Shown: positions 1 to 64,000 of the stretch, piece by piece
Layout: each line of letters begins with the position of its first letter
Numbering within the stretch: position 1 is the stretch's first letter
Source of the DNA: Dudresnaya verticillata
Taxonomy: Eukaryota
Assembly: GCA_977862235.1 (NCBI GenBank)
Contig: OZ374559.1
Coordinates: 2,666,001-2,730,000, forward strand
Length of the DNA: 64,000 nucleotides
Direction of reading: 5' to 3'
The notes under the pieces: generated by a model
The model's database searches: none
Seen by the model: the letters and a program-made list of their open reading frames with translations, nothing else
Told to the model about the DNA's origin: nothing
Program-made: the position numbers and the translations under genes

Positions 1-935
1 GTCGTCGCCCTTCCCCTGTGTCGCGTGGGTAGTATGATCGAGTATTTGGGCACCGACCACTGCATTCCGAATGAATTGGCCCATTCGTCGCACACAGCAA
101 GGGCAAGTCGGAGCTCAGTTGGGGAGGACACATGCAGGAGACAGTCATCCGCGAAGAGGCGGCCCGGCAGGTTTGCATGCGATCTGTCGAGTTGGGTGCA
201 GAGTTTGTACGCGAGGACGTCTATGAAGAGGTTGAACAGTATTGGGCTTAAGGGTGAGCCCTGTACCACGCCCGTACGGATTTCGCCGTAGGTACAGGTT
301 CGTCCCCGACCGTGCTAATGCGTAACGGTCCGAGCAGCGTGGTGATCATCGCAACTAGATGGGGGGTAGCCGATCCGCGCACAGATTCAGGAGCTTCGTC
401 CTATCGACCCGGTCATAGGCGCTTTTGAGGTCTAATACTGCTTTGTAGTCGTCTCCGGAGTGTTGTGCCGCTATTGCCATTGCCACTGCCATTTCCGTCC
501 GTATGTTTGGCTGAAACCCGAGCTGCATTCTATGTGGGGTGAAGCAAGCTTGCACTTCATATGCTATTGCTTTTTCGATGACTTTGCGGGCATGGGAAAG
601 CAGGCAAATTGGGCGGTAGTTCCCTGGATCCGCTTGGCAACCGCGTTTATGCACAGGCACGAGTGACCCGACCGTCCAGGTTTCAGGGAGAATTGAAAAA
701 TCACCGCAGCGTTTCCACATCCAGAAGAGTAGTTCTGCGGAGAGTTCGGGGCACAGTTGTAGCATCTCGATATGTATGTCGTCCCTGCCCGTCGCGGTCC
801 CTCGAGATATGTTTTTCAGGGCGCATGTGATGCTTCGTTGGAAACGCGGAGGTACGTAGAATGTTCGAGGCTTTGGTGCCGCGGGGGTGTCTCTAGATGT
901 ATCTGTGACAGTATCCATGGTACGTGTTCCCAGAT
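1..935 (-). mobile_element. Degenerate non-LTR retrotransposon RT fragment (APE-type LINE); runs off the window start
   Basis: ORF 355..945 has GRDDIHIEML, WTVGSLVPVHKRG, NYRPICLLSHARKVIEK, QLGF and VLDLKSAYDRVDR. Beyond the stop at 355-357 the minus strand still encodes GVVQGSPLSPILFNLFI and FADDC. Confidence 0.8.
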
Positions 936-939
936 CCGA

Positions 940-2384
940 GCACAAGTTTGGACTTTATTCGGGAGGTCACGGGCCCGGCGGCATTCATACGAGAACGACT
1001 GGATAAAGAAGAAGCGAAAGAGTTTGAAAGGAGTTTGCAATCTCTGGGACAGCATTAAGCAGACGGTTATCGGAATGGGTTGATACCCCGTGAAGGACTG
1101 GAGGTACTGTGGTGTAAATACCCATCGGCTGTCCGAACAGTCATGCTTGACATTCTTTGTCAATTTGACATCATCATGCGCCTTCAGGCTGTGGAAGGAG
1201 CGGACGGTGAACAGAACGAGCTAATCGGGATACCTTCACTGCTGCCAAAGGGTTGGGAAGGGTTCTCGTGTGACACAAAGAACGGAGAGAGTGAACTAAT
1301 TTTGCGAACAGAGTTTGTTGATACCATTCCGCCAAGTCTGACAGGGTCACTGATCGCGTACCTTCACCGAACCATTGGAATAGAGCGGACAAAACCGCCC
1401 GAGCTTCGTCAAGATGCCGTCATCCTGACCCTTGCGGGAGCATGCCGAGTCGTGGTTCGCTTTATTCCAGAAAAGAGATGGATCGACTGGACTATAAGGG
1501 CGGATGCCGATGAAGCGCTGCAGGTTGCGCACCAGTGTTTGCGGGGCATGGAAAGTTTTTTGAAGGGACCACTGCATGGGAGCAATGTAAGCTGGAAAGA
1601 TTATCTGATCACCGACTGCCCTAAGGAATTACGCGGGGTGTGTGGAAGTTCCAGTAGCGTGCAGTTAAGTATCCGTCGGAGTTGGGTAACAAGTACGCAG
1701 TGCCAGCCACTGGACCCAGCAGAAGGAACTTGCGTTTGCGAGCAGCTTTGGACTTTCAAGCGATTGAAGCCGCACATCCTCAAAGGAGCAAGCACGGGCT
1801 CAGGTCCGCGTCCTGTTGACGTGCGACTAGCTGCAAGACCTTTCGATGTATTTATCAGCCACGCAAGGAGCGAGAAGGGGTGCCTCGCCGTGCCGGTAAT
1901 GAATGCAATGGGCACAAAGGTCAGTTGTTTCTTAGATGAGAATAGCCTCGAGGTATCCACAAAGACGAATAAGGACCAAATTATGGCTGCAATTCGAGGG
2001 AGCAGAGCTGCAATATTCATACTGTCACCAGAGTTCTTGGCTCGCAAGTGGACAATGCTAGAGTTGGAAGAATTCTTCAAGCGGACGGATGAGGCGGTTG
2101 GAAGAGGCGAGAAACCTCCGTTAATTTTCCCGTTGTTCTACAAACTCTCGGTCGAAGAATGTCAGAAGGAGATGGATGTTTTCCATGGAGAGAATAGCGA
2201 TCTTTTCAGGAGGAGAGGGTTTTTCGAATACGAACGACAGAATCAATCGCCATCTACGAAAATTGCTGACTTGGCCGGGCGTTTAAGCTCGTTTTTTGGT
2301 ATTCGGAATGACCGCGAAGAGTCGAACGAGGATTTTGCTCAACGAGCCGCAATCACACTACTCCAGAAACTAGAAAGTTACTAG
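940..2384 (+). pseudogene. 3' part of a COR-TIR (ROCO-type) gene; 5' part lost, in-frame TAA at 1056-1058
   Basis: The C-terminal TIR is clear: FDVFISHA, FLDENSL, SRAAIFILSPEFLARKWTMLELEEF, LIFPLFY. The N-terminal part resembles COR (GLIPREGLEVLW...MLDILCQFDII...IPSLLP...IPPSLTGSLI). There is no ATG start and the 5' side abuts the LINE. Confidence 0.7.
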
Positions 2385-3547
2385 TTGAGTTTGTCCATAG
2401 TATACGTTTGTCGTTGCCGTTTAATATATCTCATCGTTTACTGCCTGCAACAATCATTGCGGACAGGTTTGAAAAGATGAGGGATGAACAAGGTAAAGGA
2501 TAGGAAAAAGGTGCGGAGGGAAAGCTGTAAAAGTTCGTAGTGTGTCAATTGTTGAGTTGGTTGATCATGTGATGCCGTGATTCAGACATGATGATAGAAT
2601 GTTGCCCTACTTATAGAGTTCGAGGTCCGCTGTGTCACTAGAGACACGAGCTTAATCCTATGCATCTACTTCTACGAACGGTAATTTGTAGATAGAGTAC
2701 TGTTTGAATAGAGCTAGAACTCTACAAATTCTTGAAGCAATACAATTCTTTCATTACGCAACCAGTGCACAGGCAGAAGACTGTTTCTATTGACAGAGTG
2801 CTTGAAGATTATTAACGGTAGATAATAAATGGTGAACCGTTTCACAGCACAGTGACTGTTCTGTTGCCACAGTGCTTGAAGAGCAGAACGGAAAACAATA
2901 AAGAATGAACCGTTCCATGGTACTTTGACCGTTCCTGTTAATGTTGTTCATAATGAGAGCTTGAAGCAGTTGGGTCATAACAGCCACAAATAGACACAGG
3001 TGCAATCCCAGCAAGGGAGCCTGTCGGGAAAGAGTACTACCTGTACTCGGACCCTGCCAGCATAGGCAACGCTGTACACTGTACAGTGTATGGTACCTCC
3101 TCTCTGCAGCACAGCAGTGCCTGGACATGCCTCTCTATCTGATTGGATGTCTGCAGGGTACCGTGCCTGGGTACAGGACTGTATTGTACAATACGACGCT
3201 CCGTCCGTCGTCGCCGGCCGACGCGACGGCGGCAGCGCGCGAATAGCTGCGTCAGCCTGGAGCTGCCCGATCCAGGGCGGAGGCTGCGATCGTACAGTCC
3301 ACTAAATAGCGTGGGTCATACGACCTGAGCAGCACAGCTCACACTCTGCTTTTTACCTAATAAAGGCAGCCCGCGGGCGTCAGCACAGACGAGGGGACTC
3401 CCAACAACCCGCGGTGACCTAGCCTCCAACCTCGCCTTCCGCTTTTCCCTTTCTATATCCTTTATCAACCACCGCGTACGCGAGTGGCTCTCTTTATCCG
3501 GACTGCGTTACAAACATCAACGTGTCAAAGTCCCGGAATGGAAAGAA

Positions 3548-3796
3548 TTACAGCATTTTGGAGAACTTCCAGTCGTTCTGTTCGCTCTCTTCCGATGGTG
3601 CGGTGAAGGAATGCAACGAAGGATTCAAGTCCGGCGGAATAACAGCGGCAAACGCGGTTCTCAAAGCAATTTCGTACTCTCCTTCTTTAGTATGGCACTG
3701 GAATCTCTCCAACCCTTTGGGAAGCAACGACGGAATCTCGACTAGCTTCTTCCGCCCATTGGCTTCCATCCCTAGGGATCCCGTACAGACAAACAT
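3548..3796 (-). pseudogene. Inverted paralogous COR fragment
   Basis: EANGRKKLVEIPSLLPKGLERFQCHTKEGEYEIALRTAFAAVIPPDL aligns with GADGEQNELIGIPSLLPKGWEGFSCDTKNGESELILRTEFVDTIPPSL in ORF 1080..2384. Confidence 0.65.
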
Positions 3797-3854
3797 GCTT
3801 TCCGTAGTTCTTTTTCATGAATGATTAACGTCCTACTTCTCTCCCAAGTTAGAA

Positions 3855-5342
3855 TTAGGCTTTAGGATGTCTATTCCTGATTGGCTTCCTCCTTCGTTGG
3901 ACAATAGTGAAACCATCCCCATCAGTCTTCGCAAGACCTTTCTTCTCCGCAAGGCGGGATCCATCTTCGGCAGCAGCGGTGGGGGTACAAACGGTGGAGT
4001 TAACTCCGTCATTCTGAGGTTCACTACCCAAGGGCAGGCTCCTTCCCGCATAACAGTTCTTCTCGTCCGCGGCTACAGCAGCCTTTTTGGTAGGAGCGCA
4101 CACTTTTCCAGTACCCTTGGAGAGCTTCGAAGTCATATCTGAAGCCAAAAAATGACTTTCTTTCTTCGTGTCGCTTATACGACAGTCACTGCCCTTCTTC
4201 CCTACATATGCTCGATCCACTTCCGAGACCCTCTTGGTTGCTTCGTTTCCTTGCAGCGAAACCGGGACTTCCTTCTGCGACGGGGCAGAAATTTTGCTGC
4301 GTGCAGAACATTTCTCGGGCTTCGGAGCAGTAGCCGTGCTACTTGGAAGTGTGCTGACGCTGTGGTGGATGGTGTTAGCAGTCATGTCTAGACTCGCCAG
4401 CATTTCATTCATTACTTCCGAGCTGCTCATTTGACCAGATGCTCCGGAGTCTGGCACAGTGACGTGTTTCTGATGCTCTCTCTTTCCCGGAACTCGGGCC
4501 ACGCTAGGTGAAATTGTGTCTACCTTTGGTGCATCCTTGTCGCTACCACCCTTCGCAGCAGCAGTATTCGATACAGACTGACTGAAGCTACCGGAAGGGA
4601 ATTTCATGGCAACCGTAGCCCAGGATTCTCCTGGAAGTCGAGCGGGTTTCTCAACCGCATCGATGCCACCTTCTACTCTCAGGTTCTGCTTCTTAAGATG
4701 AGCTTTCTTCGGCTCCTTTGCCAACTGTACAGATGAAGGACTCGAGGTAGATTGGATACGTCGGGAAGAGTTCTGACCGGAAGCGGGAACTTGAACGCGT
4801 TCGTTCTTCTCCGAGACTGAAAGCATATGAGACTTGTTCTTGTGATTGACTGGCGCAGTTGCGTCGGAAGAGAAAGAATTCATTCCCTGCTTTCCCATTC
4901 TAACCTTTTTCTTACCAGTCCTCTTCCTGGCTGTGCTTGCGTCAGATACGACAGCCGCACTCCGTCGAAGAGATGTGCGCAAATCTGTTTCTTTGTTACC
5001 AAGCCCATGAACCTCGAAGGCTGAAAAGTCAAAGCGCCCACGTCGGAAGGGTCTGGACCCAGGAACCTTCTCCACAATGAAGTTTCCGAATTGCAAGGCC
5101 CCCGGCTTCATTGATTGTTTCTTATGAGCCTGGTTTTTCTGCTGCCTTTTTGCAGAAGCAAAACTGAACATGGTCGGGGCATGGTGAGCATGGTGAGCGG
5201 GAAATGCAAGTGGATTATGCATTGGAGCAGGCTGCGTCAAAGGCATTGGCGCGGGGTTAGCTTCTTTCATCGCAGGGGGGGCTTGCGTGAAGCTGGCGCC
5301 AGTGTAGATATGCGGCGGCTGTTCAGTTGCCGACGGGTTCAT
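3855..5342 (-). CDS. Low-complexity (P/S/K/Q-rich) protein, copy A, internally deleted relative to copy B
   Basis: Open frame. The start is placed at MNPS because all three paralogues have an ATG there. Inverted duplicate of about 24400-27518. Confidence 0.55.
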   Translation of the reverse strand: MNPSATEQPPHIYTGASFTQAPPAMKEANPAPMPLTQPAPMHNPLAFPAHHAHHAPTMFSFASAKRQQKNQAHKKQSMKPGALQFGNFIVEKVPGSRPFRRGRFDFSAFEVHGLGNKETDLRTSLRRSAAVVSDASTARKRTGKKKVRMGKQGMNSFSSDATAPVNHKNKSHMLSVSEKNERVQVPASGQNSSRRIQSTSSPSSVQLAKEPKKAHLKKQNLRVEGGIDAVEKPARLPGESWATVAMKFPSGSFSQSVSNTAAAKGGSDKDAPKVDTISPSVARVPGKREHQKHVTVPDSGASGQMSSSEVMNEMLASLDMTANTIHHSVSTLPSSTATAPKPEKCSARSKISAPSQKEVPVSLQGNEATKRVSEVDRAYVGKKGSDCRISDTKKESHFLASDMTSKLSKGTGKVCAPTKKAAVAADEKNCYAGRSLPLGSEPQNDGVNSTVCTPTAAAEDGSRLAEKKGLAKTDGDGFTIVQRRRKPIRNRHPKA

Positions 5343-6829
5343 TGTAGTCGATGAGGGCGCAATTGGGACCGCGTTGACCGAGTGCCAAGCCTGTATGGAG
5401 ATTGCTTGTTCGGGAAGTGAGTAGGGGTTGGTCGGAGGGGGAATGGTGGGGGTTGGCTTTCGCTGCAGGCTAGAGGAGGTGGTGTTGGGGGTTGCGTTGG
5501 TGCTAGTGATGGCGTGGGTGGAGAGCTTGAGAAGGGGAGGGCGCCGGATGGAATGGTTAAATGGGGCGAGGGGCGTAGGCGGGAACAGGGTTTTCGCCAA
5601 CGCAGCGACGCAGCCGACTGGTTCGATGTTGTTCGGCTGCGGGAATTGTCTGCTTCGGTCTGTCGTTGGCGGCGGCGCGAAATCGGAAAAGGCTCATTGG
5701 TTAAATTTGGCAAAGAAATTCGTCGCAAAACCAAAGTATTCGTATGCTTACAGCTCGGATCTGCGATAGCGAATCGTCGAGAAATGACTTCGGCAGCCGA
5801 ACGCAATCTGTGGCCTTGCACTTGCAGTTGCTGCCTGCCGCCCCACCGAAACTTCTGTTCCATACAATTCTGTGTCCACCTGTGATGACTCGGGGACTCG
5901 TACCACCACGCGCGTGGGGCCGTGCGCGCGTAGGTGCAGGGAATCCGCAGTTAGGACGAGGGAACGCAGGGAACATAGAGGGAAGGCCAGGCGAAGATGG
6001 ATGGCGCTGCAAAGGGGGGTACCTGTTCGATACCGCTTCTCTCCGCGGTGACCCACTCCGTGTGCCTTTTTCTGCTACTCTACAGATTGGACCAGCCACT
6101 GTGGGCGGCGGCGAGAGCTTTGCCCTCCAGTGGCGCGCCGAGCAGCGGGGCCCGCGAACTGTCGAATTACTGCAAGCCTCGATGGCTGGAATGACTAGTG
6201 ACGGATTACCGAGCGCTTGCGCGCCGGCAGCAGACCACCCCCGAATTAAGTTTCCCACGACATACCCTAACATGAAACGGAGTTTTCACATTCACGTTGA
6301 GGAGGCCGGTGCACCAAATTGCTTCGTCCGAAATCGTGACCATATACCTTTCAATTCGCAGAGCACGCATATGTCACACTGGTGCATCAATCCCCTGGGT
6401 GAGCCTGCTCTGCTCACGAGCAGTGCTCTAGCGCCACAGGGCCTCATGGTTTGCCGCACCACGGGAAGCAGTAAATCATTACATTGAATCTGAGAGTTGC
6501 TTGAGAGCTCTGCACTTTAAACTCCAATGACCGGCCGAGTGGAGAAAATCATCCAGTAGTCTAGGCAGGTCCTCAAACAGTTGTGTCAGTCGTCCCCAAG
6601 TATAATCAGTCTCGCCGGGAATTCCTTCCCACTCAATCTGCACCATCAGACCTCCTTCGTGATCCGGAATGACTCAAAAGGTCTTTGCGGCTTCCTAGCG
6701 TTTTTCGAATCGCTTGGTTGCATACAGCAGGTTTTTAGAAATTGGCATTCCATCCATATCTTCACGGTAAATATCGTTTTGTCGGGCGTGAACGTCCTCG
6801 CGATTGTTGTTCACTAGGTCTTCCACCTT

Positions 6830-7530
6830 GTATACCCAGTCTCACTTGGCTTCGGTAACGCGTCGAGGCCCACACCAAGGGAACTGTAGCTTACAGAAAG
6901 GCGGGCGGGTGAAGACGAATGGGAATGGGGAATGACTACAGAGACGTCAAACCCTTGAGGACGAGGTGAAAAACGCCGATCGTCCGCCAATAAACCCATA
7001 CGCAGATCTTCGCGACGGTCCGGGGTGGTCCCCGAAGAAAGACAAGTGGCATAGCTAGCGTAGCTGGCATCACAGAAGCGCTCAGACGAGGATCGAGAAG
7101 TGGCTGAACCGGGGTTGCCTGGACACGGTTCGTCGCCGTAATCAAAATCATACTCAGTTCGCACTTCGATACCGAGAAGAGGAGAGAGGGTTTGACTGAA
7201 GGATTCCAAGTGGCCGCAGAGCTGGTCGTTAATGGCGACGGATAGTCCCCTCCCGTGCCGTGTAAACTGTAGCGTGGTGACCATAAACGTCAAGACGAGG
7301 AACTGGAGTGGTGGACCCGACTGCATAGTGCACACAGGGGTCGGTAGGTACCGGATAATACTGGTGCACCAACTCCAAGTTCAACCGTGGTGATCCAAAG
7401 CTATGGCGCAACACGGGTGATGGAGGAAGGATATTGAAGAAAATTGAAGGGACAACAAGCGTTGCCCGTAGCGGTAGATCGTATACGAATACGGCTTTGG
7501 AGAGATCCCAAAGAACCACCAATCGGTTTG
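6830..7530 (-). mobile_element. Degenerate CRE-like retrotransposon fragment (Zn knuckle/RLE region)
   Basis: LDVYGHHATV..REGTIRRH and DLRM..ADDRRFSPRPQGFDVSVV match the C-terminus of ORF 16901..19639; frameshifted. Confidence 0.75.
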
Positions 7531-8361
7531 GCTAGCTTGACTCTTGTCGCCAGAATGGGAGCGTATAGTTCAGACTGTCGTGCACAGCGTGAGGTCTAGA
7601 CCCCTCACATCGAAGTGGGATGATATCGGTTGCCCGGCAAGAACCCGAGAGAGAAGAGCATGTTTCCCGAATACCCTCGGCATTCTCTCATCATGATGGG
7701 CGACAAGAGAGGAGTTTATAAGAGAAGGTGTGATGTTATTCTTTAATTGTTGTTTATAGTGGTCCTACGCGGGCAGCTTAGGCCCATTTGCAGGCGTACT
7801 TGAGGGTCCGCAAAAAAGGGCTCGTGGAATTATGTATATACGTTTTGTTGCGTGCTATGGGGCTATGGGCTATCTTTGACGAGGGCAGTGGATGGCGGTG
7901 GGGGGCGGGGGGTGGATGATCTTGTGCGCATAGTCGGCGGATTTGTCAATGGCGGTGGAGATAGCGGTAAGGTCTGAGGGGTAGTTCTGAGAAGATAGGA
8001 AACTCTAGAGGAGCCACCACATTGTCGCAGAAGGTGAAAGGCAATTTGTGGATCACCGAGGTCTTCATCTTATCAAGGTTCTTTCCATATAATGAAACCC
8101 AAATGGGATGAAGTTCCCAGTTCTTCTACCATTAGAGTAGTCCTTCCCCTGTCGCAAATTGGAGCAACACAGAGGGTATTGGGGCTGCCCATGAACTGGG
8201 AAATAAGAGAGATTAAGAGAGAAGGTGAGACTACAAGGAGTTTCTATTTCAATACTCTCACCCACTAGTGGGGACATATTCGCTCAGCAGGATCAAGTTT
8301 CTATATCATGAACCAGTAAAGTTCTGCATCATCAATGTTTGATGCTGCAGCGGAAAAAACT

Positions 8362-9945
8362 TTACGAAGTAAGAGACCGTAACCAGGTCACAACGAGCTC
8401 AAAATGAGATTGTAACTTGAAGCCTTTGTACATGAGGCCGCCAAGCGGTTCTTTGGATGTACCGAGCCGAACAGCAACACGGAACGGCCAGAGAGCGGAG
8501 TGGCTAACAACTGGGCTCAACGCATTTGTATATGACGAAGCAACGATTCCGTTGACTACGATATCACCATGCATGGAATGCGGAGCAAATAGCCCATGGC
8601 CATCTTTCTCAACAATGGACACAACCTGGGACGGGCCGTCAATCGTGCGCAGGATATCCCCGATAATAACATCCCCAGCAACTTTCAGTTGATCGTTCGC
8701 ATACAGATAGTGCCCATGGGTTAGGGAGATGGCTCGGCCCGACTTTGTTGAGATCTCCAGAAATGAAGTTGCGACTGCCTCTACCTTGTGCGAGAAGAAA
8801 TATATCGTACTTTGGGTAGTTTCGGAAGCCATGACCTCTTGCCCAGCAGACAGCTGGCTGATGGGTAGCTCTGATCCATCACTCAAATGAACCACAGACG
8901 AGCCTGAGAAACATTTCGCTTCAGATTTTCCTGTGATTACGCTGGGGGCAACTGCTGTCCTAGAGACGGTTGGAGAAGGAGAAGGAGAGGCGCTGGGTAG
9001 CACTGGACTGATGTATACTAGAGATGGCCATGGGGTTGGATTGCTCACAGCGCTAGCTTTCGGGCTTGGTGTAGGAAACGGTGAAATGCTCGCCCTTGAT
9101 GTCAGACTTGGGTTCGGCTGATTCATGCTTAATTCAGGACCAGGACCTCCCAAGGGCTTGGTCTGAACTGAAGTTGGGCGTTTCTCTGGGCGTGCTTGCG
9201 AGGAAGAGCGGATTTCTTTAGGGCATCTGGCCAGCTGTTTCTTGTTGGCAGGTTCGCGATCGCTAAGGTCGGAGAATATCATGCGGTCAATCGGCTGAAT
9301 GTAGCCATTAGTCCCCTTCGGGAACTTCTTACCTGGATTAATCAGCTTTGCGGGTCTCATTTTGGCCTCAATACTGTTCGGGTCCCAGTAAGAGACGATC
9401 AACTTCCGACCTTGGACAGCAAGATCGGTCATGAACGCCCATGTATTGACTTGCTCCATGTTAAGCATCTCATCGTAGGAGAAGATTCCATCTCCAATAA
9501 GCTGGTATGTGAGAAGGACGAACACCGTATACTGCCCCCTGGTCCTATCCTTGTAGCCACACGCGAACCTCTGTAATGTTTGGTTGACCTGCGCTTTGGT
9601 CTCCGGCTTGGGCCACTTCATTGCCTCGGCAAGGTCTTGAACTGATCGGAAAATGGCCTTGTCGTTAGGCGCGAGGAGAGTCGTCGGAACATTGGGCTTC
9701 TTCAAGAACTTGGCTGCATCGGTTTCCTCGAGAAAGTTCACGAGCAAATCAAACTCGGGAGAAGAGGCGAGAATCTCATAAATGCTCTTCCTCGGCTCAG
9801 ACATTCTTGTTCGGTGGTGGATCGAGAGCTGCTTCCTGCCGATGCCCCCAACACCAGGAGCACCAGTGACAAGCAGAGGGATCAGAATCATGATCAGTAT
9901 CGCAGTCATCGGGCAGCTAGCCTCAGAAGAGCTGGTAGTCATCAT
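8362..9945 (-). CDS. Secreted fasciclin (FAS1) + Pro/Ser linker + Hedgehog-type Hint (Hog) protein
   Basis: Hydrophobic leader MTAILIMILIPLLVTG (ATG at 9909 or 9945). FAS1 motifs TLLAPNDKAI and NGYIQPIDRMI. The Hint starts at CFSGSSVV (Cys codon 8913-8911) and includes LTHGHYLY and GLFAPHSMHGDIVVNGIVASSY. Confidence 0.85.
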   Translation of the reverse strand: MMTTSSSEASCPMTAILIMILIPLLVTGAPGVGGIGRKQLSIHHRTRMSEPRKSIYEILASSPEFDLLVNFLEETDAAKFLKKPNVPTTLLAPNDKAIFRSVQDLAEAMKWPKPETKAQVNQTLQRFACGYKDRTRGQYTVFVLLTYQLIGDGIFSYDEMLNMEQVNTWAFMTDLAVQGRKLIVSYWDPNSIEAKMRPAKLINPGKKFPKGTNGYIQPIDRMIFSDLSDREPANKKQLARCPKEIRSSSQARPEKRPTSVQTKPLGGPGPELSMNQPNPSLTSRASISPFPTPSPKASAVSNPTPWPSLVYISPVLPSASPSPSPTVSRTAVAPSVITGKSEAKCFSGSSVVHLSDGSELPISQLSAGQEVMASETTQSTIYFFSHKVEAVATSFLEISTKSGRAISLTHGHYLYANDQLKVAGDVIIGDILRTIDGPSQVVSIVEKDGHGLFAPHSMHGDIVVNGIVASSYTNALSPVVSHSALWPFRVAVRLGTSKEPLGGLMYKGFKLQSHFELVVTWLRSLTS

Positions 9946-11038
9946 GAGTTTGGAAGGCCTTGGTATCTTCTTAAGACTTAACCTCCTCTCAGTCCAAGAG
10001 ATCGCACGGGGCTGGCGCAATTGATGGCCAGCGTCGGTACGCGGGTTCGGCTCGGGCGTCTTCGCTGCGTTCCGTGATGACCTACTGCACAAGGAAGCTT
10101 GAAGAAATTCGCACTGACTGTCTGGAATCAGTAGGGGGGAATTGTTGGGCAAGTTGAACCGCAAGTGCGCAGGGTTGGATAGGCCAGTCCTGTCTTTCTG
10201 TCTGTCTTTCTGTCTACCGAGACCACCTTCGAGACCCAAAGGAACCTTAATAGAGTAGGGGTATCATCAAGGAGCAGAAAGCCAGGTTTGACCCGACCAA
10301 TTCTCTAGCTTCAGCTAAAAAGTCCTTTTTGTCGAAGTGATACAGATATTTCGACGTGTACACTTGTACAAGCAAGCTTTATCTGAAAATCAAGCTTTTC
10401 AGGGCCCTAAGTATGCCACGTACAACAGCACTGACAACAACGACAGAAACGACAGCATGTGGGACCATCCTGCGCTTCGGAGATCGAGAAGGGCGTTTCT
10501 TCAATACGTCTCAAAATCGGTCCGCATTATGCCTATTCGTGCTGAAGCTAGAGTTACCTGTCTTGCCCTCAGTCCTTCCTTGTAGTCCCGTCCCCTTATG
10601 GGCCCCCCTTTACGCATTGGTTAAAGTGATGCTTCCCCCTGTCTTGATAAAGTAAATGAATCATTTCGATAAAGTATGGAAAAATGTTACAAAAAGTTGG
10701 GCCTTTTCGAGGCGAGTAACTCCAAAGATGCTGAGTTGAGAAATGTTTCCATAAGCGATGCGATTCTGATCCTTTGAATGAGCTAGTCTTGTGACCTTTA
10801 AAATTATCTGCAAGCTTACTGAACACTAATGTACCCAAACCTCTTACTTATTAGTACCCATTTGAATCATGGCCAAGTCCATAAGCTCTTGTTTGCTGAC
10901 AATGCTGCCCGCTTGTGCTGCGTCACCTGTACATAAGATTGCTTACGCGATGCAGTTGTGCTGCACAATGAAGTGGCCATTACCTTGCTTGGGAACCTGG
11001 CTCAGAAGGAGAAGATTACCAAGCTATCCCTAACCTGA

Positions 11039-14000
11039 GCACGAACGCTAACACGCGCGCCCTTTTGCGCGAGCTCGTGCGCAAATTGCGCGATCTCGCG
11101 CCCTACGCTGCGAAGAGGCCTTCATCTCGCAGCAAGGCCACCTGTAGCACCCTCTGGAGGTGTCCCGAACAGACTGACGACGGACGACAGGCTTGCGTCC
11201 CGGTTAGGAGGTCTGTGCCCCGAGGGAACCTACTGTAGAGGACCTTTACAGGTACCTTACCCAGCGCTGTAACCATGATTGGTCAGCAGCACCCCGACAT
11301 GCCGAAGGTATGGCTCTCTCCATGCTTTATGCCTTCGGCAAAACACCGCCCGACAAACAGTACCAGCTGTCCTCTGGGCTGCCAGTCGTCCTCACTGCCT
11401 ACTGTAGAAGCGCTACTCATGCACCTGCGGAAGATGCATGTTCCTGGCAGGCGAGGACCACCGACGAGGACCGACATCGAGCCTCTCAAGCAGCAGCTCC
11501 TGGACTATGGAGTATGGTACTGTGTGACTCACAACAAGTACATGCCTACCCACTGTAGCTCCCGCATGAACAGTGAAGGCATGTACAGTATGCGGTACAA
11601 GAATTGCAGCGCATGTCCCGCCACTCGCACTCCGGCGTTCTCCCACGTCCCGTCCAACCAATTGACGACACCGAGCCGTGAAGAAACTGTAGCCGCGCCA
11701 TCACAGACTCCTGCTCTGGACGCGGTCACGGAGACGCAACCCGAGGACGGCGAGCCGGCGGACGATATCCTGCCAGCCCCGCGACGAATCCCGGACAGCC
11801 AGGAGCCGCCTCCTGCACCGGTACCAGCTACTCAAGTGGTACCAACTGCGCAAACCCGACACGCTGCGCGGGGCCCAGGAGGGCAGCTTCTGCCGGCGGT
11901 CGAAGATATCTGTCGCTCGCATATCCCTATGGTCACACATATACCGTCTCGCGTCCGCGCAGAGGTGCGCGACGCACTGTCCAAGACGGTATGGGCTTTT
12001 ACGAACGCAAACAACTCTCAGGAAGCCACCAAAGAGCTCACTGCATTCCTGCTTTTTCCAGCAGCCGTATTGTCCAATCCTCCCGCGGCGAGTGCAAGGG
12101 CCGGCGCGTCAACCTCTGCGTCCTCGATCGGCACCTTCCGCGATCGAATCCGCCGCTGGGGACTCAAGGATTACGACGCCCTATGGCAGGAGGCCTTGAA
12201 GGGCTCGACATTCCGTGAGCAGACTGCGCCTTCCGCAGAAGAGCAACGCCGTATCAACGCCTCACGAGCCCTTCGCCTCGCAAAGGAGGGCGCCTACAGT
12301 AAGGCAGCAGCAGCTCTAGACTCTGATGGAATCGCGCCAGCCACAGACTCTGTGATACAGTCCATGAAGGACAAGCACCCACAGTCCGTACCGCAAACCG
12401 ACGCGGACCACGAGCTTGACCAGTCCGAACCGCTGCCGACCATGCCTGACTTCGTGCCCTTCACAGCCGACGAAGTACGAAAAGCAGTGGCCAAGTTCCC
12501 CCGGGCTTCGGCCTCGGGGGGCACAGGACTATCACCGACCCATCTGCAGGAACTGCTCTCAGTCCCGACCACTCACGAGCACACGGGCCTGCTTGGCGGG
12601 CTCACCAAAATGGTCAACGTGCTGGCCAGCGGCGCAGGACCTGCGGAGCTGTCGCCTTGGATTGCCAGCGCTCCTCTCACGGCTCTGAAGAAGCGCACCG
12701 GCGGTGTCCGCCCCATTGCTGTAGGAGAGACAATCCGACGACTCGTGAGCTCTATGCTCATGACCAGAGTCGCTCCCACGGCCAAGGCATACCTCGAACC
12801 GCTTCAGCTCGGGGTCGCAACCTCGGGCGGCACAGAAGCGATTGTACACGCGGTCCGGAAGCTGCAGAAGTCTCACGGCCATGACAAGTCCTACGGGTTG
12901 CTACAAGTGGACTTGAAGAATGCCTTCAACCTTGTCAGCCGCAAAGCATTCATGAAGGAGGTCCGTCGACATATGCCTGAACTACTACCGTGGGTCAGAT
13001 ACTGTTATGACTCTGAGGACCCGCACCTGTGGATGGGTGACACTCTACTGCGGAGTGTCACTGGTGTACAGCAAGGTGACCCGCTCGGGCCGTTACTGTT
13101 TGCTTTGGTGCTGCAGGCACTGATCAAACAGTTGAAGGAACTCACCGCCGACCTGCGGCGCTCGGGCCGCAATCAGCAAGCGGAGGGGGCGAACAACTTG
13201 CTGCTGTCACTGTTCTACCTGGACGACGGCGTCATCGTGGCGAAACACGCCGTACTCAGGAAGGTTTTGTCCTTCTTTGACTCCGAGGAAGCTAAGGGCT
13301 ATGGCTTCCACCTGCGCATGGACAAGTGTACTGTTTGGTGGCCTACTGCACCCGACCCAGAAGACTGCGCTGCCTACCCGTCGGATCTTGGGCAGAGCTA
13401 CGGAGAAGGCACTACAGTACTTCAGGCTCCGATTGGAACGCAGAACTACATGGAGGAGAGCGTGAATGGCCATGTCGAGTCCATCCAGCCCCTGCTGGAC
13501 GCAATTTCGGGACTAGAAGACCTACACGTGGCCATCACTCTACTCCGCAACTGTGCCGGAGTCTGCCGGCTGAACTACCTGCTGCGAGTAGTTCCATCAT
13601 CCGCCACGGCGAAGGGCGCCGAGCTCTTCGACCAGAAGATTGAGGCTTGCATGCGCAAGCTCGTGGGAGGAGTCCTACCGAGGGACACCTTCCGCGAACT
13701 TCAGCTTCCCCTGCGCACGAAAGAGCCCAGCTTCGGAATCGGTATTTCGGGAGCTGGCGACATGAACTCGAGCGCGTTTTTGGCGTCCCTTTCACTGACC
13801 CGCAACTTACTGCGTTCTATCTTACCCGCTTCTGTGAACACTGCTCTTTCTGACGATCCTTTTGCAGTAGAAGCGCACGAAGACTGGAGCGCCAAGTGCC
13901 GTAGTGAGGATGCCCTGGACCTGGAGAAGATCGACAGCGACGAGTGCCCGCGCCAGCGGGACTTGACGCGGTTGGTTCTGAAGAAAGTGCAAGCCGAGCT

Positions 14001-14864
14001 GCCGCTCGGGGACAGGCGGACGCAAGCTTTCCGAGCTTCCCTTGGCGTGCCGGGCGCCAAGGACTGGCTCAAGTGCCAGCCGGCACCAGGCATGAAGACG
14101 TACATTGCGGATCGGGACTACCGCGTATGGCTTCGATTCTACTGTCGGATTCCACTGCTGGAACCCGACACGGAGTGTCCTCGGGCCGGGTGCAAGAAGA
14201 AGATGGATGTTCACGGCGACCATCTGCTGATTTGTCCGAACGGCATGCGGAACAGCGGATCTCCTCGGTCGTGGCGCCACGACTCTCAGGTTCGTCTGCT
14301 GGCTTCGGATCTGAAACGTGCGACACGCACCCCGATTGTGGAGCCCCGCCCTGTGGGGGCTCACTTGGATCGGCCGGACATCAAGGCGCTTGGAACAGAA
14401 GGAGGAACGGACTACCTGGACGTCACAATCAGTCATCCACTGTCGTCAGAACAACGCATTCTCAGCTGCATAACAAACCCGCAAGGGACGCTGAAGAACG
14501 CCCACGCTGACAAGGTGAGGACTTACCGTGGCTTCATCCAGGCTGCCGGACCGGGGGCAAGGCTTGTGCCGGTGCCGATGACCACACTAGGTGGCTGGCA
14601 CCCGGAGGCGCACAAGTATATGCAAGAGTTGGCGGATACCGTGGCTTCTCGGGCCATGGTAACTCGCGGTGTTTCGCGAGCGGCTCTGTTCCACAGGCAC
14701 GCGGCGCGACTGGTGCAGAACAACGTCAAGTGCCTGATGGAAGGGATCCAACAGGAGGTGTAGATGTGCAAGTTGTCTTGAGTTGGGGTTTAACTTTGTT
14801 GTGATACTACAGTAGATTGTACGTCGACAAATATTAGAATATGATCACCTGTTATAAAGTTGAA
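11039..14864 (+). mobile_element. Apparently full-length single-ORF CRE-like (RLE) non-LTR retrotransposon
   Basis: Intact 1162-aa ORF. Candidate 9-bp TSD CTAACCTGA at 11030-11038 and 14865-14873. Ends in ATAAAGTTG like other local 3' ends. Confidence 0.8.
11275..14763 (+). CDS. Zn finger - reverse transcriptase - Zn knuckle - restriction-like endonuclease polyprotein
   Basis: CPLGC..HLRKMH C2H2 finger; VRPIAVGE, QLGV, VDLKNAFN, GVQQGDPLGP, YLDD; CPRAGC..HLLIC; RHD, RPDI..YLDVT (PD-D/ExK type). Confidence 0.92.
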   Translation: MIGQQHPDMPKVWLSPCFMPSAKHRPTNSTSCPLGCQSSSLPTVEALLMHLRKMHVPGRRGPPTRTDIEPLKQQLLDYGVWYCVTHNKYMPTHCSSRMNSEGMYSMRYKNCSACPATRTPAFSHVPSNQLTTPSREETVAAPSQTPALDAVTETQPEDGEPADDILPAPRRIPDSQEPPPAPVPATQVVPTAQTRHAARGPGGQLLPAVEDICRSHIPMVTHIPSRVRAEVRDALSKTVWAFTNANNSQEATKELTAFLLFPAAVLSNPPAASARAGASTSASSIGTFRDRIRRWGLKDYDALWQEALKGSTFREQTAPSAEEQRRINASRALRLAKEGAYSKAAAALDSDGIAPATDSVIQSMKDKHPQSVPQTDADHELDQSEPLPTMPDFVPFTADEVRKAVAKFPRASASGGTGLSPTHLQELLSVPTTHEHTGLLGGLTKMVNVLASGAGPAELSPWIASAPLTALKKRTGGVRPIAVGETIRRLVSSMLMTRVAPTAKAYLEPLQLGVATSGGTEAIVHAVRKLQKSHGHDKSYGLLQVDLKNAFNLVSRKAFMKEVRRHMPELLPWVRYCYDSEDPHLWMGDTLLRSVTGVQQGDPLGPLLFALVLQALIKQLKELTADLRRSGRNQQAEGANNLLLSLFYLDDGVIVAKHAVLRKVLSFFDSEEAKGYGFHLRMDKCTVWWPTAPDPEDCAAYPSDLGQSYGEGTTVLQAPIGTQNYMEESVNGHVESIQPLLDAISGLEDLHVAITLLRNCAGVCRLNYLLRVVPSSATAKGAELFDQKIEACMRKLVGGVLPRDTFRELQLPLRTKEPSFGIGISGAGDMNSSAFLASLSLTRNLLRSILPASVNTALSDDPFAVEAHEDWSAKCRSEDALDLEKIDSDECPRQRDLTRLVLKKVQAELPLGDRRTQAFRASLGVPGAKDWLKCQPAPGMKTYIADRDYRVWLRFYCRIPLLEPDTECPRAGCKKKMDVHGDHLLICPNGMRNSGSPRSWRHDSQVRLLASDLKRATRTPIVEPRPVGAHLDRPDIKALGTEGGTDYLDVTISHPLSSEQRILSCITNPQGTLKNAHADKVRTYRGFIQAAGPGARLVPVPMTTLGGWHPEAHKYMQELADTVASRAMVTRGVSRAALFHRHAARLVQNNVKCLMEGIQQEV

Positions 14865-16099
14865 CTAACCTGAAGACTGTCCACAATAACTTTGATAAGC
14901 ACAAAGTTCTGACACTCTGCGAGACCGCATTGACCGAACATCTCGCTAACATGACTGCTGCTACACGCTCTCACAGCCAGTTGGGTGTAGTTCTTGCAGT
15001 AGCCAGTCGGCGCTACTGAAGAACTAACCGCGATCATATTTTTCTTACAATACCGATTATGGCCCGATCGCCATAAATCGTTCAATGTTCAGGTCAAGTC
15101 TGTCTTGCGCAGACCATGTACACCCGAAGGAACATTGTAGATAGCGTAGTTTCTTGTTCCGAAGAGCAGCAGCTTCGAACTGGGGTCCAAAAAGTTTCCA
15201 GCGAGGCAAAGGATGCTTCTTTATGGATATTTCCCGAACCTATAATGGGCGCCTTACTCCATGCACATAATCTTCATAATTTCATGAAAGTGCTCACATC
15301 AGGTACTACAGTTGTTATGTTATGGCGTTATGACTACGGATGCCCCAAAGGCAGTTAGATTCAACTACTTTCTAGCGGATGTCTTCCCAATTGCCTTCTT
15401 CCATCGACGAACAGCAGTGAAACTATCCTCATCGATTTCAGTCTTTGCAAAGGTGCTCTTCTCAGAAACCCACAGCCCATCCTTATTAGCAAGGGGAGGA
15501 TTGCAAATAGTGACGTTAAATGCGTGCGGTGTCGCTCCCCTTCTCTACCCACTCGACCCTACGCCTTGCTCTCGCCATCTTACGGAATATCTTCCGGCGT
15601 TTTCGTATGAGATCGAAATGGGACCCAGAATGTCTTGTTATAATTCGAGCGGTGGTGCAAAGGCTTTTTCCACACCTTAGAAAGGATTCCAGGGAGCTTA
15701 TCCATCGCGGCGAGCGCAGCATCCGATCTGGTGGATGAGGGCCGCAATAAATGTGGGAAGGATCCAAACTTCTTGTAGTAGGTCCGCACTTGCTCATTCC
15801 GGGAGGTGTAATCATGCTCTGAGTGGGGCAGGGGCTTCCAACGCATGGGCGAAGCGGTTATGGGTGTGCACGGGCGCGGGGATTTTTGCCCAGTAGCCGT
15901 CTCATCCACCAATCCTGCTGTGTGTGTCGAAACTCGGCACGGGGCAGTCGTGGCAATGTGATGGCAAGTCGTGTATAGTAATATACTGTCGGGCCATTGG
16001 CGAAGAGCAGCAGGTTTCATCTTCGCGGCTCAGACTTGTTTGGGGCGAACTGTGAACTACGTAATCCGCAGGTTTCGCACAAGGCGATATGGTAGAGTC

Positions 16100-16788
16100 G
16101 TGATGTTTGACTTTAATGGTTGTTTAGGGTGGTCTTGTGCGGGCGACGATGGCCCATGGGCAAGCATACCGGCAAGCTACAGTTGTTAAGGTTACTCTTG
16201 ATGACATCCATTAAAAGTATCCTATGACCGGTAAAGGGGGTGGAGCTATCCTTCGGAAAGGGATCAGTTACGTGGGGACCGACTGGGTTGTGAGTGGGAA
16301 GTGGACAGGGGAAACGCATGGCTGCAGGCGTCCCGGATAGATGAGATTGTGTCGGAGATGGCGCAGAGATCAGCGGCGAGTGGTTCGCGGCGAGTGGTTC
16401 TGGGAGCGACAGGGCTTTGAGAGATTGGGCGAGGGGTCGAAATTCGTGCGGGGCAGGACCATGTCGGGAATCATGAATAAATCGCGTAGCTTCCGCAGTC
16501 GTGATAGAGGCATATCGCCAGCGTTTTGGCCGATGGTGGAGCGGAAGAGCAATGCATCCACGAGTCCAATTGGGTTACGGTTTGGGGATTGATCAGAGTT
16601 ATCCCTAACGCGTATTCGAGGACAAGGCCGACGACGGTGCAGTATACTTGTTGGGCAGCACGTGGTGGCATGCAGGAGGAGATGTGTCTGGCGATGGCAA
16701 GGGCGCCGAGGGTCTGTTTAGCTTTCCTTACGCGAGGGAAGACAGTTTCGGTTGTGCCGATCCCTTCCAGTTTTAGTCCTAGTACCTA
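16100..16788 (-). mobile_element. Degenerate 3' fragment of a LINE (post-RT region and 3' end)
   Basis: The minus strand reads YLGLKL...RVRKAKQTLGAL...VYCTVVGLVLEYALG. Its 3' end ACAAGACCAC..TAAA..CATTAAA.TCAA.CATCAC recurs at about 41385-41440 (+) and 56777-56815 (-). Confidence 0.55.
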
Positions 16789-16900
16789 GGCCCCTTCCCA
16801 GGGCCGGTCCATCGATTGATAAATAAATAAAGGTGTGTGTGTGTGTGTTAATTTTGAGAGACCTTTATTAAAGAACAAGAGAGAAGCCCCTTAAGGGTGC

Positions 16901-19900
16901 TTAGGATTCAGAGCTACCATAAAGAGGCGGAGGAGCAAGCTTGCGGCGGTTGACACTCACCGCGACGCATTGGAGAACTAAAGAGAGTAAACGAGTAGTG
17001 AGGCGAAGTTTCTTCGTAGACGGAGAGGTCCCGCGCTTGCTGGCAATGAAATTAGCAATACGTTGGGCGCCAACTTCAAAGCCAGATCCAACACGGCCAT
17101 AGACATCTACAACCATAGGATGGAGAACCATATCCAAACTAGCGCATACGCGGCGGTAATGAGAGCGTTTGACACGTTCGCGAGCTGCAATGGCTTGGCC
17201 AGCAACGCGACCAGTGGGACCATGAATAGAATGGGGACTGACGACCGAGACATCAAATCCATGGGGGTGAGGGGCAAAGCCACGATCATCAACGAAAATA
17301 TCCATACGCAGTTGGTCACGTGGATCAACAGGCTGTGGGGGACCACCAGAAGCAGCATGACGCTCGTCACGTATGCGCTCAGCACGTGTTCGGGCAGCGT
17401 TGGGGACAGAGCTACGGGGCCCATGCTCATCCGAATAAGTGAAACGATGCTCAACTTCAACGCGCACGCCATGGGGGCGGGCGATAGTCTGAAATAAGAC
17501 GCTAAAGCGATCCCGAAGATGATCATGACGGCGAATCGTGCCCTCACGAGAAGAGCAGACCGTAGCATGATGCCCATAAACATCAAGAAGAGGGGGAACA
17601 GAAGCGGTACCATCAACACAACGGGGGCATGGGTCATCTCCACTGAAGATGGGAAGTCCAAGTCGTAGCTGGATCATTGATATCCAAACTTCAGGTTCGA
17701 CCCGAGTACCGTGGAAGGAGGAAGGTACAGCGGCAAATGCGCGCGCAGAACTGGCCGTGCAGGTAGATTGCAGACGAAGACGACAGCGAAGATCATCACT
17801 AGAGTTGGATGACGGGGTCACAGAGGCCAAAACCACGGCATTAATAGAAGAAAAAAGCCCATGATGCACAGACCCGGGAGACCTGGAGTCATGAGGAGTA
17901 GCATGGAAAGAATTCAAGAACGTGGTTACATCATTAAGTCGGGCTTGACAATTGTTGCCAACAGAAGAGCGGAGACGGCCTAGGGAAGGCCCAAGGGTGT
18001 TGTCAGCAGGGAAGGGAAAAGGACCAAGAACTGTCCGGATGGTAGACATGCTTGAACCGAGAGACGCTAAATAGCTGAGATCCACCACAGCAGAAGCTCT
18101 AGTCAGTCCTAGGCCACCAGATCGCAGCGGTAGAGAACTGAGCTTCCAAATCGAATCGGTTAAGAGACAATGAGTTGCTTCAAACACCCGTCGCATTCCA
18201 AGGTCGTGGGACACGGCAATGGAAGAGGTTAAGTGCGGAGGGGTAGTTCGAAGCAGGTAGGATAGTTTTGATACACCAGCACAGAAGCGTAGAAGGTGAA
18301 AGACAAGTTGAGGGTCACCGAGAGAAAGTAAACGATCCCAGAGTAGAGCCACGGGCTGTAGTTTCTTCGTCAAGATAGCCTTACAGGCATTGTCAGCCCC
18401 AATAGGGGAACCTAGAACCTCAATGGCAGCATTTCGGTTAACATCGCATGGTAAATTACGAAGAGGGGAAGAGCGTAGGCGAGGCAGAAGAGGCCACCAC
18501 GCGTCAGACTTATGGGAACCAAGCTGCACATGAAAACCATAAGAAGAACCTCGATCGGAGAGAAAATGTAGGACTTCTGCAGCAGACGAAATGGGAAGCA
18601 CGATATACAAATCGTCGGCATAAGCCGTAATAAGCTTAATGCTGCTAAATCTGGAGGCAACAGCACAAAGAAGCGGTTGTAGAGCAATACAAAAAAGAAG
18701 CATGCTCAACGGGTCACCCTGCTGGGTACCGGTATGGCTGAACAGGGTGAACTCTCCGAACAGAAGTCTAGGTGATGCAGTATAGAGGTAATGAACCATC
18801 TTAGAAATTCCTGGAACATGGGAAATAACTTCCCGTAAGAAATGAGCTCGCTCAATGCTATTATAGGCATTCTTAGCATCGATGCGAAGCAAAACGAGGG
18901 ATTCAGTACGATGAGATGCAATAAAGGCTCGTAGGGAATGAATGATGGCCTCGGCTCCATTTGGGGTACCAACAGCGAGTTGAAAAGGACGTAGATACGA
19001 TATCACAGCAGGATCCTTGGATGCACGTTGAGCAAGAAGACGGCATACAAAACGCCGAACAATGCAACCCATAGCTATGGGACGTAGGGATCCTGGTTTT
19101 GACTTTGGAATACCAATCAGGAGGGCGCTAGCAAGCCACGGGCTGAACGAAGATGGGAGACGGCCAGCAGCGCATTTGTTCACAAAGGCAGTGAGAGCAG
19201 TTAAGGCAGAGCGACTTGGCTCCGTACCGCCAGGTGGGTGAGCAAGAAGTCTTAGAAGACTGGGACGAAGGCCATCTAGGCCTGGGGAGGAATGATACGG
19301 GAGAAACCGCAAGGCCCGGCGAATATCAGACTCAGGGAAGTCGTATGCAGGAGGTAGGGAAGAATAGAAATGTGGAAGAACCGCTTCAACAGGGGCTGGA
19401 TGAAGCGCCTCCATGGCAGGGCGGGTAGACGAATTTGGGAGTACCGGAGGTGTTGTAGAGCAGAGTGCAGCAGCTGCTTTGCTAAGAGCTCCATCAAAGC
19501 ATAGTTGACGGCAGCGCCGGGACGGATCCGAAGGAATGTGAAGTGAGGCTGTGGGAAGAGATGGGAAAGCAGAAGTGGCAGATTCCCATAGATCATGCCA
19601 CCGACCTAGAAGAGCTAGATGAATGCGTGCGCGCAACATTCGAGTGAGCGTGCGACGATGCGAATTTCGCGGTTGGCCCCCCCGTTCTTACGAACAACAA
19701 GCTTTACTACCGCCAAAAAGCGAGAAAGACTTTCCTCAAGAGCGCTTGGCGTATGAGCAGATACAAAAGACGAGAAAATGAAATAGGATGTTGTCCCAGT
19801 CTGCCCGAAGCGTATTTGGCAGAAACGTAATTGTGGGGATCGGTAAAGGGAAGAGGAGTTGTGGTCGAGGACAAGGGTCGAACTGAAGTGGTGCATTTGA

Positions 19901-19903
19901 CAT
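16901..19903 (-). CDS. ORF2: RT - Zn knuckle - RLE; two compensating frameshifts near 19770 and 19680 in this copy
   Basis: LRPIAMG, QLAVG, IDAKNAYN, GTQQGDPLS, YADD, CPRC..HATVC, RHD, RMDI..FDVS. The upstream segments IPTITFLPNTLRADW and SFVSAHTPSALEESLSRFL align with the 1162-aa element. Confidence 0.85.
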
Positions 19904-21111
19904 TATGCGTTGGGAATCATTGCTACGTCTGTCGATTGTTGTCCTAGATCAATTGATGCGGGTAACGCATCCGGGGAAGGCGAGGATTCATCAGAAGCAT
20001 TTCGAGGGAGAACACGGACGAAACAGTCGGCATCAGGAGAAGATAGGCGACGATATACCCTGCGTCGCTTCGCACCAATATTCGGGTAGTCTGCAGGGGG
20101 TTGAGGCAACGGATGGGTATCATGACCCCACTGAGAAAGACTTTCTTGAAGCAAAGCATGAGTGGAGCGGAGAGCAGCCGAAAAATACGGTGCGGGGCCC
20201 CACTTACTAGCCGAGGTCTCCAGGGGCGTAATCTCATTTTGCAACGGAAGGAAAACAGAGTTAACTGCATCGACAGTATTTAAGGAGGTGTGAAGGTCGG
20301 TGATTGCAGAGAATTCCAACGTCGGTACTATAGAGTTGTCAGCATGTTTCGCCAGATCCGTGAATGCCTTATATGCTGGCTGTAGTGATTCACGATCACG
20401 AGCTGCAGCGACGACATAAAAAACGGCAGGGTCCGTAGTGCGAAGGATGGAGCAGGGGCCAGGAAATCCACCTTGATGTATAGCTCGGCGGAATTCAGCT
20501 GGATGTTCAATGATATCGGTCTCTTGCGCAGTCGAAACGCGGACAACACGTTTTTCATTTCCCCCGAATAGACGACGATTAGTACGACGAACATTTCCCG
20601 CGAACTTATGCGTAAGAGCCGCGTGAGGTGGGATACACTGTAGATCGAGCCCGTTCCGACCGAGGAGGGGCAAGCGCCCTACGGGCGTAGGCTTCTGAGT
20701 CGCCCGAACAGCATTAAGATACGATTTTGAAGCAGAACTTCCGGGTTCAGAGTCAGGAACCGGTGCAGAACGCGGCAGACAGGCTTCAACAGGGGTGGAC
20801 GGAGGGACTGCACTTGACACAGCCGGTCCAGCAGTAGAAGCAGGGACAGGTCCAGAGAGGTTTAGAAAGACACGAAGAAGAGATTTAAAATGCAGATTGT
20901 GTTGAAATGTCGAGATAAGAGCCTTAACGCGCGGTAGTTCAGAGATCTGGAGAAGGAAGGTGTCTACGGCATTTTTATTTCCGAGATCGACCACGGGATC
21001 CAATAAAGAGGCGGATAGTGCAATAAAATCGACGGTGGCATGCGTGAGAGAGACGAAAGCTTCTTGTTGGACATTTTGGAGCGAACGACGAGTATGATTG
21101 GCTGAAGGCAT
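19903..21111 (-). CDS. ORF1 of the two-ORF element (402 aa from MPSANH); no domain recognised
   Basis: The first ATG inside the element in this frame is at 21111. The ORF is also open in the second copy (ATG 63403). The stop TAA overlaps the ORF2 ATG. Confidence 0.75.
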   Translation of the reverse strand: MPSANHTRRSLQNVQQEAFVSLTHATVDFIALSASLLDPVVDLGNKNAVDTFLLQISELPRVKALISTFQHNLHFKSLLRVFLNLSGPVPASTAGPAVSSAVPPSTPVEACLPRSAPVPDSEPGSSASKSYLNAVRATQKPTPVGRLPLLGRNGLDLQCIPPHAALTHKFAGNVRRTNRRLFGGNEKRVVRVSTAQETDIIEHPAEFRRAIHQGGFPGPCSILRTTDPAVFYVVAAARDRESLQPAYKAFTDLAKHADNSIVPTLEFSAITDLHTSLNTVDAVNSVFLPLQNEITPLETSASKWGPAPYFSAALRSTHALLQESLSQWGHDTHPLPQPPADYPNIGAKRRRVYRRLSSPDADCFVRVLPRNASDESSPSPDALPASIDLGQQSTDVAMIPNA

Positions 21112-24100
21112 GACGAACAAGATGACACGACAGGGGGTAAACGACAGTGGCAAGAACAACGAGTGGAAACAAACAGGATCAAGGGGAAAACGAGAGACGG
21201 AAACACCACGAAAGGCGAAGAAACCCCTCGCGAGCTGCCGGCGCAAATACGGCAGAGCCGCAGTTGCAGAGCTCCGCACAGTCACGCTAGAAGGAGGGGA
21301 AGAAGTAGAGACAAACAGCGAGGAAAACAAGCCTGGGGTTCCCAAAGGAGCAGAAAACGCCAGTAAGCAGAGGACTCTAATCCGGAGAAGAGCCTTGTTT
21401 CGCTTTTTGACGTTAATTTTGACACCGAGATATCTGGCAGTCGCTCGCAGCCAGTTCCATGCGTTGTCCCGCAATTCTTAAAACTGTCGAGCTTGGGCCT
21501 TCGCGATGTCTGCTGAGCAGGAGGATACAGCATTTCCCTACTGACCAAGTCATTCATTCCGATAGAAGCGGCCCGTTCTTCATAGACGGCGAGGGCCTTT
21601 CGCAAGGCGGCGGCCGATCAGCACACTTTGTGAGACATTCGTCGATCACGTTTCATCCGCCGCTCGAGTTTGGGCTGTAGAACATGGCGTGAGCAGGGGT
21701 GGAAACCTTCAAGCCAGTCGACAAACACCATGCTGAGATTGCTTTTTCTCTCTAGTTGCGGGTAGAGAACCAGGCGGGATTGCGTGCGTTCAAGTCTCCC
21801 GCAAGGAATTTCTTGCCGTGCGTGAGTGGTTTTAAATCATGCAGTTCCGCAGGCATCTCAACTGGGTTTGCTCGAGGGCTAATGTGTGTACCCATAATGT
21901 CTCCAAAGACTGAGATGTTCACGCATACAAGCCGGTACAGTGAATGTTGGACCGGGAGTTGTGGTTTGCTTTGTGTGTACCGTAGAGTAGCTCAAAGCTA
22001 GGGGCCGGCGACGATGGCCACGCCGCCAAGCGCCTTGTTCCTTGTTACTGCACGGGAGGCGGGGAGGAGGTCGCCAAGTCAAGCCAAGGGCCCCTTGTTC
22101 TTGCACGGGAGGCAGGGAGGGGGAATGTCGGGTGTGGAACCTGCCACACTCCCGAAGCCGTCGCTTGCATATAGCGTAGTATGCCGGTATGTTTCCCGGT
22201 TAAAATGCGTAGGTCGGGGTTGGCTGTGGTGGGGAGTTCCATGAAGTCAGGTGGAGTGAAGTGGAGTTTAATCCTGACATTCCAGGTGCCTACCAGCGTT
22301 AGGTTTCCATACTGTCATTTTTGGAAGATGCTTAGGGTATTGGTGTGCTTTCTTCTCCGAGGGCGATTCTGCGTGTCGTTCAACACTGTGGGGCGTGGAG
22401 TGGGGCGCAGTGTTGGAGTCCAGTATTTTCTGCAACACATACCCGTTTGGTTCCATCGGGTCCATCAGCTTCCAGTGCCTAGCTGAACGTTGCGGTGGGT
22501 TTCCAATGCAGTGCATTGGTTGACTGGGCGGCTGGAGTGACGATGTAGAAAGTGCACGGTCTCGCCCGTCTCGGTCGATTTCCTGTACGTACTTACATGC
22601 GTTCTGGCAGGCAGCAGCGAGTAAACGAGGTAGCGATTGGTACACATTCGCGGTGCGGGTGGGGAGTGAGCATAGTAATATCGGACCTGCGGTGAACAGC
22701 AGCAATTTTCGTCCTCGCGGCCCGAACTGCTTGGTGGGCCTACTTGTCTAGTTTAAGACCAGTGGTCGGCGTTATCCTGATCTCCAGTACGGTGGGGCGG
22801 TCGGTAGGCAGTATTGTAGTGTTGAAGGGCAGTGGGGCTTGTTGGGATGTCTGAATAGAGCACGTAGATTTCGCAGTCGTAACGCTGGCATGTATTCAGT
22901 GGGCTGACCGATGACGCGGTGGGAAACCTTGAGTTCAATGAGTCCATTTGAGCTACTAGATGTTGCATAGGCAGGGTTACCACCAACGTGCTTACTCGGC
23001 GACAGGGCTGAGAAATGTTCTGCAGATATGTTGACCAGTACTTGGAGCCATGCGGGAGGAAATGTGAAGCGCACCGGCGAAGTCGCGGAGGGTTTGTTCG
23101 GCTTTCTTCACGCGTACTACAGTTTCGGTTTTGCCGGTCCCACCCGGTGATAATTCCACTCTGAGTTATTTTCTTTCGCAGCGGTTTCCATGCGTTGTCG
23201 CGCCATTCGAAGAACCCAGCATATTGGTAGTACTCAATGTCTTGTTTGGAGAAGGGCTAAGCAGTTCCTTACTAACCAAGTCATTCCACTGGAAGCCGTC
23301 CATGGGCTGCAGATGGTGAGGGCCTTCCGCAAATCTTCTGTCTAGTCGACTTGTAGTAGGCAGCCATAGGCCAGCAGGTCCTGGGGATTGTGCTACAAAC
23401 TTCTCAGTAAGTTTGAGAGTCTGGAAGGGAAAGGAACGACCTAATCGATGCGAAAGTCGGGGTGGGAGTGGGAGCGAGCTACTTCTTGTAGTAATGCGGG
23501 ATCTCTTCGACAGTTTTTCTTTCACAGAACCGCTTCCTTTAACGTTACCAGTCGGGTATTGCCGCAGAATTTAAGCTCTGCCGAGAGTCGCAGTAATGGT
23601 ATCAGCGCGGGTTGAGGTGCTGGGACCCCCAGCGTGATTGCCCTCAGAAAAAGGGAGCGGAACGCCAGGCTTGCGACTCATGTCGAACCTTGGCAATTGA
23701 GGCAAAATTGGACGACGACAAGCGCGGTCCTGCCCGTACGGAAAAAAGGGTGTGATGCGGAACGAAGGGGTGCTGGGAGGCAGGATAGACGTCGGGTTGA
23801 GGGGGTATTGACCGGCCCAAACCAGTTTGAGTTTGGAAACTGGGTATGCAGAGAAGACAATAATTTCTTATTGCTTCACCCATGCCCAATGAATGGACGA
23901 CCGTTGCCAGTTGTTCAACAACAGATGTACAACAGATGTAGTCCCTGAGAGCTCCAGGTCTTGAAATGGGCGTGGGGCATCCGCGGTAGATTCAGCTTGG
24001 GACCAGTACTATAGGCATAACGCAGTGGAAGTCGGTTTAGTAGCTGGAGGATTGGCTGCTGAAGTCTTAGGGGCCTCGACAAGGCTGGAAGCGCACGGTA

Positions 24101-24879
24101 TATCGCCACATCCCGATGTGTGATTCTTGTCCGACCCGAATCCATTGTCGCGAGTTGCGTTCTTCGATAGGAGCGTAGGATTTCGATTCGCAAGTTGGAG
24201 TGAGGGTTGGCCTGATGATGTTCATTCGATCTGCCAGTCGGAGGGGGGCTTAACTTACTCTCGGCCTTGTCATGTTTGGCCTCGAAGATGGGGCGCCTGG
24301 GGTAGGGTACTTGCCGTCTTCTACATACGGCGGGGCATTTGGTGATGGAGGTACGGCCGGTGGACGCAGGGTTTTTTGGAAGAAAAACTTCGATGATGCT
24401 GCAGTGACTACAAGTGCAACGTCGAAGATTGCGTTCGGCTGTCAAAGCCCATTTCTCGACCAGTCGCAGATCCGAGCTGTAAGCATACGAACATTCTGTT
24501 TTTGTGACAAATTTCTGAGCCAAGTTTAACCAACGCGCCTTTTCCGATCTCCCGCCGCCGCCATCGACAAACCGAAACAGACGAATTCCCGCCACCGAAC
24601 ATCAAACCCGTCGGCTGCGTTGGCGAAGACCCTGTTCCCGCCTACGCCCCTCGCCCCATACAGTATAAACATTCGATCCGCCGCCCTCCCCTTCTCAAGC
24701 GCTCCACCCACGCCATCACTAGCGCCAACGCAACCGCCAACACCACCTCTACCCTTCGACGAAAGCCCACCCCACCATTCCCCCTCCGACCAACCCTTCC
24801 ACACTCCCCCAAACAAGCCATCTCCATGCATACTTGGCACTCGATCAACTCTGTCCCAGCCGCCCCCTCATCGACTGCA

Positions 24880-27472
24880 ATGAACCCGTCCGCAAATCAA
24901 CAGCAGCTGCGTATCTACACTGGCGCCAGCTTCCCGCCAGCCAGTCCTGCGATGCCAGAAGTTAACCCCGCACCGATGCCTTTGACGCAGCCTGCTCCAA
25001 TGCATAATGCACTTGCATTTCCCGCTCATCATGCTCACCACGCTCCGACCATGTTCATGTCGCCGTTCCACGGCGTCCCGCAAGCAATGCCGACTTCTTC
25101 TGCGCCGATTTTGACTCCGGCTCGGCAGCAAGCACCACAGCAAGCACCGCAGCAGTGGGCAACCGCCACAGCCTTCGCTTCAAGCTCTCAGTGGAAGCAG
25201 GCCGCAACCCCCGGTGCAACGACTGGGTCTTATCACGGACTCGTGCCGACGTCCGATCCCATGCAGGCGCAAGCCGGTTATGCCCATCCGTCAGCGTCAG
25301 CTGATTTCGGGGCTCCGACTTCCTGGAACATCTATTCTGGTTATGCTTACGCGAATGACGCAACTATTCTCCCTGTGCATGCTGCAGAGCACTATCAGAC
25401 AGATGCTTTTCCCGAGTGTTATCGCAGTGCCAATTCGGGTGAAGCGGCAACACCCTACAGTGTCTATGTCCCCATGCATCAGAACTATCAGAACTACAGC
25501 CTAAACGGCTTTGAAGGAAATGGCTACGGCACCGGAGAGGCCATGGTGGCATACGGTCCTGATCACTTCCAAGCCCAACAGGTCCCGCCCGTTTCTCAGC
25601 CGCTGGATGCCGTGACTGAGCCCATTGGCGCTACTTCAACATGTTCTAACCCCGGTTCAGGAGCTCACGTGTCAACGAACCAGGAGCCCTACCACGGTCT
25701 TCAAGTTCCCAAGGTGGACTTCTTCGGTAATGTCGCTGGTCAAGAGGGCAACTTCAACTGCAGAGGAGATGCAGACACAGGAACTTGCCGGTCTGCTGGC
25801 ATCTTCGAAGATAAGAGTGTGAGAGTAAGTCAGCAGAGTATGGCAACTTCACATGTGGCATTGGATACAAGCAAAGGAGATGTGAATGTTGACCCCAAAA
25901 ATATTTTGGAGCCAGTGCATCGAACCGCTGATATCCGTGGCAAGACTTCCGTTTCTGTGTCGGACAAGGGGATTGCAGACCACCATCAGCCGAGAGGTTT
26001 TGCTTCTGCAAAAAGGCAGCAGAAGAACCAGGCTCATACGAAACAATTAATGATGCCGGGAGCCTTGCAATTCGGGAACTTCATTGTAGAGAAGGTTCCT
26101 GGGTCCAGACCCTTCCGACGTGGGCGCTTTGATTCACCCACCTCACCTCTCTTGTACTTCAATCTGTCGCGGTGGCTGTTAACTGCCGTTTACTCTTCGA
26201 CCGTCGCCTTTCAGATGAGTTTTAGATAAGCCCCCTTACGGGGCTGTAGTCTTTCCTATGCATAAAGGTCTCCATCTTTTTCTTGATTTTTCAGCCTTCA
26301 AGGTTCATGGGCTTGGTAACAAAGAAACAGATTTGCGCACATCGCCTCTACGGAGCGCGAGCGCTTTCATATCTAACACAAGCACAGCCAGGAAGAGGGC
26401 TGGTAAGAAAAAGGTTAGAAAGGGAAAGCAGGGAATGAATTCTTTCTCTGCCGACGCAACTGCACCAGTCACTCACAAGAACAAGTCTCATATGCTTCCA
26501 GTCTCAGAGAAGAAAGAACGCGTTCAAGTTCCCTCTTCCGGTCAGAACTCTTCAAGACGTATCCAATCTACCTCGAGGCCTCCATCTGTACAGTCGGCAA
26601 AGGAGGCGAAGAGTTCATCTCCAGTTCATCTTAGGAAGCAGAACCTGAGAGTAGAAAGTGGCATCGATGCGGTTGAGCAATCCGCTCAACTTCCAGGAGA
26701 ATCTTGGGCTACGGTTGCCATGAAATTTCCTTCGGGTAACTTCAGTCAGTCTGTATCGAATACTGCTGCTGCGAAGGGTGGTAGAGACAAGGATATACCG
26801 AAGCTAGACACAATTTCGCCTAGAGTGGCCCGAGTTCCGGGAAAGAGAGAGCATCAGAAACACGGCACTGTTCCAGACTCCGGAGCGTCTGGTCAAATGA
26901 GCCGCTCGGAAATCGTGAGTGAAATGCTGGCGAGTCTCGACATGACTTCTAACATCATCCGCCAGAGCGCCAGAACACTTCCAAGTAGCACGGCTACTGC
27001 TTCGAATCCCGAGAAACATTCTGCACACAGCAATATTTCTGCCTCGTCGCAGAACGAAGTTCCGATTTCGCTGCAAGGAAAAGAAGAAACCAAGAGGGTC
27101 TCGGAAGTGGATCGAGCATATGTAGGGAAGAAGGGCAGTGACTATCGTATAAGCGACACGAAGAAAGGAAGTAATTTCTTGGCTTCAGATATGACTTCGA
27201 AGCTCTCCAAGGGTACTGGAAAAGTGGTCGCTCCTACCAAAAAGACCGCTGTAGCCGCGGACGAGAAGAACTGTAATGCGGGAGGGGGCCTGCCCTTGGG
27301 TAGAGAACCTCAGAATGACGGAGTTAACTCCACCGTTAGTACCCCCACGCCTGCTGCCGAAGATGGATCCCGCCTTGCGGAGAAGGACGCGCTTGCGCGG
27401 ACTGATGGGGATGGTTTCACTATTGTCCGACGAAAGAGGAAGCCAATGAGGAAGAGACATCTTAAAGCCTAA
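24880..27472 (+). pseudogene. Low-complexity protein copy B, interrupted by a retro-insertion
   Basis: ORFs 24826..26229 and 26258..27472 join into one 813-codon frame once 154 bp (insert plus one TSD) are removed. Copy A has the empty site (RGRFDFSAF). Confidence 0.7.
26135..26282 (+). mobile_element. 5'-truncated CRE-like insertion with 6-bp TSD
   Basis: TTGATT at 26129-26134 and 26283-26288. Encodes LTSLVLQSVAVAVN (compare LLSLVLQCVAVSVN). Ends GCCCCCTTACGGGGCT...ATAAAGGTCTCCATCT. Confidence 0.85.
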
Positions 27473-28386
27473 TTTTCACTTGGGAGAGAAGTAGAACTTT
27501 AATCATTCGTGAAAGAAGGCCTGGGATATGCCCTCAAGAAGAGGACAAATCGAGGCCACGACAGTGAATGTTCATGAGAGAGAGGGGTACTTTATTCGTC
27601 AGAGCGAGAGATATAGCGGTAATGTGGAGAACCTGTGAACCGAGCTTGGTGAAGAGGACATCGCGTTCCATTACTAGCGAGGTGCCCCGGCGAGCAAAAA
27701 TAAAGTCTGTAACATCCCGCCGACTAGCCTCGAAACCGGGACCGAGGGTTCCGTAATTGTCCGCTGCAAGGGGGTGGAAGTCGGCACCTAACGCGAGGCA
27801 AGCGCAGTTGACTTTGCAACGATTGCACCGTTCAGCAACCTGAAGAGCATGTCGGGGAACGCCCGGTATTGCAAACAGAATGGGGGCTGACGATCGTGAC
27901 GTCAAACATCTGGGGATGCGGAGAGAGGAAGGGGTGAGACGTAGAGGTCTAATAGCCGCTGCCGCTGTAAGCCCTGGTGGAAAGGGAACTCTCGAGGGGA
28001 TCGCGAAAGCCGTTATGGCGCGTCGTACTGACTTGTGACATTACCACTGTCCAATAGCTGCCATTAGGGCCCGGGGATGGCGCAAGCGACAATAGGTAGG
28101 GAATGTGTGAAAAGCTGGAAGGCTCGGAGAGGGGAGGACCGAGGGAGACTTGGAGACGAATCCCGGGCGTCGTGAGAAAACCAGCACTGTGTGCCCCCAC
28201 GACAACTTGCCGTCTTTGTGATTTGCCCGGTGTTGCAGTTGCGGAAGGTCCGGTTTATCCCGTGGTAAATTTAAGTTCATCGCCAACGTAGATATTGTTA
28301 AACTTTACTCAACTTGGGTTTGAGTGTGTCGAATTCGGAAGCTGGTAGAGCGTCGGATACCACTGCCAATATTATCTTAAGGAAGG

Positions 28387-29577
28387 CTAGGCTTCCAATG
28401 TGAGGCTATCCCTCTCCATCAATAACGATTTCGCAGCTTCGCCTCCATGAATCATGCTGGAAACATTTTCTATTCTCTCTACGGGGCGACTTTGCGCCCT
28501 TCGAACCCTACCATAAAGGTCCCCATCTCTCTCTATTCTCTCTATAACAAATGCTCGGGCGATATCCGGCTGGCCCGAGAAAGCCTGAAGTGCAAATGCG
28601 TATTGTCTCAATGCCTCGTTCCAGGAACTGCTTTCGAACGCAAAGTCACCGCAGGTGACCGCAGCACAACCAGTTCGATGGGCAAGCACCGGGTCTCCCG
28701 TCATGTTGTATCCTCGCTTGAATATTTCCATGGAAGCTCGAAGCAATTGATATAAGGCCGAATGTATGCTTTCGGGAAAGATACTGTCGACCTGGGAGAT
28801 AATGTAGGATAGCCTAGATGCGGTTGCTCCTGTCTGATTTGGAAATGATCGGCATCGGTATGCAGAATTTCGCAACAGCATCAAGATCACGAGAAACTGT
28901 CCGTACGCCAGCAAGATTTCAGCACAGCCGATGGTTTCGCAAAGCCCCGCCGGTATTGAATTTTGCAGAGACGCTAACCGCTGGCTCGCTGGCGATCGGA
29001 GAGAGAGAAAATGCATTCGAAGCACCTCCTCAAACTGAGCGGCAGTTTCTGGTCCAAGGCAGTTGAGCACTGCGCTAATCGGGAGCTCGTAAGTGGAATG
29101 TTCCGCCAAGGAAGAGGAGTTCGGCTGTTCCTGTTGCGCTTGAACTTGAGAAGAGCTATACTGCGGCATTGCCTGCCCAGTGCTGTAGACCTGTTCATCA
29201 ATGTCATACGTGATGTTGTTTTGATGCATATGGGGCTCTGACTTGTAGGGAGCCAATGACTCATGAGGTGCTGCGGACGGGTTCCACTGAGAGTCTGGAG
29301 CCATGGCTTCAATGATTGTCGAATGAGGCAACACCTGTTGCTGACCCAGAGTCCATGTCGATGCAGAAGAAGCCGGAACGTCGTTCGGGAAATCATGGCC
29401 TAGCTGCATAAGCACGGCCGGAGCCGCATGGTGTGGCAATGCAGTTGTGTGCTGCATTGGGTGCGGCATCCACAATAGCGTTGGTATGGAGTTGACTTCT
29501 TGCATCGCAGCGGCGGCTTGCGGGAAGCCGGCGCCAGGGTAGATGTACGGCTGCTGCTGATTTGCAGAGGGATGCAT
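28387..29577 (-). CDS. Hypothetical protein; N-terminus paralogous to copies A/B, with a different, probably helical C-terminus
   Basis: 396-aa ORF beginning MHPSANQQQPYIYPGAGFPQA. Upstream DNA is also similar to copies A/B. PISAVLNCLGPETAAQF recurs as a fragment in ORF 32083..32412. Confidence 0.65.
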   Translation of the reverse strand: MHPSANQQQPYIYPGAGFPQAAAAMQEVNSIPTLLWMPHPMQHTTALPHHAAPAVLMQLGHDFPNDVPASSASTWTLGQQQVLPHSTIIEAMAPDSQWNPSAAPHESLAPYKSEPHMHQNNITYDIDEQVYSTGQAMPQYSSSQVQAQQEQPNSSSLAEHSTYELPISAVLNCLGPETAAQFEEVLRMHFLSLRSPASQRLASLQNSIPAGLCETIGCAEILLAYGQFLVILMLLRNSAYRCRSFPNQTGATASRLSYIISQVDSIFPESIHSALYQLLRASMEIFKRGYNMTGDPVLAHRTGCAAVTCGDFAFESSSWNEALRQYAFALQAFSGQPDIARAFVIERIERDGDLYGRVRRAQSRPVERIENVSSMIHGGEAAKSLLMERDSLTLEA

Positions 29578-29835
29578 TGCAGTCGATAAGGGCGTAGTGG
29601 GGACCGCGTTGACCGAGCGCTGAGTCAGCGGGTAGATTGGTTGTTTGGGGAGTGGGTAGGTGTTGGTTGGAGGGAGAATTGAGGGGGTGGGCTTGCGCTG
29701 CAGGTGGCGTTGGGAGTTCGGTTGGCGCTAGTGAAGGTGTGGGTGGAGCGGTTGACGAGGAGCGGGTGTTCGGTGCGAACGGTTATATGGAGTGGGAGCG
29801 AGGGGCTTAGGCGGGAACACGGTCGTCTCCAATGA

Positions 29836-29888
29836 GTATCCAGTAGGGATGCTCTAGCTTTATGCTTTCGTAAAGTGACGTTTACCCC
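29836..29888 (+). mobile_element. 53-bp 3'-end-only retro-insertion with 7-bp TSD
   Basis: CCAATGA at 29829-29835 and 29889-29895. The insert is nearly identical to the 3' UTR at about 62675-62728. Confidence 0.8.
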
Positions 29889-31704
29889 CCAATGAAGCTG
29901 CCGGGTTCGATGTTGCTCGGTGGCGGTAATTCGGTGTTCGGGTTGGGGGCGCCCGAAATGGGGAAGCTTGAAGTTTGTAAAGCCGTTTCGAGCAAGATTC
30001 CGTCCAATTGCATATCCTTCGAAGCTTACTGCCGGAAATCGATGTCCCGACGCATTCTTGCGGTCGACGATCACCACGGCTTTCCAGTCGCTCACGTTTG
30101 TTGAAGCAACAAACGAAACCCAAGAGAGACGCAGATATAGATGACAGACAGGTTCTGTCTAATACAACACAGCAGTCGTTGACCTTGGGCCGACCTCATC
30201 TGAACATATTCGCAAACTATGTGGATGAGGGGTTCCAGCTAGACTGGATTGTACCTCTGTGTGATTGAGAGCGGAGGAGAGGGAAACGTGGCTTTTCTCG
30301 GGAACGGATAGGAGCAGAGCAAAACAGAACCAAAACGCAATGCACACCTAGTGAAACCCAATAGCACGCCTTGAAGATATACATTCGTTGTTCCTCCTTC
30401 CAATGCGATAGTGTGCTGGCTCATAGGTCTTTGTTACCGATGCCGGTGCACTCAAAACCGTCCTATAAAGTTTAATATCACATAGTGAAAACAGTAACCA
30501 TAAGAGAGATGTACTTTATTCAGCGAGATGCCAGTAGCCCCATAAGGGGGCTTGGCAAAGATCAGGGCCTAGACAAGAGTCAAACAGCTTACGCCGATTA
30601 ATAGCCACGGCAGTAACTATATAGTTTATCTCCAGAAACCAAGAGAACAAGCACTTCAAAAGAGTACTTCCCCCTCTTTGTGCCGCCATTAATTGCCATA
30701 TCGCCATCACGAGTAACAGGCACTGCCTCAACTCGCCACTTGCAGACGACTCAAATTTTCCTTGGAGTACTAGTGCGAACGGGCCGCCACCTTTGCACTT
30801 TGATGCTAGCTTTCGCCACACGATACGTCTATCGCGCCTTCATATGGCCCTTTTCGAACCATGGCGAGGCACTTGTACGCCTTATACTGTGAAACATGAT
30901 GCTCAGAATCGAGCTACTGATTTTGCAGCGCACTCTATCCGATTAGTATGGTTGGGTACTGTTGCATGTCAGATTCATATCGGTACGGGTGAGACCTGTT
31001 GCATGTCAACTTCCTACCTGTGCTGATTAGTTGTAGATACACTTTCCCTTTGTAATGTTTAGGACTTAAGCGAGTACTCTACACTCTTCCCAATAATGGC
31101 AGACGATATGTGTCCGCTCCGAAGTAAAACCTTTCCCGTCTGTTTCCTGATACCGCTACCGTGATACCGTCAACCCCCTTTTCCAATATACGGTCCCTGC
31201 AACGCCCAATCGGCAAATTCGATGCCCAGCTCTTTCACTTGTGTATCTCTCAGTCCTCTCCTCTCCTTAGTGCCACATGACGGTGCAGAACCTGGACTCT
31301 TTTCCGGATAGAGCCCATAGGCCTGCACCAGCGCTCCCTGCAGAAAAGTGTTGTCAACGATCCCCGCCTCGTCTCCCTTCACCAGGTGGATCTCGCCGCT
31401 TGGTACGCAACACAGATGATCTTGCTCTTGAACAAAGGTCTCTCTCTCAGATAAATGAGAGACAACGTAGAATAGTCTTGATATGCTCGACCCACTCCCA
31501 CTTGAACGTGAACGGCTTCGGAGAGGGGGATCTATTTCTCAACTGCATCACCCACGATATACAGTCGTTGTTCCTCCTTCCCATGCAATAGTGTGCTGGC
31601 TCATAGGCCTTTTGTTGCCGATGCCGGTGCACTCAAAACCGTCCTATAAAGTTTAACATCACCCACGAGAGACACTCTCCATACGCGAGCAAGACATCAG
31701 AACA

Positions 31705-31871
31705 TTGCAGATACCTATTGAAGGTAGGCTCTTACGTAGGGAGTATCACAGCGCTACACCAAGAAAAGCCACGGAAGCGGCAATAGCTGGTTTAGTTTTG
31801 CTTGGACTGGCATGGAGGTCGTGGGATCGAGTCCCGCGGATGCGTGCTCGTGCGAAGCTTGGATAGTAGTC
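31705..31871 (+). repeat. Dispersed ~170-bp repeat with a tRNA-like part, copy 1
   Basis: Similar to 51303-51473; contains the T-arm-like GGTCGTGGGATCGAGTCCCGC. Confidence 0.65.
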
Positions 31872-33192
31872 GGCATAAAATGGGGTTACGATGCTTCATC
31901 GGTGTTTTATAGTCCAAAATCACTAGCGAGTAGGTAATGTACATTCTATGGAGGGCCATATTCTTCTTTCAGCACGCAATCTTAGACTACAGCCTGTCGC
32001 TCAGTTTGGGGAGGAAATTGGTATCTACCTTTCTTTCGTCCCTCGACAGGAAACAACGGAAATTTTGACACATCCTTGCGCACTACCTGAAGAGAGAGAT
32101 GGGGACATGGTTCCCTATCGACCGAATATAGAGAGGGTAGATACGAATATTCTTGTCAAACTGAGCGACAGTTTCTGGTCCAAGAAAGGAGCGCACTGCA
32201 TTAATTGGGAAACCCCCGTCTAGTATGTCCGGGGTCGGAACATGAACGGTTTCCTCCAATAGCTCCTCGAAGATCATCTCCTGTACTCCTGAAGAAGATG
32301 CAGAAATTACCTGCGGGTTGCTCACTCTATCTCGATGTCTCTTTGCGTTGTCCCCACGTGCAGTGATTCTAGGGAATTGGCGGCTTACTCTTGAAGTATC
32401 ATACGAGCTCAAAACGTGCCCTTTTACGTGGTAGCTTTCTTCGCGTTCTCCATGGCGTTCTGTTCAATGGCCATCTATGAGCTTGATACAGTATTTGTAC
32501 GAGTTAGGGTGTGAAAGAAATGATGTAATCGAGGTTCCATTGCTTCAGTTGAAGCGCAAGTCGGTGGTTAGGGAGTGGGAGCAAACTGCTTCCTGTCTGA
32601 ATGCGAGATCTCTCGGCAGGGTTTCTTTCAAATAGTTGATAAACGGTGAAGCGGGGTCTGCAGAATGAAGATGGGTATTGGCAGTATAAAGATGGAACAG
32701 TAGTCGAAGTATAAAAGTAGCTTTGGATGCTGTGGATGGATACTTTGGGCAGAAATGGATTGCTTGTCGAATCAATAATATGGACTGCAGTCCGCCACAC
32801 AGAATCAATGCGACGTAAAAAAGTGATGGGTGTCGTCGTCAACTGTACTTTTCTTCTACAGTAAGAACTGCAGTGCTACGGTAACAGTAAACTAGCAACG
32901 AATGCATTCCAAAACATACCCGTGCTAGTTGAAACGATAACAAATAGTTCTTCAAGCCGTGAACGATTTCAAATACAGAAAGCATTTTCCAAGCTGCGCA
33001 AGCTTGTAGCAGTTCAAAGTTACACAAAGAGCCACTTCCTGAGATACTTCCAGTCGGGTCTTACCCCTGGATTCAGCTCTGCCAAGAGTCACAGTAGTGG
33101 ATTTGCGCAGGATGAGTTTATGGAACCCCCCACTGTGATTAACCTTAGAGAAACGGAAGTGCAACTGTACAGGCTTTTGACCGATATCGGAC

Positions 33193-33594
33193 AATGAAAA
33201 CATTAATTGTCCTACGGTCGTATGCATACTGATTCAATCATTCTACAGTCGTATGCATACTGATGAAATGGATCTACAGTCGTATTAATACTGCAGATAC
33301 TATTCTACGGTCGTATTCATGCTGACGAACCATGTTTCTGTTTTATGTAGTTGTATTCACAATGGTTCTCAGTGAGCACTTTCTTCTAACTTTATTCAAC
33401 GGTCGTTTTACGTTTTAGAGGCAGTCTTCGCCTGCCTATAAGTACCGCCTAGTTCTCTCTTGTTCTACCCTCTCAACAGGACAACATTTTATCTAGACAA
33501 CACAATCTGATCTACTCTGTTCTGTAAATCTACTGTTCCTCTGATACCGCTGCTACTGCCAACTTGCTACTGAGCCAAATACCATTCCTTTATT
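33193..33594 (+). repeat. 5' LTR (AAT...ATT)
   Basis: Direct repeat of 38065-38466; three substitutions seen by eye. Confidence 0.95.
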
Positions 33595-33607
33595 GTTATG
33601 GGCCCAG
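33595..33607 (+). promoter_or_regulatory. Primer-binding site, half-tRNAiMet (Hemivirus) type
   Basis: GTTATGGGCCCAG directly follows the LTR and matches the Drosophila copia-type PBS. Confidence 0.8.
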
Positions 33608-36600
33608 GCTCATCATCGGCGTATCTGCCGACTCGCCCAAGGTTTTCTTGGGATATCAAAAATGTTCCTTGGACAGATGGCAAAGGCAACCAAGAAGAGT
33701 ACTCACTATCTGTTTCTTTATGGAATGCTTTCCATAACAGGCTCCCAGACTCTAACTCAAACAAGATACCCACGGAACTTCGTGGTATAATGCTTCAGTC
33801 CCAGCTTTATGGAAGAGCAAAAGATCTATGCAAATCCATTCCCGATACTGAGATCCAATCTGCTACTGGCTCAGAAGCTGTGGTGAATGCTGTATACAAA
33901 CGAGATGCACTCTCGGTTGTCAGTGAAGTTTACCAAAACTTTATTGCCCTATTAAGTACCAAGCGCGGAACCACGGAGACATACAAAAACTTCGAATCAA
34001 GATTCGACGCTCAAGTTTCCAGATTCAATGCTGGCTCCAGTACAACAAAGCTCCCAGAAGCCCTTACTGCTTTTATGCTACTTGCAAATTCTGCCGTGGA
34101 TAACGGTCAAAGAGTTTCTGTTCTTGCAGCAGCTTCGAACAACACAAATATAGCTCCTACAGCTACAACTGATGATTTTCTCGATTCAGTTTCATACGAG
34201 AAAGTAGCTTCTGTTCTAAGGCAGTGTGACCAAGTCATGACTGAGAATATTCGTCCCCTGTCTGCAAATGCTGTGAACACTCAGTTCAGAAGACCGATCT
34301 TCCCAAGGAATCGCAGAAGGCTTACACCTGATCAGCTTGCAGATCTTAAAAGCCGCAGCAAATGTCGTAAGTGTCACAAATTCGGACACTGGCACTCTGA
34401 TCACACAGATGACGGTAAACTCAAGCCTGGAGTCAAGTCTACTGATAATCCTGCTCCTTCTGATGCAAAACCGAACACACAACCACCGAAGAAAACCATG
34501 ACCTTCAACATGGGTCATCTACTCGATTCCCACAATGAGATAAGCGAAGACTTTACAGGCCCCTTACTTGATGACGGTGGTCCGTACAGTGGTCTAGGGA
34601 TGTCCGAGTTTATGATACTGCAGCCCATTATCCTACCGGACTGGGAAGGCAATCTGGACCCTATACCCCAACAGCTTCAGTCTTGTGCCTTTTGGCAATA
34701 CGGTGCAGGGCAACACTCCAGTGAGGCAAGGAGAATTCTCGGATCGGTCACTTTAATGGCTCGCACTGATAAGAACAACCTGGTGTCTATCCGACACCTA
34801 ATCATTGAAGGCTCCTCGCAATGGATTATCGGCCGTAATGTCACGAAGCATTGTGACATTGTTCATGTTGGCGATAACAGGCTCGTTATGCCAACATCTG
34901 AAGATTCAATCGGTCTCCAAGACAATGGATTCCACAGTTACATACCCTATAACGTATTTCTACCGAACAGTTCCGACCTGTCATCCCGTGTCACGAACAA
35001 GTTCTATTGTGCCACTGCTCAGATCAACCAAAACCATGACACTCGTCCCTTTGGAGACATCAAGAAGATTGTTGATAAGGTCCATCAACACGTCTGTGGA
35101 CACTCTTCTTATTCTGATATCAAGATATTGCTCCAGCGAAACAAAATTTGGAATGCTGAAGTACAGAAATATTTGTCCCGTGTCCTGGATAGATGCTCAA
35201 GTTGTTTAACTACTTCTCAACCGAAAGACACCCGGAAGGTCTCACTAAGCTCCATGAGCAGGAACTTTAACGACGTTGTATGCATTGATCATTTCCACCT
35301 TGATATGAACCGCGTGTTTCATCTCATGGACTCTGCTTCAAGATATTCGACCGGCGATGTTGTAAGCACTATGACTATGACGGAAGCTATTAATTGTTTT
35401 GAATCTCTATGGATAACACCATTCTGGACCCCCAAATGTGTTCTATTTGACCAAGCGTTCAACAATACCGAGTTCATACATTATCTGAAAAGTCAAGACA
35501 TTGAAACTCGCCCTATACCTCCGCGTCGCCACAACAAAAATGTCATTGAATCTAAGCACAGAGTTATTCGAGATATCTACCTACGCCTGAAAGAAGGATG
35601 TACAAATGACTCTGCTGAGCACCAAAGACTCCTAGTGCAGCAGGCACTACGAATATCAAATGATCTGTACGGAAATGACGTATGTTCTGCTCATGAGTTG
35701 GCGAAAGGCTATACGAGACCTATAACATACGGAGAATTTCCTGCACAAGTTCCTGAAGAAATTTCCAAGGCCCACGATGACCTCATGGCTATGCGAAAAT
35801 TAACCCGCATCCTTCACTCCAAGTCAACTGCTGATATACCATTCAATGTTGGAGATACCGTACAAGTTTATATCAAAGAACAAAATGCCAAGCGCGGCAA
35901 GTGGTCATCTCCGAAGGTGATTTTATCGTTCGATAAAACGTCTGGAACCATTTCAGTTCCTGGAAAACGTGGACGCCAAGTCCAAGCAGCTGTTGAAGAT
36001 GTCCGTCCTGCCCTACCTGTGGATACACTAGGCAGTTCCATCCAAGAAGCAATTGATGCTCTCTCCAAAAGTCTGGATGACAGCATTGATGAGCTCTGTT
36101 CTAAAGAAGATGTGGCATCAAATGAAGAGCTTGAGACTACCACTATAGAGGAGGTGGGATACGAAAACGATGACGGAGATATTCTCAGCTCACACCCCGA
36201 CGTTGGTGACGTCATTGATGTATATTGGCCCCTCGACGATATGTTCTACACTGGAAAAGTGGCATCAATTAACGAAGATGACAACCAGTACAACATTGAT
36301 TACAATGATGGTGACAAAGAATGTCTCAAGTTATCGGATGAGACCTGGCGCTATAGCTCGGATGAAGCAATAGCAACCAACAACGTACAAATATCAGATC
36401 AAACGCTCACAAGTTCTCTGCAAGAGGTTCTTGGGTCGTATACTCTTGCCTTCGGTCACAAAGATTTTATGCGCTACCAGACTCAAGGGCTACCAACGTT
36501 TCCATTGTTAAATGCTTACAAAAAAGAAGAAGAGGCCTTTAAGAAAACAGTCAAGATGGTCCATGCTTCTGATATCCCAAAGCATGCAAATGTCATCACA

Positions 36601-38040
36601 AGCCATGTGATATACAAAGTTAAGAATAATGACGATGGCTCGATGAAAATGAAAGCACGCATAGCGCCACATGGTAACAAGGACAAAGAACGCTTTCAGT
36701 TGAAAACAGACTCTTCAACCTGTCCGCCAACTGGTATTCGCATTTTGCTGTCCCTCGCTGCTCAGTTCAAGTGGTTCTTGGCCAAGATCGATTTTAAGAG
36801 CGCGTTTCTGCAAACAGGAGAAGCAAAGCGAGACGTCTATGTCGTTCCGCCACGAGAAAGCGACGACAAGCAGCACTATTGGTTGTTGCTGACTGCAGCA
36901 TATGGTCTTGTGAACGCCAATGCTAAGTGGCAGGAACAAAGTGACAATTTCTTAACATCGATCGGTCTCCGCCAACTCGTTTATGTTCCACAGTTGTTTT
37001 ACAAGAAGGACGCAATTGGTTCATTGCAACTCGTTGCTGTCAAAATTGTGGACGATGTACTCTTTGCTGGTGACCAGTCAACTGTTCGGTCAACTATTGG
37101 AAAGATACAGGAGCGCTATGAGCTCGGGACAATTGTTTACGGTCCGGGCTCGTTCCTTTTCTTTGGCCTCCACATTGCTCAAGATGATGAATGCTCTATA
37201 AGGATACAAGCTGATGAAAAGTTGGAAAACTTAAACTGCTACCCCATTGATCGACAAAGAAGAAAGCAAGGAGATGAAGTTCTAAATGCTGTCGAAACTA
37301 GTTCCTTCCGATCAGTCAACAGCTCGATTGGATGGCTTGGAATTGCCGCGTCGCCATTCTGTGCCTTCTATGCCAGTCATTTACAGCAGAAGGTACCTCA
37401 AACCACTGTACACGATATGATCTCTCAAATCAACTCTTTGAGACTGCTGCAAAAACTTGGAAGTACCATCATGTACAAGCGACCAGCAGATAAGAAAGAG
37501 TACCCTCTATCCGTTCTGATGTTTGCAGACGCTAGTCGAAGTTCTGACTATGGCCAGCTTGGTTTCATATCAGGTCTACTTATCGGTGACTTCGAAATGG
37601 GTTCTATATTCCATACACTTTCATGGTGTTCACACAAGTCAAAGAGACCAGTCAAATCTATTGGAGCTGCAGAAATACTAGCGTCTGGTGAAGCAATCGA
37701 TGAAGGCAAAGTTCTGGTTAGTGCCTACAAGACGCTTCTCGACGTTGAAGTTGACCTGATGGTCGCTCTTGACTCCAAGGATTTATATGAGACTTTATCA
37801 ACCTGCCGCAACTCCATTGATCGCTCTATTCGGGCAGATGTCAGCGTCATTCGATATGAGTTTGAGACGCACAAAGTGAATCGCATCATCTGGATTCCTG
37901 GCAAGACCAACCTTGCAGATCCACTCACTAAGGCTAACAGCCCGCTTGTTCAACCCTTACAGCTGACAATGTTTTCTGGAGAGCTCAGCATGAACTTCAC
38001 AGATAATCTCTTTCGCAACTCAAACCAGTTCACTGGTTAG
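33598..38040 (+). CDS. Copia Gag-Pol polyprotein (1480 aa) with an extra Tudor-like domain
   Basis: Knuckle CRKCHKFGHWHSDH; protease LLDDGG; integrase H..H..CSSC, CIDHF, FDQ, IESKH; RT KARIAPHG, DFKSAFLQ, YGL, IVDD; RNase H FADAS, AAE, DSK, LADPLTK. Confidence 0.95.
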   Translation: MGPGSSSAYLPTRPRFSWDIKNVPWTDGKGNQEEYSLSVSLWNAFHNRLPDSNSNKIPTELRGIMLQSQLYGRAKDLCKSIPDTEIQSATGSEAVVNAVYKRDALSVVSEVYQNFIALLSTKRGTTETYKNFESRFDAQVSRFNAGSSTTKLPEALTAFMLLANSAVDNGQRVSVLAAASNNTNIAPTATTDDFLDSVSYEKVASVLRQCDQVMTENIRPLSANAVNTQFRRPIFPRNRRRLTPDQLADLKSRSKCRKCHKFGHWHSDHTDDGKLKPGVKSTDNPAPSDAKPNTQPPKKTMTFNMGHLLDSHNEISEDFTGPLLDDGGPYSGLGMSEFMILQPIILPDWEGNLDPIPQQLQSCAFWQYGAGQHSSEARRILGSVTLMARTDKNNLVSIRHLIIEGSSQWIIGRNVTKHCDIVHVGDNRLVMPTSEDSIGLQDNGFHSYIPYNVFLPNSSDLSSRVTNKFYCATAQINQNHDTRPFGDIKKIVDKVHQHVCGHSSYSDIKILLQRNKIWNAEVQKYLSRVLDRCSSCLTTSQPKDTRKVSLSSMSRNFNDVVCIDHFHLDMNRVFHLMDSASRYSTGDVVSTMTMTEAINCFESLWITPFWTPKCVLFDQAFNNTEFIHYLKSQDIETRPIPPRRHNKNVIESKHRVIRDIYLRLKEGCTNDSAEHQRLLVQQALRISNDLYGNDVCSAHELAKGYTRPITYGEFPAQVPEEISKAHDDLMAMRKLTRILHSKSTADIPFNVGDTVQVYIKEQNAKRGKWSSPKVILSFDKTSGTISVPGKRGRQVQAAVEDVRPALPVDTLGSSIQEAIDALSKSLDDSIDELCSKEDVASNEELETTTIEEVGYENDDGDILSSHPDVGDVIDVYWPLDDMFYTGKVASINEDDNQYNIDYNDGDKECLKLSDETWRYSSDEAIATNNVQISDQTLTSSLQEVLGSYTLAFGHKDFMRYQTQGLPTFPLLNAYKKEEEAFKKTVKMVHASDIPKHANVITSHVIYKVKNNDDGSMKMKARIAPHGNKDKERFQLKTDSSTCPPTGIRILLSLAAQFKWFLAKIDFKSAFLQTGEAKRDVYVVPPRESDDKQHYWLLLTAAYGLVNANAKWQEQSDNFLTSIGLRQLVYVPQLFYKKDAIGSLQLVAVKIVDDVLFAGDQSTVRSTIGKIQERYELGTIVYGPGSFLFFGLHIAQDDECSIRIQADEKLENLNCYPIDRQRRKQGDEVLNAVETSSFRSVNSSIGWLGIAASPFCAFYASHLQQKVPQTTVHDMISQINSLRLLQKLGSTIMYKRPADKKEYPLSVLMFADASRSSDYGQLGFISGLLIGDFEMGSIFHTLSWCSHKSKRPVKSIGAAEILASGEAIDEGKVLVSAYKTLLDVEVDLMVALDSKDLYETLSTCRNSIDRSIRADVSVIRYEFETHKVNRIIWIPGKTNLADPLTKANSPLVQPLQLTMFSGELSMNFTDNLFRNSNQFTG

Positions 38041-38048
38041 ACTCAGCT

Positions 38049-38064
38049 AAGAAAGCGGGAGGAG
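38049..38064 (+). promoter_or_regulatory. Polypurine tract
   Basis: AAGAAAGCGGGAGGAG lies immediately before the 3' LTR. Confidence 0.85.
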
Positions 38065-38466
38065 AATGAAAACATTAATTGTCCTACGGTCGTATGCATA
38101 CTGATTCAATCATTCTACAGTCGTATGAATACTGATGAAATGGATCTACAGTCGTATTAATACTGCAGATACTATTCTACGGTCGTATTCATGCTGACGA
38201 ACCATGTTTCTGTTTTATGTAGTTGTATTCACAATGGTTCTCAGTGAGCACTTTCTTCTAACTTTATTCAACGGTCGTTTTACGTTTTAGAGGCAGTCTT
38301 CGCCTGCCTATAAGTACCGCCTAGTTCTCTCTTGTTCTACCCTCTCAACAGGACAACATTTTATCTACACAACACAATCTGATCTACTCTGTTCTGTAAA
38401 TCTACTGTTCCTCTGATACCGCTGCTACTGCCAACTTGCTACTGATCCAAATACCATTCCTTTATT
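38065..38466 (+). repeat. 3' LTR (AAT...ATT)
   Basis: Direct repeat of 33193-33594, followed by TSD CGGAC. Confidence 0.95.
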
Positions 38467-38619
38467 CGGACCTTGGCAATTGGGAAACAATCGGAAGACG
38501 ATAAACGTGACCCTGTCCGTACGGTGAACAATGAGCAAGGATAAATGGCGGGATGCTGGGCGGCAGGATATGTGTCAAAGACGTATACCTAAAGTTGTTG
38601 AAACACAGGAGCGCACGGA

Positions 38620-38682
38620 ATGATATTAAACTTCATAGGACGGTTTTGAGTTTTTGAGCACCGGCATCGGCAACAAAGGCCT
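38620..38682 (-). mobile_element. ~63-bp retroelement 3'-end insertion; related copies at 30425-30481 and 31605-31662 (+)
   Basis: AGGCCTTTGTTGCCGATGCCGGTGC...CCTAT(A/G)AAGTTTAA(T/C)ATCA, flanked by CACGGA at 38614-38619 and 38683-38688. Confidence 0.65.
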
Positions 38683-39275
38683 CACGGAGTGCGTACTGTA
38701 CGAATTTATCATACAGTGCCGTACTCGCATCGGCAGTCCGGGGGAGCAACGTACTTACGTCAGTGGCCTTGGCGAGTGCGCCAGCGTCGATTTCACCTTA
38801 GATATAATGGTATTTTAGGATGTCAGTTGTGCCAGGGGGACTTCTCCCCTTTGCTTGGCTGCTCTGGGTGACCCTGCCTCGGGTCGGAAGAGCTAGACTC
38901 TTCATCAGTCGTCGCTCACTCGAGGACGGCGGGGAGAGAGGGCATCGATCCTCGAGGTAAGGATCGAGTCTGATTACGATACTAGAGTACCCAGATTGTT
39001 AATGTATTAGCGATAGCCCCTTGTTGCTCAGTTATCGACAGTGTCGCTATTAGGACACATTAACGGATCTAGCTTTACATACACGATAAGAAAAGGTATC
39101 TTCTTCCAAGATAATCAAGGAGACCACGACACAGACACAATTAACACCCGGTCCAACAAAAATATATTGTCGCCCCTAGGCGGCGGTGAATTGAAAACGC
39201 TCCAAACCCCTTACACAGGGCGTGGGCACTGCGCCCTCTATTATCCAGTATAGCGCCTCGTAATTACTCGGCCGC

Positions 39276-40319
39276 CTATGGCATACGAAGTTCTTGTCCA
39301 GGGTAGATAAGGTCTGGGTTTTTGATACAATCATTGATTTGGACGATTTCCATGTACCGACTTCCGCTGCCAAGCTGCGCCTGTGCAATCTTCCAAAGCG
39401 TGTCGCCAGATTTCACGGTGTAACGATGCGCACTGTCTTCAAGACTGCTTTTCGCTTTCTCATGGATCTCTTTCAATTGTTGAAGGGCGGCGTCGGTCCA
39501 ATCCAGACAACTGGAAGAAATCCACTTTTCTTCGTAGGCCTTGATGGCCTTTCGTTGCTTTTCTTTTGAGAGCCCATTGGAACGGCGGACAACACTTTCC
39601 AGTGCAGAAACGTTGTGTTCGCCGAAAGCGATGGCACCGTCCCGCCTGGCAAACTCAACAATCTCGACAATGTTATTGCCAATTTCTCTGGGGACTTCGA
39701 GGCCGGTTCGCAAGTACGGGACGTCCGCCGCGGAGAAGAATTTCTGAAACAGGAAGTTGAAGGAATCCTCTCGTTTGCGGCCGAGTATAACGGGGAGGTC
39801 AGTCTCAGCAATGCCGCTTTCTCCTGACCAAGCGTGATGGATTATGTCCGCGATGTCTCCAGAAGCTTTATGTACAGTGGTGCTTTGGGAGATGTTCTTG
39901 TCGTGCAAGATGTATTTTTCGAACAACGTTGGTTCGAGGCGTCCGACCTCGTGGCTATTCAGGATGGAGTTTTTGGGTAACAGGGCGACGAAGCGCAGCT
40001 TGACATTGGTGTCGGGGGCGACATGCAGGAAGGCGCGGAGCTCTGTGACGCGCCAGGCGCTCTTGAAGAAGTCCGGGGTGAGCAGGAACACTGCGACGCC
40101 AGTGGGACGGGTGTGTAGGACTGCGGTGAGGATTGAGACGAGCTTGCCTTGCAGAGCGGTCTCGTCGAAGAAGATTGAGGGTTCTGCGTCGGCCTCTTCG
40201 GCGTGGGCTTCGAGGACATCTTTGGTAGCGCGCGCAAGCTCGCGTGTGGTGAAGCCGGCGGGGAGGGTTTCTGAGCCGTGGAAGCTTAGGAAGACGTCGA
40301 TGCGGTGGTCTGGGCCCAT
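39276..40319 (-). CDS. TIR domain - helical (death-fold-like) region - LysM protein
   Basis: TIR motifs IDVFLSFHG, IFFDETAL and VAVFLLTPDFFKSAWRVTELRAF. C-terminal LysM YTVKSGDTLWKIA..LGSG.RY.EI...N..IKNPDLIYPGQELRMP. Intact, intronless 347-aa ORF. Confidence 0.9.
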   Translation of the reverse strand: MGPDHRIDVFLSFHGSETLPAGFTTRELARATKDVLEAHAEEADAEPSIFFDETALQGKLVSILTAVLHTRPTGVAVFLLTPDFFKSAWRVTELRAFLHVAPDTNVKLRFVALLPKNSILNSHEVGRLEPTLFEKYILHDKNISQSTTVHKASGDIADIIHHAWSGESGIAETDLPVILGRKREDSFNFLFQKFFSAADVPYLRTGLEVPREIGNNIVEIVEFARRDGAIAFGEHNVSALESVVRRSNGLSKEKQRKAIKAYEEKWISSSCLDWTDAALQQLKEIHEKAKSSLEDSAHRYTVKSGDTLWKIAQAQLGSGSRYMEIVQINDCIKNPDLIYPGQELRMP

Positions 40320-42076
40320 CGTGTGGGGGGGGGGGGGGGGGGGGGGCGGAATGGCGTTGGGGATGGGGGCGAGGTGTCGGTCGGGGGTGGGCGTTTAAGC
40401 AGAAGAGGTTGTGGGGACATGGGGGTGGAGGGTCAGGGATGAAATGGTGGGTGCACAGTTGTGCAGCAATGTAGAAGGTGATTGCGATTCGAAACGTTTA
40501 ACAAGAATGGGATTGTTCCCGAAAAGGGAAACAGCCGTCGTCATAAAATACGTCGGAGTGAGCTGTGTTGCCTTCCAACGCGGTTGGTAGCTGAGTTTAA
40601 GCCGCAATATCGATACGAACATTGTGCTGATAGTTCAAATACTGTACAGTACAGCCGCAACGGTAGCTCTGCGGGGGCCCATGATTTGGGCTTGCAGAAG
40701 CCCATTCTTGCACACGTCACGTCGGTAACCATGCACGTGGGCCCTTGCGCGCATATGCCCCATGCTGTGCTGGCCGGAGCGCAGCTTCGAAGCTCCCTCT
40801 GCTTTCGAGACTTGAACGACATGTTCGATTATTCTGCTTGAACAATAGTTTACGTTCAGACCAGCCTATCCTTGGAAAGCGATGTTGATGTTGAATTCTC
40901 TAGTGCACCTGTAGGGCTCCAGCGCGGACGACTAGGGCCCTTTCGCAAGCGTACCGCCTCGAGACATTGTAGAGAACAGGGGGTGCTGTGTTGGGACGGG
41001 GAAGGCTGCGCCTGGGAAGCAGCAGGCCCCCTTATCCAGACCTAGACGTGACAGCTGACATAGTGCCTAGCCATTTTGCTTAGTTGATGCTTTAGTCTGT
41101 ATCTAGAGTACGAGAGCACTGGTCATGAAGGATGTATGTAGTTGCTCTACGAAGACACCTCCCTCGTTCCATAACTGCCTCTATCAATCTGAATATCCCG
41201 ACGTGCTTAAATGTTGCCATGCTTAGGACACATTGACTAGATCACTACGTTGCGGTGCTCCTCAACTTTAGAAAAGCAAACTTTACCAACACTGCGTAGC
41301 AGTCAAAATTACTCTGTCAAGCACAACAATGATTATTACAACAGAAACGTTCTTGGAACAAGGGCAGCATGTTACTTGCCTATCAGCCATCGTCGCTCGC
41401 ACAAGACCACGTTAAACAAACATTAAAATCAAGCATCACATTACCCATCCATCTTGAGCACGCCCTGTGTTACAAATTCCCTTGATGGTTGGCCACTCCC
41501 GCTCTCTATCTGACACATCTTACTATTCATGTAATACGCTTCACTACAGCTTTGACACGTCAAAGTCCCTATTCCTTCCTATTAATGTTGAATGCAATGC
41601 AATGCACGGTTCCTGTTGAATCAAGGTCTCACATTCTCTCCCTTTCTTCCACGATTCTTACACGAAAGCAGGCCTTTGCAGCCCAAGCCGACGCACTCTA
41701 AATCCTGTCCTGTAAAGTTTATCATCACACGAAAGCAGTAGAACGAATACATGGGTATTTTAATTACCACGCACAAGGGATATCAGCTCAGGTCTTGGAC
41801 GCCACAGGCATTATCCTCCGCGAGGAACACAAAATTAGGAGAAGCGTGTAGCTGGACCTATAGACCATAAAAAGGTCAAGAATAACGACAAGATCAAGAA
41901 ACTCCGGACAAAACCAAGCCTCCAAGAGCAGTTGAAGCCTTTCGCTTCGTGTCCAGAACAGAATTGCGATTCCGCAACAGCTGTGCAGATGGCAGGCACG
42001 GCAGTGGGAGCCAGTTTCAGATAGCACACATCGATGAGTTTTGGAGCATCTGATGAACAGAAGCAAATTATATATA

Positions 42077-42107
<31 letters not shown>

Positions 42108-42475
42108 TGTGGTATATATATTGTCGTATATGTATATATAACGCTTGTGTTTCTGCGAATTGGCTCATCCGGCACTGCATCGAAGCCGCCAGTTCCCAAT
42201 TTTTCAAATGGTTCTCGCCGTAGGGTAGCTCTGCTTCATCAAGAGTTGTTCTATTAAAGCGACCACAGGATATTTTGAAGTATGGGCACTTGCAAACCAT
42301 ATAAAATCTGTGAAACAAATGATGTACCAGGCCGAGCAAGGTTTTCTCTTTTTCTGTTTTAGTTAAGCCCCTTTACGGGTCTGTAATATTTCATATGCAT
42401 AGAGGTGTCCCTCTCTCCTTTTCTGCATAAAGGTCTCCATCTCCTTTTCTGCATTTCCCTTGCCGGGTATATAGT

Positions 42476-42688
42476 AGAGAGAGAGGAGACCTTTATTAAA
42501 GAACAAGAGAGAAGCCCCTTAAGGGGGCTTAGGATTCAGAGCTACCATAAAGAGGCGGAGGAGCAAGCTTGCGGCGGTTGACACTCACCGCGACGCATTG
42601 GAGAACTAAAGAGAGTAAACGAGTAGTGAGGCGAAGTTTCTCCGTAGACGGAGAGGTCCCGCGCTTGCTGGCAATGAAATTAGCAATA
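42476..42688 (-). mobile_element. 5'-truncated copy (3' ~200 bp) of the two-ORF element with (TC)n tail
   Basis: Near-identical to 16856-17060. Confidence 0.9.
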
Positions 42689-42936
42689 TTAGCGACCAAA
42701 CAAGCAATTAGCGATGTTTGATTTTGTTGCGTCTATATAATAGACGCAACAAAATCAAACATCACAGCGTAGCATGATGATGGGAACCCCTGCATCTTGC
42801 AAGCCCCGCCTTCAGGCTTGCGTTGGGCATTATTCTAGACATGTAAGTGATAGTATGCATCTTTATCTACATTGTCTAGTTATATCTTAGTATGACAGAC
42901 AGAGTATCCCTTTATTCGGAAGATTTACATATATAT

Positions 42937-42939
<3 letters not shown>

Positions 42940-42977
<38 letters not shown>

Positions 42978-43250
42978 CACTTATACACGCTATGGATCGG
43001 CCCTGGGGAGGGCGCTGGCCACCAGGACACAAAAGAAGGCGGAGGGGATAAGTTGCGGCGATTCACGCTAACCGCAACACCTTGAAGGACGTGTATAGTC
43101 AGGGGCGTTTATATAGAAGGCTTATCAGTGGGAGGGGTAGTGGAGAGATCCCTCTCTTGACGGCAAAGTAGTCAGTAATATGTTGAACACCAGTGTCTAA
43201 ACCGACACCAATACGGCCATAGACATCAATAACCATGAGGTGCAGGTCCA
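42940..43250 (-). mobile_element. CRE-like 3' fragment with (GT)n tail
   Basis: Encodes LHLMVIDVYGRIGVGLDTGVQHI..FAVKRG and VAVSVNRRNL. Ends GCCCTCCCCAGGGCCGATCCAT...GGG(TG)n; the (CA)n tract is at 42940-42974. Confidence 0.75.
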
Positions 43251-44512
43251 GAGATGGGGGAACTTTATGGTAGGGTTCGAAGGGCGCTAAGTCGCCCCGT
43301 CTACACAAGGACCTACCTGAGACCCTTGATACTCAACCGGTGCTATGGGAAGGGAATGTTAACAGAGAATGGGGACTAATAACGGAGTCCTTGTACATTT
43401 TCCAACAGGAACCTCACCATCGTGAAGCATGTTTAAAGCAGAATTTATGGAAGGATCGTCTCCGTTTGAGCCATCCTTATCATTTGTGTAAACAGCACCC
43501 CAGATCGTGAAAACCGCACAGGCGGTTTTGTGGCAGGTCTAAAAACAGCTGTTATCATGCCAGAGGTTCTTCATTGTTTTGCATCCTTACTGTAGTTTTG
43601 AGGATGTGCATGTAGCTGTATCTCAAGTGTCATGTATGGGACCTTTATCGACATGATATCGTCACTGCACTGATACTCGCTGCTAATACGAACTGTAGAA
43701 TATAACTACGTCGATTACATAGACTTTAGTAGGTAGTAAGGTACTAAATAACAGCTACCTAAATGGCAGATGAGACTCTGACTGACTGCCGAGGCCAATG
43801 AATTTGTACGATGATCTGCAGACGGCTGCACGCTAGCTGCTTACTTTCAACCCCTTCGGCTCAGTTCACTCATTAAACCTGAGCTGTGGCGAACAGATGG
43901 TATTTTTCTTCGTCTGTTTGTACATCCATGACAACACGACGGATGATCTTCATGCTCAGTAAATCCCCGTTCTTAGCTCCCGCAAGAGTTCCACGTTAGG
44001 ACCATCACTCGCTCAATTTCTCACAAAGAATGACGGAAACTACTAATCGCACGAGAAGACTATCTTCAATCAGGGAAAAAGTGCAGATGAGGAGCTCCGA
44101 AGCATTCCATCAGTATGTTGAATCTTAATAGAAAAGCAGATTGTCTCAAGGATTTCTAACGAGGTAAATAGGCTATTCTCTTTACTGGAGCTTGTAATTG
44201 CACTAGTACTGTGCATAGATAGACATTCACGGTAATGCACGTACATCCACAGTGGATTCTGGTTTCCGAGAGAAAACTACTCTATCGTTGCCCTTGCCCA
44301 CCCCTCAAATAATTCAAATAACTGCCGAGAGCTTGTCCAGTACTTGACACCAGCTAGAATAGACAGTTATGGGCGGTGCATTGCTTCTCAGAGTTGCAAA
44401 TGTTCGCTTCAGATATCAATGTCCTTCTCATACGACGTTATTCTCTGCAACGCTTCTATTCCACTCCTTTACTTACAGAATCTGTCGTACAAGTCCTAGA
44501 AACAGAACTGTA

Positions 44513-45346
44513 TTACTGGGTACCCGGTCTTGTGCGGGAAGCGGCAGACCAGTCATTGAAGCGGGAAAGGTTGCCAACGTACGCATCTTCGGCAATACTA
44601 TTGGAAGGGAGGATTCCTTTTGACCGCCTAAACCTGTTCTGTGGAGGACGGAGAACTGCCAGGGGGCGTGGTATGCTGCAATTGGATTCCGACCTTGTTG
44701 TAGAGAGCCCAGAGATGAACGAATCCGAATCATTGTCGTTAGCACTGTTGTTCTCCAGCTGAGCCCTAGAGCTATCATTGCGTCCATGACGGCCTTCGGC
44801 ATCAGCAGAGCCCTCTAAGACGACATAAAATGCCCTCTTTCGGAATAAGCAGCAAGCACGGCATTTAACAACGTAAGACCTTCCCTTCTTCTCTTCCGGG
44901 AAAATTGGAAGATGCGTCACCTGCTCTCTATCCCTGTTTGTTCCATTCCTGATTATGTCTCGGATCCAGTTCAGATCTTTCCCGACACAAGAACCTACGA
45001 ATAAGATATCTCTTTCAGAGAAAATGAAAGGTGGGTCATCTGGGAGACCTTCTGGGAGCCAGAGAATCCGATGCTTATACGGCAGCACTATGTACGCAAA
45101 GTCTTTGGGGTGCTCGTGGAGCACGATGTCGATGCGTGGAAGTCCCTCCGCCCGGACGTATACGTGAAGGTCTTTTGATTGATCGGCTGACTTGCAGATG
45201 ATCACCTCCAGCTCGTCCCGAACGTACATCCATAGGGGAAGCCTCTTGTCGAGATCAAGAGAATCAGAGCAGATAGATATATCGCATATTTCACTTCTCG
45301 TAGCTGGACCTGAAGTAATCGGGTTGAGGAGGTATTTGAGATCCAT
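44513..45346 (-). CDS. Hypothetical protein (start taken at MDLKYLLNP)
   Basis: Part of a 340-codon open frame with a globular-looking centre; no family recognised. Confidence 0.45.
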   Translation of the reverse strand: MDLKYLLNPITSGPATRSEICDISICSDSLDLDKRLPLWMYVRDELEVIICKSADQSKDLHVYVRAEGLPRIDIVLHEHPKDFAYIVLPYKHRILWLPEGLPDDPPFIFSERDILFVGSCVGKDLNWIRDIIRNGTNRDREQVTHLPIFPEEKKGRSYVVKCRACCLFRKRAFYVVLEGSADAEGRHGRNDSSRAQLENNSANDNDSDSFISGLSTTRSESNCSIPRPLAVLRPPQNRFRRSKGILPSNSIAEDAYVGNLSRFNDWSAASRTRPGTQ

Positions 45347-46471
45347 TTGGGTGCAGGAAGCGACTTGGAAGAGTTGTTGATTGCGTGTTGGTGAGGGTCT
45401 GTAGGTCCTGCGGCTTGAATGCTGATGTGGGTACCCGAAGGATAGTTCTGCCCGGCAAAGGGCGCTTTCGTTCCAGTGCGCTCTCTTATATAATCCCTCT
45501 ATTTGGTACGTCGGCCAGGCGGCTTCTTCCCGCATTTTCTTTCTCGAAGCAAAAACTTTATCACAGCTGTTCGGGCAAATCTTGTGGGCTGAACAACTAT
45601 GGCCGACTCAGAGTTTCCTGCCCGACGAGACTCTATTTTTGCCTGCGAATTCGCTGGAACCCGCTCATCTTGATGTTAATACTATGCCCAATGGTGTTGT
45701 TCTTTACCCAGTGAGCGAGACAACGGGTTGTTGGAATCGAGATCAAATACTCTGACGATTTTCTATACCTGAGAGTTTGTTGGCTTTACGGAGATCCTTT
45801 CTGTGGAGGTCAGACGAGAGATGTGGTCGTTAATCTGGTGGTCGATGTTGAAGACCTCAAACTTGAGGAAACTTGAGGTCAAGTTGATACCAAAATGCAA
45901 TACGTAGGTACGTTGACTGTTCTAACCAGCCATGCTGGCGGGGATGCAGGAAGGGTTGCGCTTAACGAGGGTGGCGGCGATGTGCGGGAAACAAAGAGTG
46001 CGCGAGGTACTTCGAGACTCACTGAATCGCGTCGCTCTCGCATCAGTGATAGTTGTAAAGTACCGCTGGGTCTTCTGTAACCATCCGACAATAGTGTGTG
46101 TCGCAAGAGGCAACAGCGTTTAGCCGAAACCCACGTCGCAGATGGGATCTGAGAGACGAGCAACCTTGGTGGCGGCAGGTAACTCGAGTTTCTGAGCTGG
46201 AGAGACTGCCGTCGCGTCGACGCGTGCTGATGTAAGGGTATGAGGGACTACCAAATCAATGAGGACGCGGTAACCTTGATCCCCCATTGCGGCAATACCG
46301 GGACGAATGTTTTGGACGTTGCCAGTGTCGCGGGGTTCGACGATCGGGTGTTGAGCGGCCTCAAGGAGTCTGACAGCTATTGCTTACACGATGACGTTAT
46401 GGCGGCTGATATCGGAGAGCGAGAGAGAGCGAATGCGAGGGAGAGGGACACACACAGAGTTTGTTTGGCTT

Positions 46472-46521
46472 ACACACACACACACACACACACAGATTGT
46501 GTGTGTGGACTTTAGGAAGTT

Positions 46522-46556
<35 letters not shown>
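46472..46556. repeat. Compound (AC)n / (AG)n microsatellite; the (AG)n is probably the tail of a minus-strand element
   Basis: The minus strand reads TTCAATGAAGGG(TC)n. Confidence 0.7.
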
Positions 46557-46558
<2 letters not shown>

Positions 46559-46899
46559 CTTCATTGAAGCCAAAAAATCGCTAAAACACGGCATAAGGAA
46601 GCTTACGGGGAGTCACTCAGAAAAGTGCTTCCACTTAGGGAAGACATCTTGCATCGCTTGACGCCGGGAGCGAAACATTTTAGGTTAAGGGATACAAGGC
46701 GAGTAGTAAGGTACTTGCTAGAGTATGACATGCTAGAAACGTGTCGTGAAATACTCGACGAAAAGCAGATAGGTACGCTACGACTACCTATAGGATGCTT
46801 GATGCATTCTGGCCTAGTAAAGTATACATCAAATCATCTTTAGACTTGTCCGATTATTACCGACCGTTGTTAGATAAAGCTCAAACGATTTGCCAGAAT

Positions 46900-47300
46900 T
46901 ATATCTTGGTACATCATATGGTGGTTCCTATTTCTGCCTTAAACCCCCGTCCTCAGGCCATTGATGTTACTGTGGCGGCCCCATTGCTGCAAATTACTGC
47001 ACTGCCGCTTCTCACTTGGGTGGAGCCGCTGCGACGCTCGCTGAACGCCCCAAACGGCCACATTACCAAGATCTCCTAGGCAGCGAGGGGATGGATTTCT
47101 ACGCCGTAGGTATTGACTCGCACGGTGCTACTAGCGTGCTGAGGCTCGTCAGGCGTTACGTGCCATTGGCCGCTTTACGTCCGAACAGCGAGGGAGTAAC
47201 CCTTCGGACAAAACACAAGCGCTCACCATTCGCATTATATCTCACCTTCTCCGTTTTCAGTTTGTGTCTCGATGCGTCTACACTGGTGAAAAGACCTTAC
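46900..47300 (+). mobile_element. Degenerate RLE-domain fragment
   Basis: PRPQAIDVTVAAP and GGAAATLAERPKRPHYQDLL..GMDFYAVGIDSHG resemble the RLE C-termini of the intact elements. Confidence 0.55.
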
Positions 47301-48578
47301 TGGGGATAGCGAGCTCTGCCGAGCGTCCTGAAGCAGCAACAACCCGATACAACATCTACCCGAAAGGGGTTTCTACGGGTCTGTGCAACTTTTAGCACTA
47401 TATTTGGCACTTCACTGTTTGGGGCTGAACTATATGGAGTTACCAAATTTAGAGGTTCTGGAGGGGATATAAGCACTACAGTCCAGCTTAGACAACCCCT
47501 CCGTCTCCCCTAAGTTCTTTCCTTCGTTCTCCCGCCCACCCACCCTTCATCTTTCTCGACTTCAAGTCCTTCCTTCGTTTCCATAATTTCTGTTGAGCAT
47601 TCTTGCTGTTTGTTGTTAGTCATTGCATTCGACTACTCTTCTTCTGCAACAATAAAAGTAGTCATTTCCTTTTCAAGGCCTGGCAATCTATCGCCGTCGT
47701 CTTGCCCTTCAGGTAGGTCCTTGAGTAGACCGGGGGATCTACTACCGCGTTTCGAACCCTACCGTAAAGTTCCCCATCTCTCTTTATTCCAAAGATTTAA
47801 AGAAAGCCCGGTAGGGCGACAAGAAAAGCTATGATCTTGAGCACCCGCCACCAAACAAAAATGGAGCAAAAAGCACGACCAACTGATGACATCTCGATTT
47901 TACAGGCAGTCATGCTTTCAATTTGTTTCATGAACGAGGATCTCCTTTCCCGCAAGCAAAACAGTAGCAGTTCCCATCATGGGGAACGGGGAACAAGAAG
48001 TAATGGTTCGACACAGGCCTTGTCGATATTTGTAAGAGAATATTCACCAACGCGCTGAAAAGTACAAATCCTTCCATGCTCCACTCAGCCCCTCAGCCAG
48101 ACGATAGACGAGACGAGCTCCCTGTTGGTTTTCACCAAAACGATCTTGTTGGGATGGGAACATCGAGGGGTGCATCATCACAAGGGCTTGCAGTGCAAGC
48201 CGCTCCGTAGAAATGTTGAAGATGGCTCACTGGGGCAGTGTGATGGCGGTGGCGTTGGTGGCGGGGCGTGCGTGCCGCATGGACAGCCAGACAAGACCGG
48301 TCAGGGGGCTCCGCCGAGTGCTCACCGGCAGCGTAGAAAACAAAAAACATCCAATACCGCACGATTCACAACTCGCGCGTGCAATTCAGTCATTGCCATT
48401 CACCGCCGCCTCCACGCTCCCACCTTCCCGCTCCGCCTCGTCCCCACCCGCGCCGGTGGGGGCGGCCTCCCCTCCGCCCAGCGGCCGCCCCCGCCGCTAT
48501 AAAGCCGCACGCACACCGCCGCGCACCGCACCACCACCTACGAACCCCACCCCCAACTCTCCCCTACCACCCGCCACG

Positions 48579-49268
48579 ATGCTCCCGCACCTCTCCGCCG
48601 CCGTCGCTCTGCTCCTGCTCGCTGTCGTGCTGCCGCGGCCAGCCGCGGCGTCCATGTGCTCGGGCACGGCGTCGTACAAGCTAACGCTGTCCAACTTCCT
48701 CCAGCCGTCGGCCTTCTCCAACTCCATCCCGCCGACGGGGCTGGTCTTCTCGCCGCCGACGCTAGCCACGCACTCTGCGCGCGTCTCGCTGCTGGTGGCG
48801 GGCGCGTTCGCGTCGCCGCAGATCCGCGACGTCGCCGAGAAGGGCGACAACACCGCCCTGGTCGCGCTAGCCACCGAGCTGCAGTCGCTCGGGCTGGTGC
48901 GCGACGCCGTCGCTGCGGACGGGCCCACGCGCCCCGGAAACGTCACCGAGCTCGACTTCACCGTCTCCTGCAACGCCACACGCCTTTCGGTCGTCGCTAT
49001 GATCGCCCCCAGCCCGGACTGGATCGTCTTCATCCCAAGTCTCGACCTGTACGACGCTGACGCTGCGAAGTTCCGCGAGTACAAGTGGGGCGATTTGCGC
49101 GCATATGACGCAGGCACGGATAGTGGCCGTGGCTTCACTGACCCCGCTGATGTCTCGCTCGATGTGCCTACCGTACCGCAGCTTAATATCGCCCTGCTGG
49201 AGCAAGATGAGACTGACGCTTTCGGTGACAAGGCCGTTGGCCGCTTTGTTGTTAAGCGCGTCGAATAG
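48579..49268 (+). CDS. Secreted Spondin_N (F-spondin/mindin-type) domain protein
   Basis: Signal peptide MLPHLSAAVALLLLAVVLPRPAAA; FSP...ATH, AEKGD, MIAPSPDW, LRAYDAGTDSG. TATAAA at 48498-48503. Confidence 0.85.
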   Translation: MLPHLSAAVALLLLAVVLPRPAAASMCSGTASYKLTLSNFLQPSAFSNSIPPTGLVFSPPTLATHSARVSLLVAGAFASPQIRDVAEKGDNTALVALATELQSLGLVRDAVAADGPTRPGNVTELDFTVSCNATRLSVVAMIAPSPDWIVFIPSLDLYDADAAKFREYKWGDLRAYDAGTDSGRGFTDPADVSLDVPTVPQLNIALLEQDETDAFGDKAVGRFVVKRVE

Positions 49269-50849
49269 CTTTGTGTATCACCTTGGTCGCTTCGCTTGCT
49301 GCGTGGAGCTACGATTTTCTACCGTGAGATGTGCCGCAACTGTATATGAGAGCAGATCGCATATCCGTGGCGCCTACCAATTCATTGAATCGAGCCGGAA
49401 GAGACAGGCCTGCCTGCTACTGGCGAGTGTGAGTGTCTCACCCTATGAGTGGTGATCTGCTTGGACATCGAGCAGCTCCCGTGCAGTTGCGGTTGTGGTT
49501 ATTCGAGTTGTTAATGTTCTCACTGATCCGTGCTGGCTGGATTTTCTTCCTCCCTAAGCAACAACAAGTCATTTTGCGCCTTGCTGAAAGTTCATCTTAT
49601 GCTCTCTTTCTAACCTGCCCAGTACCGCATCTGCCGCCTTATGGTATCAATTGGGTCACAAAAGAATGTACCCAAACTCTGGTTTTATGTAGAATGGACT
49701 CCGTTTTTTTCGTGACAGGCAAAACTGCTTTGATGTAAAACCAGCAATTCTATCTGGAATACTGTATCGTGGAGTTGTTGTTCCTTTGCGAAGGGGGCTT
49801 TGCCCTCTCGCGGTGACCTTAAAGAGTAGAGAACGACTCCAGACATACTCTACCAAGCCGTACTACGACATTTGTCGGAAGAATAGTTGGCCATGTTGCC
49901 GTGCCTGCGGTGAATTGCCGCGTGAGCACCGGACGAGAGAGTTTACAGTTGTCGTGACGCATTAGAGAATGAATTCTGATTGCCTCTCGCGAAGGAGCCA
50001 ATGTGACAAAATCAAGATCGTCGCATATGCGCTTCTACATCGCATGGTCGGCGACATGCGTGCTCGTGTTGATGTTGCGTTTGATGTTGGCTTCCGCCAC
50101 TTTCCAAAGCGAGAAGCCCTTCCAGTAGATTTTTTGGTGTCCGTTGGTCTCTGGTAATAATGTACAAAATGGATACAGAACGGTCAGGATGAGAATCGGA
50201 AGGCGTTGAGTGCGGGGCAATCGTGGCCTTCTTCTAGGTACAAAACAAGAGCTTTCTCCATACCATCTCTCTTCTACTACACCACGATAACACTGTCCTT
50301 TGTTAGACAAGATCTTACGCATCTTGATCTACCTAACAGGTCCAATTTGAGTATGGTGGCTCATATTTGCTGAGATGTTGTACCTTCTTGCCGCGAAAAT
50401 ATTTGGACGTGTTCAAATCTTGTCCATGACGACAGTTACGCGGTCATTGGCAGTGAGATGTAATTGCAGAGATGCAAGTGCGGTATTGCATTCCTCTCCG
50501 TTGGCTACATTCGCTTTAGTTCTATTTTATCTCATCAAACCGAGAGATGTTATTCTAAGACGTGATGAAGAGTTTAATATATAATAAATGAGTCTTGCCT
50601 TCAGAGCTTAATAGTTTGTTAAGTAGACAAAAAACCTAGTCTTTTCTCGGAAAACTTGAAAGGCATCTATGTTCACTTAACCTCGCGCCCAAGTACTTCA
50701 GCCCCTCAAACTAAGATGGGAATCCTGACTTTACTTAAGACTTAAGACATGCGGATACTTCTGCGTCCTTATAGGAGCAGTACGATGGTTATTACTGCTC
50801 CTTCCGGAAGGACCAGGAAATAGTTGTCTAGTATAGGACGATTTATTCT

Positions 50850-51180
50850 TACCACATTCCGGAAGACTCGAGGACTTGAATGGATGTATCAGGTATTTAA
50901 ATATACATTCTCACCAACATGATTAGTTGCCTTCTGCTCGGCAATTAATCTGGAAAGTAGTTGAATACCAGTACCGAATCCTGTCTCAATACGACCATGT
51001 AAATCCATTCCCGTAGGATGGAGGTGGAGGGCATAAGTACGGCAAGCCAATTGCTTCTGGCGTTCATGTGGAAAATTAGTCTGACCTGCTCTTCGGCCAA
51101 AATACCAGAAAGCGCGTGTAGACAAACCACCGAATCACCAAGGACCTAGGCACGCGGTGAAATCGATGGATCATGGATTA
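50850..51180 (-). mobile_element. Degenerate CRE-like C-terminal fragment
   Basis: RAGQ...HERQK...LHLHP.GMDLHGRIETGFGTGIQLLSRLIAEQK matches the ORF2 C-terminus. Confidence 0.65.
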
Positions 51181-51302
51181 GAAAATGTTTAGGCGCAAGG
51201 TGTCATGCGAGGGCTCACTAGGAGGGCAGAAATGTTCTTCTAAATGAATCGAACTCTCGAACAACAGGCCGTCGGGAAAACTTCCGTACAACGCCCTCCT
51301 GT

Positions 51303-51473
51303 TTGTAGATACCTACTGAAGTAGGATGTTAAGGAGGGAGCATCACAGCACTACACCAAGTAAAGCCACACTGAAGCGGCAATAGCTTAGTGGTTTCTTT
51401 TTGCTTGGTCCGGCATGGAGGTCGTGGGATCGAGTCCCGCGGGTGTGTGCACGTGCGAAGCTGGAGAGTAGTC
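51303..51473 (+). repeat. Dispersed ~170-bp repeat with a tRNA-like part, copy 2
   Basis: A-box-like TAGCTTAGTGG and B-box-like GGGATCGAGTCCC; similar to 31705-31871. Confidence 0.65.
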
Positions 51474-52958
51474 TACATGTTTGTTTCGACGGAGAGTGAT
51501 AAAAACCTCATTTCTTGTGGCCAGCCGGCTCGATCGATTCTGGACTTATTCAAGCGGCTAGCACGAATGTTCCATTCTGAAGATAGTGTCTCATTTTTTC
51601 CATCAGTCCACAGCCCTCATAAAAGACTGCCATACTTTAGACATTACTTTTCGCTCACAAAAACTTCTTGAACGCCTATAGAGAGTTGTTAGAAGCAGAA
51701 CAAGTTGAGAGCTTCAAGTCGTGAATAGTAGTGTTTAATTTTGAATGTTGCGCGGTTCGAGCCAGGCGTTCTGGCTTGACGGTGAGCCGTTTTGCGCTCT
51801 CGAGCTGAGTAGCAAAATAGTAGTGGATAATTGCTCTCTCCTTCCAGAGAAAGAGAGAGGGGTAAGGCTTTTGGACAACAGAGTTGGAGTGCTACGACGA
51901 GCCGGAGTTTACACGCCGCCTCAAAGATGTAATAAAATGCTGCTCCACCTTGTCCAATAAGCCGTGGGGACCTCCTGCTTTACTTCGAACCCCATTGTGA
52001 CATCAATGCTGTCTGTGTACACTTTCAATTTGGCAGAGAATACTTGTTACCCTTCAAAGATATGTTTCCTCGGCCTACATACTATTTATTCCGAGGCAGA
52101 GCTTTTGGCACTCGGGAAGCGACTGCGCCAAAAATATCTAGAGGTGACAAGCTAAAAACACGAAACAACAAAAGAGCGCACTCGCAGCATTGCTTCGGCT
52201 AAGGATCAGTTACGAGAAAGCGAATACCGCCATGGGCATCAGCTCGCATGTGCTCACCTGCTCAAAGTTGATACGAAACACTGCAAGAAAGAAATCAAGA
52301 TTTCAGAACCGGCAGGGCTCTGCATCATCTCAATAGACATCTGGTCCGGAGAAGCCGGTCCGGGCCCCGCCGGCGGGGTCATGCATATAGTTATTTTTCC
52401 TCCACACGCCTCTTTGGGCTTAACATTGGCGCCTTGTGGAGCCCCTTTGAATACAAAGGCGAGGTGTTACTGTCCGGCGCAGAGTACGTTGACCAGCGCC
52501 GGGAAGCGCCTTTTCCAATTACATGGCCCGCGACCATCATGGAATGGCTTTTTGACTGTCATGCGCTGGCCGAGAAGCCCTGTTTTCCTCGAATGCGGCG
52601 CAAATATAAAGGCATTCAATGGTCCTGCCATGGTCACTGTTCATGCACAGGGCAAGAAGGTTGAAAAGGTATCGAAAGCCCCGCATTATGTATGCGACTA
52701 GTATTTACCTTTAGTTTTGGCCAGCGTTTTGAATATGGTTGTGGTCAAGCATACAAAATACCTTTCGCAAATCCTGAAAGAGAGATGGGAACTGCATTCA
52801 TAAGAGAAATAGAGCGCCATGGGCGTAGCTCCATTAACAGAGCTGTATCTCAGCTCCTTCCAGTCCCCCTTGCCCGATTTTTTACCCGCTCCCTTCATGC
52901 TTTCGAAAAGTGACGTTTACCCCCCTTTATTCGGAGCTCCGAGACCACCACTCATAAG

Positions 52959-53163
52959 CATAATTCATTGCCAGCAAGCGCGGGACCTCTCCGTCTACGG
53001 AGAAACTTCGCCTCACTACTCGTTTACTCTCTTTAGTTCTCCAATGCGTGGCGGTGAGTGTCAACCGCCGCAAGCTTGCTCCTCCGCCTCTTTATGGTAG
53101 CTCTGAATCCTAAGCCCCCTTAAGGGGCTTCTCTCTTGTTGTTTAATAAAGGTCTCTCTCTCT
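52959..53163 (+). mobile_element. 5'-truncated copy (3' ~200 bp) of the two-ORF element with (TC)n tail and 8-bp TSD
   Basis: Near-identical to the reverse complement of 16856-17055. CTCATAAG at 52951-52958 and 53164-53171. Confidence 0.9.
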
Positions 53164-56100
53164 CTCATAAGGAGCCGCATCATCAGCACCAGAGAATATC
53201 GGAAAACGATTTTGGTGAGTTTTCTGTCGCGCACTTTCAAAAGGAGAACATTCGAGTACTGCAGTGGAATCACGAGCAGAAGCATCGGGTGAGTCGTATA
53301 TGCAACAGGCCGGACGGGGAAAGAGCGCGAGTGTAAACATAGTTGTTTGCATGTCGTACAGGGTGCTAACTGCATTGCTTCAAAAGTAGTGATGTCACAT
53401 ATTATTGCGATGTGCCAAACTTGTGCTCACTATGCTAGTTTAGTGCAGTAGTCTTCCACCCGAAATGTGTGCCTGCGACAACGATGTGCCGAGCTCAAAA
53501 TAGTTGAGATGCAGCTCGAAGCGCTTGGCAAATGAAGCTAACACCATTACATGGACGGTTCTCAGTGCAAGTGTATCAAACATTTAGAGCATTGGCTATC
53601 TTTTGCATCACACGCGAGACCGGGAAGGAATGCAGGAGAATGTTCACATCATTGTTGTACGGAAGACACGTTACAGTTTCATGTCGCTTGCAAAGTGCCG
53701 ACAGTCGTGAAGCCAAGTCGAGTGCTGGGACATGAGGGAGACCATCCGCGTCGCAAATTTGACCTTCGGCACGTACAGTGGCGCCCACTGACGATTATAT
53801 CAGACAGCTCACCGGTTGTATATTCCTACTACACTACTGCACCATGCAGCCCTTCCCCACGCCATACGCTGCAAGCCTCACAGGCTACCAGCAACCGCAG
53901 CGGGTGGTCAGCGTTTCTCTAGCTCGGGAAATCGCGAACATGTGCAGCCAAGTCTCTCAAACACCGAGACGACTCTGTGTGCCGTCCCGGCGGACCCTGT
54001 GCAAAGAGGGTCCGTATCAAGGTACTCTTGTGATGCAGCGAGGGCCTCGTTGCTTTATGCGAGCACCTTGCTACAGTACGATATCGGTTACGATCATGGC
54101 GCGGGTCTTTGGATACAGCTCTGAATAAGTCGAGCCAATAAGCTTTCGTGCTATAGGCCCTCATTGCAAACTTTCTGCACTGGCGACCAGAGGCCACGCA
54201 CCTCTATGATAACTAGTTTCAGACTATTTGCCAACTCGAGCACCATCCTGGTGTTCAAGAAAGATCTTCCAAACCCTCATCGGAGAACATCTTCTCTGCG
54301 CTTCATCCATCTGTTCGCTATCTATCGGTGTGTCAGCAGCATTCCATCACCTTCTTCCACCGGGGCGCGTTCTGGGAACCTTATCAATGTCTAGTGGAAA
54401 CAACGGCGAGAGGTCCAGCAATTTTCGCAAAATGCTGCAGTATGACAGCAACCAAGAAAGCCTCCCGATTCTTCTTCAGGATAAACCAAGAATATCTTCC
54501 AACGCAAGGCTTTCAAAATGTCTGATGCACACTCTCTGAGGGGTATGATCAATCTTGGAAAACTGCGACCTGCGGTCCAGGAAGAAGGTCTTCTTGATTT
54601 GCTGTATTGCTCTCGCGTCGGATGTATTCAATCGACGTGCACGGTAATATATGCGTTGCAGAATTATCTTCAACGTCGCTGCTTAGGGTTCTAGGCTAGC
54701 TGTGCTTGTGCAGCTACAAGTCCATTACGAAAAGCGCTTACACAAAAAGTAATGTTGCGCCCCCCTCCCGGAAACACACGGTGGTACAGTACTAATTTTT
54801 ACCGCACACCTCCAGGAGGGCGCTGCCTTCGGTGTGCTATCGCTGAAATGGGAAAGTTCGCCTGTATCCAGAGTGTTGGGTTCTGGCTACAATTCCGGTA
54901 TGCCGTGCGGGGCCTGACAAGACTTCAGGTCATACATTTTCCATGGGCTCCTTCTCTGGGTTTGCGAAATACCCTGAAGTACAGAAAATCGGGTTTGTTC
55001 TGAGTGTAGTCTCTCGGCAGATCATCATCATCATCACAACTTTATTGAAGATTGAGATTAAGCGGCTCTTGGCTACGATTCATAGGCAAGACTATGATTC
55101 ATAGACAGGAGCTGCAGAGATTTTGCAGCCAATGCATCATAGCCTATGATTCATTCGCAGCAACAGCTCAGCACTTATATTGACACATTCTACACGGGCT
55201 GCCAATATATTCTATCTCTGTTTGGAGATCTCTTTGTGGACCGATCCTCCCGCTCATATTTGCCGTAGCTTTCTTTCAAGATTTGAAGCCCAAAACGTTT
55301 TGCACCCTGGAAGATCTGGTCTCGGTGTGCTTCAACAATCAGAATGGAACTACCAAGAGTCATGTATATCCAAGACATTCCATTTGCCCGACAGGAATGG
55401 GGCAAGCTTTAACGATACGTTTGTGCTCGTGGTCACATAGCCTCTCCGTCTATGGTGGTAAGTTGCATTCTTGTCTCAAAAAATATTTCAGGGGGACCTT
55501 CAGAAAGAACAATGGGGAAACCCTTATGGTAGCCGGCAATAGAACGAGCAACGGGGTTGAAGAAGGCTTGCGCAGACTAACCTTTGCAGCCACACATCGA
55601 CGAACCAAGGAGATTAAGCGAGCGAAGAGCAAAATCTGTGGCTGTTGAGATGGGTGACCGAAACAATTATTGGGAAGCGGTTATCGATCGGAACCGTCAA
55701 GGACCTATTAGCAGAGTTCGTCGCCTCCTAGTTGGCGCCAATGATTTACAATGCAGTTCATTTGTGTCTTCATGAAGGGCGCTGTCATTCGGGGGAAGAC
55801 GTTTCCTGTGATAGTATTATTCCTAACGCAAACGCTCGACATGTGACGGAAGACGAAAACGCGCGGTTGCTGCTGATAGAACTCTGCGAGCGAATACGCA
55901 CAGTGTACATATGCCTATACATTGGGTTGCCTCTTGTAGGACACAGTGCTTGAGCAGGTTGATCTTGGGACATAAATGTAGTGATTAAGCGTGTCCTATC
56001 CCGACCAAATCCTGTGTTCTAGTGACACTGTTTAGCGAGTGTTCAAATCGTGGCCTTCCTGGTATCATGTAAGGTACGACAGTTGGGTGCAGGTACACTA

Positions 56101-57648
56101 CCGCAGTTGTGTGGAAGGAGTGCAGAGTCCGTCAGGCTACTAATTTACAGTAGGAGGCTGGAAAGTTGGCTAGCTATTACCTCGTAGTTGTGGTTGAAGT
56201 ACAAGGAACTTCTCCACAAGGAACTTCTCCACTCAAACTGAAGCTTCCTGATTGTCGACGGCAGTTAAACGATCACGGATCCGCAGGGCGGGCAGGCCAC
56301 AGGAGGTTCAGCCTGCGGTCTTCCGGCATTATTGAAAACATCCGAAATGCATGTACTCGTCCAGCTGAATACCCTCACTGGGATAAGCAAAAGTACATAC
56401 AAAAGGGCCGTGAAACAGAAACCACTCTCTAGGGTTTGCCCAAATGAATAAATTCTGGAGACAAGTCCTTGCGTGTAAAACGGATGACAAGTTGCTAGCA
56501 GCTTGCTCGTGGTGAATATGCACAAAAAAAGGAATAGGCATACGGGCTTTCGAGGGTTCGGAGATCGGCAGGGTGCAACCAGCTGGATGCGAAAACACTG
56601 AAAGCGACTACACGCTCTTTCGATCCCGAATGTAGGTGCAGGAATAGTGCTCTTCTACCGAGCTATCCCATATCGCATCATGCACTCGGAGCTGTTCTAC
56701 AGAGCCATTGGTTTCAACACCGCGTCATTGATCCAGCGTTTGCGTTATTCGAAGAGATATTAACCCCTTACAATAGTGATGTTGATTTTAATGGCTATTT
56801 AGGGTGGTCTTGTACAATAGTGGGTCGATCGCTGCACAATCAAACCTATATACCCAAAAGGACCGCCGTTTGGGCCCTTTACCTCATCATACAAGCAAAT
56901 CAGATTGACTGTAGTTGTACCATTCCCATCAAGTACGCTTAGAACTCCCAGTTGAACGCTTGCATATTGCGTGTGAGCAATTTTTGCCTCAGCGTCACCC
57001 TTGCGAGAGATTTGTAATTCATTTCGTCGCGCAATATGAAGCAATGTATAAGTCTCTGATTGTGAGGTTCTTTCTTCATGGACAACGACAATATCTCCGT
57101 ATCGGTGCTCGACAGAGTTGTGACCGAGAAGAGTACCGTAAGCACAGTATGAATGTCTAAGAAATCACATACACACCATAAACGCACGCAGCCTAATGTT
57201 ATATCAGACACAGATTCGGTCGCGCTACATATACCTTGCTTGCAAACATGTGGCAATATGTCCCCAACAATTCGCAATTCTTGGCCCGGCAACCCCGTCG
57301 AGATGCATGTTCTATCTACATGTGCCGAAGATTTTTCAATGGTTATGTAAATATTTCATGTAAATATTTCTGGGCAGTCCTAATAGCCTCACACAGCGTT
57401 GCATACGCAAAAAAAGGATAAGCTGCACCGGAAACTCTAGGTGCTAGCTTTGATGTGACAATCTATATTCATACATTGCCTATGAGTAAAGCATGAACGA
57501 TTTATCCATTTTCTGAGCATAGTGCTGCAACCAAACGCTGCGACGAAGGTTACAAAAATGAGGACATATACAAGGTTTTCTAAGGTTAATGCTGTTTTGT
57601 GGAGCCGCCCCTAGGAAGAATAATTAAGAAGTGCTGCGAATTAGCATA

Positions 57649-58047
57649 TTATTGCTCCTGAGAGAAGCACGCCTTGGTGGGGCGACATCTTGATGTGATA
57701 CCACGGTAGATCTGGGTCGTGCTCCCGCACAAAGCTGCCCTTTGATAACAGATATTTGAAGTGTCAGTACTCATTTCAACAACAGTACTGGCGTGATCAC
57801 GAGGAGTTCCGCAACAACAGAACCGTATTCTGTGCCCAGCAGGGAATCTGTTTCTCCCGAAGGCATCCACCACGGACCTGAAAGCCATCGTGGTAATTGT
57901 GTTCAAAACCCCATCCTCGCTCTGGTCGACTGCATCTCCGGAAACAACTTCAGCTTTGTCTTTATTTTCTGGGGCAGCCTCTTTGACCGGGTATGCTGCT
58001 ATAACGAATATTGTAAGCAATCAACTGGGGGAGGCGGTAATCTGCAT
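57649..58047 (-). pseudogene. Possible small secreted Cys-rich peptide precursor with an in-frame TGA in the leader
   Basis: MQITASPS*LLTIFVIAAYPV, then an acidic segment, then a C-terminus with 7 Cys. Confidence 0.35.
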
Positions 58048-59636
58048 CTCCCGGCTCGGTTAACCGATATTGCGTGCAGATATCGTGAATTCCTTTTCGT
58101 CAAGAAGTCTTTCCATCGAGTTACACACTGCACCAGAGGCCTATCCGCCATTCAAGATGGAATAACACCCATAGAGCACACTTTTTATAGACCATTAAAT
58201 AGTATTCTGTGTGAGATGTTAAAGACAAGCTTCCTTTGTGGCTAAGAGTCTCCCATTCCTACCCCCTTCAAACTGAAATTATCAATGCGCTGTACTCTGC
58301 AACTCAAAGCCAAAACCTGTGCGGCCGTTAAAACCGCTATGCGTGTGTGATGAGGTTTTTAAACAAAACTTACAACTGCACAGCGATACACGACATGTTT
58401 CTGAAACGTTTCTCGCGTTTAAGGGAAATTATAACGTTCCTTTATAGAAGGAAAAGGGGTTCTTTGGTTCCAGTTAACATTACCCTTTCTAAACTTGTTC
58501 CATCCAAAGGAATATCGAGAACTTCCTCAGACACTATGATGTTGGACGGATATTGCTAAATGGATCTTCTGCATTCATGTTCTTGCATTTTGTTCTTCGT
58601 TTGCCTTTGGGGAGCTTCGCGAGAGCCTATCGTTTTATTTTGATAATAATGACTAGTTTCAATCTCAAACTGAGAAGTTTTTTTGCATTATAGTCATCAT
58701 AACTTGTTGTAAGACAATGACACGCCGCAATTCCAATATGCATTCGATCGACGCAAAAAATCCTTTTCGGCTCATCACAAGACTTTGTCCCAAGCGATAA
58801 AACCATGTGGCACATCGTCGGCTCACAGTGACAATATTTCGGTGTCTGCTCCATATCTCGCAGAGTTCTTTATTACAGTACCGCGCAGAAAACTGTTTCG
58901 CACCTGCAAAGTATACAATAGCACTAGACTCAAAATGATTGTCTCTCGAGCCCAATATCATCATTAAACTTCATGCACAGGTATCAATAGCACAATAGTA
59001 ATAGTTCCTAGTGACCCTGTTCTTGTGTTTGCAGCCGTGATCGCGTGCTTTAGATGATAAAGTTACGCCAGTGGACAGTTTCTGGAGCTGCTTTGCCAGC
59101 AGAGATAAATGTCGAAATTCTTCATTATCTAGACTAACGTGATGGCTGCAAGTTGTTAGAAGCTTTTATCTTTGCGGGGTCTTCAATATATTCTTGTCAT
59201 CTGTTTTCTTTCTATCGAGACCATGGAATACTGTACGATAGAAAATTCCAAAAAGTGTACTGTTCTGGAAAGTCAGAAGACTCTGCCATTGGAATAGCTT
59301 GCCAGCTAGCTTGCACTGTTTTAAGTTTGGTTCAGGATGTATGTTCGCGTAAGATCCGCAGACGCCTGAACGGATAATGCTCAGTAGGCTGATGCCTTTC
59401 TTGTCTTTAGAATAATTGGTAATAACCTGCCCTAACAGACTGCTCAATGCGATATTGAGGGATCTCCGCAAACTGAGCATTTCGTCTTAGAGATGGGAGG
59501 GGAGGTTGGAGGAAAAGTACCAGACCCGAGATGTACTATATAAACACTTGACAATTGCAGGCGACTGATTCATCTACTCCATCCAAGTACCAGTTCCTCA
59601 AGAAACCCCGATTTCGAGTTCAACTCACAAAACGCC

Positions 59637-61133
59637 ATGCAATTCACGGCGACAGCCGCTCTGCTGCTATGGAGCTTGATCAACATTGTTGCTGCTCGCT
59701 CCAGGCAGACTCCCCAATGCACCTACCCTGCTTGGGAGGCCACAGGTATTTATGAAGAAGGAGACTCGGTCTCTCATGAAGCCGCTCAGTACAAGGCGAA
59801 GTGGTGGACCCAAGGTGAGGAGCCTGGAACTACAGGACAATGGGGAGTTTGGGATTACCTCGGACCTTGCTCGGGAACGCCCACGCCAACCCCGACGCCA
59901 ACACCAACTCCGACAGGAACTGGAACACCCACACCGACGCCGCTTCCCGCTGGTTCATTTGTCGGTGCCTATTTCCCGAACTGGGTTAGCTACGATCGAA
60001 GGTATTTCGTCAAAGACATTGATACCAGCGGGTCAGCAGCGAAACTTACGCATATCTTGTATGCGTTTGGAGATGTTGACTCTTCCGGAAAATGCAAAAT
60101 GTACGACACCTGGGCAGAATATGAGAAAGCCTTCTCAGCAGCCGAAAGTGTTGACGGTGTCGCCGATTCATGGGATGATCCCCTTAAGGGTAATTTCAAC
60201 CAGTTGTTGAAGCTCAAGAAAAAGTACCCGCACATCAAGGTGCTGTACTCGATCGGTGGGTGGACTCTCTCAGGTAACTTCGGAACAGCTTCCAAAAACG
60301 CCGCGCAATTCGCACAGTCGTGCTATGATATGATTTATGATCAAAGATGGCTGGGAGTCTTTGATGGCATCGACATCGATTGGGAGTATCCCAATGATTG
60401 CGGACTCACTTGCGACGATAGCGGCCGCGACGCTCTCACAGTCCTGATGAAGGCAGTGCGCGAAAAGTTCCCAACTCAACTCGTATCTGCTGCGATCGCA
60501 GGTGACGCTAGGTCGGACGGAAAACTCACAAAAGCAGATTACGCTGGAGCAATTGAATACATGGACTTTGTGATGGTAATGACGTACGACTACTTCGGTG
60601 CGTGGGATCCCAGTGGTCCAACAGCCCCGAATGCCCCTCTCGAATCGTATGACGGTATTCCGATCGAAGGTATGTATGCCGACCAAGCTATTGACTACCT
60701 GCTGGCCAAGGGCGTGCCGGCCGACAAAATCATTTTCGGCATGCCATTCTACGGCCGTGGATGGCAGGGAGTTTCGCAGTCTGCCCCAGGAGGATCTGCA
60801 ACAGGTCCAGCTCCCGGAACTTGGGAAGAGGGTACTGATGACTACAAGGTCCTTATCAACAGCTGTCCGCCGACAGGGCCCATTGCAGGAACTATGTATG
60901 CATTCTGCTCTGGTGAATGGTGGAGCTATGACACTCCTTCCACCATCGCCAGCAAGGCGATATATGCTGCCAATAAGGGTCTTGGTGGGTCATTTGCATG
61001 GGAGCTGAGTGGCGATACTCCAAACGCAGATATGCTGAACGCCATGGTCTCTGCCTCTAAGTCTGTGAAGTCAAGTTTGAGAGTTCCAGGCATTAAGAAG
61101 AACCTCAAGTGCGATTGCAATTGCTCCGGTTAG
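59637..61133 (+). CDS. Secreted GH18 chitinase with N-terminal CBM5/12 (ChtBD3) and PT linker
   Basis: Signal peptide; AW...IY..GD.VSH...YKAKWWTQGEEPG; (PT)n linker; LTHILYAFG, SIGGW, FDGIDIDWEYP (DxDxE), VMTYDY, GG.FAWELSGD. TATATAAA at 59537-59544. Confidence 0.95.
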   Translation: MQFTATAALLLWSLINIVAARSRQTPQCTYPAWEATGIYEEGDSVSHEAAQYKAKWWTQGEEPGTTGQWGVWDYLGPCSGTPTPTPTPTPTPTGTGTPTPTPLPAGSFVGAYFPNWVSYDRRYFVKDIDTSGSAAKLTHILYAFGDVDSSGKCKMYDTWAEYEKAFSAAESVDGVADSWDDPLKGNFNQLLKLKKKYPHIKVLYSIGGWTLSGNFGTASKNAAQFAQSCYDMIYDQRWLGVFDGIDIDWEYPNDCGLTCDDSGRDALTVLMKAVREKFPTQLVSAAIAGDARSDGKLTKADYAGAIEYMDFVMVMTYDYFGAWDPSGPTAPNAPLESYDGIPIEGMYADQAIDYLLAKGVPADKIIFGMPFYGRGWQGVSQSAPGGSATGPAPGTWEEGTDDYKVLINSCPPTGPIAGTMYAFCSGEWWSYDTPSTIASKAIYAANKGLGGSFAWELSGDTPNADMLNAMVSASKSVKSSLRVPGIKKNLKCDCNCSG

Positions 61134-61270
61134 GAGTTAATTGTGGATCGAGTTTGTTTGATGGTCAAACAGGAATCTCCCGTTATCGAATATTTAGAAG
61201 CGAATTAAGGTTCCAGTTATGATAGACGTAGTTCGAGGCCGTCAATAGCAATAAAGCAGCCGCTAATGAC

Positions 61271-61327
61271 ATCATCATCATCACAACTTTAATGAAGCAA
61301 GACGAACAGCGGAAACCCTAATGACTT
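61271..61327 (-). mobile_element. 57-bp 3'-end insertion with (TGA)n tail; related end at about 55021-55050
   Basis: The minus strand reads CTTCA(T/A)TAAAGTTG(TGA)n. Flanked by AGCCGCT(A/G)ATGAC at 61258-61270 and 61328-61340. Confidence 0.65.
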
Positions 61328-61499
61328 AGCCGCTGATGACTACTGGAAGGCCTGGACTAACGGGACGGCGACGATTCACGGCGAGTGCGGTGAGCTGGAG
61401 AATAACCGAAGTATGAAAATCCTAGCAGTAACGTCAGCTTGCATGCCTTGAAACATAACCATCTCGTAGGAACTCAGATTAGCCGTTACCGCTCGAAAC

Positions 61500-62728
61500 G
61501 CATGGGGCTGACCAACAGTGCTTGGGAATTGGCCGGTCTCCCGCTGCGCCAAGGCGGTTTAGGTCTCACGCATACTTCATGGTTGCCGGATGTTGCTTTT
61601 CTGAGTTCCGTTCTCGCCTGATTGCCGACTATCACTGCTCTACTCGGCGTTTCCGGTTTTAGCGCTCGTACTATCCTCTCTGCTCCTTTACGACGCGAAC
61701 AGAGCATTTTATCCCTCTCGTCATCTGCCGCACCCTATTTCCATGGACTCGCTACTGGCTCGCGGTTTATCCACTGCCTTCCAGCCCACGTACGCCCTAC
61801 AACACGACTTAACCAACCGGCTCCTGCTTGATAAGCTCTCTACCCTGACGCCTGCCTCTCACGATGCTGCCGACATTCGCACTCGTCTACGACTCCAATC
61901 TACTGGTACCTCAAACTCTGCTCGCCCATTCAGCACTATCCCTTTTCACGGGAGTGACCTTCGCGTCGAGTCCGAGATCTGGAAGATCACGGTCCGCCTT
62001 CGTCTCGGTCTCCCGTTGTTCGATGGCGGCCTCCCATGCTCCCGCTGCGCAGCTGACACCTGCTCCTCTATCCCTCTGCTCAACCGCTATGGGCACCATG
62101 CCACCGTCTGTGGCGCTCTCGAAGGGTCTATCCGTTGCCAACATGGCCTTCGAGACAAATTCGCTGCTTATATTCGTACTGTTGCGCTTCATCATGGCGT
62201 CCAACTTCGCCTGGAAGAGCCCGTTGTCGATCCCTCTGACCCCACCCGCGACCCGCTTCGCCTAGACATCTACGTGGACGATCGCAGCTTTTCCCGTAAA
62301 GCACAAGCGTTCGATGTCTCTGTTGTGAGTCCTTTGGAGTCCCCATTCACTGCCGGGCAGAACCGGTCGCGTCGTGGTCAGGCCATCCTTGCCCACGAGA
62401 GGGCGAAACGTAACTATTACCGCACTGTTTGTGATCAATATGACATTGAGCTACACCCGATGGTCATTGATATATATGGGCGCACCGGTGCTGGCCTCGA
62501 CATCGGCGCTCAAGTCTTCGCCAACTTCCTTGCCGAAAAGAAAGGCACTTGCCCGCTTGCTGAGAAACATGCTCTCTTGAATCGTCTTGTCTCGTTTGTT
62601 ACTCAGTTTGTCGCCGTCAGCGTCAATCGTCGCAACTTTAATCCTGCAGATTTGCCTCCTATGTAGTGCTTATGAGTATCCAGTAGGGATGCTCTAGCTT
62701 CATGCTTTCGTAAAGTGATGTTTACCCC
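61500..62728 (+). mobile_element. 5'-truncated CRE-like element (third subfamily)
   Basis: LPLRQGGLGL, RLRLGLPL, CSRC..HHATVC, LRLDIYVDDR..FDVSVVSP, AVSVNRR; the 3' UTR ends TAAAGTGATGTTTACCCC. Confidence 0.85.
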
Positions 62729-63153
62729 GTTCGAATGACAATACGGGCGTCACTCTAATTGTCTTAAGTCTCTTGGTCTCCAATGTGTTCCTCGCAGCGT
62801 CGACTGACGCAAGTTGTCCTCCGCTCTTTTGACTGACAGCCTTAGGCTCCCTTATGGGGCTTCCAGCTATTCTTGAGAAAAGTTAATCCTCCCTTTCATC
62901 ACTAACGCTTATAATAAAGTGTCATTCTCTGGGGATGGAATTTAAATGTCTGGACAGTTTCCTCTCTCGATGACCAGAGCCGGACGGCGGGAGGCAGAGG
63001 ATGGCCTGTTTCTTGGCTAAACATCGGCAGGCTAACTCCAGTCTGAGTCTTGCTGCGGACGCCTAATGCAATTGATGAGCAGCGTCTTCATCGGTTGAGG
63101 GTATGTGTGTGGCGATGTCTTGGAAGGGATCGACAAACGTACTGGACGAAGTT

Positions 63154-64000
63154 GCGTTTTCTGCTCCTTTGGGAACCCCAGGCTTGTTTTCCTCGCTGTT
63201 TGTCTCTACTTCTTCCCCTCCTTCTAGCGCGACTGTGCGGAGCTCTGCAACTGCGGCTCTGCCGTATTTGCGCCGGCAGCTCGCGGGGGGTTTCTTCGCC
63301 TTTCGTGGTGTTTCTGTCTCTCGTTTTCCCCTTGACCCCGCTTGTTTCCACTCGTTGTTCTTGCCACTGTCGTTTACCCTCTGTCGTGTCATCTTGTTCG
63401 TCATGCCTTCAGCCAATCATACTCGTCGTTCGCTCCAAAATGTCCAACAAGAAGCTTTCGTCTCTCTCACGCATGCCACCGTCGATTTTATTGCACTATC
63501 CGCCTCTTTATTGGATCCCGTGGTCGATCTCGGAAATGAAAATGCCTTAGACACCTTCCTTCTCCAGATCTCTGAACTACCTCGCGTTAAGGCTCTTATC
63601 TCGACATTTCAACACAATCTGCACTTTAAATCTCTTCTTCATGTCTTTCTAAACCTCTCTGGACCTGTCCCTGCTTCTACTACTGGTCCGGCTGTGTCAA
63701 GTGCGGTCCCTCCGTCCACCCCTGTTGAAGCCTGTGTGCCGCGTTCTGCACCGGTTCCTGACTCTGAACCCGGACGTTCTGCTTCAAAATCATATCTTAA
63801 TGCTGTTCGGGCGACTCAGAAGCCTACGCCCGTAGGGCGCTTGCCCCTCCTCGGTCGGAACGGGCTCGATCTACAGTGTATCCCACCTCACGCGGCTCTT
63901 ACGCATAAGTTCGCGGGAAATGTTCGTCGTACTAATCGTCGTCTATTCGGGGGAAATGAAAAACGTGTTGTCCGCGTTTCGACTGCGCAAGAGACCGATA
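63154..64000 (+). mobile_element. 5' end and ORF1 start (ATG 63403) of a second copy of the two-ORF element; runs off the window
   Basis: Near-identical to the reverse complement of about 20515-21360. Confidence 0.9.

Follow-up and report, generated by a model that had tools for sequence, protein, structure and literature searches.

A two-gene, CRE-like retrotransposon of Dudresnaya verticillata with a TAATG overlap and probable coupled translation

Non-LTR retrotransposons are divided, in the parts of the reviews available to us, into single-ORF elements with a restriction-like endonuclease (RLE) guided by zinc fingers and two-ORF elements with an APE endonuclease (PMC5678591; PMC2881922), the textbook RLE plan being one ORF with N-terminal zinc fingers (PMC5678591). 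In a 64,000-nucleotide stretch of Dudresnaya verticillata DNA (hereafter, the window), an RLE element appears on the minus strand with two ORFs that meet at a TAATG, raising the question of whether this is the plan of a lineage or the accident of one damaged copy. We consider it quite likely that the locus is a two-gene RLE (CRE-like) retrotransposon with a TAATG overlap, whose ORF2 would be made by termination on ORF1 and restart.

The initial annotation had confined the element to 19639..21111, which proved to be its 5' third only; the full-length RLE-type non-LTR retrotransposon extends over 16858-21411 (minus strand, 4.55 kb) and has 11-bp target-site duplications on both sides. These lie on the same strand at 21412..21422 (5' copy) and 16847..16857 (3' copy), the 11-mer at 21422-21412 being identical to 16857-16847 and occurring twice in the whole window, with both strands counted. 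The 5' UTR (21112..21411, minus strand, 300 nt) is free of ATG, and the first ATG of the element is that of ORF1, at 21111. The 3' UTR (16858..16900, minus strand) carries AATAAA at 16869-16864 followed by a short (CT)n tail, an end shared by two 5'-truncated copies of the same family, at 42486..42688 (minus strand, 99% identical, identified by sequence match, with no clear target-site duplication seen) and 52964..53163 (plus strand, 98% identical), the latter with 8 bp duplicated on its two sides (52951-52958 and 53164-53171). Together with the duplications, the truncated copies and the (CT)n tail are hallmarks of TPRT. Sister families are represented in the window by fragments at 61500-62940, 6920-8210, 43025-43386 and 27606-27927. 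The flanks of the three 3' junctions within the window are unrelated, denoting dispersed insertion, and Rfam gave no match in the window or in a distant relative (L002, below), so that neither the spliced-leader or telomere site-specificity of trypanosomatid and fungal CRE members nor a known 5' ribozyme was found. The 3' end of L002 likewise has AATAAA followed by TC repeats.

Downstream of the junction, ORF2 (16901..19903, minus strand, about 1000 codons) comprises a short N-terminus, a pre-RT region, a reverse transcriptase (RT), a CCHC knuckle and a restriction-like endonuclease, and is 34% identical end to end to P0001, an intact relative. The RT core (18524..19111, minus strand, with YADD at 18622-18611) matches Pfam RVT_1 with E values of 1.2e-14 to 1.4e-14; among the sequences of solved structures its nearest are R2 proteins (E 1e-7), with L1 ORF2 also among the best. 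The CCHC knuckle, RHD and R-x-D...D...K endonuclease motifs (17168..17629, minus strand) were located against the SLACS/CRE and MoTeR consensus (PMC12857005). Relative to the REL consensus, C-x(1-3)-C-x(7-8)-H-x(3-4)-C-x(9-10)-RHD...R/KPD...D/E (PMC12857005), ORF2 keeps the residues and their order but deviates in its spacers, about 15-16 from C to H and 8 from C to RHD, and has RMD as its motif. A non-LTR RT, a C-terminal CCHC/RHD/PD-(D/E)xK-type endonuclease and the TPRT hallmarks thus place the element in the RLE type, and no APE endonuclease was matched in Pfam, ORF2 beginning 21 aa ahead of the pre-RT motif. As first described, no zinc-finger motif precedes the pre-RT region of ORF2, and ORF1, with 4 Cys and no CxxC pair, has no fingers either; the element and L002 alike therefore depart from the textbook RLE plan, having two ORFs and no fingers.

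The peptide IPTITFLPNTLRADW corresponds to ORF2 aa 22-36 and does fall in the pre-RT region, where P0001 matches the single-ORF element of the window (ORF 11239-14763, first Met 11275) from residue 12 of P0001 onwards. The two indels suspected in this copy were likewise recovered by frame-by-frame alignment to L002 and P0001: over approximately 19779-19681 (19681..19779, minus strand) the homology shifts to the neighbouring frame and then back, and in-frame stops at 19738-19736 (TGA) and 19690-19688 (TAA) cut ORF2 after 55 codons. As read from this alignment, the ORF2 of this copy is broken by two compensating frameshifts.

At the junction itself (19901..19905), the minus strand reads TAATG, the ORF1 stop (TAA, 19905-19903) overlapping an ATG (19903-19901) that opens ORF2 in the -1 frame, the frame read by the RT-RLE ORF at 19687-16901, with the two in-frame stops between. 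Beforehand, the two-ORF reading had been made to depend on TAATG not being limited to this copy, and it is not, since L002 has TAATG at 1368-1372. L002 is a distant full-length relative with unrelated flanking DNA. Its ORF2 shares 37.6% identity with that of the element in an alignment of 1021 columns, and tblastn shows its ORF1 to be a homologue (E 1e-21; 245 columns, 30% identity); its DNA is otherwise unalignable with that of the element, with a single 60-bp blastn match across the whole element and only 4, 6 and 4 identical bases of 20 in three windows upstream of the junction. The persistence of TAATG in such DNA points to more than chance, and the overlap is, judged from both sequences, a genuine feature and no copy-specific accident.

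Further details of L002 agree with this. The frame with homology to the ORF1 C-terminus (shuffle p 0.002 and 0.006) stops at the TAA of TAATG, the other two frames giving p values of 0.46-0.72; homology was taken from this shuffle test, BLASTP of the ORF1 C-termini alone returning a 10-residue match only. From Met to the IP motif there are 21 aa in the element and 30 aa in L002, and the overlap is nonetheless retained. In P0001, the third relative, the start Met stands in the column of ATG 19903; a short N-terminus is also present in 13 of 68 proteins that were matched from the N-terminus yet fall outside the lineage, and is thus not diagnostic alone, so that this start is supporting evidence only. 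Among 30 fetched loci with a match reaching the N-terminal part, TAATG stands at the first Met in L002 alone, TGATG occurs there in three control loci (L033, L043, L056) with no long upstream ORF, and half (15/30) have in-frame extensions of at least 100 aa; the 150-aa filter for upstream ORFs missed the broken ORF1 end of L002 itself. The independent DNA-level junctions are two, both from damaged copies; in L002, ORF1 has one frameshift and ORF2 one or more. The junction is missing from L001, L020, L025, L045 and L052, which are partial or truncated at the 5' end.

Could a single ancestral long ORF, with ORF1 as its N-terminal extension, have been split here by a chance indel that left an accidental TAATG? 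Two other indels lie within 220 bp of the junction in this copy, the ORF2 frame has no stop in the 15 codons before the ATG and most relatives are single long ORFs, all of which would suit such a split; but TAATG recurs in the unalignable DNA of L002, intact P0001 has its Met at the matching column, and no fusion of ORF1 and ORF2, the other finding that would have contradicted the two-ORF reading, was found among 212 fetched proteins, of which the ORF1 profile matched two, both short ORF1 fragments and neither an RT protein. We find a chance split hardly credible. A programmed -1 frameshift, yielding ORF1p and an ORF1-ORF2 fusion, would accord with the -1 frame of ORF2, and junctions of other LINEs have been suggested to use one (Paramecium; PMC5405496, as far as the part available to us goes), but we hold it to be very improbable: in L002 a stop at 1364 closes the ORF2 frame two codons ahead of the ATG, which leaves almost no room for a fusion, no XXXYYYZ heptamer was seen by eye at either junction, no downstream structure was detected, and the overlap retains its AUG, exactly in place, in the element and in L002.

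Independent initiation of ORF2, by internal entry, a sub-element promoter or splicing, with the overlap reflecting compactness only, draws some support from the fact that no known reinitiation element was found. Indeed, windows of 100 nt from -20 to +300 gave structure z scores of -0.75 to +1.06 in the element and -0.75 to +2.15 in L002, scores that small or long-range structure could escape, and UGGGA (the TURBS motif) is absent within 200 nt upstream of both junctions; hence neither the SART1 nor the calicivirus cis element is evident. Nevertheless, an exact 5-nt overlap kept at 38% protein identity, while the lengths of the ORF1 tail and ORF2 head changed, is hard to explain without coupling, and we regard an independent start as improbable. 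Leaky scanning is argued against by 16 out-of-frame ATGs inside ORF1. Coupled termination-reinitiation is, by analogy with SART1 and L1, the likely mode: cap-dependent scanning would start ORF1 at the first AUG of the element, and ribosomes terminating on ORF1 would restart one base back on the ORF2 AUG, presumably giving much ORF1p and little ORF2p.

The product of ORF1 (19903..21111, minus strand, 402 aa from the ATG at 21111) has a homologue in L002 and no match in Pfam. A single-sequence search found nothing among 7995 candidates of 221-704 aa, a two-sequence profile matched 2 of 7999 candidates, which are short pieces belonging to the L002 family, and ORF1 adds a new ORF1 protein family. 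Its N-terminal side consists of a helical region (about aa 15-85), a low-complexity linker and a basic stretch (aa 136-185, 9 K/R against 1 D/E), followed by a predicted beta-alpha-beta-beta-alpha-beta domain, two helices and a disordered tail; no long coiled coil or CCHC knuckles were seen. The domain (aa 185-272; 20296..20559, minus strand) is predicted to be ferredoxin-like, of RRM topology, by two low-confidence AF2 models (mean pLDDT 40.5 and 49.7) whose order of strands and helices agrees. Foldseek gave best E values of 3e-3 and 3e-2 with mostly ferredoxin-like folds in the top rows, and VIA aligned the domain with 6wi5, a designed protein (Z 8.8, rmsd 2.9, 87 aligned).

In this context, we lean slightly towards an RNA-binding or chaperone ORF1p that would package RNA by means of its RRM-topology domain, as APE-LINE ORF1p does, a comparison for which the part available to us of one review on the LINE ORF1 role serves as background (PMC2881922). 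That ORF1p has another job instead, whether it targets DNA in trans, binds a host factor or has an enzyme-derived fold, is a doubtful but still appreciable possibility, in line with fold matches that are only generic ferredoxin-like proteins (ABM monooxygenase, PII, ACT and designed proteins) and with Pfam, PDB sequences and the Atlas giving no weighty match (one PDB match with the ORF1 profile at E 0.79; best Atlas scores of 0.79 and 0.82, leads only). No RRM or LINE ORF1p was named among the matches listed, an absence that rules nothing out. Against another job, the position, size, basic patch ahead of the domain and RRM topology followed by helices resemble LINE ORF1p, as does the first-AUG, high-expression position. 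Like L1/Jockey-type ORF1p, the protein is encoded by the first ORF, has about 400 aa and has a predicted RRM topology between helical regions; on the other hand, no solved ORF1p stands among its listed matches by sequence or by fold.

As to ancestry, the RT motifs of the element are of what we take to be the CRE type, a label given with a tree that holds no named CRE, SLACS, CZAR or MoTeR references. This midpoint-rooted ML tree was built from 30 hand-picked RT cores out of 168 rows, that is, the 171-row set minus P0067, P0107 and P0131 (short RT cores). The lineage forms one branch of six rows (support 99/93), one of them an RT whose name gives the red alga Gracilaria as its source, nested in a 15-row set (98/89) with the finger-bearing long-ORF proteins P0065, P0074 and P0084; in most of the other relatives the N-terminus is long and in frame. 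Viral contigs held no relatives of ORF2 or ORF1, and prokaryote genomes one distant RT fragment. It is fairly probable that the lineage descends from single-ORF, finger-bearing CRE-like ancestors that would have lost their fingers and gained ORF1, in convergence with the L1-type plan and with target choice relaxed. The initial reading of a two-ORF RLE lineage is supported; that ORF1 replaced a DNA-binding N-terminus is inferred from the tree, and ORF1 resembles the RNA-binding LINE ORF1p more than a DNA-targeting module.

More tentatively, a CRE-like lineage, probably of red algae, may have evolved the L1 body plan independently, dropping its fingers, adopting a new RRM-fold ORF1 family and UAAUG reinitiation with no known cis element, and keeping its ancient restriction-like endonuclease. 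If so, the lineage would parallel, in a living form, the transition from RLE to APE, ORF1 having come ahead of the change of endonuclease, and no UAAUG-coupled RLE element would have been recorded before it. Since the lineage mixes RLE and APE plans, ORF1 gain, finger loss and translational coupling appear separable from a change of endonuclease. The junction would offer a natural stop-start site free of known reinitiation signals, and a compact RLE enzyme with no N-terminal DNA-binding domains bears on RLE target choice, a live question in R2-based gene insertion according to the portion available of one report (PMC13708176).

Compared with CRE-clade elements (CRE1/2, SLACS, CZAR; MoTeR1, FoTeR, Cnl1), the element is alike in having an RT followed by CCHC, RHD and R-x-D..D..K motifs and in its target-site duplications, and unlike them in its separate ORF1, lack of fingers, (CT)n tail, unrelated insertion sites and longer CCHC spacer. 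EhLINE1 of Entamoeba histolytica, which we take to belong to the R4 clade and to encode an RNA-binding ORF1p, and SART1 of Bombyx mori, a telomeric APE-type element, are the nearest parallels in plan and junction, respectively. In the part of the source available, the CRE-clade elements of most species encode a single ORF, bear 1-2 zinc fingers, end in a poly-A tail and insert at specific targets, two ORFs being once reported in a T. cruzi element (PMC12278014). EhLINE1, a precedent for two-ORF RLE elements (PMC3118788) that the initial annotation lacked, shares the restriction-like endonuclease, ORF1 plus ORF2 and dispersed insertion, and TAATG coupling does not appear in the portions available of either paper (PMC3118788, PMC1635306); its two-ORF plan likely arose independently. 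Coupling through UAAUG is an established mechanism in SART1 and in viruses, and SART1 shares the overlap of ORF1 stop and ORF2 start (excerpts of PMC5972666 and PMC10275272), but it requires RNA structure downstream, which was not detected here; likewise, TURBS-dependent reinitiation in caliciviruses and influenza B differs in its upstream UGGGA. In the literature covered, outside Repbase and most subscription journals, we found no two-ORF CRE element of red algae, no UAAUG in an RLE element and no RLE element with an ORF1 of the present type.

No RNA sequencing run was listed as sharing the words of the element, and one public DNA sequencing run with 0.05 of them gave three contigs, covering 16859-17049, 17984-18134 and 18229-18379 only. 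Within the window, no same-family copy besides the element itself spans the junction; a second copy (63154..64000, plus strand, 98% identical) holds the 5' UTR and ORF1 codons 1-199, the window edge preceding the junction. It differs from the element at 7 of 249 nt in the 5' UTR (21112-21360) and by 5 synonymous and 6 non-synonymous codon differences in ORF1.

On the minus strand, positions 19905-19901 read TAATG, confirming the junction claimed in the initial annotation: the TAA closes an ORF1 of 402 aa that opens at ATG 21111 (minus strand), and the overlapping ATG (19903) lies in the same frame as the RT-RLE ORF at 19687-16901 (928 codons). This frame is interrupted by two stops (19738-19736 and 19690-19688). 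When window ORF2 was aligned frame by frame against two relatives, homology followed the ATG frame to codon 40, ran for ~33 codons in a neighbouring frame (about 19779-19681), and returned to the ATG frame at codon 76; therefore, window ORF2 has two compensating frameshifts, which bears out the two indels proposed earlier. As it reads, ORF2 of this copy would terminate after 55 codons, and the frameshifts may be mutations or assembly errors.

The 4.55-kb element is flanked by an 11-bp sequence (21422-21412 and 16857-16847) with no third occurrence, and its 300-nt 5' UTR is free of ATG. Its 3' end consists of AATAAA plus a short (CT)n tail and is common to two 5'-truncated copies (42486-42688, and 52964-53163 with an 8-bp duplication); the 3' flanks of these three copies are unrelated to one another. 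A fourth, 98% identical copy (63154-64000) comprises only the UTR and ORF1 codons 1-199; its 5 synonymous and 6 non-synonymous differences are not enough to reveal selection. Together, these boundaries and the fourth copy place ORF1 inside the element. Both target-site duplications (21422-21412/16857-16847 and 52951-52958/53164-53171) start with TC or CTC and run into the (CT)n tail, suggesting that the tail may prime by microhomology at the target.

The metagenome contig scan for relatives yielded 77 loci, including L002, a full-length relative of 4340 bp whose ORF2 is 37.6% identical to window ORF2 over 1021 columns and whose ORF1 is homologous to window ORF1 (E 1e-21). Despite DNA that is unalignable with the window element save for one 60-bp match, L002 carries TAATG (1368-1372) before ORF2, and the motif is thus not unique to the window copy; such uniqueness was what the initial annotation had named as a refutation. 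L002 ORF1 has a frameshift near 1150; the frame ending at the TAA of TAATG aligns with the window ORF1 C-terminus (shuffle p 0.002 and 0.006), and the other two frames do not rise above shuffles (p 0.46-0.72). The ORF2 head before the IP motif measures 30 aa in L002 and 21 aa in the window. Furthermore, P0001, an intact protein of 952 aa, 33-34% identical to window ORF2, begins with a Met that aligns exactly with ATG 19903. An in-frame Met also lies 5 codons before the ORF1 stop in the window (19920-19906) and 3 in L002 (1359-1367), possibly by chance.

As a control, the 30 of 77 loci with a match reaching the N-terminal part were inspected: TAATG stood at the first Met in one (L002) and TGATG in three, where a long upstream ORF was not found, and 15 had an in-frame extension of at least 100 aa. 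TAATG accounts for 4/76 ATGs in the window element and 7/63 in L002. Of 171 proteins, 68 had a match beginning no later than profile position 30; in these, N-termini were long with a finger-like motif in 32, long without it in 21 and short in 15; since 13 of the short ones fall outside the lineage, a short N-terminus alone is weak evidence. The fused ORF1-ORF2 form, named beforehand as evidence against two separate ORFs, was not found among 212 fetched proteins, where the ORF1 profile matched no RT protein and only two ORF1 fragments of the L002 family.

As the best reading of this arrangement, we infer that ribosomes would scan to the first AUG and translate ORF1, terminate at its UAAUG, and reinitiate to translate ORF2. 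Leaky scanning to the ORF2 AUG is disfavoured by the 16 out-of-frame ATGs within window ORF1, and -1 frameshifting from ORF1 into ORF2 by a stop in L002 that closes the ORF2 frame two codons ahead of its ATG. Termination-reinitiation at UAAUG has been shown for SART1 and several viruses (passages of PMC5972666, PMC10275272); however, neither a stable RNA structure in 100-nt windows from -20 to +300 around the junction, a scan that could miss a small or long-range one, nor a UGGGA in the 200 nt upstream was found in the window element or L002, which weakens a straight SART1/calicivirus analogy.

Window ORF2, L002, L001 (another matched locus) and the proteins P0210, P0001 and P0064 ('reverse transcriptase [Gracilaria domingensis]') formed a single branch (FastTree 0.95, 168 rows; IQ-TREE 99/93, 30 rows), and the name of P0064 makes a red alga the probable host. 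The branch falls within a larger supported group that also includes long-ORF proteins bearing fingers. This placement suggests a derived two-ORF state, in a midpoint-rooted tree without a named CRE reference. We take the RT motifs of window ORF2 to be of CRE type. The putative label 'CRE-like' draws on these motifs and on motif order against passages of PMC12857005; as to architecture, the proposed bicistronic CRE-like RLE lineage is supported. The intact single-ORF RLE element with an N-terminal finger-like motif (11275-14763, plus strand) falls on a separate branch; its nearest relative is protein P0159 (64% identity in the RT core). Moreover, 3' fragments of several sister families of the two-ORF lineage occur at 61500-62940 (plus) and at 6920-8210, 43025-43386, 27606-27927 and 50892-51098 (minus), the individual pieces showing 31-75% aa identity with ORF2; the one near 27500 ends in AATAAA and (CT)n, as in the window element. 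A bacterial MAG contig of 2.9 kb carries a distant CRE-like RT fragment (locus L078, 143-1102), likely as eukaryotic contamination.

In the portions consulted, the textbook RLE plan is a single ORF with N-terminal fingers (PMC5678591, PMC4640811, PMC2881922), and trypanosomatid CRE elements, once supposed to have two ORFs, have one in most species (PMC12278014). Two-ORF RLE elements do exist, since the dispersed EhLINE1 has ORF1 and ORF2 (passages of PMC3118788, PMC1635306); excerpts of PMC13708176, PMC5348765 and PMC5405496 served as background only. In the literature searched, neither this two-ORF lineage nor an RLE element with UAAUG was found described; Repbase, outside the search, may have the lineage.

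ORF1 had no match of weight in Pfam, PDB sequences or Atlas. Both AlphaFold models of it (mean pLDDT 40.5 and 49.7) place a beta-alpha-beta-beta-alpha-beta domain at roughly aa 185-272, with helices after it. The matches in fold searches were ferredoxin-like proteins of a generic kind, with a best Foldseek E of 3e-3 and a VIA Z of 8.8 (rmsd 2.9, 87 aligned), and a second VIA run gave mostly helical bundles; the predicted domain is of RRM topology, which is not proof of an RRM. Ahead of it lies a basic stretch (aa 136-185, 9 K/R vs 1 D/E), kept in L002.

Elsewhere in the window, paralogous low-complexity ORFs without a significant Pfam match (3813-5880, minus; 24359-27514, plus; 28390-29832, minus) may represent either an unknown multicopy gene family or a mobile element; 3813-5032 and 26283-27514 share 91% DNA identity over 1232 bp. 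A Copia-type LTR element (33189-38466, plus) has 99% identical 406-bp LTRs and an intact 1488-aa ORF, with a Tudor-like domain ahead of the RT. Host-like genes encode a TIR protein (1059-2384, plus), a Hint-domain protein that weakly matches fasciclin (8362-10263, minus), a LysM protein (39276-40394, minus), a Spondin_N protein (48108-49268, plus) and a GH18 chitinase with CBM5/12 (59544-61133, plus).

Follow-up and report, generated by a model that had tools for sequence, protein, structure and literature searches.

A young Copia retrotransposon of Dudresnaya verticillata with AAT...ATT ends, probably joined untrimmed, and a predicted Tudor domain behind its integrase

We identified a recently inserted, intact Ty1/Copia element in the window (the whole 64-kb stretch of DNA analysed here), at 33193-38466, with 402-bp long terminal repeats (LTRs), a CGGAC target-site duplication, and one open reading frame of 1480 amino acids in Copia order. 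For retroviral-type integrases a terminal CA is regarded as all but universal, and canonical termini read TG...CA; those of this element read AAT...ATT. From sequence comparison, we consider it probable that these ends reflect blunt joining, without trimming, by an integrase that tolerates 3'-TT, and a Tudor domain is predicted to tether the integration complex. The features are as follows.

23494-23790 (about), forward strand: unoccupied paralog of the target, 71-75% identical, with a single CGAAC (23684-23688) followed by CTTGG
33188-33192, no strand: left target-site duplication copy, CGGAC (flank comparison and unoccupied paralog)
33193-33594, forward strand: 5' LTR, 402 bp, AATGAA...TTTATT (LTR alignment and junctions from other sequencing runs)
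33595-33607, forward strand: primer-binding site GTTATGGGCCCAG, directly adjoining the LTR (tRNA pairing)
33598-38040, forward strand: single gag-pol reading frame, 1480 aa, gag-PR-IN-RT-RH (open frame from the ATG at 33598)
34363-34404, forward strand: zinc knuckle C-x2-C-x4-H-x4-H, CCHH (motif)
34564-34590, forward strand: protease active-site motif LLDDGGPYS (motif)
35083-35742, forward strand: integrase HHCC domain and catalytic core with D564, D618 and E651 (motifs and structure model)
35857-36009, forward strand: SH3-like integrase C-terminal domain (model strands 275-325)
36190-36357, forward strand: RDM15-like Tudor domain between integrase and reverse transcriptase (W877, Y884, Y902, D904, D906, E908)
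36568-37191, forward strand: reverse transcriptase, RVT_2, Copia type (profile E 1.8e-19)
37510-38037, forward strand: RNase H region, finishing near ADPLTK (motif reading; approximate boundaries)
38049-38064, forward strand: polypurine tract AAGAAAGCGGGAGGAG, running into the AA that opens the 3' LTR
38065-38466, forward strand: 3' LTR, 402 bp (LTR alignment)
38467-38471, no strand: right target-site duplication copy, CGGAC (flank comparison)

The two LTRs, which share the start AATGAAAA and the finish CCTTTATT, show 3 mismatches over 402 bp, and the claim of the first-pass annotation that this is a recent insertion with an intact reading frame was borne out. Two direct LTRs, a primer-binding site, a polypurine tract and a short target-site duplication are all present, as in Ty1/Copia elements; a chance match between two 5-mers at the spacing of the duplication occurs at 45 of 53,111 positions in the 64-kb window. 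The termini form an inverted AAT/ATT repeat: no CA closes the top strand, and the bottom-strand reading of the left end is CA-TT-3', with CA two bases inside. We found no second copy of the element within the window, and neither the LTR start nor any relative in the viral contigs searched. Short direct repeats occur within the first 140 bases of the 5' LTR, and a TATA-like TATAAG lies at 33437.

The polyprotein places the integrase ahead of reverse transcriptase-RNase H, with a reverse transcriptase of RVT_2 type and an HHCC and DDE integrase, as in Ty1/Copia elements and not in the Ty3/Gypsy order. The structure model of the integrase matched MMTV integrase (Z 18.9, rmsd 2.1 Å), and the SH3-like domain aligned with the PFV and Ty3 integrases up to model residue 329-330; an atlas search matched only unnamed or generic integrase clusters. 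The loop ahead of the catalytic E651 reads RRHNKNVIE, whereas six classic Copia proteins matching the pattern carry PQQNGxAE. Among 48 relatives, R644 is kept in 47, H645 in 45, K/R647 in 46 and N648 in 46; the tree of relatives came from a quick search with SH-aLRT support only and without named lineages. The CCHH knuckle and the DDG protease motif, which had been called atypical, are present as described; by pattern match, however, CCHH occurs in 31 of 60 relatives and DDGA in 36 of 60 (each count includes 22 of the 60 without a match, of which many are N-truncated), and on these counts both are traits of the lineage and not oddities of one copy. The reading frame begins M-G-P with its ATG inside the primer-binding site, and an MGP start is found in 23 of 60 relatives.

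The primer-binding site pairs over 13 nt with bases 26-38 of a eukaryotic tRNA-Met, in the anticodon arm, and pairing first fails at the final base of the LTR. The tRNA-Met used was taken from contig L041 of another eukaryote and not from the host; with it, the site is complementary to the tRNA-iMet anticodon arm, as in Copia elements of the copia and Ty5 type, for which half-tRNA priming is described (PMC5371799). The LTR-PBS spacer is absent in the element and in the relatives L026 and L022. A tRNA-iMet cut in its anticodon arm would prime at the base following ATT; because the half-tRNA would prime right after ATT, the cDNA would finish there, leaving nothing to trim. Plus-strand priming would leave AA, two bases of the purine run, in front of TG. 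Retroviral integrases trim an NN-TG...CA-NN substrate; the ends of this element resemble such a substrate left untrimmed, and the integrase probably joins the blunt cDNA ends as they are, tolerating 3'-TT for 3'-CA; the primers, and not a swap to a new specificity, would then fix where the element ends.

We compared the ends of 26 related loci, in 5 of which the right end could be fixed. The right end is CA-TT in 4 of these 5 (L026, L022, L018 and L016, at 34-55% protein identity): it lies directly before the primer-binding site in L026 and L022, at the point where homology to L022 stops in L018, and at an end set by an imperfect, 4-of-5 target duplication in L016. L018 and L016 both retain the TT where the inserted element meets its flank. 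The frameshifted old copy L012 has TTTTA, not ATT, ahead of its primer-binding site, and in the family of the element itself the right end is TA-TT, the inner CA not being strictly kept. L016, a single old, deleted copy, has TG at its left end, and the reading frame interrupted by it continues in register in the flanks, which gave no Pfam identification of the gene. In L016, then, the two ends appear to have been joined through different 3' termini, CA-3' on one side and TT-3' on the other, so that the integrase of the lineage seems tolerant of either. For L018/L022 the left end allows two readings, TG or A-n-T, and TG follows the purine tract in 3 of the 4 distant Copia contigs listed. The counts leave aside L006, which gave candidates only, and the 3' LTR starts of L006, L011, L019 and L026, which lack a 5' LTR. 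L026 is one contaminating relative in prokaryote genome bins: Copia-like matches occur in only 2 of the 257 genomes of its bin family, and a 14-base end-plus-PBS pattern matched in 2 of 401 genomes, one being the contig of L026 and the other a site far from the ends of a long contig, which we treated as a chance match. As judged from these alignments, CA-TT at the right end is a long-standing feature of the lineage, and the left end varies, being AAT in the element and TG in L016, with AA seen only in the family of the element.

Junctions in other sequencing runs, taken from the loose-end rows listed (23 of 81 and 8 of 10), place the ends at the same bases: among those listed, ...TTTATT is whole at 4 of 4 right junctions and AATG... 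at 4 of 4 left junctions. In run X1, one left and one right junction, which we infer to belong to a single insertion, have the 5-mer CTCAC in common and no common 6-mer. Furthermore, both flanks of the element map onto the unoccupied paralog, in which the 5-mer occurs only once and AA and TT are absent. TG at LTR positions 3-4 and a formally possible 6-bp TCGGAC duplication would suit an element of the form TG...TA, with AA and TT derived from the target or with a 6-bp duplication; however, AA and TT stand in both LTRs and are kept at 8 of 8 other junctions listed, the paralog lacks them, and the X1 pair fits 5 bp, not 6. Such misread boundaries are refuted in practice, and we assign them a minute probability. 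The variant with a 6-bp TCGGAC duplication and an end at TTAT is excluded because other insertions keep AAT and ATT whole. The AAT...ATT ends with a CGGAC duplication, first read from LTR identity, were thus upheld by the further junctions and the paralog. Of the check on other copies proposed by the annotation, the ends agree at the eight junctions and the 5-bp duplication in the X1 pair; the empty site it sought was found as a paralog and not as a true empty allele, the flanks being covered by none of the runs compared. All five left flanks finish in C, and since read-laying favours window-like flanks we claim no target preference.

The integrase might instead process the ends at a shifted site: extra tRNA and purine-tract primer bases on the cDNA would be removed by a cut after ATT, under a new specificity as supposed for the errantiviruses of Drosophila. 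Conserved CTTTCATT-like right ends, the inverted AAT/ATT repeat in the family of the element, and the lineage-specific, strongly conserved active-site loop agree with this account, as do the AGT/AnT ends described for errantiviruses (gypsy, ZAM and Idefix subgroups), whose processing is given as unresolved (PMC5408687); but the zero spacer in the element, L026 and L022 argues against it, and L016, which appears to have TG at its start and ATT at its end, would be disallowed by strict ATT specificity. We regard shifted processing as unlikely, though worth keeping in view. We consider it improbable that a TG...CA element acquired these ends by recent mutation, with the integrase of this one family either tolerating them or having changed recently to match: the restriction of left AA to this family and the TG starts of L016 and of 3 of the 4 distant contigs listed would suit such an event, but CA-TT right ends are common to relatives of 34-55% protein identity (4 of 5 fixable ends), and the loop change is common to 46-47 of 48. 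A recently switched end recognition appears to fit less well than a tolerant, non-trimming integrase. The proposal of altered end recognition in a recent element is only partly supported: the non-TG/CA ends are real, but the right end (C/T)A-TT is shared with relatives at 34-55% identity. Tentatively, and with rather more doubt than confidence, the element may represent a widespread, undescribed red-algal Copia lineage free of 3'-end trimming and of the terminal-CA rule, which inserts its NN-TG...CA-TT ends intact, like retroviral ends before processing, and whose H3K4me1-reading Tudor domain, acquired by capture, directs insertion; if so, the lineage would be a Copia counterpart of the chromoviruses, aimed at a mono-methyl mark.

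The Tudor domain, which the first-pass annotation did not mention, scores under Pfam cut-offs and matched 7de9 in a profile search of the region (E 4e-10); the nearest solved structure to its model is RDM15 (Z 9.8, rmsd 1.0 Å over 56 aa, 34% identity). The RDM15 residues W616, Y623, Y641, D643, D645 and E647 (PMC8184781) have identical counterparts in the element, all five specificity residues being kept, and Q654 corresponds to E. The domain thus has the RDM15-type Tudor fold with a W/Y/Y cage and two aspartates; cage and acids are kept in 39 of 48 relatives, and strictly in 25 of 48. The Arabidopsis RDM15 Tudor (PDB 7DE9) has the same fold, the same aromatic cage and the same pair of aspartates that select the mono-methyl state, but is described as belonging to a host chromatin protein and plant H3K4me1 reader (PMC8184781), whereas the domain here is part of a retrotransposon polyprotein. 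By this modelling, the domain is predicted to read mono-methylated lysine, most likely H3K4me1, and would tether the integration complex to nucleosomes carrying that mark, which predicts H3K4me1-guided insertion by a Copia element. Gypsy-10_Ec32 of Ectocarpus, termed the first reported transposable element with a Tudor domain (PMC12477816), is likewise an algal LTR element in which the domain sits at the C-terminal end of the integrase; it is Gypsy, whereas the present element is Copia, with the domain between integrase and reverse transcriptase and the RDM15 H3K4me1 site kept residue for residue. In the literature searched, we found no description of a Tudor-bearing Copia element or of the ends of this lineage; Repbase and the Chondrus genome paper, outside that scope, may catalogue the family.

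Among known systems, Ty1 and copia/Ty5 are described with the same 5-bp duplication, LTR adjoining the primer-binding site and anticodon-arm priming (PMC8487063, PMC2939329, PMC5371799). Ty1 integrase is reported to join blunt ends without 3' processing (PMC8487063) and to depend on the terminal CA when the metal is physiological, as well as in vivo (PMC8487063, PMC2939329); Ty1 has TG...CA termini, whereas this element lacks CA, and because the model non-processing enzyme needs it, tolerance would have to be a derived change. The Rosaceae TGTT and AACA Copia subfamilies, with CA changed to TT or TG to AA and 4-6 bp duplications (PMC5659011), resemble the element in their ends, and we claim no kinship: one end is changed per family there and both here, and the half-tRNA primer-binding site, Tudor domain and algal-type polyprotein belong to the present element; for the 3'-TT elements, their authors suspected integrase divergence (PMC5659011). 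Errantiviruses share inverted A-n-T trinucleotide ends and a terminal T-3' replacing CA, but are described as Ty3/Gypsy with sequence-specific targets (PMC5408687); because the present element is Copia (RVT_2, integrase before reverse transcriptase), the resemblance is likely convergent. The diatom elements CoDi3.2, 4.2 and 4.3, compared by description, are likewise algal Copia and lack TG/CA, with a putative chromodomain in CoDi-A integrases (PMC2806351, PMC2774666) where a Tudor domain stands here. In a survey of plant elements, the initial T was the sole invariable base of TG..CA (10.1101/137141). That searches restricted to TG..CA would miss this element was supported: annotation software that looks for TG..CA or for the seven plant exceptions would likely miss or mis-trim the family in red-algal genomes. 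A young, intact, multi-copy element with both termini changed offers a natural substrate and enzyme for probing the need for CA, and relatives with mixed TG...CATT ends would allow the order of end changes to be traced. As defined in PMC5445492, GalEa elements have the primer-binding site TGGTAGCAGAGC or a fungal hairpin site and a DD(35)E integrase; here the site is GTTATGGGCCCAG and 32 residues lie between D618 and E651. In place of the GalEa motifs DTG(C/A), KARLVA and YVDD, the element has DDGG, KARIAP and IVDD, with no TRPDI, and its translation has ADxxTK.

Both LTRs of the Ty1/Copia element (402 bp each, with 3 differing sites between the two) begin with AATGAAAA and end with CCTTTATT, and CGGAC stands on both sides as a target-site duplication; identical 5-mers at this spacing arise by chance at 45 of 53,111 window positions. 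The intact reading frame and the LTR divergence of about 3 in 402 positions described in the first-pass annotation were both observed.

Features of the element
33193-38466, + strand: retrotransposon element (two LTRs and a single ORF), flanked by CGGAC
33598-38040, + strand: single gag-pol ORF of 1480 aa, in the order gag, protease, integrase, RT, RNase H
36190-36357, + strand: Tudor domain (residues 865-920) in the integrase tail, after an SH3-like domain

Parts of the element were found in eight public sequencing runs from four studies, seven of which were compared as contigs, and the long contig pieces were ~98% identical to it. Junctions were read among the loose-end rows listed (23 of 81 in one comparison, 8 of 10 in the other). 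At four right junctions ATT is followed by AATGA (run X3), CTCAC (X1), GAAAT (X1) or CTGAG (X7); at four left junctions CTCAC (X1), ATAAC (X4), ACTAC (X8) or CTCGC (X2) stands ahead of AATG, these 5-mers being read as if the one or two flank bases inside the match were those of the window (X2 and X4 derive from a single sample). None of the 8 junctions listed breaks within AAT or ATT, and a contig starts exactly at 33193 in both X1 and X2. The sole other reading that keeps the common LTR starts, a 6-bp duplication with the element end one base shorter, does not fit the two CTCAC contigs of X1, which agree with 5 bp if they represent one insertion, as we infer. The proposal that other copies carry AAT/ATT ends and 5-bp duplications was thus borne out for the ends at every listed junction, and for the duplication by the X1 pair on the same proviso. 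The final base is C in each of the five left flanks, and four end in AC, a possible target preference, with detection biased towards the window's flank.

The element's flanks also have an unoccupied paralog (not the true allele) inside the same window, 71-75% identical, where the left-flank end and the right-flank start both align to a single CGAAC at 23684-23688, followed by CTTGG. Because both flanks meet at this one 5-mer, AAT and ATT are part of the element. With LTR identity, junctions and empty site in agreement, the AAT...ATT ends claimed earlier are real and well tested.

These ends had been attributed to a recent insertion with altered end recognition; however, a CA-TT right end also occurs in 4 of the 5 relatives whose right end could be fixed. 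L026 (53-55% identity) has CCTTTCATT immediately ahead of a perfect primer-binding site (PBS). The 3' LTR of L018 is homologous to the 5' LTR of L022 (82% over 204 bp), the similarity ending at TTTCATT, beyond which lie a decayed PBS in L022 and unrelated DNA in L018. The old, deleted copy L016 has GGCCT ahead of TGTGAAT and GACCT behind CTTTCATT, its ends reading TG...TT, and the reading frame that it breaks continues in register across its flanks. L012, with TTTTA ahead of the PBS, does not fit CA-TT.

Position of L016 within its contig
471-517 and 3121-3467: an old relative, its ends apparently TG...TT, that sits within the interrupted frame

A Pfam search with the interrupted gene gave no match; the frame presumably resembles a transposase DNA-binding region. 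At the left, the window's family has AAT and L016 has TG; L018/L022 can be read either way. In our interpretation the terminal-CA rule was probably lost long ago across the lineage, rather than specificity having changed recently. Among published elements, as far as the available excerpts go, Rosaceae Copia have TG..TT and AA..CA ends (PMC5659011), unlike our element changed on one side only; errantiviruses have AGT/AnT ends (PMC5408687); and three families of diatom CoDi lack TG/CA (PMC2806351, PMC2774666).

The PBS (33595-33607) is complementary over 13 bases to the anticodon arm of a eukaryotic tRNA-Met carried on contig L041, the first mismatch being the last LTR base; the ORF start codon sits within it, ATG being the anticodon complement, and 23 of 60 relatives share the MGP protein start. 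For copia and Ty5, priming by a tRNA cleaved within the anticodon arm has been described (excerpt of PMC5371799). Minus-strand DNA would start at the T of ATT and, on the simplest reading, leave no spare bases to trim. At the left end the AA prolongs the purine tract, and cleavage two bases earlier within that run would therefore yield AA-TG. We lean towards a non-trimming integrase that lost its need for a terminal CA; Ty1 integrase likewise joins blunt ends unprocessed, yet requires the CA (excerpts of PMC8487063, PMC2939329) that is absent at the element's ends. The main rival, an integrase that does trim but at a shifted site, would call for bases beyond ATT and appears rather unlikely.

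The loop ahead of catalytic E651 reads RRHNKNVIE and is nearly invariant in 48 relatives, as against PQQNGxAE in the six classic Copia proteins compared. Retroviral integrases contact the DNA end through this active-site loop, a candidate site for the end-contacting residues proposed for comparison.

A second unusual trait is a domain that probably reads chromatin. Pfam Tudor matches of the domain fell under the cut-off; a family profile search found PDB 7DE9 at E 4e-10. The AlphaFold model of the region (mean pLDDT 85.6) superposes on 7DE9 with Z 9.8 and rmsd 1.0 Å over 56 residues, the best Tudor domain among the matches listed. In 7DE9, the Tudor domain of the Arabidopsis chromatin protein RDM15 with H3K4me1, contacts are made by W616, Y623, Y641, D643, D645 and E647 (excerpt of PMC8184781); W877, Y884, Y902, D904, D906 and E908 of the element match these at equal spacing, and all RDM15 contact residues but one are kept. 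The domain is predicted to bind H3K4me1. Cage and acids are kept in 39 of 48 relatives. In available excerpts, CoDi-A has a putative chromodomain (PMC2806351, PMC2774666), and a Gypsy element reported in 2025 is presented as the first to bear a Tudor domain (PMC12477816).

About 60 long relatives (28-66% identity) and 340 shorter ones were found, close matches with species names being Gracilariopsis chorda and Agarophyton chilense, which points to a red alga as the probable host. In an RT-RNase H tree (quick search, 40 rows, no named reference lineages), the element and 26 relatives form a separate clade (SH-aLRT 100), within which five members form a subclade (support 97) that lacks the Tudor domain and has knuckles the search pattern did not score as CCHH. 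The CCHH knuckle and DDG protease motif, earlier called atypical, are indeed present but common among relatives (CCHH in 31 of 60, DDGA in 36 of 60 by pattern match, 22 without a match in each count), and are, judged by sequence, lineage traits rather than decay of one copy. GalEa membership (definition in an excerpt of PMC5445492) was excluded by the PBS and four motifs. The literature searched, Repbase lying outside it, gave no account of this Copia lineage, nor did the available text of 10.1101/2025.02.11.637652, 10.1101/2025.05.08.652912 and PMC10886601. Eukaryotic Copia contigs in bacterial bins G001 (L026, L036-L039, L041; also a eukaryotic tRNA gene cluster) and G214 (L042, L043) are bin contamination.

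Other genes in the window (Pfam)
1059-2381, + strand: TIR protein
8365-10263, - strand: Hint-module protein
39279-40394, - strand: LysM protein
48108-49265, + strand: Spondin_N protein
59544-61130, + strand: GH18 with CBM5/12

Taken together, the chitinase, LysM and TIR genes point to a possible defence-gene region. RVT_1 domains occur in two long ORFs, at 11239-14760 (+) and 16904-19687 (-), and ~200-bp copies at 42486 and 52964 are 98-99% identical to 16856-17060. The long ORFs in both pairs of inverted dispersed copies matched no Pfam family; the pairs lie at 20514-21360 / 63154-64000 (98% over 847 nt) and 3813-5834 / 24401-27514 (81-98% in pieces).

Follow-up and report, generated by a model that had tools for sequence, protein, structure and literature searches.

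In chromoviruses, a chromodomain lying behind the SH3-like module of the integrase directs integration (Gao et al. 2008, as cited in PMC12477314), and this is the only one of the cases compared here with experimental support for targeting. In diatom CoDi-A elements, which are Ty1/Copia, the integrase ends in a putative chromodomain (Llorens et al. 2009, PMC2774666), a Royal-family reader thought to have been captured independently of chromoviruses. Gypsy-10_Ec32 of Ectocarpus, together with a homologue from Tribonema, is presented by its authors as the first reported transposable element (TE) with a Tudor domain (PMC12477816, 2025). Copia insertion guided by H2A.Z is reviewed, along with chromodomain targeting, in PMC12477314. 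Among host proteins, the Tudor domain of Arabidopsis RDM15 is reported to bind H3K4me1 at 1.47 µM (PMC8184781; PDB 7DE9) and H4K20me1 at 22.9 µM, 15-fold more weakly, and the authors attribute mark specificity to the surrounding residues (PMC8184781). Tudors of the RDM15/PDS5C type serve siRNA-directed silencing in plants (PMC8184781; PDS5 preprint); PMC13269885 and the PDS5 preprint likewise concern host Tudors.

We describe here a Ty1/Copia retrotransposon that bears a Tudor domain inside Pol, located in the window (the whole 64-kb stretch of DNA that was analysed). To our knowledge, where the choice of insertion site by Copia elements has been explained, it depends on a host cofactor or on a histone variant such as H2A.Z, not on a reader of the element's own. 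Like Gypsy-10_Ec32, the element is an LTR retrotransposon with a Tudor at the integrase C-terminus, but Gypsy-10_Ec32 is a stramenopile Ty3/Gypsy element whose Tudor ends Pol, whereas here the domain precedes the reverse transcriptase (RT). It shares with CoDi-A the combination of Copia and a Royal-family reader behind the integrase; membership in CoDi-A was rejected because the reader is a Tudor instead of a chromodomain. With chromoviruses it shares a reader behind the SH3-like module. Chromoviruses, however, have Gypsy domain order and RT and a chromodomain that reads repressive marks, as opposed to a predicted monomethyl-lysine pocket with arginine at position -2, and membership was again rejected (RVT_2, Copia order, no chromodomain match). 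The element likely works like a chromovirus, by analogy, but is not one. The CoDi-A chromodomain and the Tudor-bearing Gypsy are precedents that the initial annotation of this DNA, which compared the element with chromoviruses, did not name. A literature search, with supplements, Repbase and most subscription papers outside its scope, found no Tudor-bearing Copia element, and the word "tudor" is absent from the main text of the Bostrychia preprint; the supplementary TE libraries for Ectocarpus and Bostrychia could hold an annotation of the family.

Structure of the Ty1/Copia element

The retrotransposon at 33193-38466 is intact and young, as judged from its single frame, LTRs, target duplication, primer-binding site (PBS), polypurine tract (PPT) and readable catalytic motifs (Table 1). 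Direct LTRs together with the PBS, PPT and target-site duplication identify an LTR retrotransposon, and the order protease-integrase-RT-RNase H with a Copia-type RT (Pfam RVT_2, aa 999-1206, E 1.8e-19) places it in Ty1/Copia, which bears out the class named in the initial annotation. The uninterrupted frame (33574-38040) encodes 1488 aa from stop to stop, and its first ATG, at 33598, sits inside the PBS. The assignment of the PBS to initiator tRNA-Met is our assumption, taken from Drosophila copia. No match to Pfam rve was found in this copy; relatives gave weak matches.

Table 1. Features of the element (positions in the window)
Feature	Position	Strand	Basis or remark
Left target-site duplication, CGGAC	33188..33192	+	Identical five bases at 38467-38471; a 6-bp reading is also possible
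5' LTR, 402 bp, termini AATG...TATT	33193..33594	+	3 mismatches against 3' LTR
LTR ends, AATG and TATT	33193-33196, 33591-33594, 38065-38068, 38463-38466		
Primer-binding site, internal initiator-tRNA-Met type	33595..33607	+	Read from sequence
Single gag-pol ORF: Gag, protease, integrase, Tudor, RT, RNase H	33598..38040	+	Translation, motifs, Pfam
Gag knuckle, C-X2-C-X4-H-X4-H	34363-34404	+	Motif
Protease, LLDDG	34564-34578	+	Motif
Integrase zinc-binding domain and core	35041..35733	+	Motifs read from translation
Integrase HH	35083-35103	+	
Integrase CC	35194-35205	+	
Integrase D, D, E motifs	35281, 35443, 35542	+	
Integrase C-terminal SH3-like barrel, basic, RGKW	35857..36009	+	AlphaFold2 and family alignment
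Helix (aa 819-848) followed by disordered, acidic linker (aa 849-874)	36028..36195	+	AlphaFold2
Tudor domain, RDM15/PDS5C (PF21743) type, aa 877-927	36202..36354	+	Pfam, PDB match, model
Cage codons W885, Y892, Y910	36226, 36247, 36301	+	
Acid codons D912, D914, E916, E923	36307, 36313, 36319, 36340	+	
Putative protease site between integrase and RT, 3' of Tudor	36370..36393	+	Semi-conserved motif, inferred
Reverse transcriptase (K[IV]VDD) and RNase H (ADPLTK)	36568..38013	+	Pfam RVT_2, motifs
Polypurine tract	38049..38064	+	15/16 purines, immediately 5' of 3' LTR
3' LTR, 402 bp	38065..38466	+	Pairs with 5' LTR
Right target-site duplication	38467..38471	+	Same bases as 33188..33192

The LTRs lack the usual (not universal) termini TG...CA. 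The termini AATG...TATT are fixed by the target duplication and by contigs with other flanks, and are a departure within Copia that gives no ground for exclusion. Both ends of the element were confirmed, since a contig from run X2 carries different DNA 5' of 33193 and one from run X3 carries different DNA 3' of 38466. These ends resemble unprocessed retroviral ends, which would imply joining without a terminal CA. Two related loci (L002 and L007) have the same PBS 11-mer upstream of their pol match, and likewise no CA ahead of it. The insertion site is an older dispersed repeat, of which a paralogue at ~23548-23787 aligns across the empty site.

The host is likely a red alga, an assignment drawn from one relative with a species name, from Gracilariopsis chorda (see below), and from the best DNA matches to the element, which include marine metagenomes; no RNA data set was among the matches listed. 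An assembly artefact was ruled out by the marine-metagenome contig from run X2, which spans 35780-36480 unbroken with 11 differences and no gaps. Runs X1, X2 and X4 show 0 differences within the Tudor against 14 listed over 701 bases, numbers too few for a claim of selection; the depth in run X1 (~1400) was not taken as copy number.

Several motifs depart from their usual form across the family. The final H of the Gag knuckle is present in 28/28 matches among 55 rows, the protease reads D-D-G instead of D-[ST]-G in 34/34 matches, and the RT has K-x-V-D-D instead of YVDD (37042-37056 in this copy).

The Tudor domain and the integrase SH3-like barrel

The initial annotation had described a Tudor of MSH6/PDS5 type, in frame after an acidic linker at the integrase C-terminus. 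The translation of 36202-36354 (plus strand) is exactly as quoted there, and both the frame and the linker, in which 9 of 26 residues are D/E, were confirmed. The domain does lie behind the integrase, but it does not sit directly on the core, since the SH3-like barrel, a long helix and the linker intervene. When searched as a 51-aa segment, it matched the Pfam PTM/DIR17-like Tudor model (PF21743; 28.1 bits, cut-off 27.2, E 1.7e-6) and the LBR Tudor model (PF09465; 23.0 bits, cut-off 22); in longer sequence context PF21743 scored 25.5 and 21.8 bits, under its cut-off. No chromodomain model in Pfam matches the element. The best phmmer match in the PDB was 7de9_A, the RDM15/PDS5C Tudor in complex with an H3K4me1 peptide (E 1e-7, ungapped over 52 aa; 36% identity).

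An AlphaFold2 model of the Tudor built with 47 sequences has a pLDDT of 88.9 and five strands. Foldseek ranked 7de9_A first (E 2.9e-5, rmsd 0.7 Å over 52 columns) as the sole match with E ≤ 0.001, the runner-up having E 2.8e-3. The predicted structure is thus a five-stranded barrel that superposes on 7DE9 with a W/Y/Y aromatic cage, the fold and cage for which the initial annotation had suggested structure prediction. A search of the ESM Atlas returned Tudor-clan look-alikes only, with low recognition values. We conclude that these residues form a genuine Tudor domain of the RDM15/PDS5C type.

An SH3-like barrel is already present in the integrase, which makes the Tudor an additional domain. 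In a 217-aa AlphaFold2 model, the barrel (aa 762-812) is a separate beta domain with pLDDT >90, 64 residues upstream of the Tudor, and is followed by a 30-residue helix and the disordered acidic linker (pLDDT <50). The barrel was present in 56/56 family rows, with G-x-W and R invariant, and was detectable in several distant relatives; one relative (P0041) gave a weak match to Pfam SH3_11 (E 0.031). A sequence search of the barrel against the PDB gave no match.

The initial annotation had named a generic integrase SH3-like fold as the result that would overturn the Tudor assignment, and profile comparison did not bring it about. That the segment is only a second or duplicated SH3-like DNA-binding barrel resembling a Tudor is largely refuted, and we regard it as very improbable. 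The opening strands of the two barrels are indeed alike (VGD-x-V-x-V-Y), and hhalign relates them with 55% probability at 18% identity; the Tudor, however, matches plant-like host Tudors with 99.6% probability at 41% identity, whereas the SH3-like barrel matches them with 0.4%. The two are also of opposite charge (4 K/R versus 13 D/E in the Tudor, 10 K/R versus 4 D/E in the barrel), and the cage and its acids are kept in the Tudor only. The acidity of the Tudor fits a basic histone tail as its ligand, and does not fit DNA.

Conservation and origin of the domain

Relatives were picked on RT-RNase H alone (aa 960-1480), so that the survey was not biased toward the Tudor. From 7985 candidates scored, 64 proteins were retained at E ≤ 1e-20, comprising 55 close family members and 9 distant ones (25-35% identity); a relative from Gracilariopsis chorda is 55% identical over RT-RNase H. 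The Tudor was found in 47 of the 55 close relatives, in the same position, 53-112 aa beyond the SH3-like barrel, and was absent from the remaining 8 and from all 9 distant relatives. Absence from sister copies, which would have spoken against the initial annotation, is therefore not what the survey returned, and the lineage-specific gain that it proposed agrees with the missing domain in distant relatives, from which we take the Tudor to have been gained in this lineage. Among 25 metagenome loci retrieved, 14 cover the whole region from the SH3-like barrel to RT; the Tudor is present in 13 of those, several of which are decayed copies. Two distant relatives (P0064 and P0065) seem, on inspection by eye, to have a second small beta barrel just before RT, with no match to the Tudor profile.

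Mean identity to the query over the 47 relatives was 0.48 for the Tudor and 0.52 for the SH3-like barrel, as compared with 0.12 for the linker and 0.21 for the post-Tudor stretch; for RT it was 0.58 (46 relatives). These data bear on whether the Tudor could be a neutral passenger that came from a host transcript and has no role in the element. Its absence from 8 close relatives and its degeneration in another would fit such a passenger. The domain is nevertheless held in frame and in the same place in 47 relatives with RT-RNase H identity down to 47%, and conservation reaches 90% or more at 10 of its 51 columns, but at none of the 26 columns of the neighbouring linker. On this contrast between Tudor and linker we consider the passenger reading refuted, with hardly any probability left to it.

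In an RT tree of 64 rows, from which P0063 was omitted because its RT is cut short, the 8 Tudor-less elements form one clade nested among Tudor-bearing ones. A more careful tree of 37 rows, from which 27 of the 64 first-tree rows were left out, includes 7 of the 8, again as one clade (support 100/99). Tudor-bearing rows were monophyletic in 8% of bootstrap trees, and the AU test does not reject their monophyly (p 0.33). Judged from these sequences, the domain would have been gained once and probably then lost once, the alternative being a gain after the split. Since a whole clade of 8 members does without it, and since the cage tryptophan is missing from one relative (P0035), the Tudor is dispensable for persistence. 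In members of the Tudor-less clade (P0033, P0038, P0039, P0041, P0042, P0045, P0046 and P0054), its place is taken by an acidic, proline-rich segment of low complexity and comparable length, in which several of them share short motifs.

For the source of the domain, HMMER was run over 1.84 billion representatives, giving 1243 proteins at E ≤ 0.001, of which the best 150 were examined; these are mostly many-repeat proteins, and single-Tudor donors may rank lower. A word-index search with just the Tudor region gave one candidate and no match, an outcome set by the reach of the index that says nothing about absence. After TE fragments, the top scorers among the matches listed were stand-alone proteins with 3-4 tandem Tudors and basic tails, whose best repeats reached about 80-87 bits on the family Tudor profile, as high as family members. 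The best repeats of plant-like PDS5-type Tudors followed at 54-73 bits among the same matches. Five of the tandem-Tudor proteins (P0097, P0102, P0107, P0244 and P0245) are 230-350 aa long and consist only of 3-4 RDM15-type Tudors and a basic tail; they resemble the family Tudors in profile score, and no TE domain was found in them (the last two by precomputed Pfam). Such proteins might read chromatin multivalently, and the TE domain might have come from them or given rise to them. In a tree of Tudor domains (131 rows, 68 columns) they are interspersed with the TE Tudors, and neither donor nor direction emerges from it. As to the MSH6/PDS5 type in the initial annotation, the PDS5C part holds, cage included, whereas with a red-algal host the domain is unlikely to have come from MSH6, because Monroe et al. 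(10.1101/2024.10.15.618488) report no MSH6-Tudor in any red alga.

Predicted ligand and possible targeting of integration

In RDM15, a land-plant host chromatin protein shown to bind H3K4me1, W616, Y623 and Y641 form the cage, D643 and D645 hold the protons of monomethyl-lysine, and E647 and Q654 contact H3R2 (Niu et al. 2021, PMC8184781). The ungapped alignment places these at W885, Y892, Y910, D912, D914, E916 and E923. The spacing fits exactly and six of the seven residues are identical, the seventh being Q to E, so that the element has the W/Y/Y cage and both aspartates for monomethyl-lysine and is a predicted reader. Counts at the seven positions over 47 rows were W 46, Y/F 47, Y 47, D 47, D/E 42, E 45 and E 45. 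In the H3R2 pocket, then, the equivalent of E647 is kept and the Q654 position is E in 45/47 rows. The full cage is present in 46/47 rows, and the cage with both acids in 41/47. Note that this alignment consists of the query and 46 relatives and leaves out P0035, with which the cage count becomes 46/48; the degenerate Tudor of P0035 was missed by a single-sequence search and found by profile. From these residues, the Tudor likely reads a monomethylated histone and steers the insertion of new copies.

The mechanism we favour, with moderate confidence, is that the Tudor recognises and binds the tail of a monomethylated histone, H3K4me1 being the likeliest mark, and in this way anchors the integration complex on nucleosomes so marked. 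A protease cut at about aa 936 would leave the Tudor as the last domain of the mature integrase, carried on the helix and the flexible acidic linker. W885, Y892 and Y910 would cage the methyl group while D912 and D914 hold the two protons of monomethyl-lysine, and E916 and E923 would hold the arginine two residues before the lysine, as RDM15 does with H3K4me1 and H3R2. Several Tudor copies per intasome might add avidity and so bias insertion toward marked chromatin. A single capture from a host chromatin protein, close to the root of the family, would have brought in the domain, and one subclade would have lost it or never gained it. As for the cut, the motif hydrophobic-x-[AS]-[NS]-x-[VI]-x-L at aa 933-940 is semi-conserved in Tudor-bearing and Tudor-less relatives, a similar one occurs at the end of Gag, and we take it to resemble Ty1 protease sites; it is likely the integrase/RT cut that would leave the Tudor on the integrase. 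Targeting is further supported by the position of the Tudor, which matches that of the integration-directing chromodomains of chromoviruses.

The single insertion seen here counts against H3K4me1 as the target, lying as it does in an older repeat of a TE-rich window and not in a gene body; land plants place H3K4me1 in gene bodies. The distribution of the mark differs between lineages (10.1101/2025.06.06.658275), and a literature search found no red-algal H3K4me1 map. The mark may also differ from H3K4me1, because RDM15 binds H4K20me1 too and surrounding residues set specificity. The Tudor could therefore be a working methyl-lysine reader of another target (H4K20me1, H3K27me1, H3K9me1 or a methylated non-histone factor) that directs insertion elsewhere, possibly to repeats. 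Besides the 22.9 µM binding of H4K20me1 by RDM15 and the nesting in an old repeat, the E at the Q654 position and the next fold matches, which read other marks (e.g. PHF19 with H3K36me3), point this way; we still hold it to be unlikely, given that the H3R2 residues are conserved along with the monomethyl-lysine ones and that 7DE9 is far ahead of other structures in the fold search.

Binding might instead leave the choice of site untouched, the Tudor contacting chromatin or a methylated host protein for integration efficiency, nuclear retention or competition with host Tudor readers that act in silencing. RDM15/PDS5C-type Tudors do act in siRNA-directed silencing in plants, and the close stand-alone multi-Tudor proteins are possible targets of such competition. 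A single domain in cis to the integrase, made at Pol levels, would however be a poor decoy, and it occupies the position of known targeting modules, so that we rate a role of this kind as quite improbable. The fullest form of the targeting mechanism, in which a large red-algal Copia lineage captured an H3K4me1 reader as found on land-plant PDS5C and MSH6 and aims its integrase with it, we put forward tentatively, at slightly less than an even chance.

Should the Tudor prove to read H3K4me1, reader-guided integration would extend beyond repressive marks, this would be another independent capture of a reader at the integrase C-terminus, and the domain could serve as a compact, transferable unit with which to steer integrases. 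In the fullest form, the element would find its targets by reading H3K4me1 directly, with the Tudor-less sister clade as a natural control, and its insertions would show what this mark labels in red algae. The domain has 51 residues, a close solved template and a prediction at residue level (H3K4me1 and H3R2), and its ~47 natural variants, the degenerate one and the Tudor-less sister clade lend themselves to a comparative insertion-site test in red-algal genomes.

Elsewhere in the window, long ORFs at 1059-2384, 8362-10263, 39276-40394, 48108-49268 and 59544-61133 contain TIR, Hint, LysM, Spondin_N and GH18 plus CBM5/12 domains. Two long ORFs with RVT_1, at 11239-14763 (plus strand) and 16901-19687 (minus strand), are probably non-LTR retrotransposons. 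The end of the second coincides with one of three copies (98-99%) of a ~200-bp repeat, at 16858-17060, 42486-42688 and 52964-53158, which are possibly 3' fragments or a non-autonomous partner. The stretch 20514-21360 recurs inverted at 63154-64000 (98%). ORFs without a Pfam match at 3813-5880 and 24359-27514 form an inverted duplicate (82-95% identity), of which 29336-29832 is a third, more diverged partial copy. A dispersed repeat of 60-107 bp occurs in four copies on both strands (30376-30481, 31556-31662, 38621-38682 and 41670-41728) and possibly represents the ends of a small DNA transposon.

Follow-up and report, generated by a model that had tools for sequence, protein, structure and literature searches.

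What would a protein that joins a TIR domain to a LysM domain do in a red alga? The question is raised by one gene, P0001, in a 64,000-nucleotide stretch of the Dudresnaya verticillata genome (contig OZ374559.1, positions 2,666,001 to 2,730,000; hereafter the window). A sequence-only reading of this DNA had proposed a two-part TIR-LysM protein that acts as a cytosolic glycan sensor. As a hypothesis this stands with respect to the TIR fold, its glutamate, the recurrence of the fusion and the XkdP/Kbp type of the LysM. The layout, however, is TIR, predicted death fold and LysM, with a conserved third domain of ~90 residues between the two that had been seen, and Arg90 takes the place of the motif cysteine.

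The P0001 gene

P0001 is encoded on the minus strand by an ORF that runs without stops through 347 aa (39276-40319), and the earlier description of a single intact ORF was correct. An in-frame stop lies 72 nt 5' of the ATG, and alignment shows that the start position is common to the relatives; we therefore consider the gene complete and single-exon. A run of ~20 C residues is found on the coding strand at 40327-40346, 6 nt ahead of the start codon. GC3 falls from 0.71 in the TIR to 0.50 in the LysM. The features of the gene are as follows.

39276..40319, minus: P0001 gene (TIR, death-effector-like domain, linker helix and LysM); intronless ORF, 347 aa
39825..40307, minus: divergent plant-like TIR domain, aa 5-165, from fold match and family profile
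40041..40043, minus: Glu93, equivalent to the catalytic Glu of TIR NADases, from alignment to Roq1/RUN1
40050..40052, minus: Arg90, replacing the family Cys, from the 41-row family alignment
39510..39782, minus: predicted death-fold (death-effector-like) domain, aa about 180-270, from structural matches of models
39429..39494, minus: linker helix, aa 276-297, after the KW..W motif and leading to the variable C-terminal partner, from DSSP on the model
39279..39422, minus: single C-terminal LysM of XkdP/Kbp type, aa 300-347, from Pfam PF01476 (E 3.7e-13)

A hydropathy scan gave a highest 19-residue value of 1.39, located within the TIR, and the N terminus is not hydrophobic; nothing therefore points to secretion or to a membrane anchor, in line with the absence of a signal peptide or transmembrane segment claimed before, and we infer that P0001 is a cytosolic protein. 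Its full-length AlphaFold2 model has a mean pLDDT of 86.9 and a pTM of 0.83. A paralogue search within the window found the middle domain once, as well as a second, different TIR.

The N-terminal TIR domain

Structure comparison of the full-length model placed TIR-containing chains alone at ranks 1 to 14, headed by the RPS4/RRS1 TIR (4c6t_B; Z 13.9, rmsd 2.9, 146 aa aligned), with RPP1 next (Z 13.0) and then Cat1. The family profile matched Roq1 at E 4.5e-9, and the language-model neighbors of the P0001 TIR are TIR_2 clusters at 0.93 to 0.94. By fold, profile and neighbors the claimed N-terminal TIR is thus upheld, but not by Pfam, in which it stays under the cut-offs (13.9 bits versus 28 for TIR_2, E 0.081; 12 versus 21.3 for TIR). 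The lack of a TIR profile hit had been named in advance as evidence against the reading, and P0001 on its own does lack one; its relatives P0047 and P0052 score above the Pfam TIR cut-off. Neither the TIR nor the middle domain of P0001 is called by Pfam, PADLOC or NCBIfam.

The stretch AWRVTELRAF, to which a catalytic-type glutamate had been assigned, is present, and Glu93 shares a column with the Glu of WCLEEL/WCLDEL in the plant TIRs Roq1 and RUN1. This column holds Glu in 34 of the 41 family rows with a residue there and has lost it in 7. At residue 90 the same 41 rows have Cys 37 times, Ser once, Pro once and Arg twice, in P0001 and in P0062, the other complete LysM fusion, so that P0001 lacks the Cys of the plant-TIR W-C-x-x-E motif. 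In some plant TIRs, the Cys three places before the catalytic Glu is reportedly important for making 2',3'-cNMPs. P0001 has the predicted TIR fold and, in alignment, the Glu at the catalytic position, and its TIR likely cleaves NAD+.

A predicted death fold between TIR and LysM

Residues ~172-292 of P0001 are conserved family-wide and include a KW..W motif whose K, W and W are each at least 90% conserved (29 rows). When the middle domain was modeled alone, from 34 sequences, it formed six long helices (pLDDT 89.4). The model was compared with 48,161 solved chains, and death-fold chains account for 44 of the 50 matches listed. Death-effector domains (DEDs) exclusively fill ranks 1 to 8 (Z 8.6 to 7.3): PEA-15 is best, with Z 8.6, rmsd 2.6 and 85 of 90 residues aligned, a score within the range below Z 13 in which, the tool cautions, helical bundles may match through a generic helical arrangement. 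Caspase-8 (Z 8.2 and 8.1), MC159 (Z 8.0) and FADD (Z 7.6) are further DED matches, and the top DED alignments span the whole domain (82 to 85 of 87 to 90 residues). Below or level with the lower DED rows are a PYD (Z 7.2) and a DD (Z 7.1), with CARDs at 5.3 or less; for a few structural rows (CED-4, RIG-I, Dark/Dronc, cPOP1 and vFLIP) the domain identity is our assumption. The 6 listed matches that are not death folds comprise one axonemal chain at Z 7.3 and five at 4.8 or less. The full-length P0001 model, which is independent, gave the same DED matches for residues 180 to 270 (PEA-15, Z 9.4).

Other searches with the middle domain returned less. Foldseek against the PDB gave nothing at E ≤0.001, the rows of highest probability being caspase-8/cFLIP DEDs (0.63), and against viral models it likewise gave nothing at E ≤0.001, the most probable row (0.44) being herpesvirus N13, which we take to be a viral FLIP. 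When a sequence profile was searched against 177,635 PDB sequences, caspase-8 came first at E 0.021, over 38 columns taken from its two DEDs together, each of which aligns at the sequence level with helices 4 and 5 of the middle domain; an unrelated CID domain scored about as well (E 0.025). No Pfam DED was found for the middle domain or 13 relatives at E ≤10, and the isolated middle domain drew no match from the ESM Atlas (best 0.75). An RxDL motif, or charge triad, is a feature of the DED family; R-x-D-[LIV] occurs, at any position, in just 3 of 29 rows and is absent from P0001. On the strength of the models, the middle domain very probably adopts a death fold, and true homology to DEDs is a reasonable expectation held with less assurance; "DED-like" is accordingly the label that we prefer to "DED." One clade (P0049, P0050, and P0051) lacks the central helices of the middle domain but retains its two ends as well as the TIR, which makes these proteins natural deletion controls.

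A mobile module with exchangeable partners

Word-seeded homologue searches returned few relatives, and the family emerged only with a full HMMER scan using residues 1 to 293 as the query (LysM excluded), which gave 43 proteins at E ≤0.001. TIR and middle domain are both present in 32, five have a partial middle domain and four are short pieces without it; the remaining two, P0063 and P0077, have a middle domain with no TIR match and begin at or after the TIR end. NB-ARC is listed in 7 of 41 scanned relatives (P0044, P0056, P0060, P0061, P0073, P0079, and P0081), three times with WD40 and once with TPR, and WD40 is found in two further relatives, P0054 and P0058. The partner is kinase-Sel1 in P0065, GAF-GGDEF in P0064 and Roc-COR in P0039, and one scanned relative has the module joined to the start of a GTPase; by Pfam, P0001 itself contains no NB-ARC/NACHT NTPase. 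Judged by these layouts, TIR plus predicted death fold is a mobile module and LysM is one of several exchangeable partners, of which NB-ARC, Roc-COR, kinase and others are oligomerizing or sensing domains.

An architecture search across relatives, which had been suggested as a check, showed that the LysM fusion recurs: 2 of the 43 homologues, in other 50%-identity clusters, also end in a LysM. These are P0062 (348 aa) and P0077 (220 aa on record, without the TIR part). Since two homologues share it, the fusion is very probably not an artifact, and since P0062 is just 26% identical to P0001, either it has persisted while the proteins diverged widely or it arose repeatedly.

The C-terminal partner of P0071 is beta-rich and by eye resembles an actinoporin/aegerolysin-type lectin, with no Pfam match; that of P0078 has a repeated motif of no known family, and P0060 carries a tandem double module ahead of its NB-ARC. 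Relatives of 1300 to 1600 aa sit on contigs of 5 to 13 kb, which fits intron-poor genes. The distant matches P0040, P0069, P0076, and P0064 may come from other lineages. Pattern scans, a narrow test, confirmed the module at 0 loci in prokaryotic genomes and in 0 of 17 stretches of viral contigs and gave no match on plasmids. From metagenomes the scan retrieved a single locus, L001, where the match is confined to the TIR of a bacterial ATPase-TIR gene; at 2698-5549 of L001 a TIR gene lies beside this ParA/CobQ-like ATPase-TIR gene, a bacterial pair that looks FxsC-like by eye.

The LysM domain and its origin

The C-terminal LysM is the sole Pfam call in P0001 (49.6 bits; cut-off, 20.9), which bears out its earlier assignment. 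It is modeled poorly: only 3 of 30 alignment rows covered it, it appears as two helices with no strands, and the last two blocks of the model have pLDDT values of 66 and 45. The bacterial look that had been ascribed to it (YgaU/Kbp/XkdP style) was confirmed, the nearest domains being phage XkdP-type and Kbp/SafA LysMs. All three fused LysMs (P0001, P0062, and P0077) have phrog_380 as their best PHROG, and the phage records closest to LysMs of this type are annotated as XkdP, tail protein or endolysin. SafA, LytE and Kbp have the same GDTL and NPDLIYPG stretches in their LysMs. The P0001 LysM is 44 to 46% identical to the other two fused LysMs, whereas one phage-type LysM matches it at 74% across 50 aa, the latter value being inflated because the bacterial and phage comparators were retrieved with P0001 as the query. 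None of 50,697 phage records contained near-identical DNA, the best match being 73% over 78 nt. By sequence resemblance the domain likely came from a bacterium or a phage, and it likely binds microbial wall sugars (peptidoglycan or chitin). Binding by a single LysM is usually weak.

Trees were built for the LysM and for the module, the latter from 41 rows that omitted P0047, P0048, P0063, P0067, and P0075 and in which P0060 was entered as two modules. The phylogenetic check that had been proposed gave a divided answer: the three fusions split apart in both trees, but AU tests did not reject a single origin (p-AU 0.48 and 0.31). Because one origin is allowed and Arg90 is common to both complete fusions, we do not claim convergent gain of the LysM.

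Two other roles were considered and set aside. Kbp-like potassium sensing is unlikely because the ion site of Kbp is located in its BON domain (PMC9481166, from the part available); P0001 has no BON domain, and its alignment to Kbp covers the LysM only. A membrane LysM receptor does not fit a protein without signal peptide or membrane helix (hydropathy scan) or kinase (Pfam).

Genomic surroundings

The window is eukaryotic, with LTR and LINE-type elements and single-exon Hint, spondin and GH18 genes. Its other features are as follows.

355-945, minus: reverse-transcriptase-like fragment near the COR-TIR frame
1080-2384, plus: COR-TIR reading frame; TIR_2 at E 9.6e-9, Glu kept in KWTMLELEE, aligns with the Roc-COR protein P0039
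3531-3763, minus: further COR fragment
3813-5880, 24359-27514, and 28387-29832: inverted duplications of an unannotated Pro/Gln/Ser-rich gene family, 71 to 95% identical
8362-10239, minus: Hint (hedgehog-like) protein; weak fasciclin match upstream, Ser in the VASSY motif
11275-14763 and 16901-19639: LINE-type RVT_1 ORFs
33189-38466: young LTR retrotransposon of Copia type; its 406-bp LTRs share 99.0% identity, and its 1480-aa ORF (RVT_2) is intact
48213-49268, plus: single-domain Spondin_N protein, GC3 0.78
59637-61133, plus: GH18 chitinase, single exon, secreted-looking; bacterial-style CBM5/12, Pro/Thr linker, DGIDIDWEY intact

The COR-TIR frame has no death-like domain. Stops lie just upstream and the reverse-transcriptase-like fragment is nearby, so the frame may represent a ROCO-TIR gene that has been disrupted. 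The GH18 chitinase is 19 kb from the LysM gene, a matter of mere position that implies no functional tie. The P0001 gene and the Copia-type element downstream of it are 810 bp apart, and the ORF of the element has a weak Tudor-like match at aa 869-914. The Hint protein terminates in VASSY, presumably Hint motif J. In the available parts of the respective sources, red algae and mosses are described as having Ser, Thr or Asp instead of the motif-J Cys (PMC2362128), and Hint modules as expanded in Ceramiales (bioRxiv 10.1101/2025.02.11.637652). Together with the COR-TIR gene, the set of module partners, both of which resemble what is known from Chondrus and Pyropia, and the long relatives on short contigs, these Hint features make a red-algal origin very probable.

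Comparison with known systems

Animal DEDs (FADD, caspase-8, cFLIP, PEA-15, and the viral FLIP MC159) resemble the predicted six-helix fold of the middle domain at Z 7.3 to 8.6, with rmsd 2.2 to 2.6 in 7 of the top 8 rows. The differences are an identity of 7 to 16%, the missing Pfam DED match and RxDL, and the position, since animal DEDs precede a caspase or death domain whereas the middle domain of P0001 sits behind a TIR; its conserved KW..W motif and the extra helix that follows also set it apart. MyD88 consists of a death domain and a TIR, and APAF-1 is CARD-NB-ARC-WD40. The logic of MyD88, a death-fold adaptor joined to a TIR, is that of P0001, and the logic of APAF-1, a death fold with NB-ARC-WD40, is that of its relatives. 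In P0001, however, the TIR, which belongs with the plant NADase-type domains (best matches RPS4/RPP1), comes first and the death fold second, the best-scoring matches of the predicted fold are DEDs and the sensor is in the same chain. P0001 shares LysM with the plant receptors CERK1 and CEBiP but has one LysM and no signal peptide, membrane helix or kinase; it shares the LysM sequence type with Kbp/XkdP proteins but has no BON or phage tail domain.

As described in the portion of Kaur et al. 2021 at hand (PMC8195603), bacterial bDLD3 systems pair death-like domains, TIR effectors and NPCBM/FGS lectin domains against invaders. Death-like adaptor, TIR and carbohydrate-binding domain thus occur together there, as in P0001; the bDLD3 domains, in contrast, are close to death domains proper and have an RxD motif, the parts are on neighboring genes and the lectin is not a LysM, whereas P0001 is one chain (PMC8195603).

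Architectures seen among the module homologues have been reported from red algae, in what is accessible of each source: TIR-NBARC-WD40 (bioRxiv 10.1101/2021.11.29.470438) and TPR-ROCO-TIR (PMC11378527) in Chondrus crispus, and NB-ARC plus WD40, NB-ARC plus TPR, and TIR plus kinase in Pyropia yezoensis (PMC6928737). The accessible portions mention no death-fold domain, and that of PMC6928737 reports finding no LysM genes in Pyropia. The NLR-like proteins carry an NTPase, unlike P0001. The Chondrus proteins are likened to module relatives by architecture, and no named match ties them to the P0001 TIR subfamily.

We found no description of a soluble TIR-LysM receptor in the open literature, in agreement with the earlier remark that none was known; one could be present in the source data of PMC8195603 or in subscription papers such as Gao et al. 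2018 and the Chondrus genome paper. Nor did the open literature, taken without subscription papers and supplements, describe a death-fold domain in red algae. The parts of P0001 are, in sum, already known, and its logic has animal and bacterial parallels.

Proposed mechanism and alternatives

We propose, with a probability of about 0.5, that P0001 is a cytosolic sensor in which a glycan clusters the protein, the death fold polymerizes and the TIR fires. The LysM would bind peptidoglycan or chitin in the cytosol and, the bound glycan being polymeric, P0001 would cluster; clustering would cause the death-fold domain to polymerize, nucleating and then extending an assembly, and the assembled TIRs would cleave NAD+. 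LysM and polymeric ligand would in this way stand in for the NB-ARC or Roc switch that would cluster the same module in the NLR-like relatives, which the death fold could also recruit via like-with-like contacts. Background consistent with this scheme is that TIR enzymes require clustering (PMC8195603) and that TIR and NB-ARC genes rise upon infection in red algae (PMC6928737), both as given in the available text.

The same layout could belong to a noncatalytic regulator that docks by its death fold on TIR/death-fold NLR-like relatives and damps or tunes them, as cFLIP and PEA-15 do, with the LysM targeting or releasing it. The inhibitors PEA-15 and vFLIP MC159 are among the top structural matches, both complete LysM fusions have the Cys90Arg change near the Glu, P0001 has no NTPase switch, and a large share of the relatives consist of little more than TIR and death fold. 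Both fusions nevertheless keep Glu93, which 7 of 41 rows have lost, and inhibitory and activating DEDs tie in Z, so that the structural match is uninformative on sign; we think this role unlikely. It is less probable still that the middle domain, though death-like, acts within its own chain only, as a lid or scaffold that restrains the TIR until the C-terminal partner moves, with no like-with-like polymer. Such a role would suit the pTM of 0.83, which suggests fixed packing of TIR and middle domain in the full model, the absence of RxDL, clade P0049-P0051 (central helices lost, both ends kept) and the finding that no complete homologue has the middle domain without the TIR, the 2 exceptions among 34 (P0063 and P0077) starting at or after the TIR end. 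The HMMER query, however, spanned both domains and so favored recovery of both, the entire DED is matched (82 to 85 of 87 to 90 residues), and death folds act mostly by like-with-like binding, as the accessible part of PMC8195603 has it.

Improbable, too, is a LysM that serves as bait rather than lectin and senses a pathogen protein (effector or wall enzyme) or other macromolecule, like the integrated domain of a plant NLR. For this speak the highly variable C-terminal slot of the module, nearest LysMs that come from phage tail proteins of XkdP type, and the need, under our proposal, for a wall polymer to reach the cytosol. Against it, the GDTL and NPDLIYPG stretches match LysMs of SafA, LytE and Kbp, and in Pyropia, according to the available part of PMC6928737, no host LysM receptor to mimic was found. 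We give very little credence to a chimeric assembly with bacterial DNA or to a chance, unexpressed fusion. The gap between 74% and 44 to 46% LysM identity, the GC3 drop and the young LTR element nearby would fit one or the other, but the 74% is inflated by retrieval with P0001, the 50,697 phage records gave no near-identical DNA, the flanks are eukaryotic, two independent proteins have the same architecture, and the AU tests are compatible with a single origin of the fusion.

Implications

Seaweed pattern recognition is represented, in the parts of PMC8307928 and PMC6928737 available, only by candidate receptors from transcriptomes. The LysM form of the module, being small and soluble and having a guessable ligand, makes it testable in vitro. 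Tentatively, and with doubts that outweigh our confidence, we suggest more broadly that red algae possess their own undescribed immune family, in which a TIR NADase-DED unit heads APAF-1-like NB-ARC-WD40 and ROCO proteins and of which P0001 may be the minimal member, a one-chain cytosolic receptor for peptidoglycan or chitin that signals via death-fold filaments.

Of greater weight than the LysM fusion, its most testable member, would be the death-fold module concealed in an NLR-like family that is probably red-algal; standard annotation would miss the middle domain because Pfam does not see it. Death-fold adaptors are a hallmark of animal cell death with bacterial roots, as the available text of PMC8195603 puts it. 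If the prediction is true, a death-effector-like domain behind the plant-like TIRs of a red alga would extend death folds to another multicellular lineage and would explain how the TIRs of algal NLR-like proteins come together. The broader suggestion, if true, would further mean working death-fold signaling in a photosynthetic lineage related to plants.
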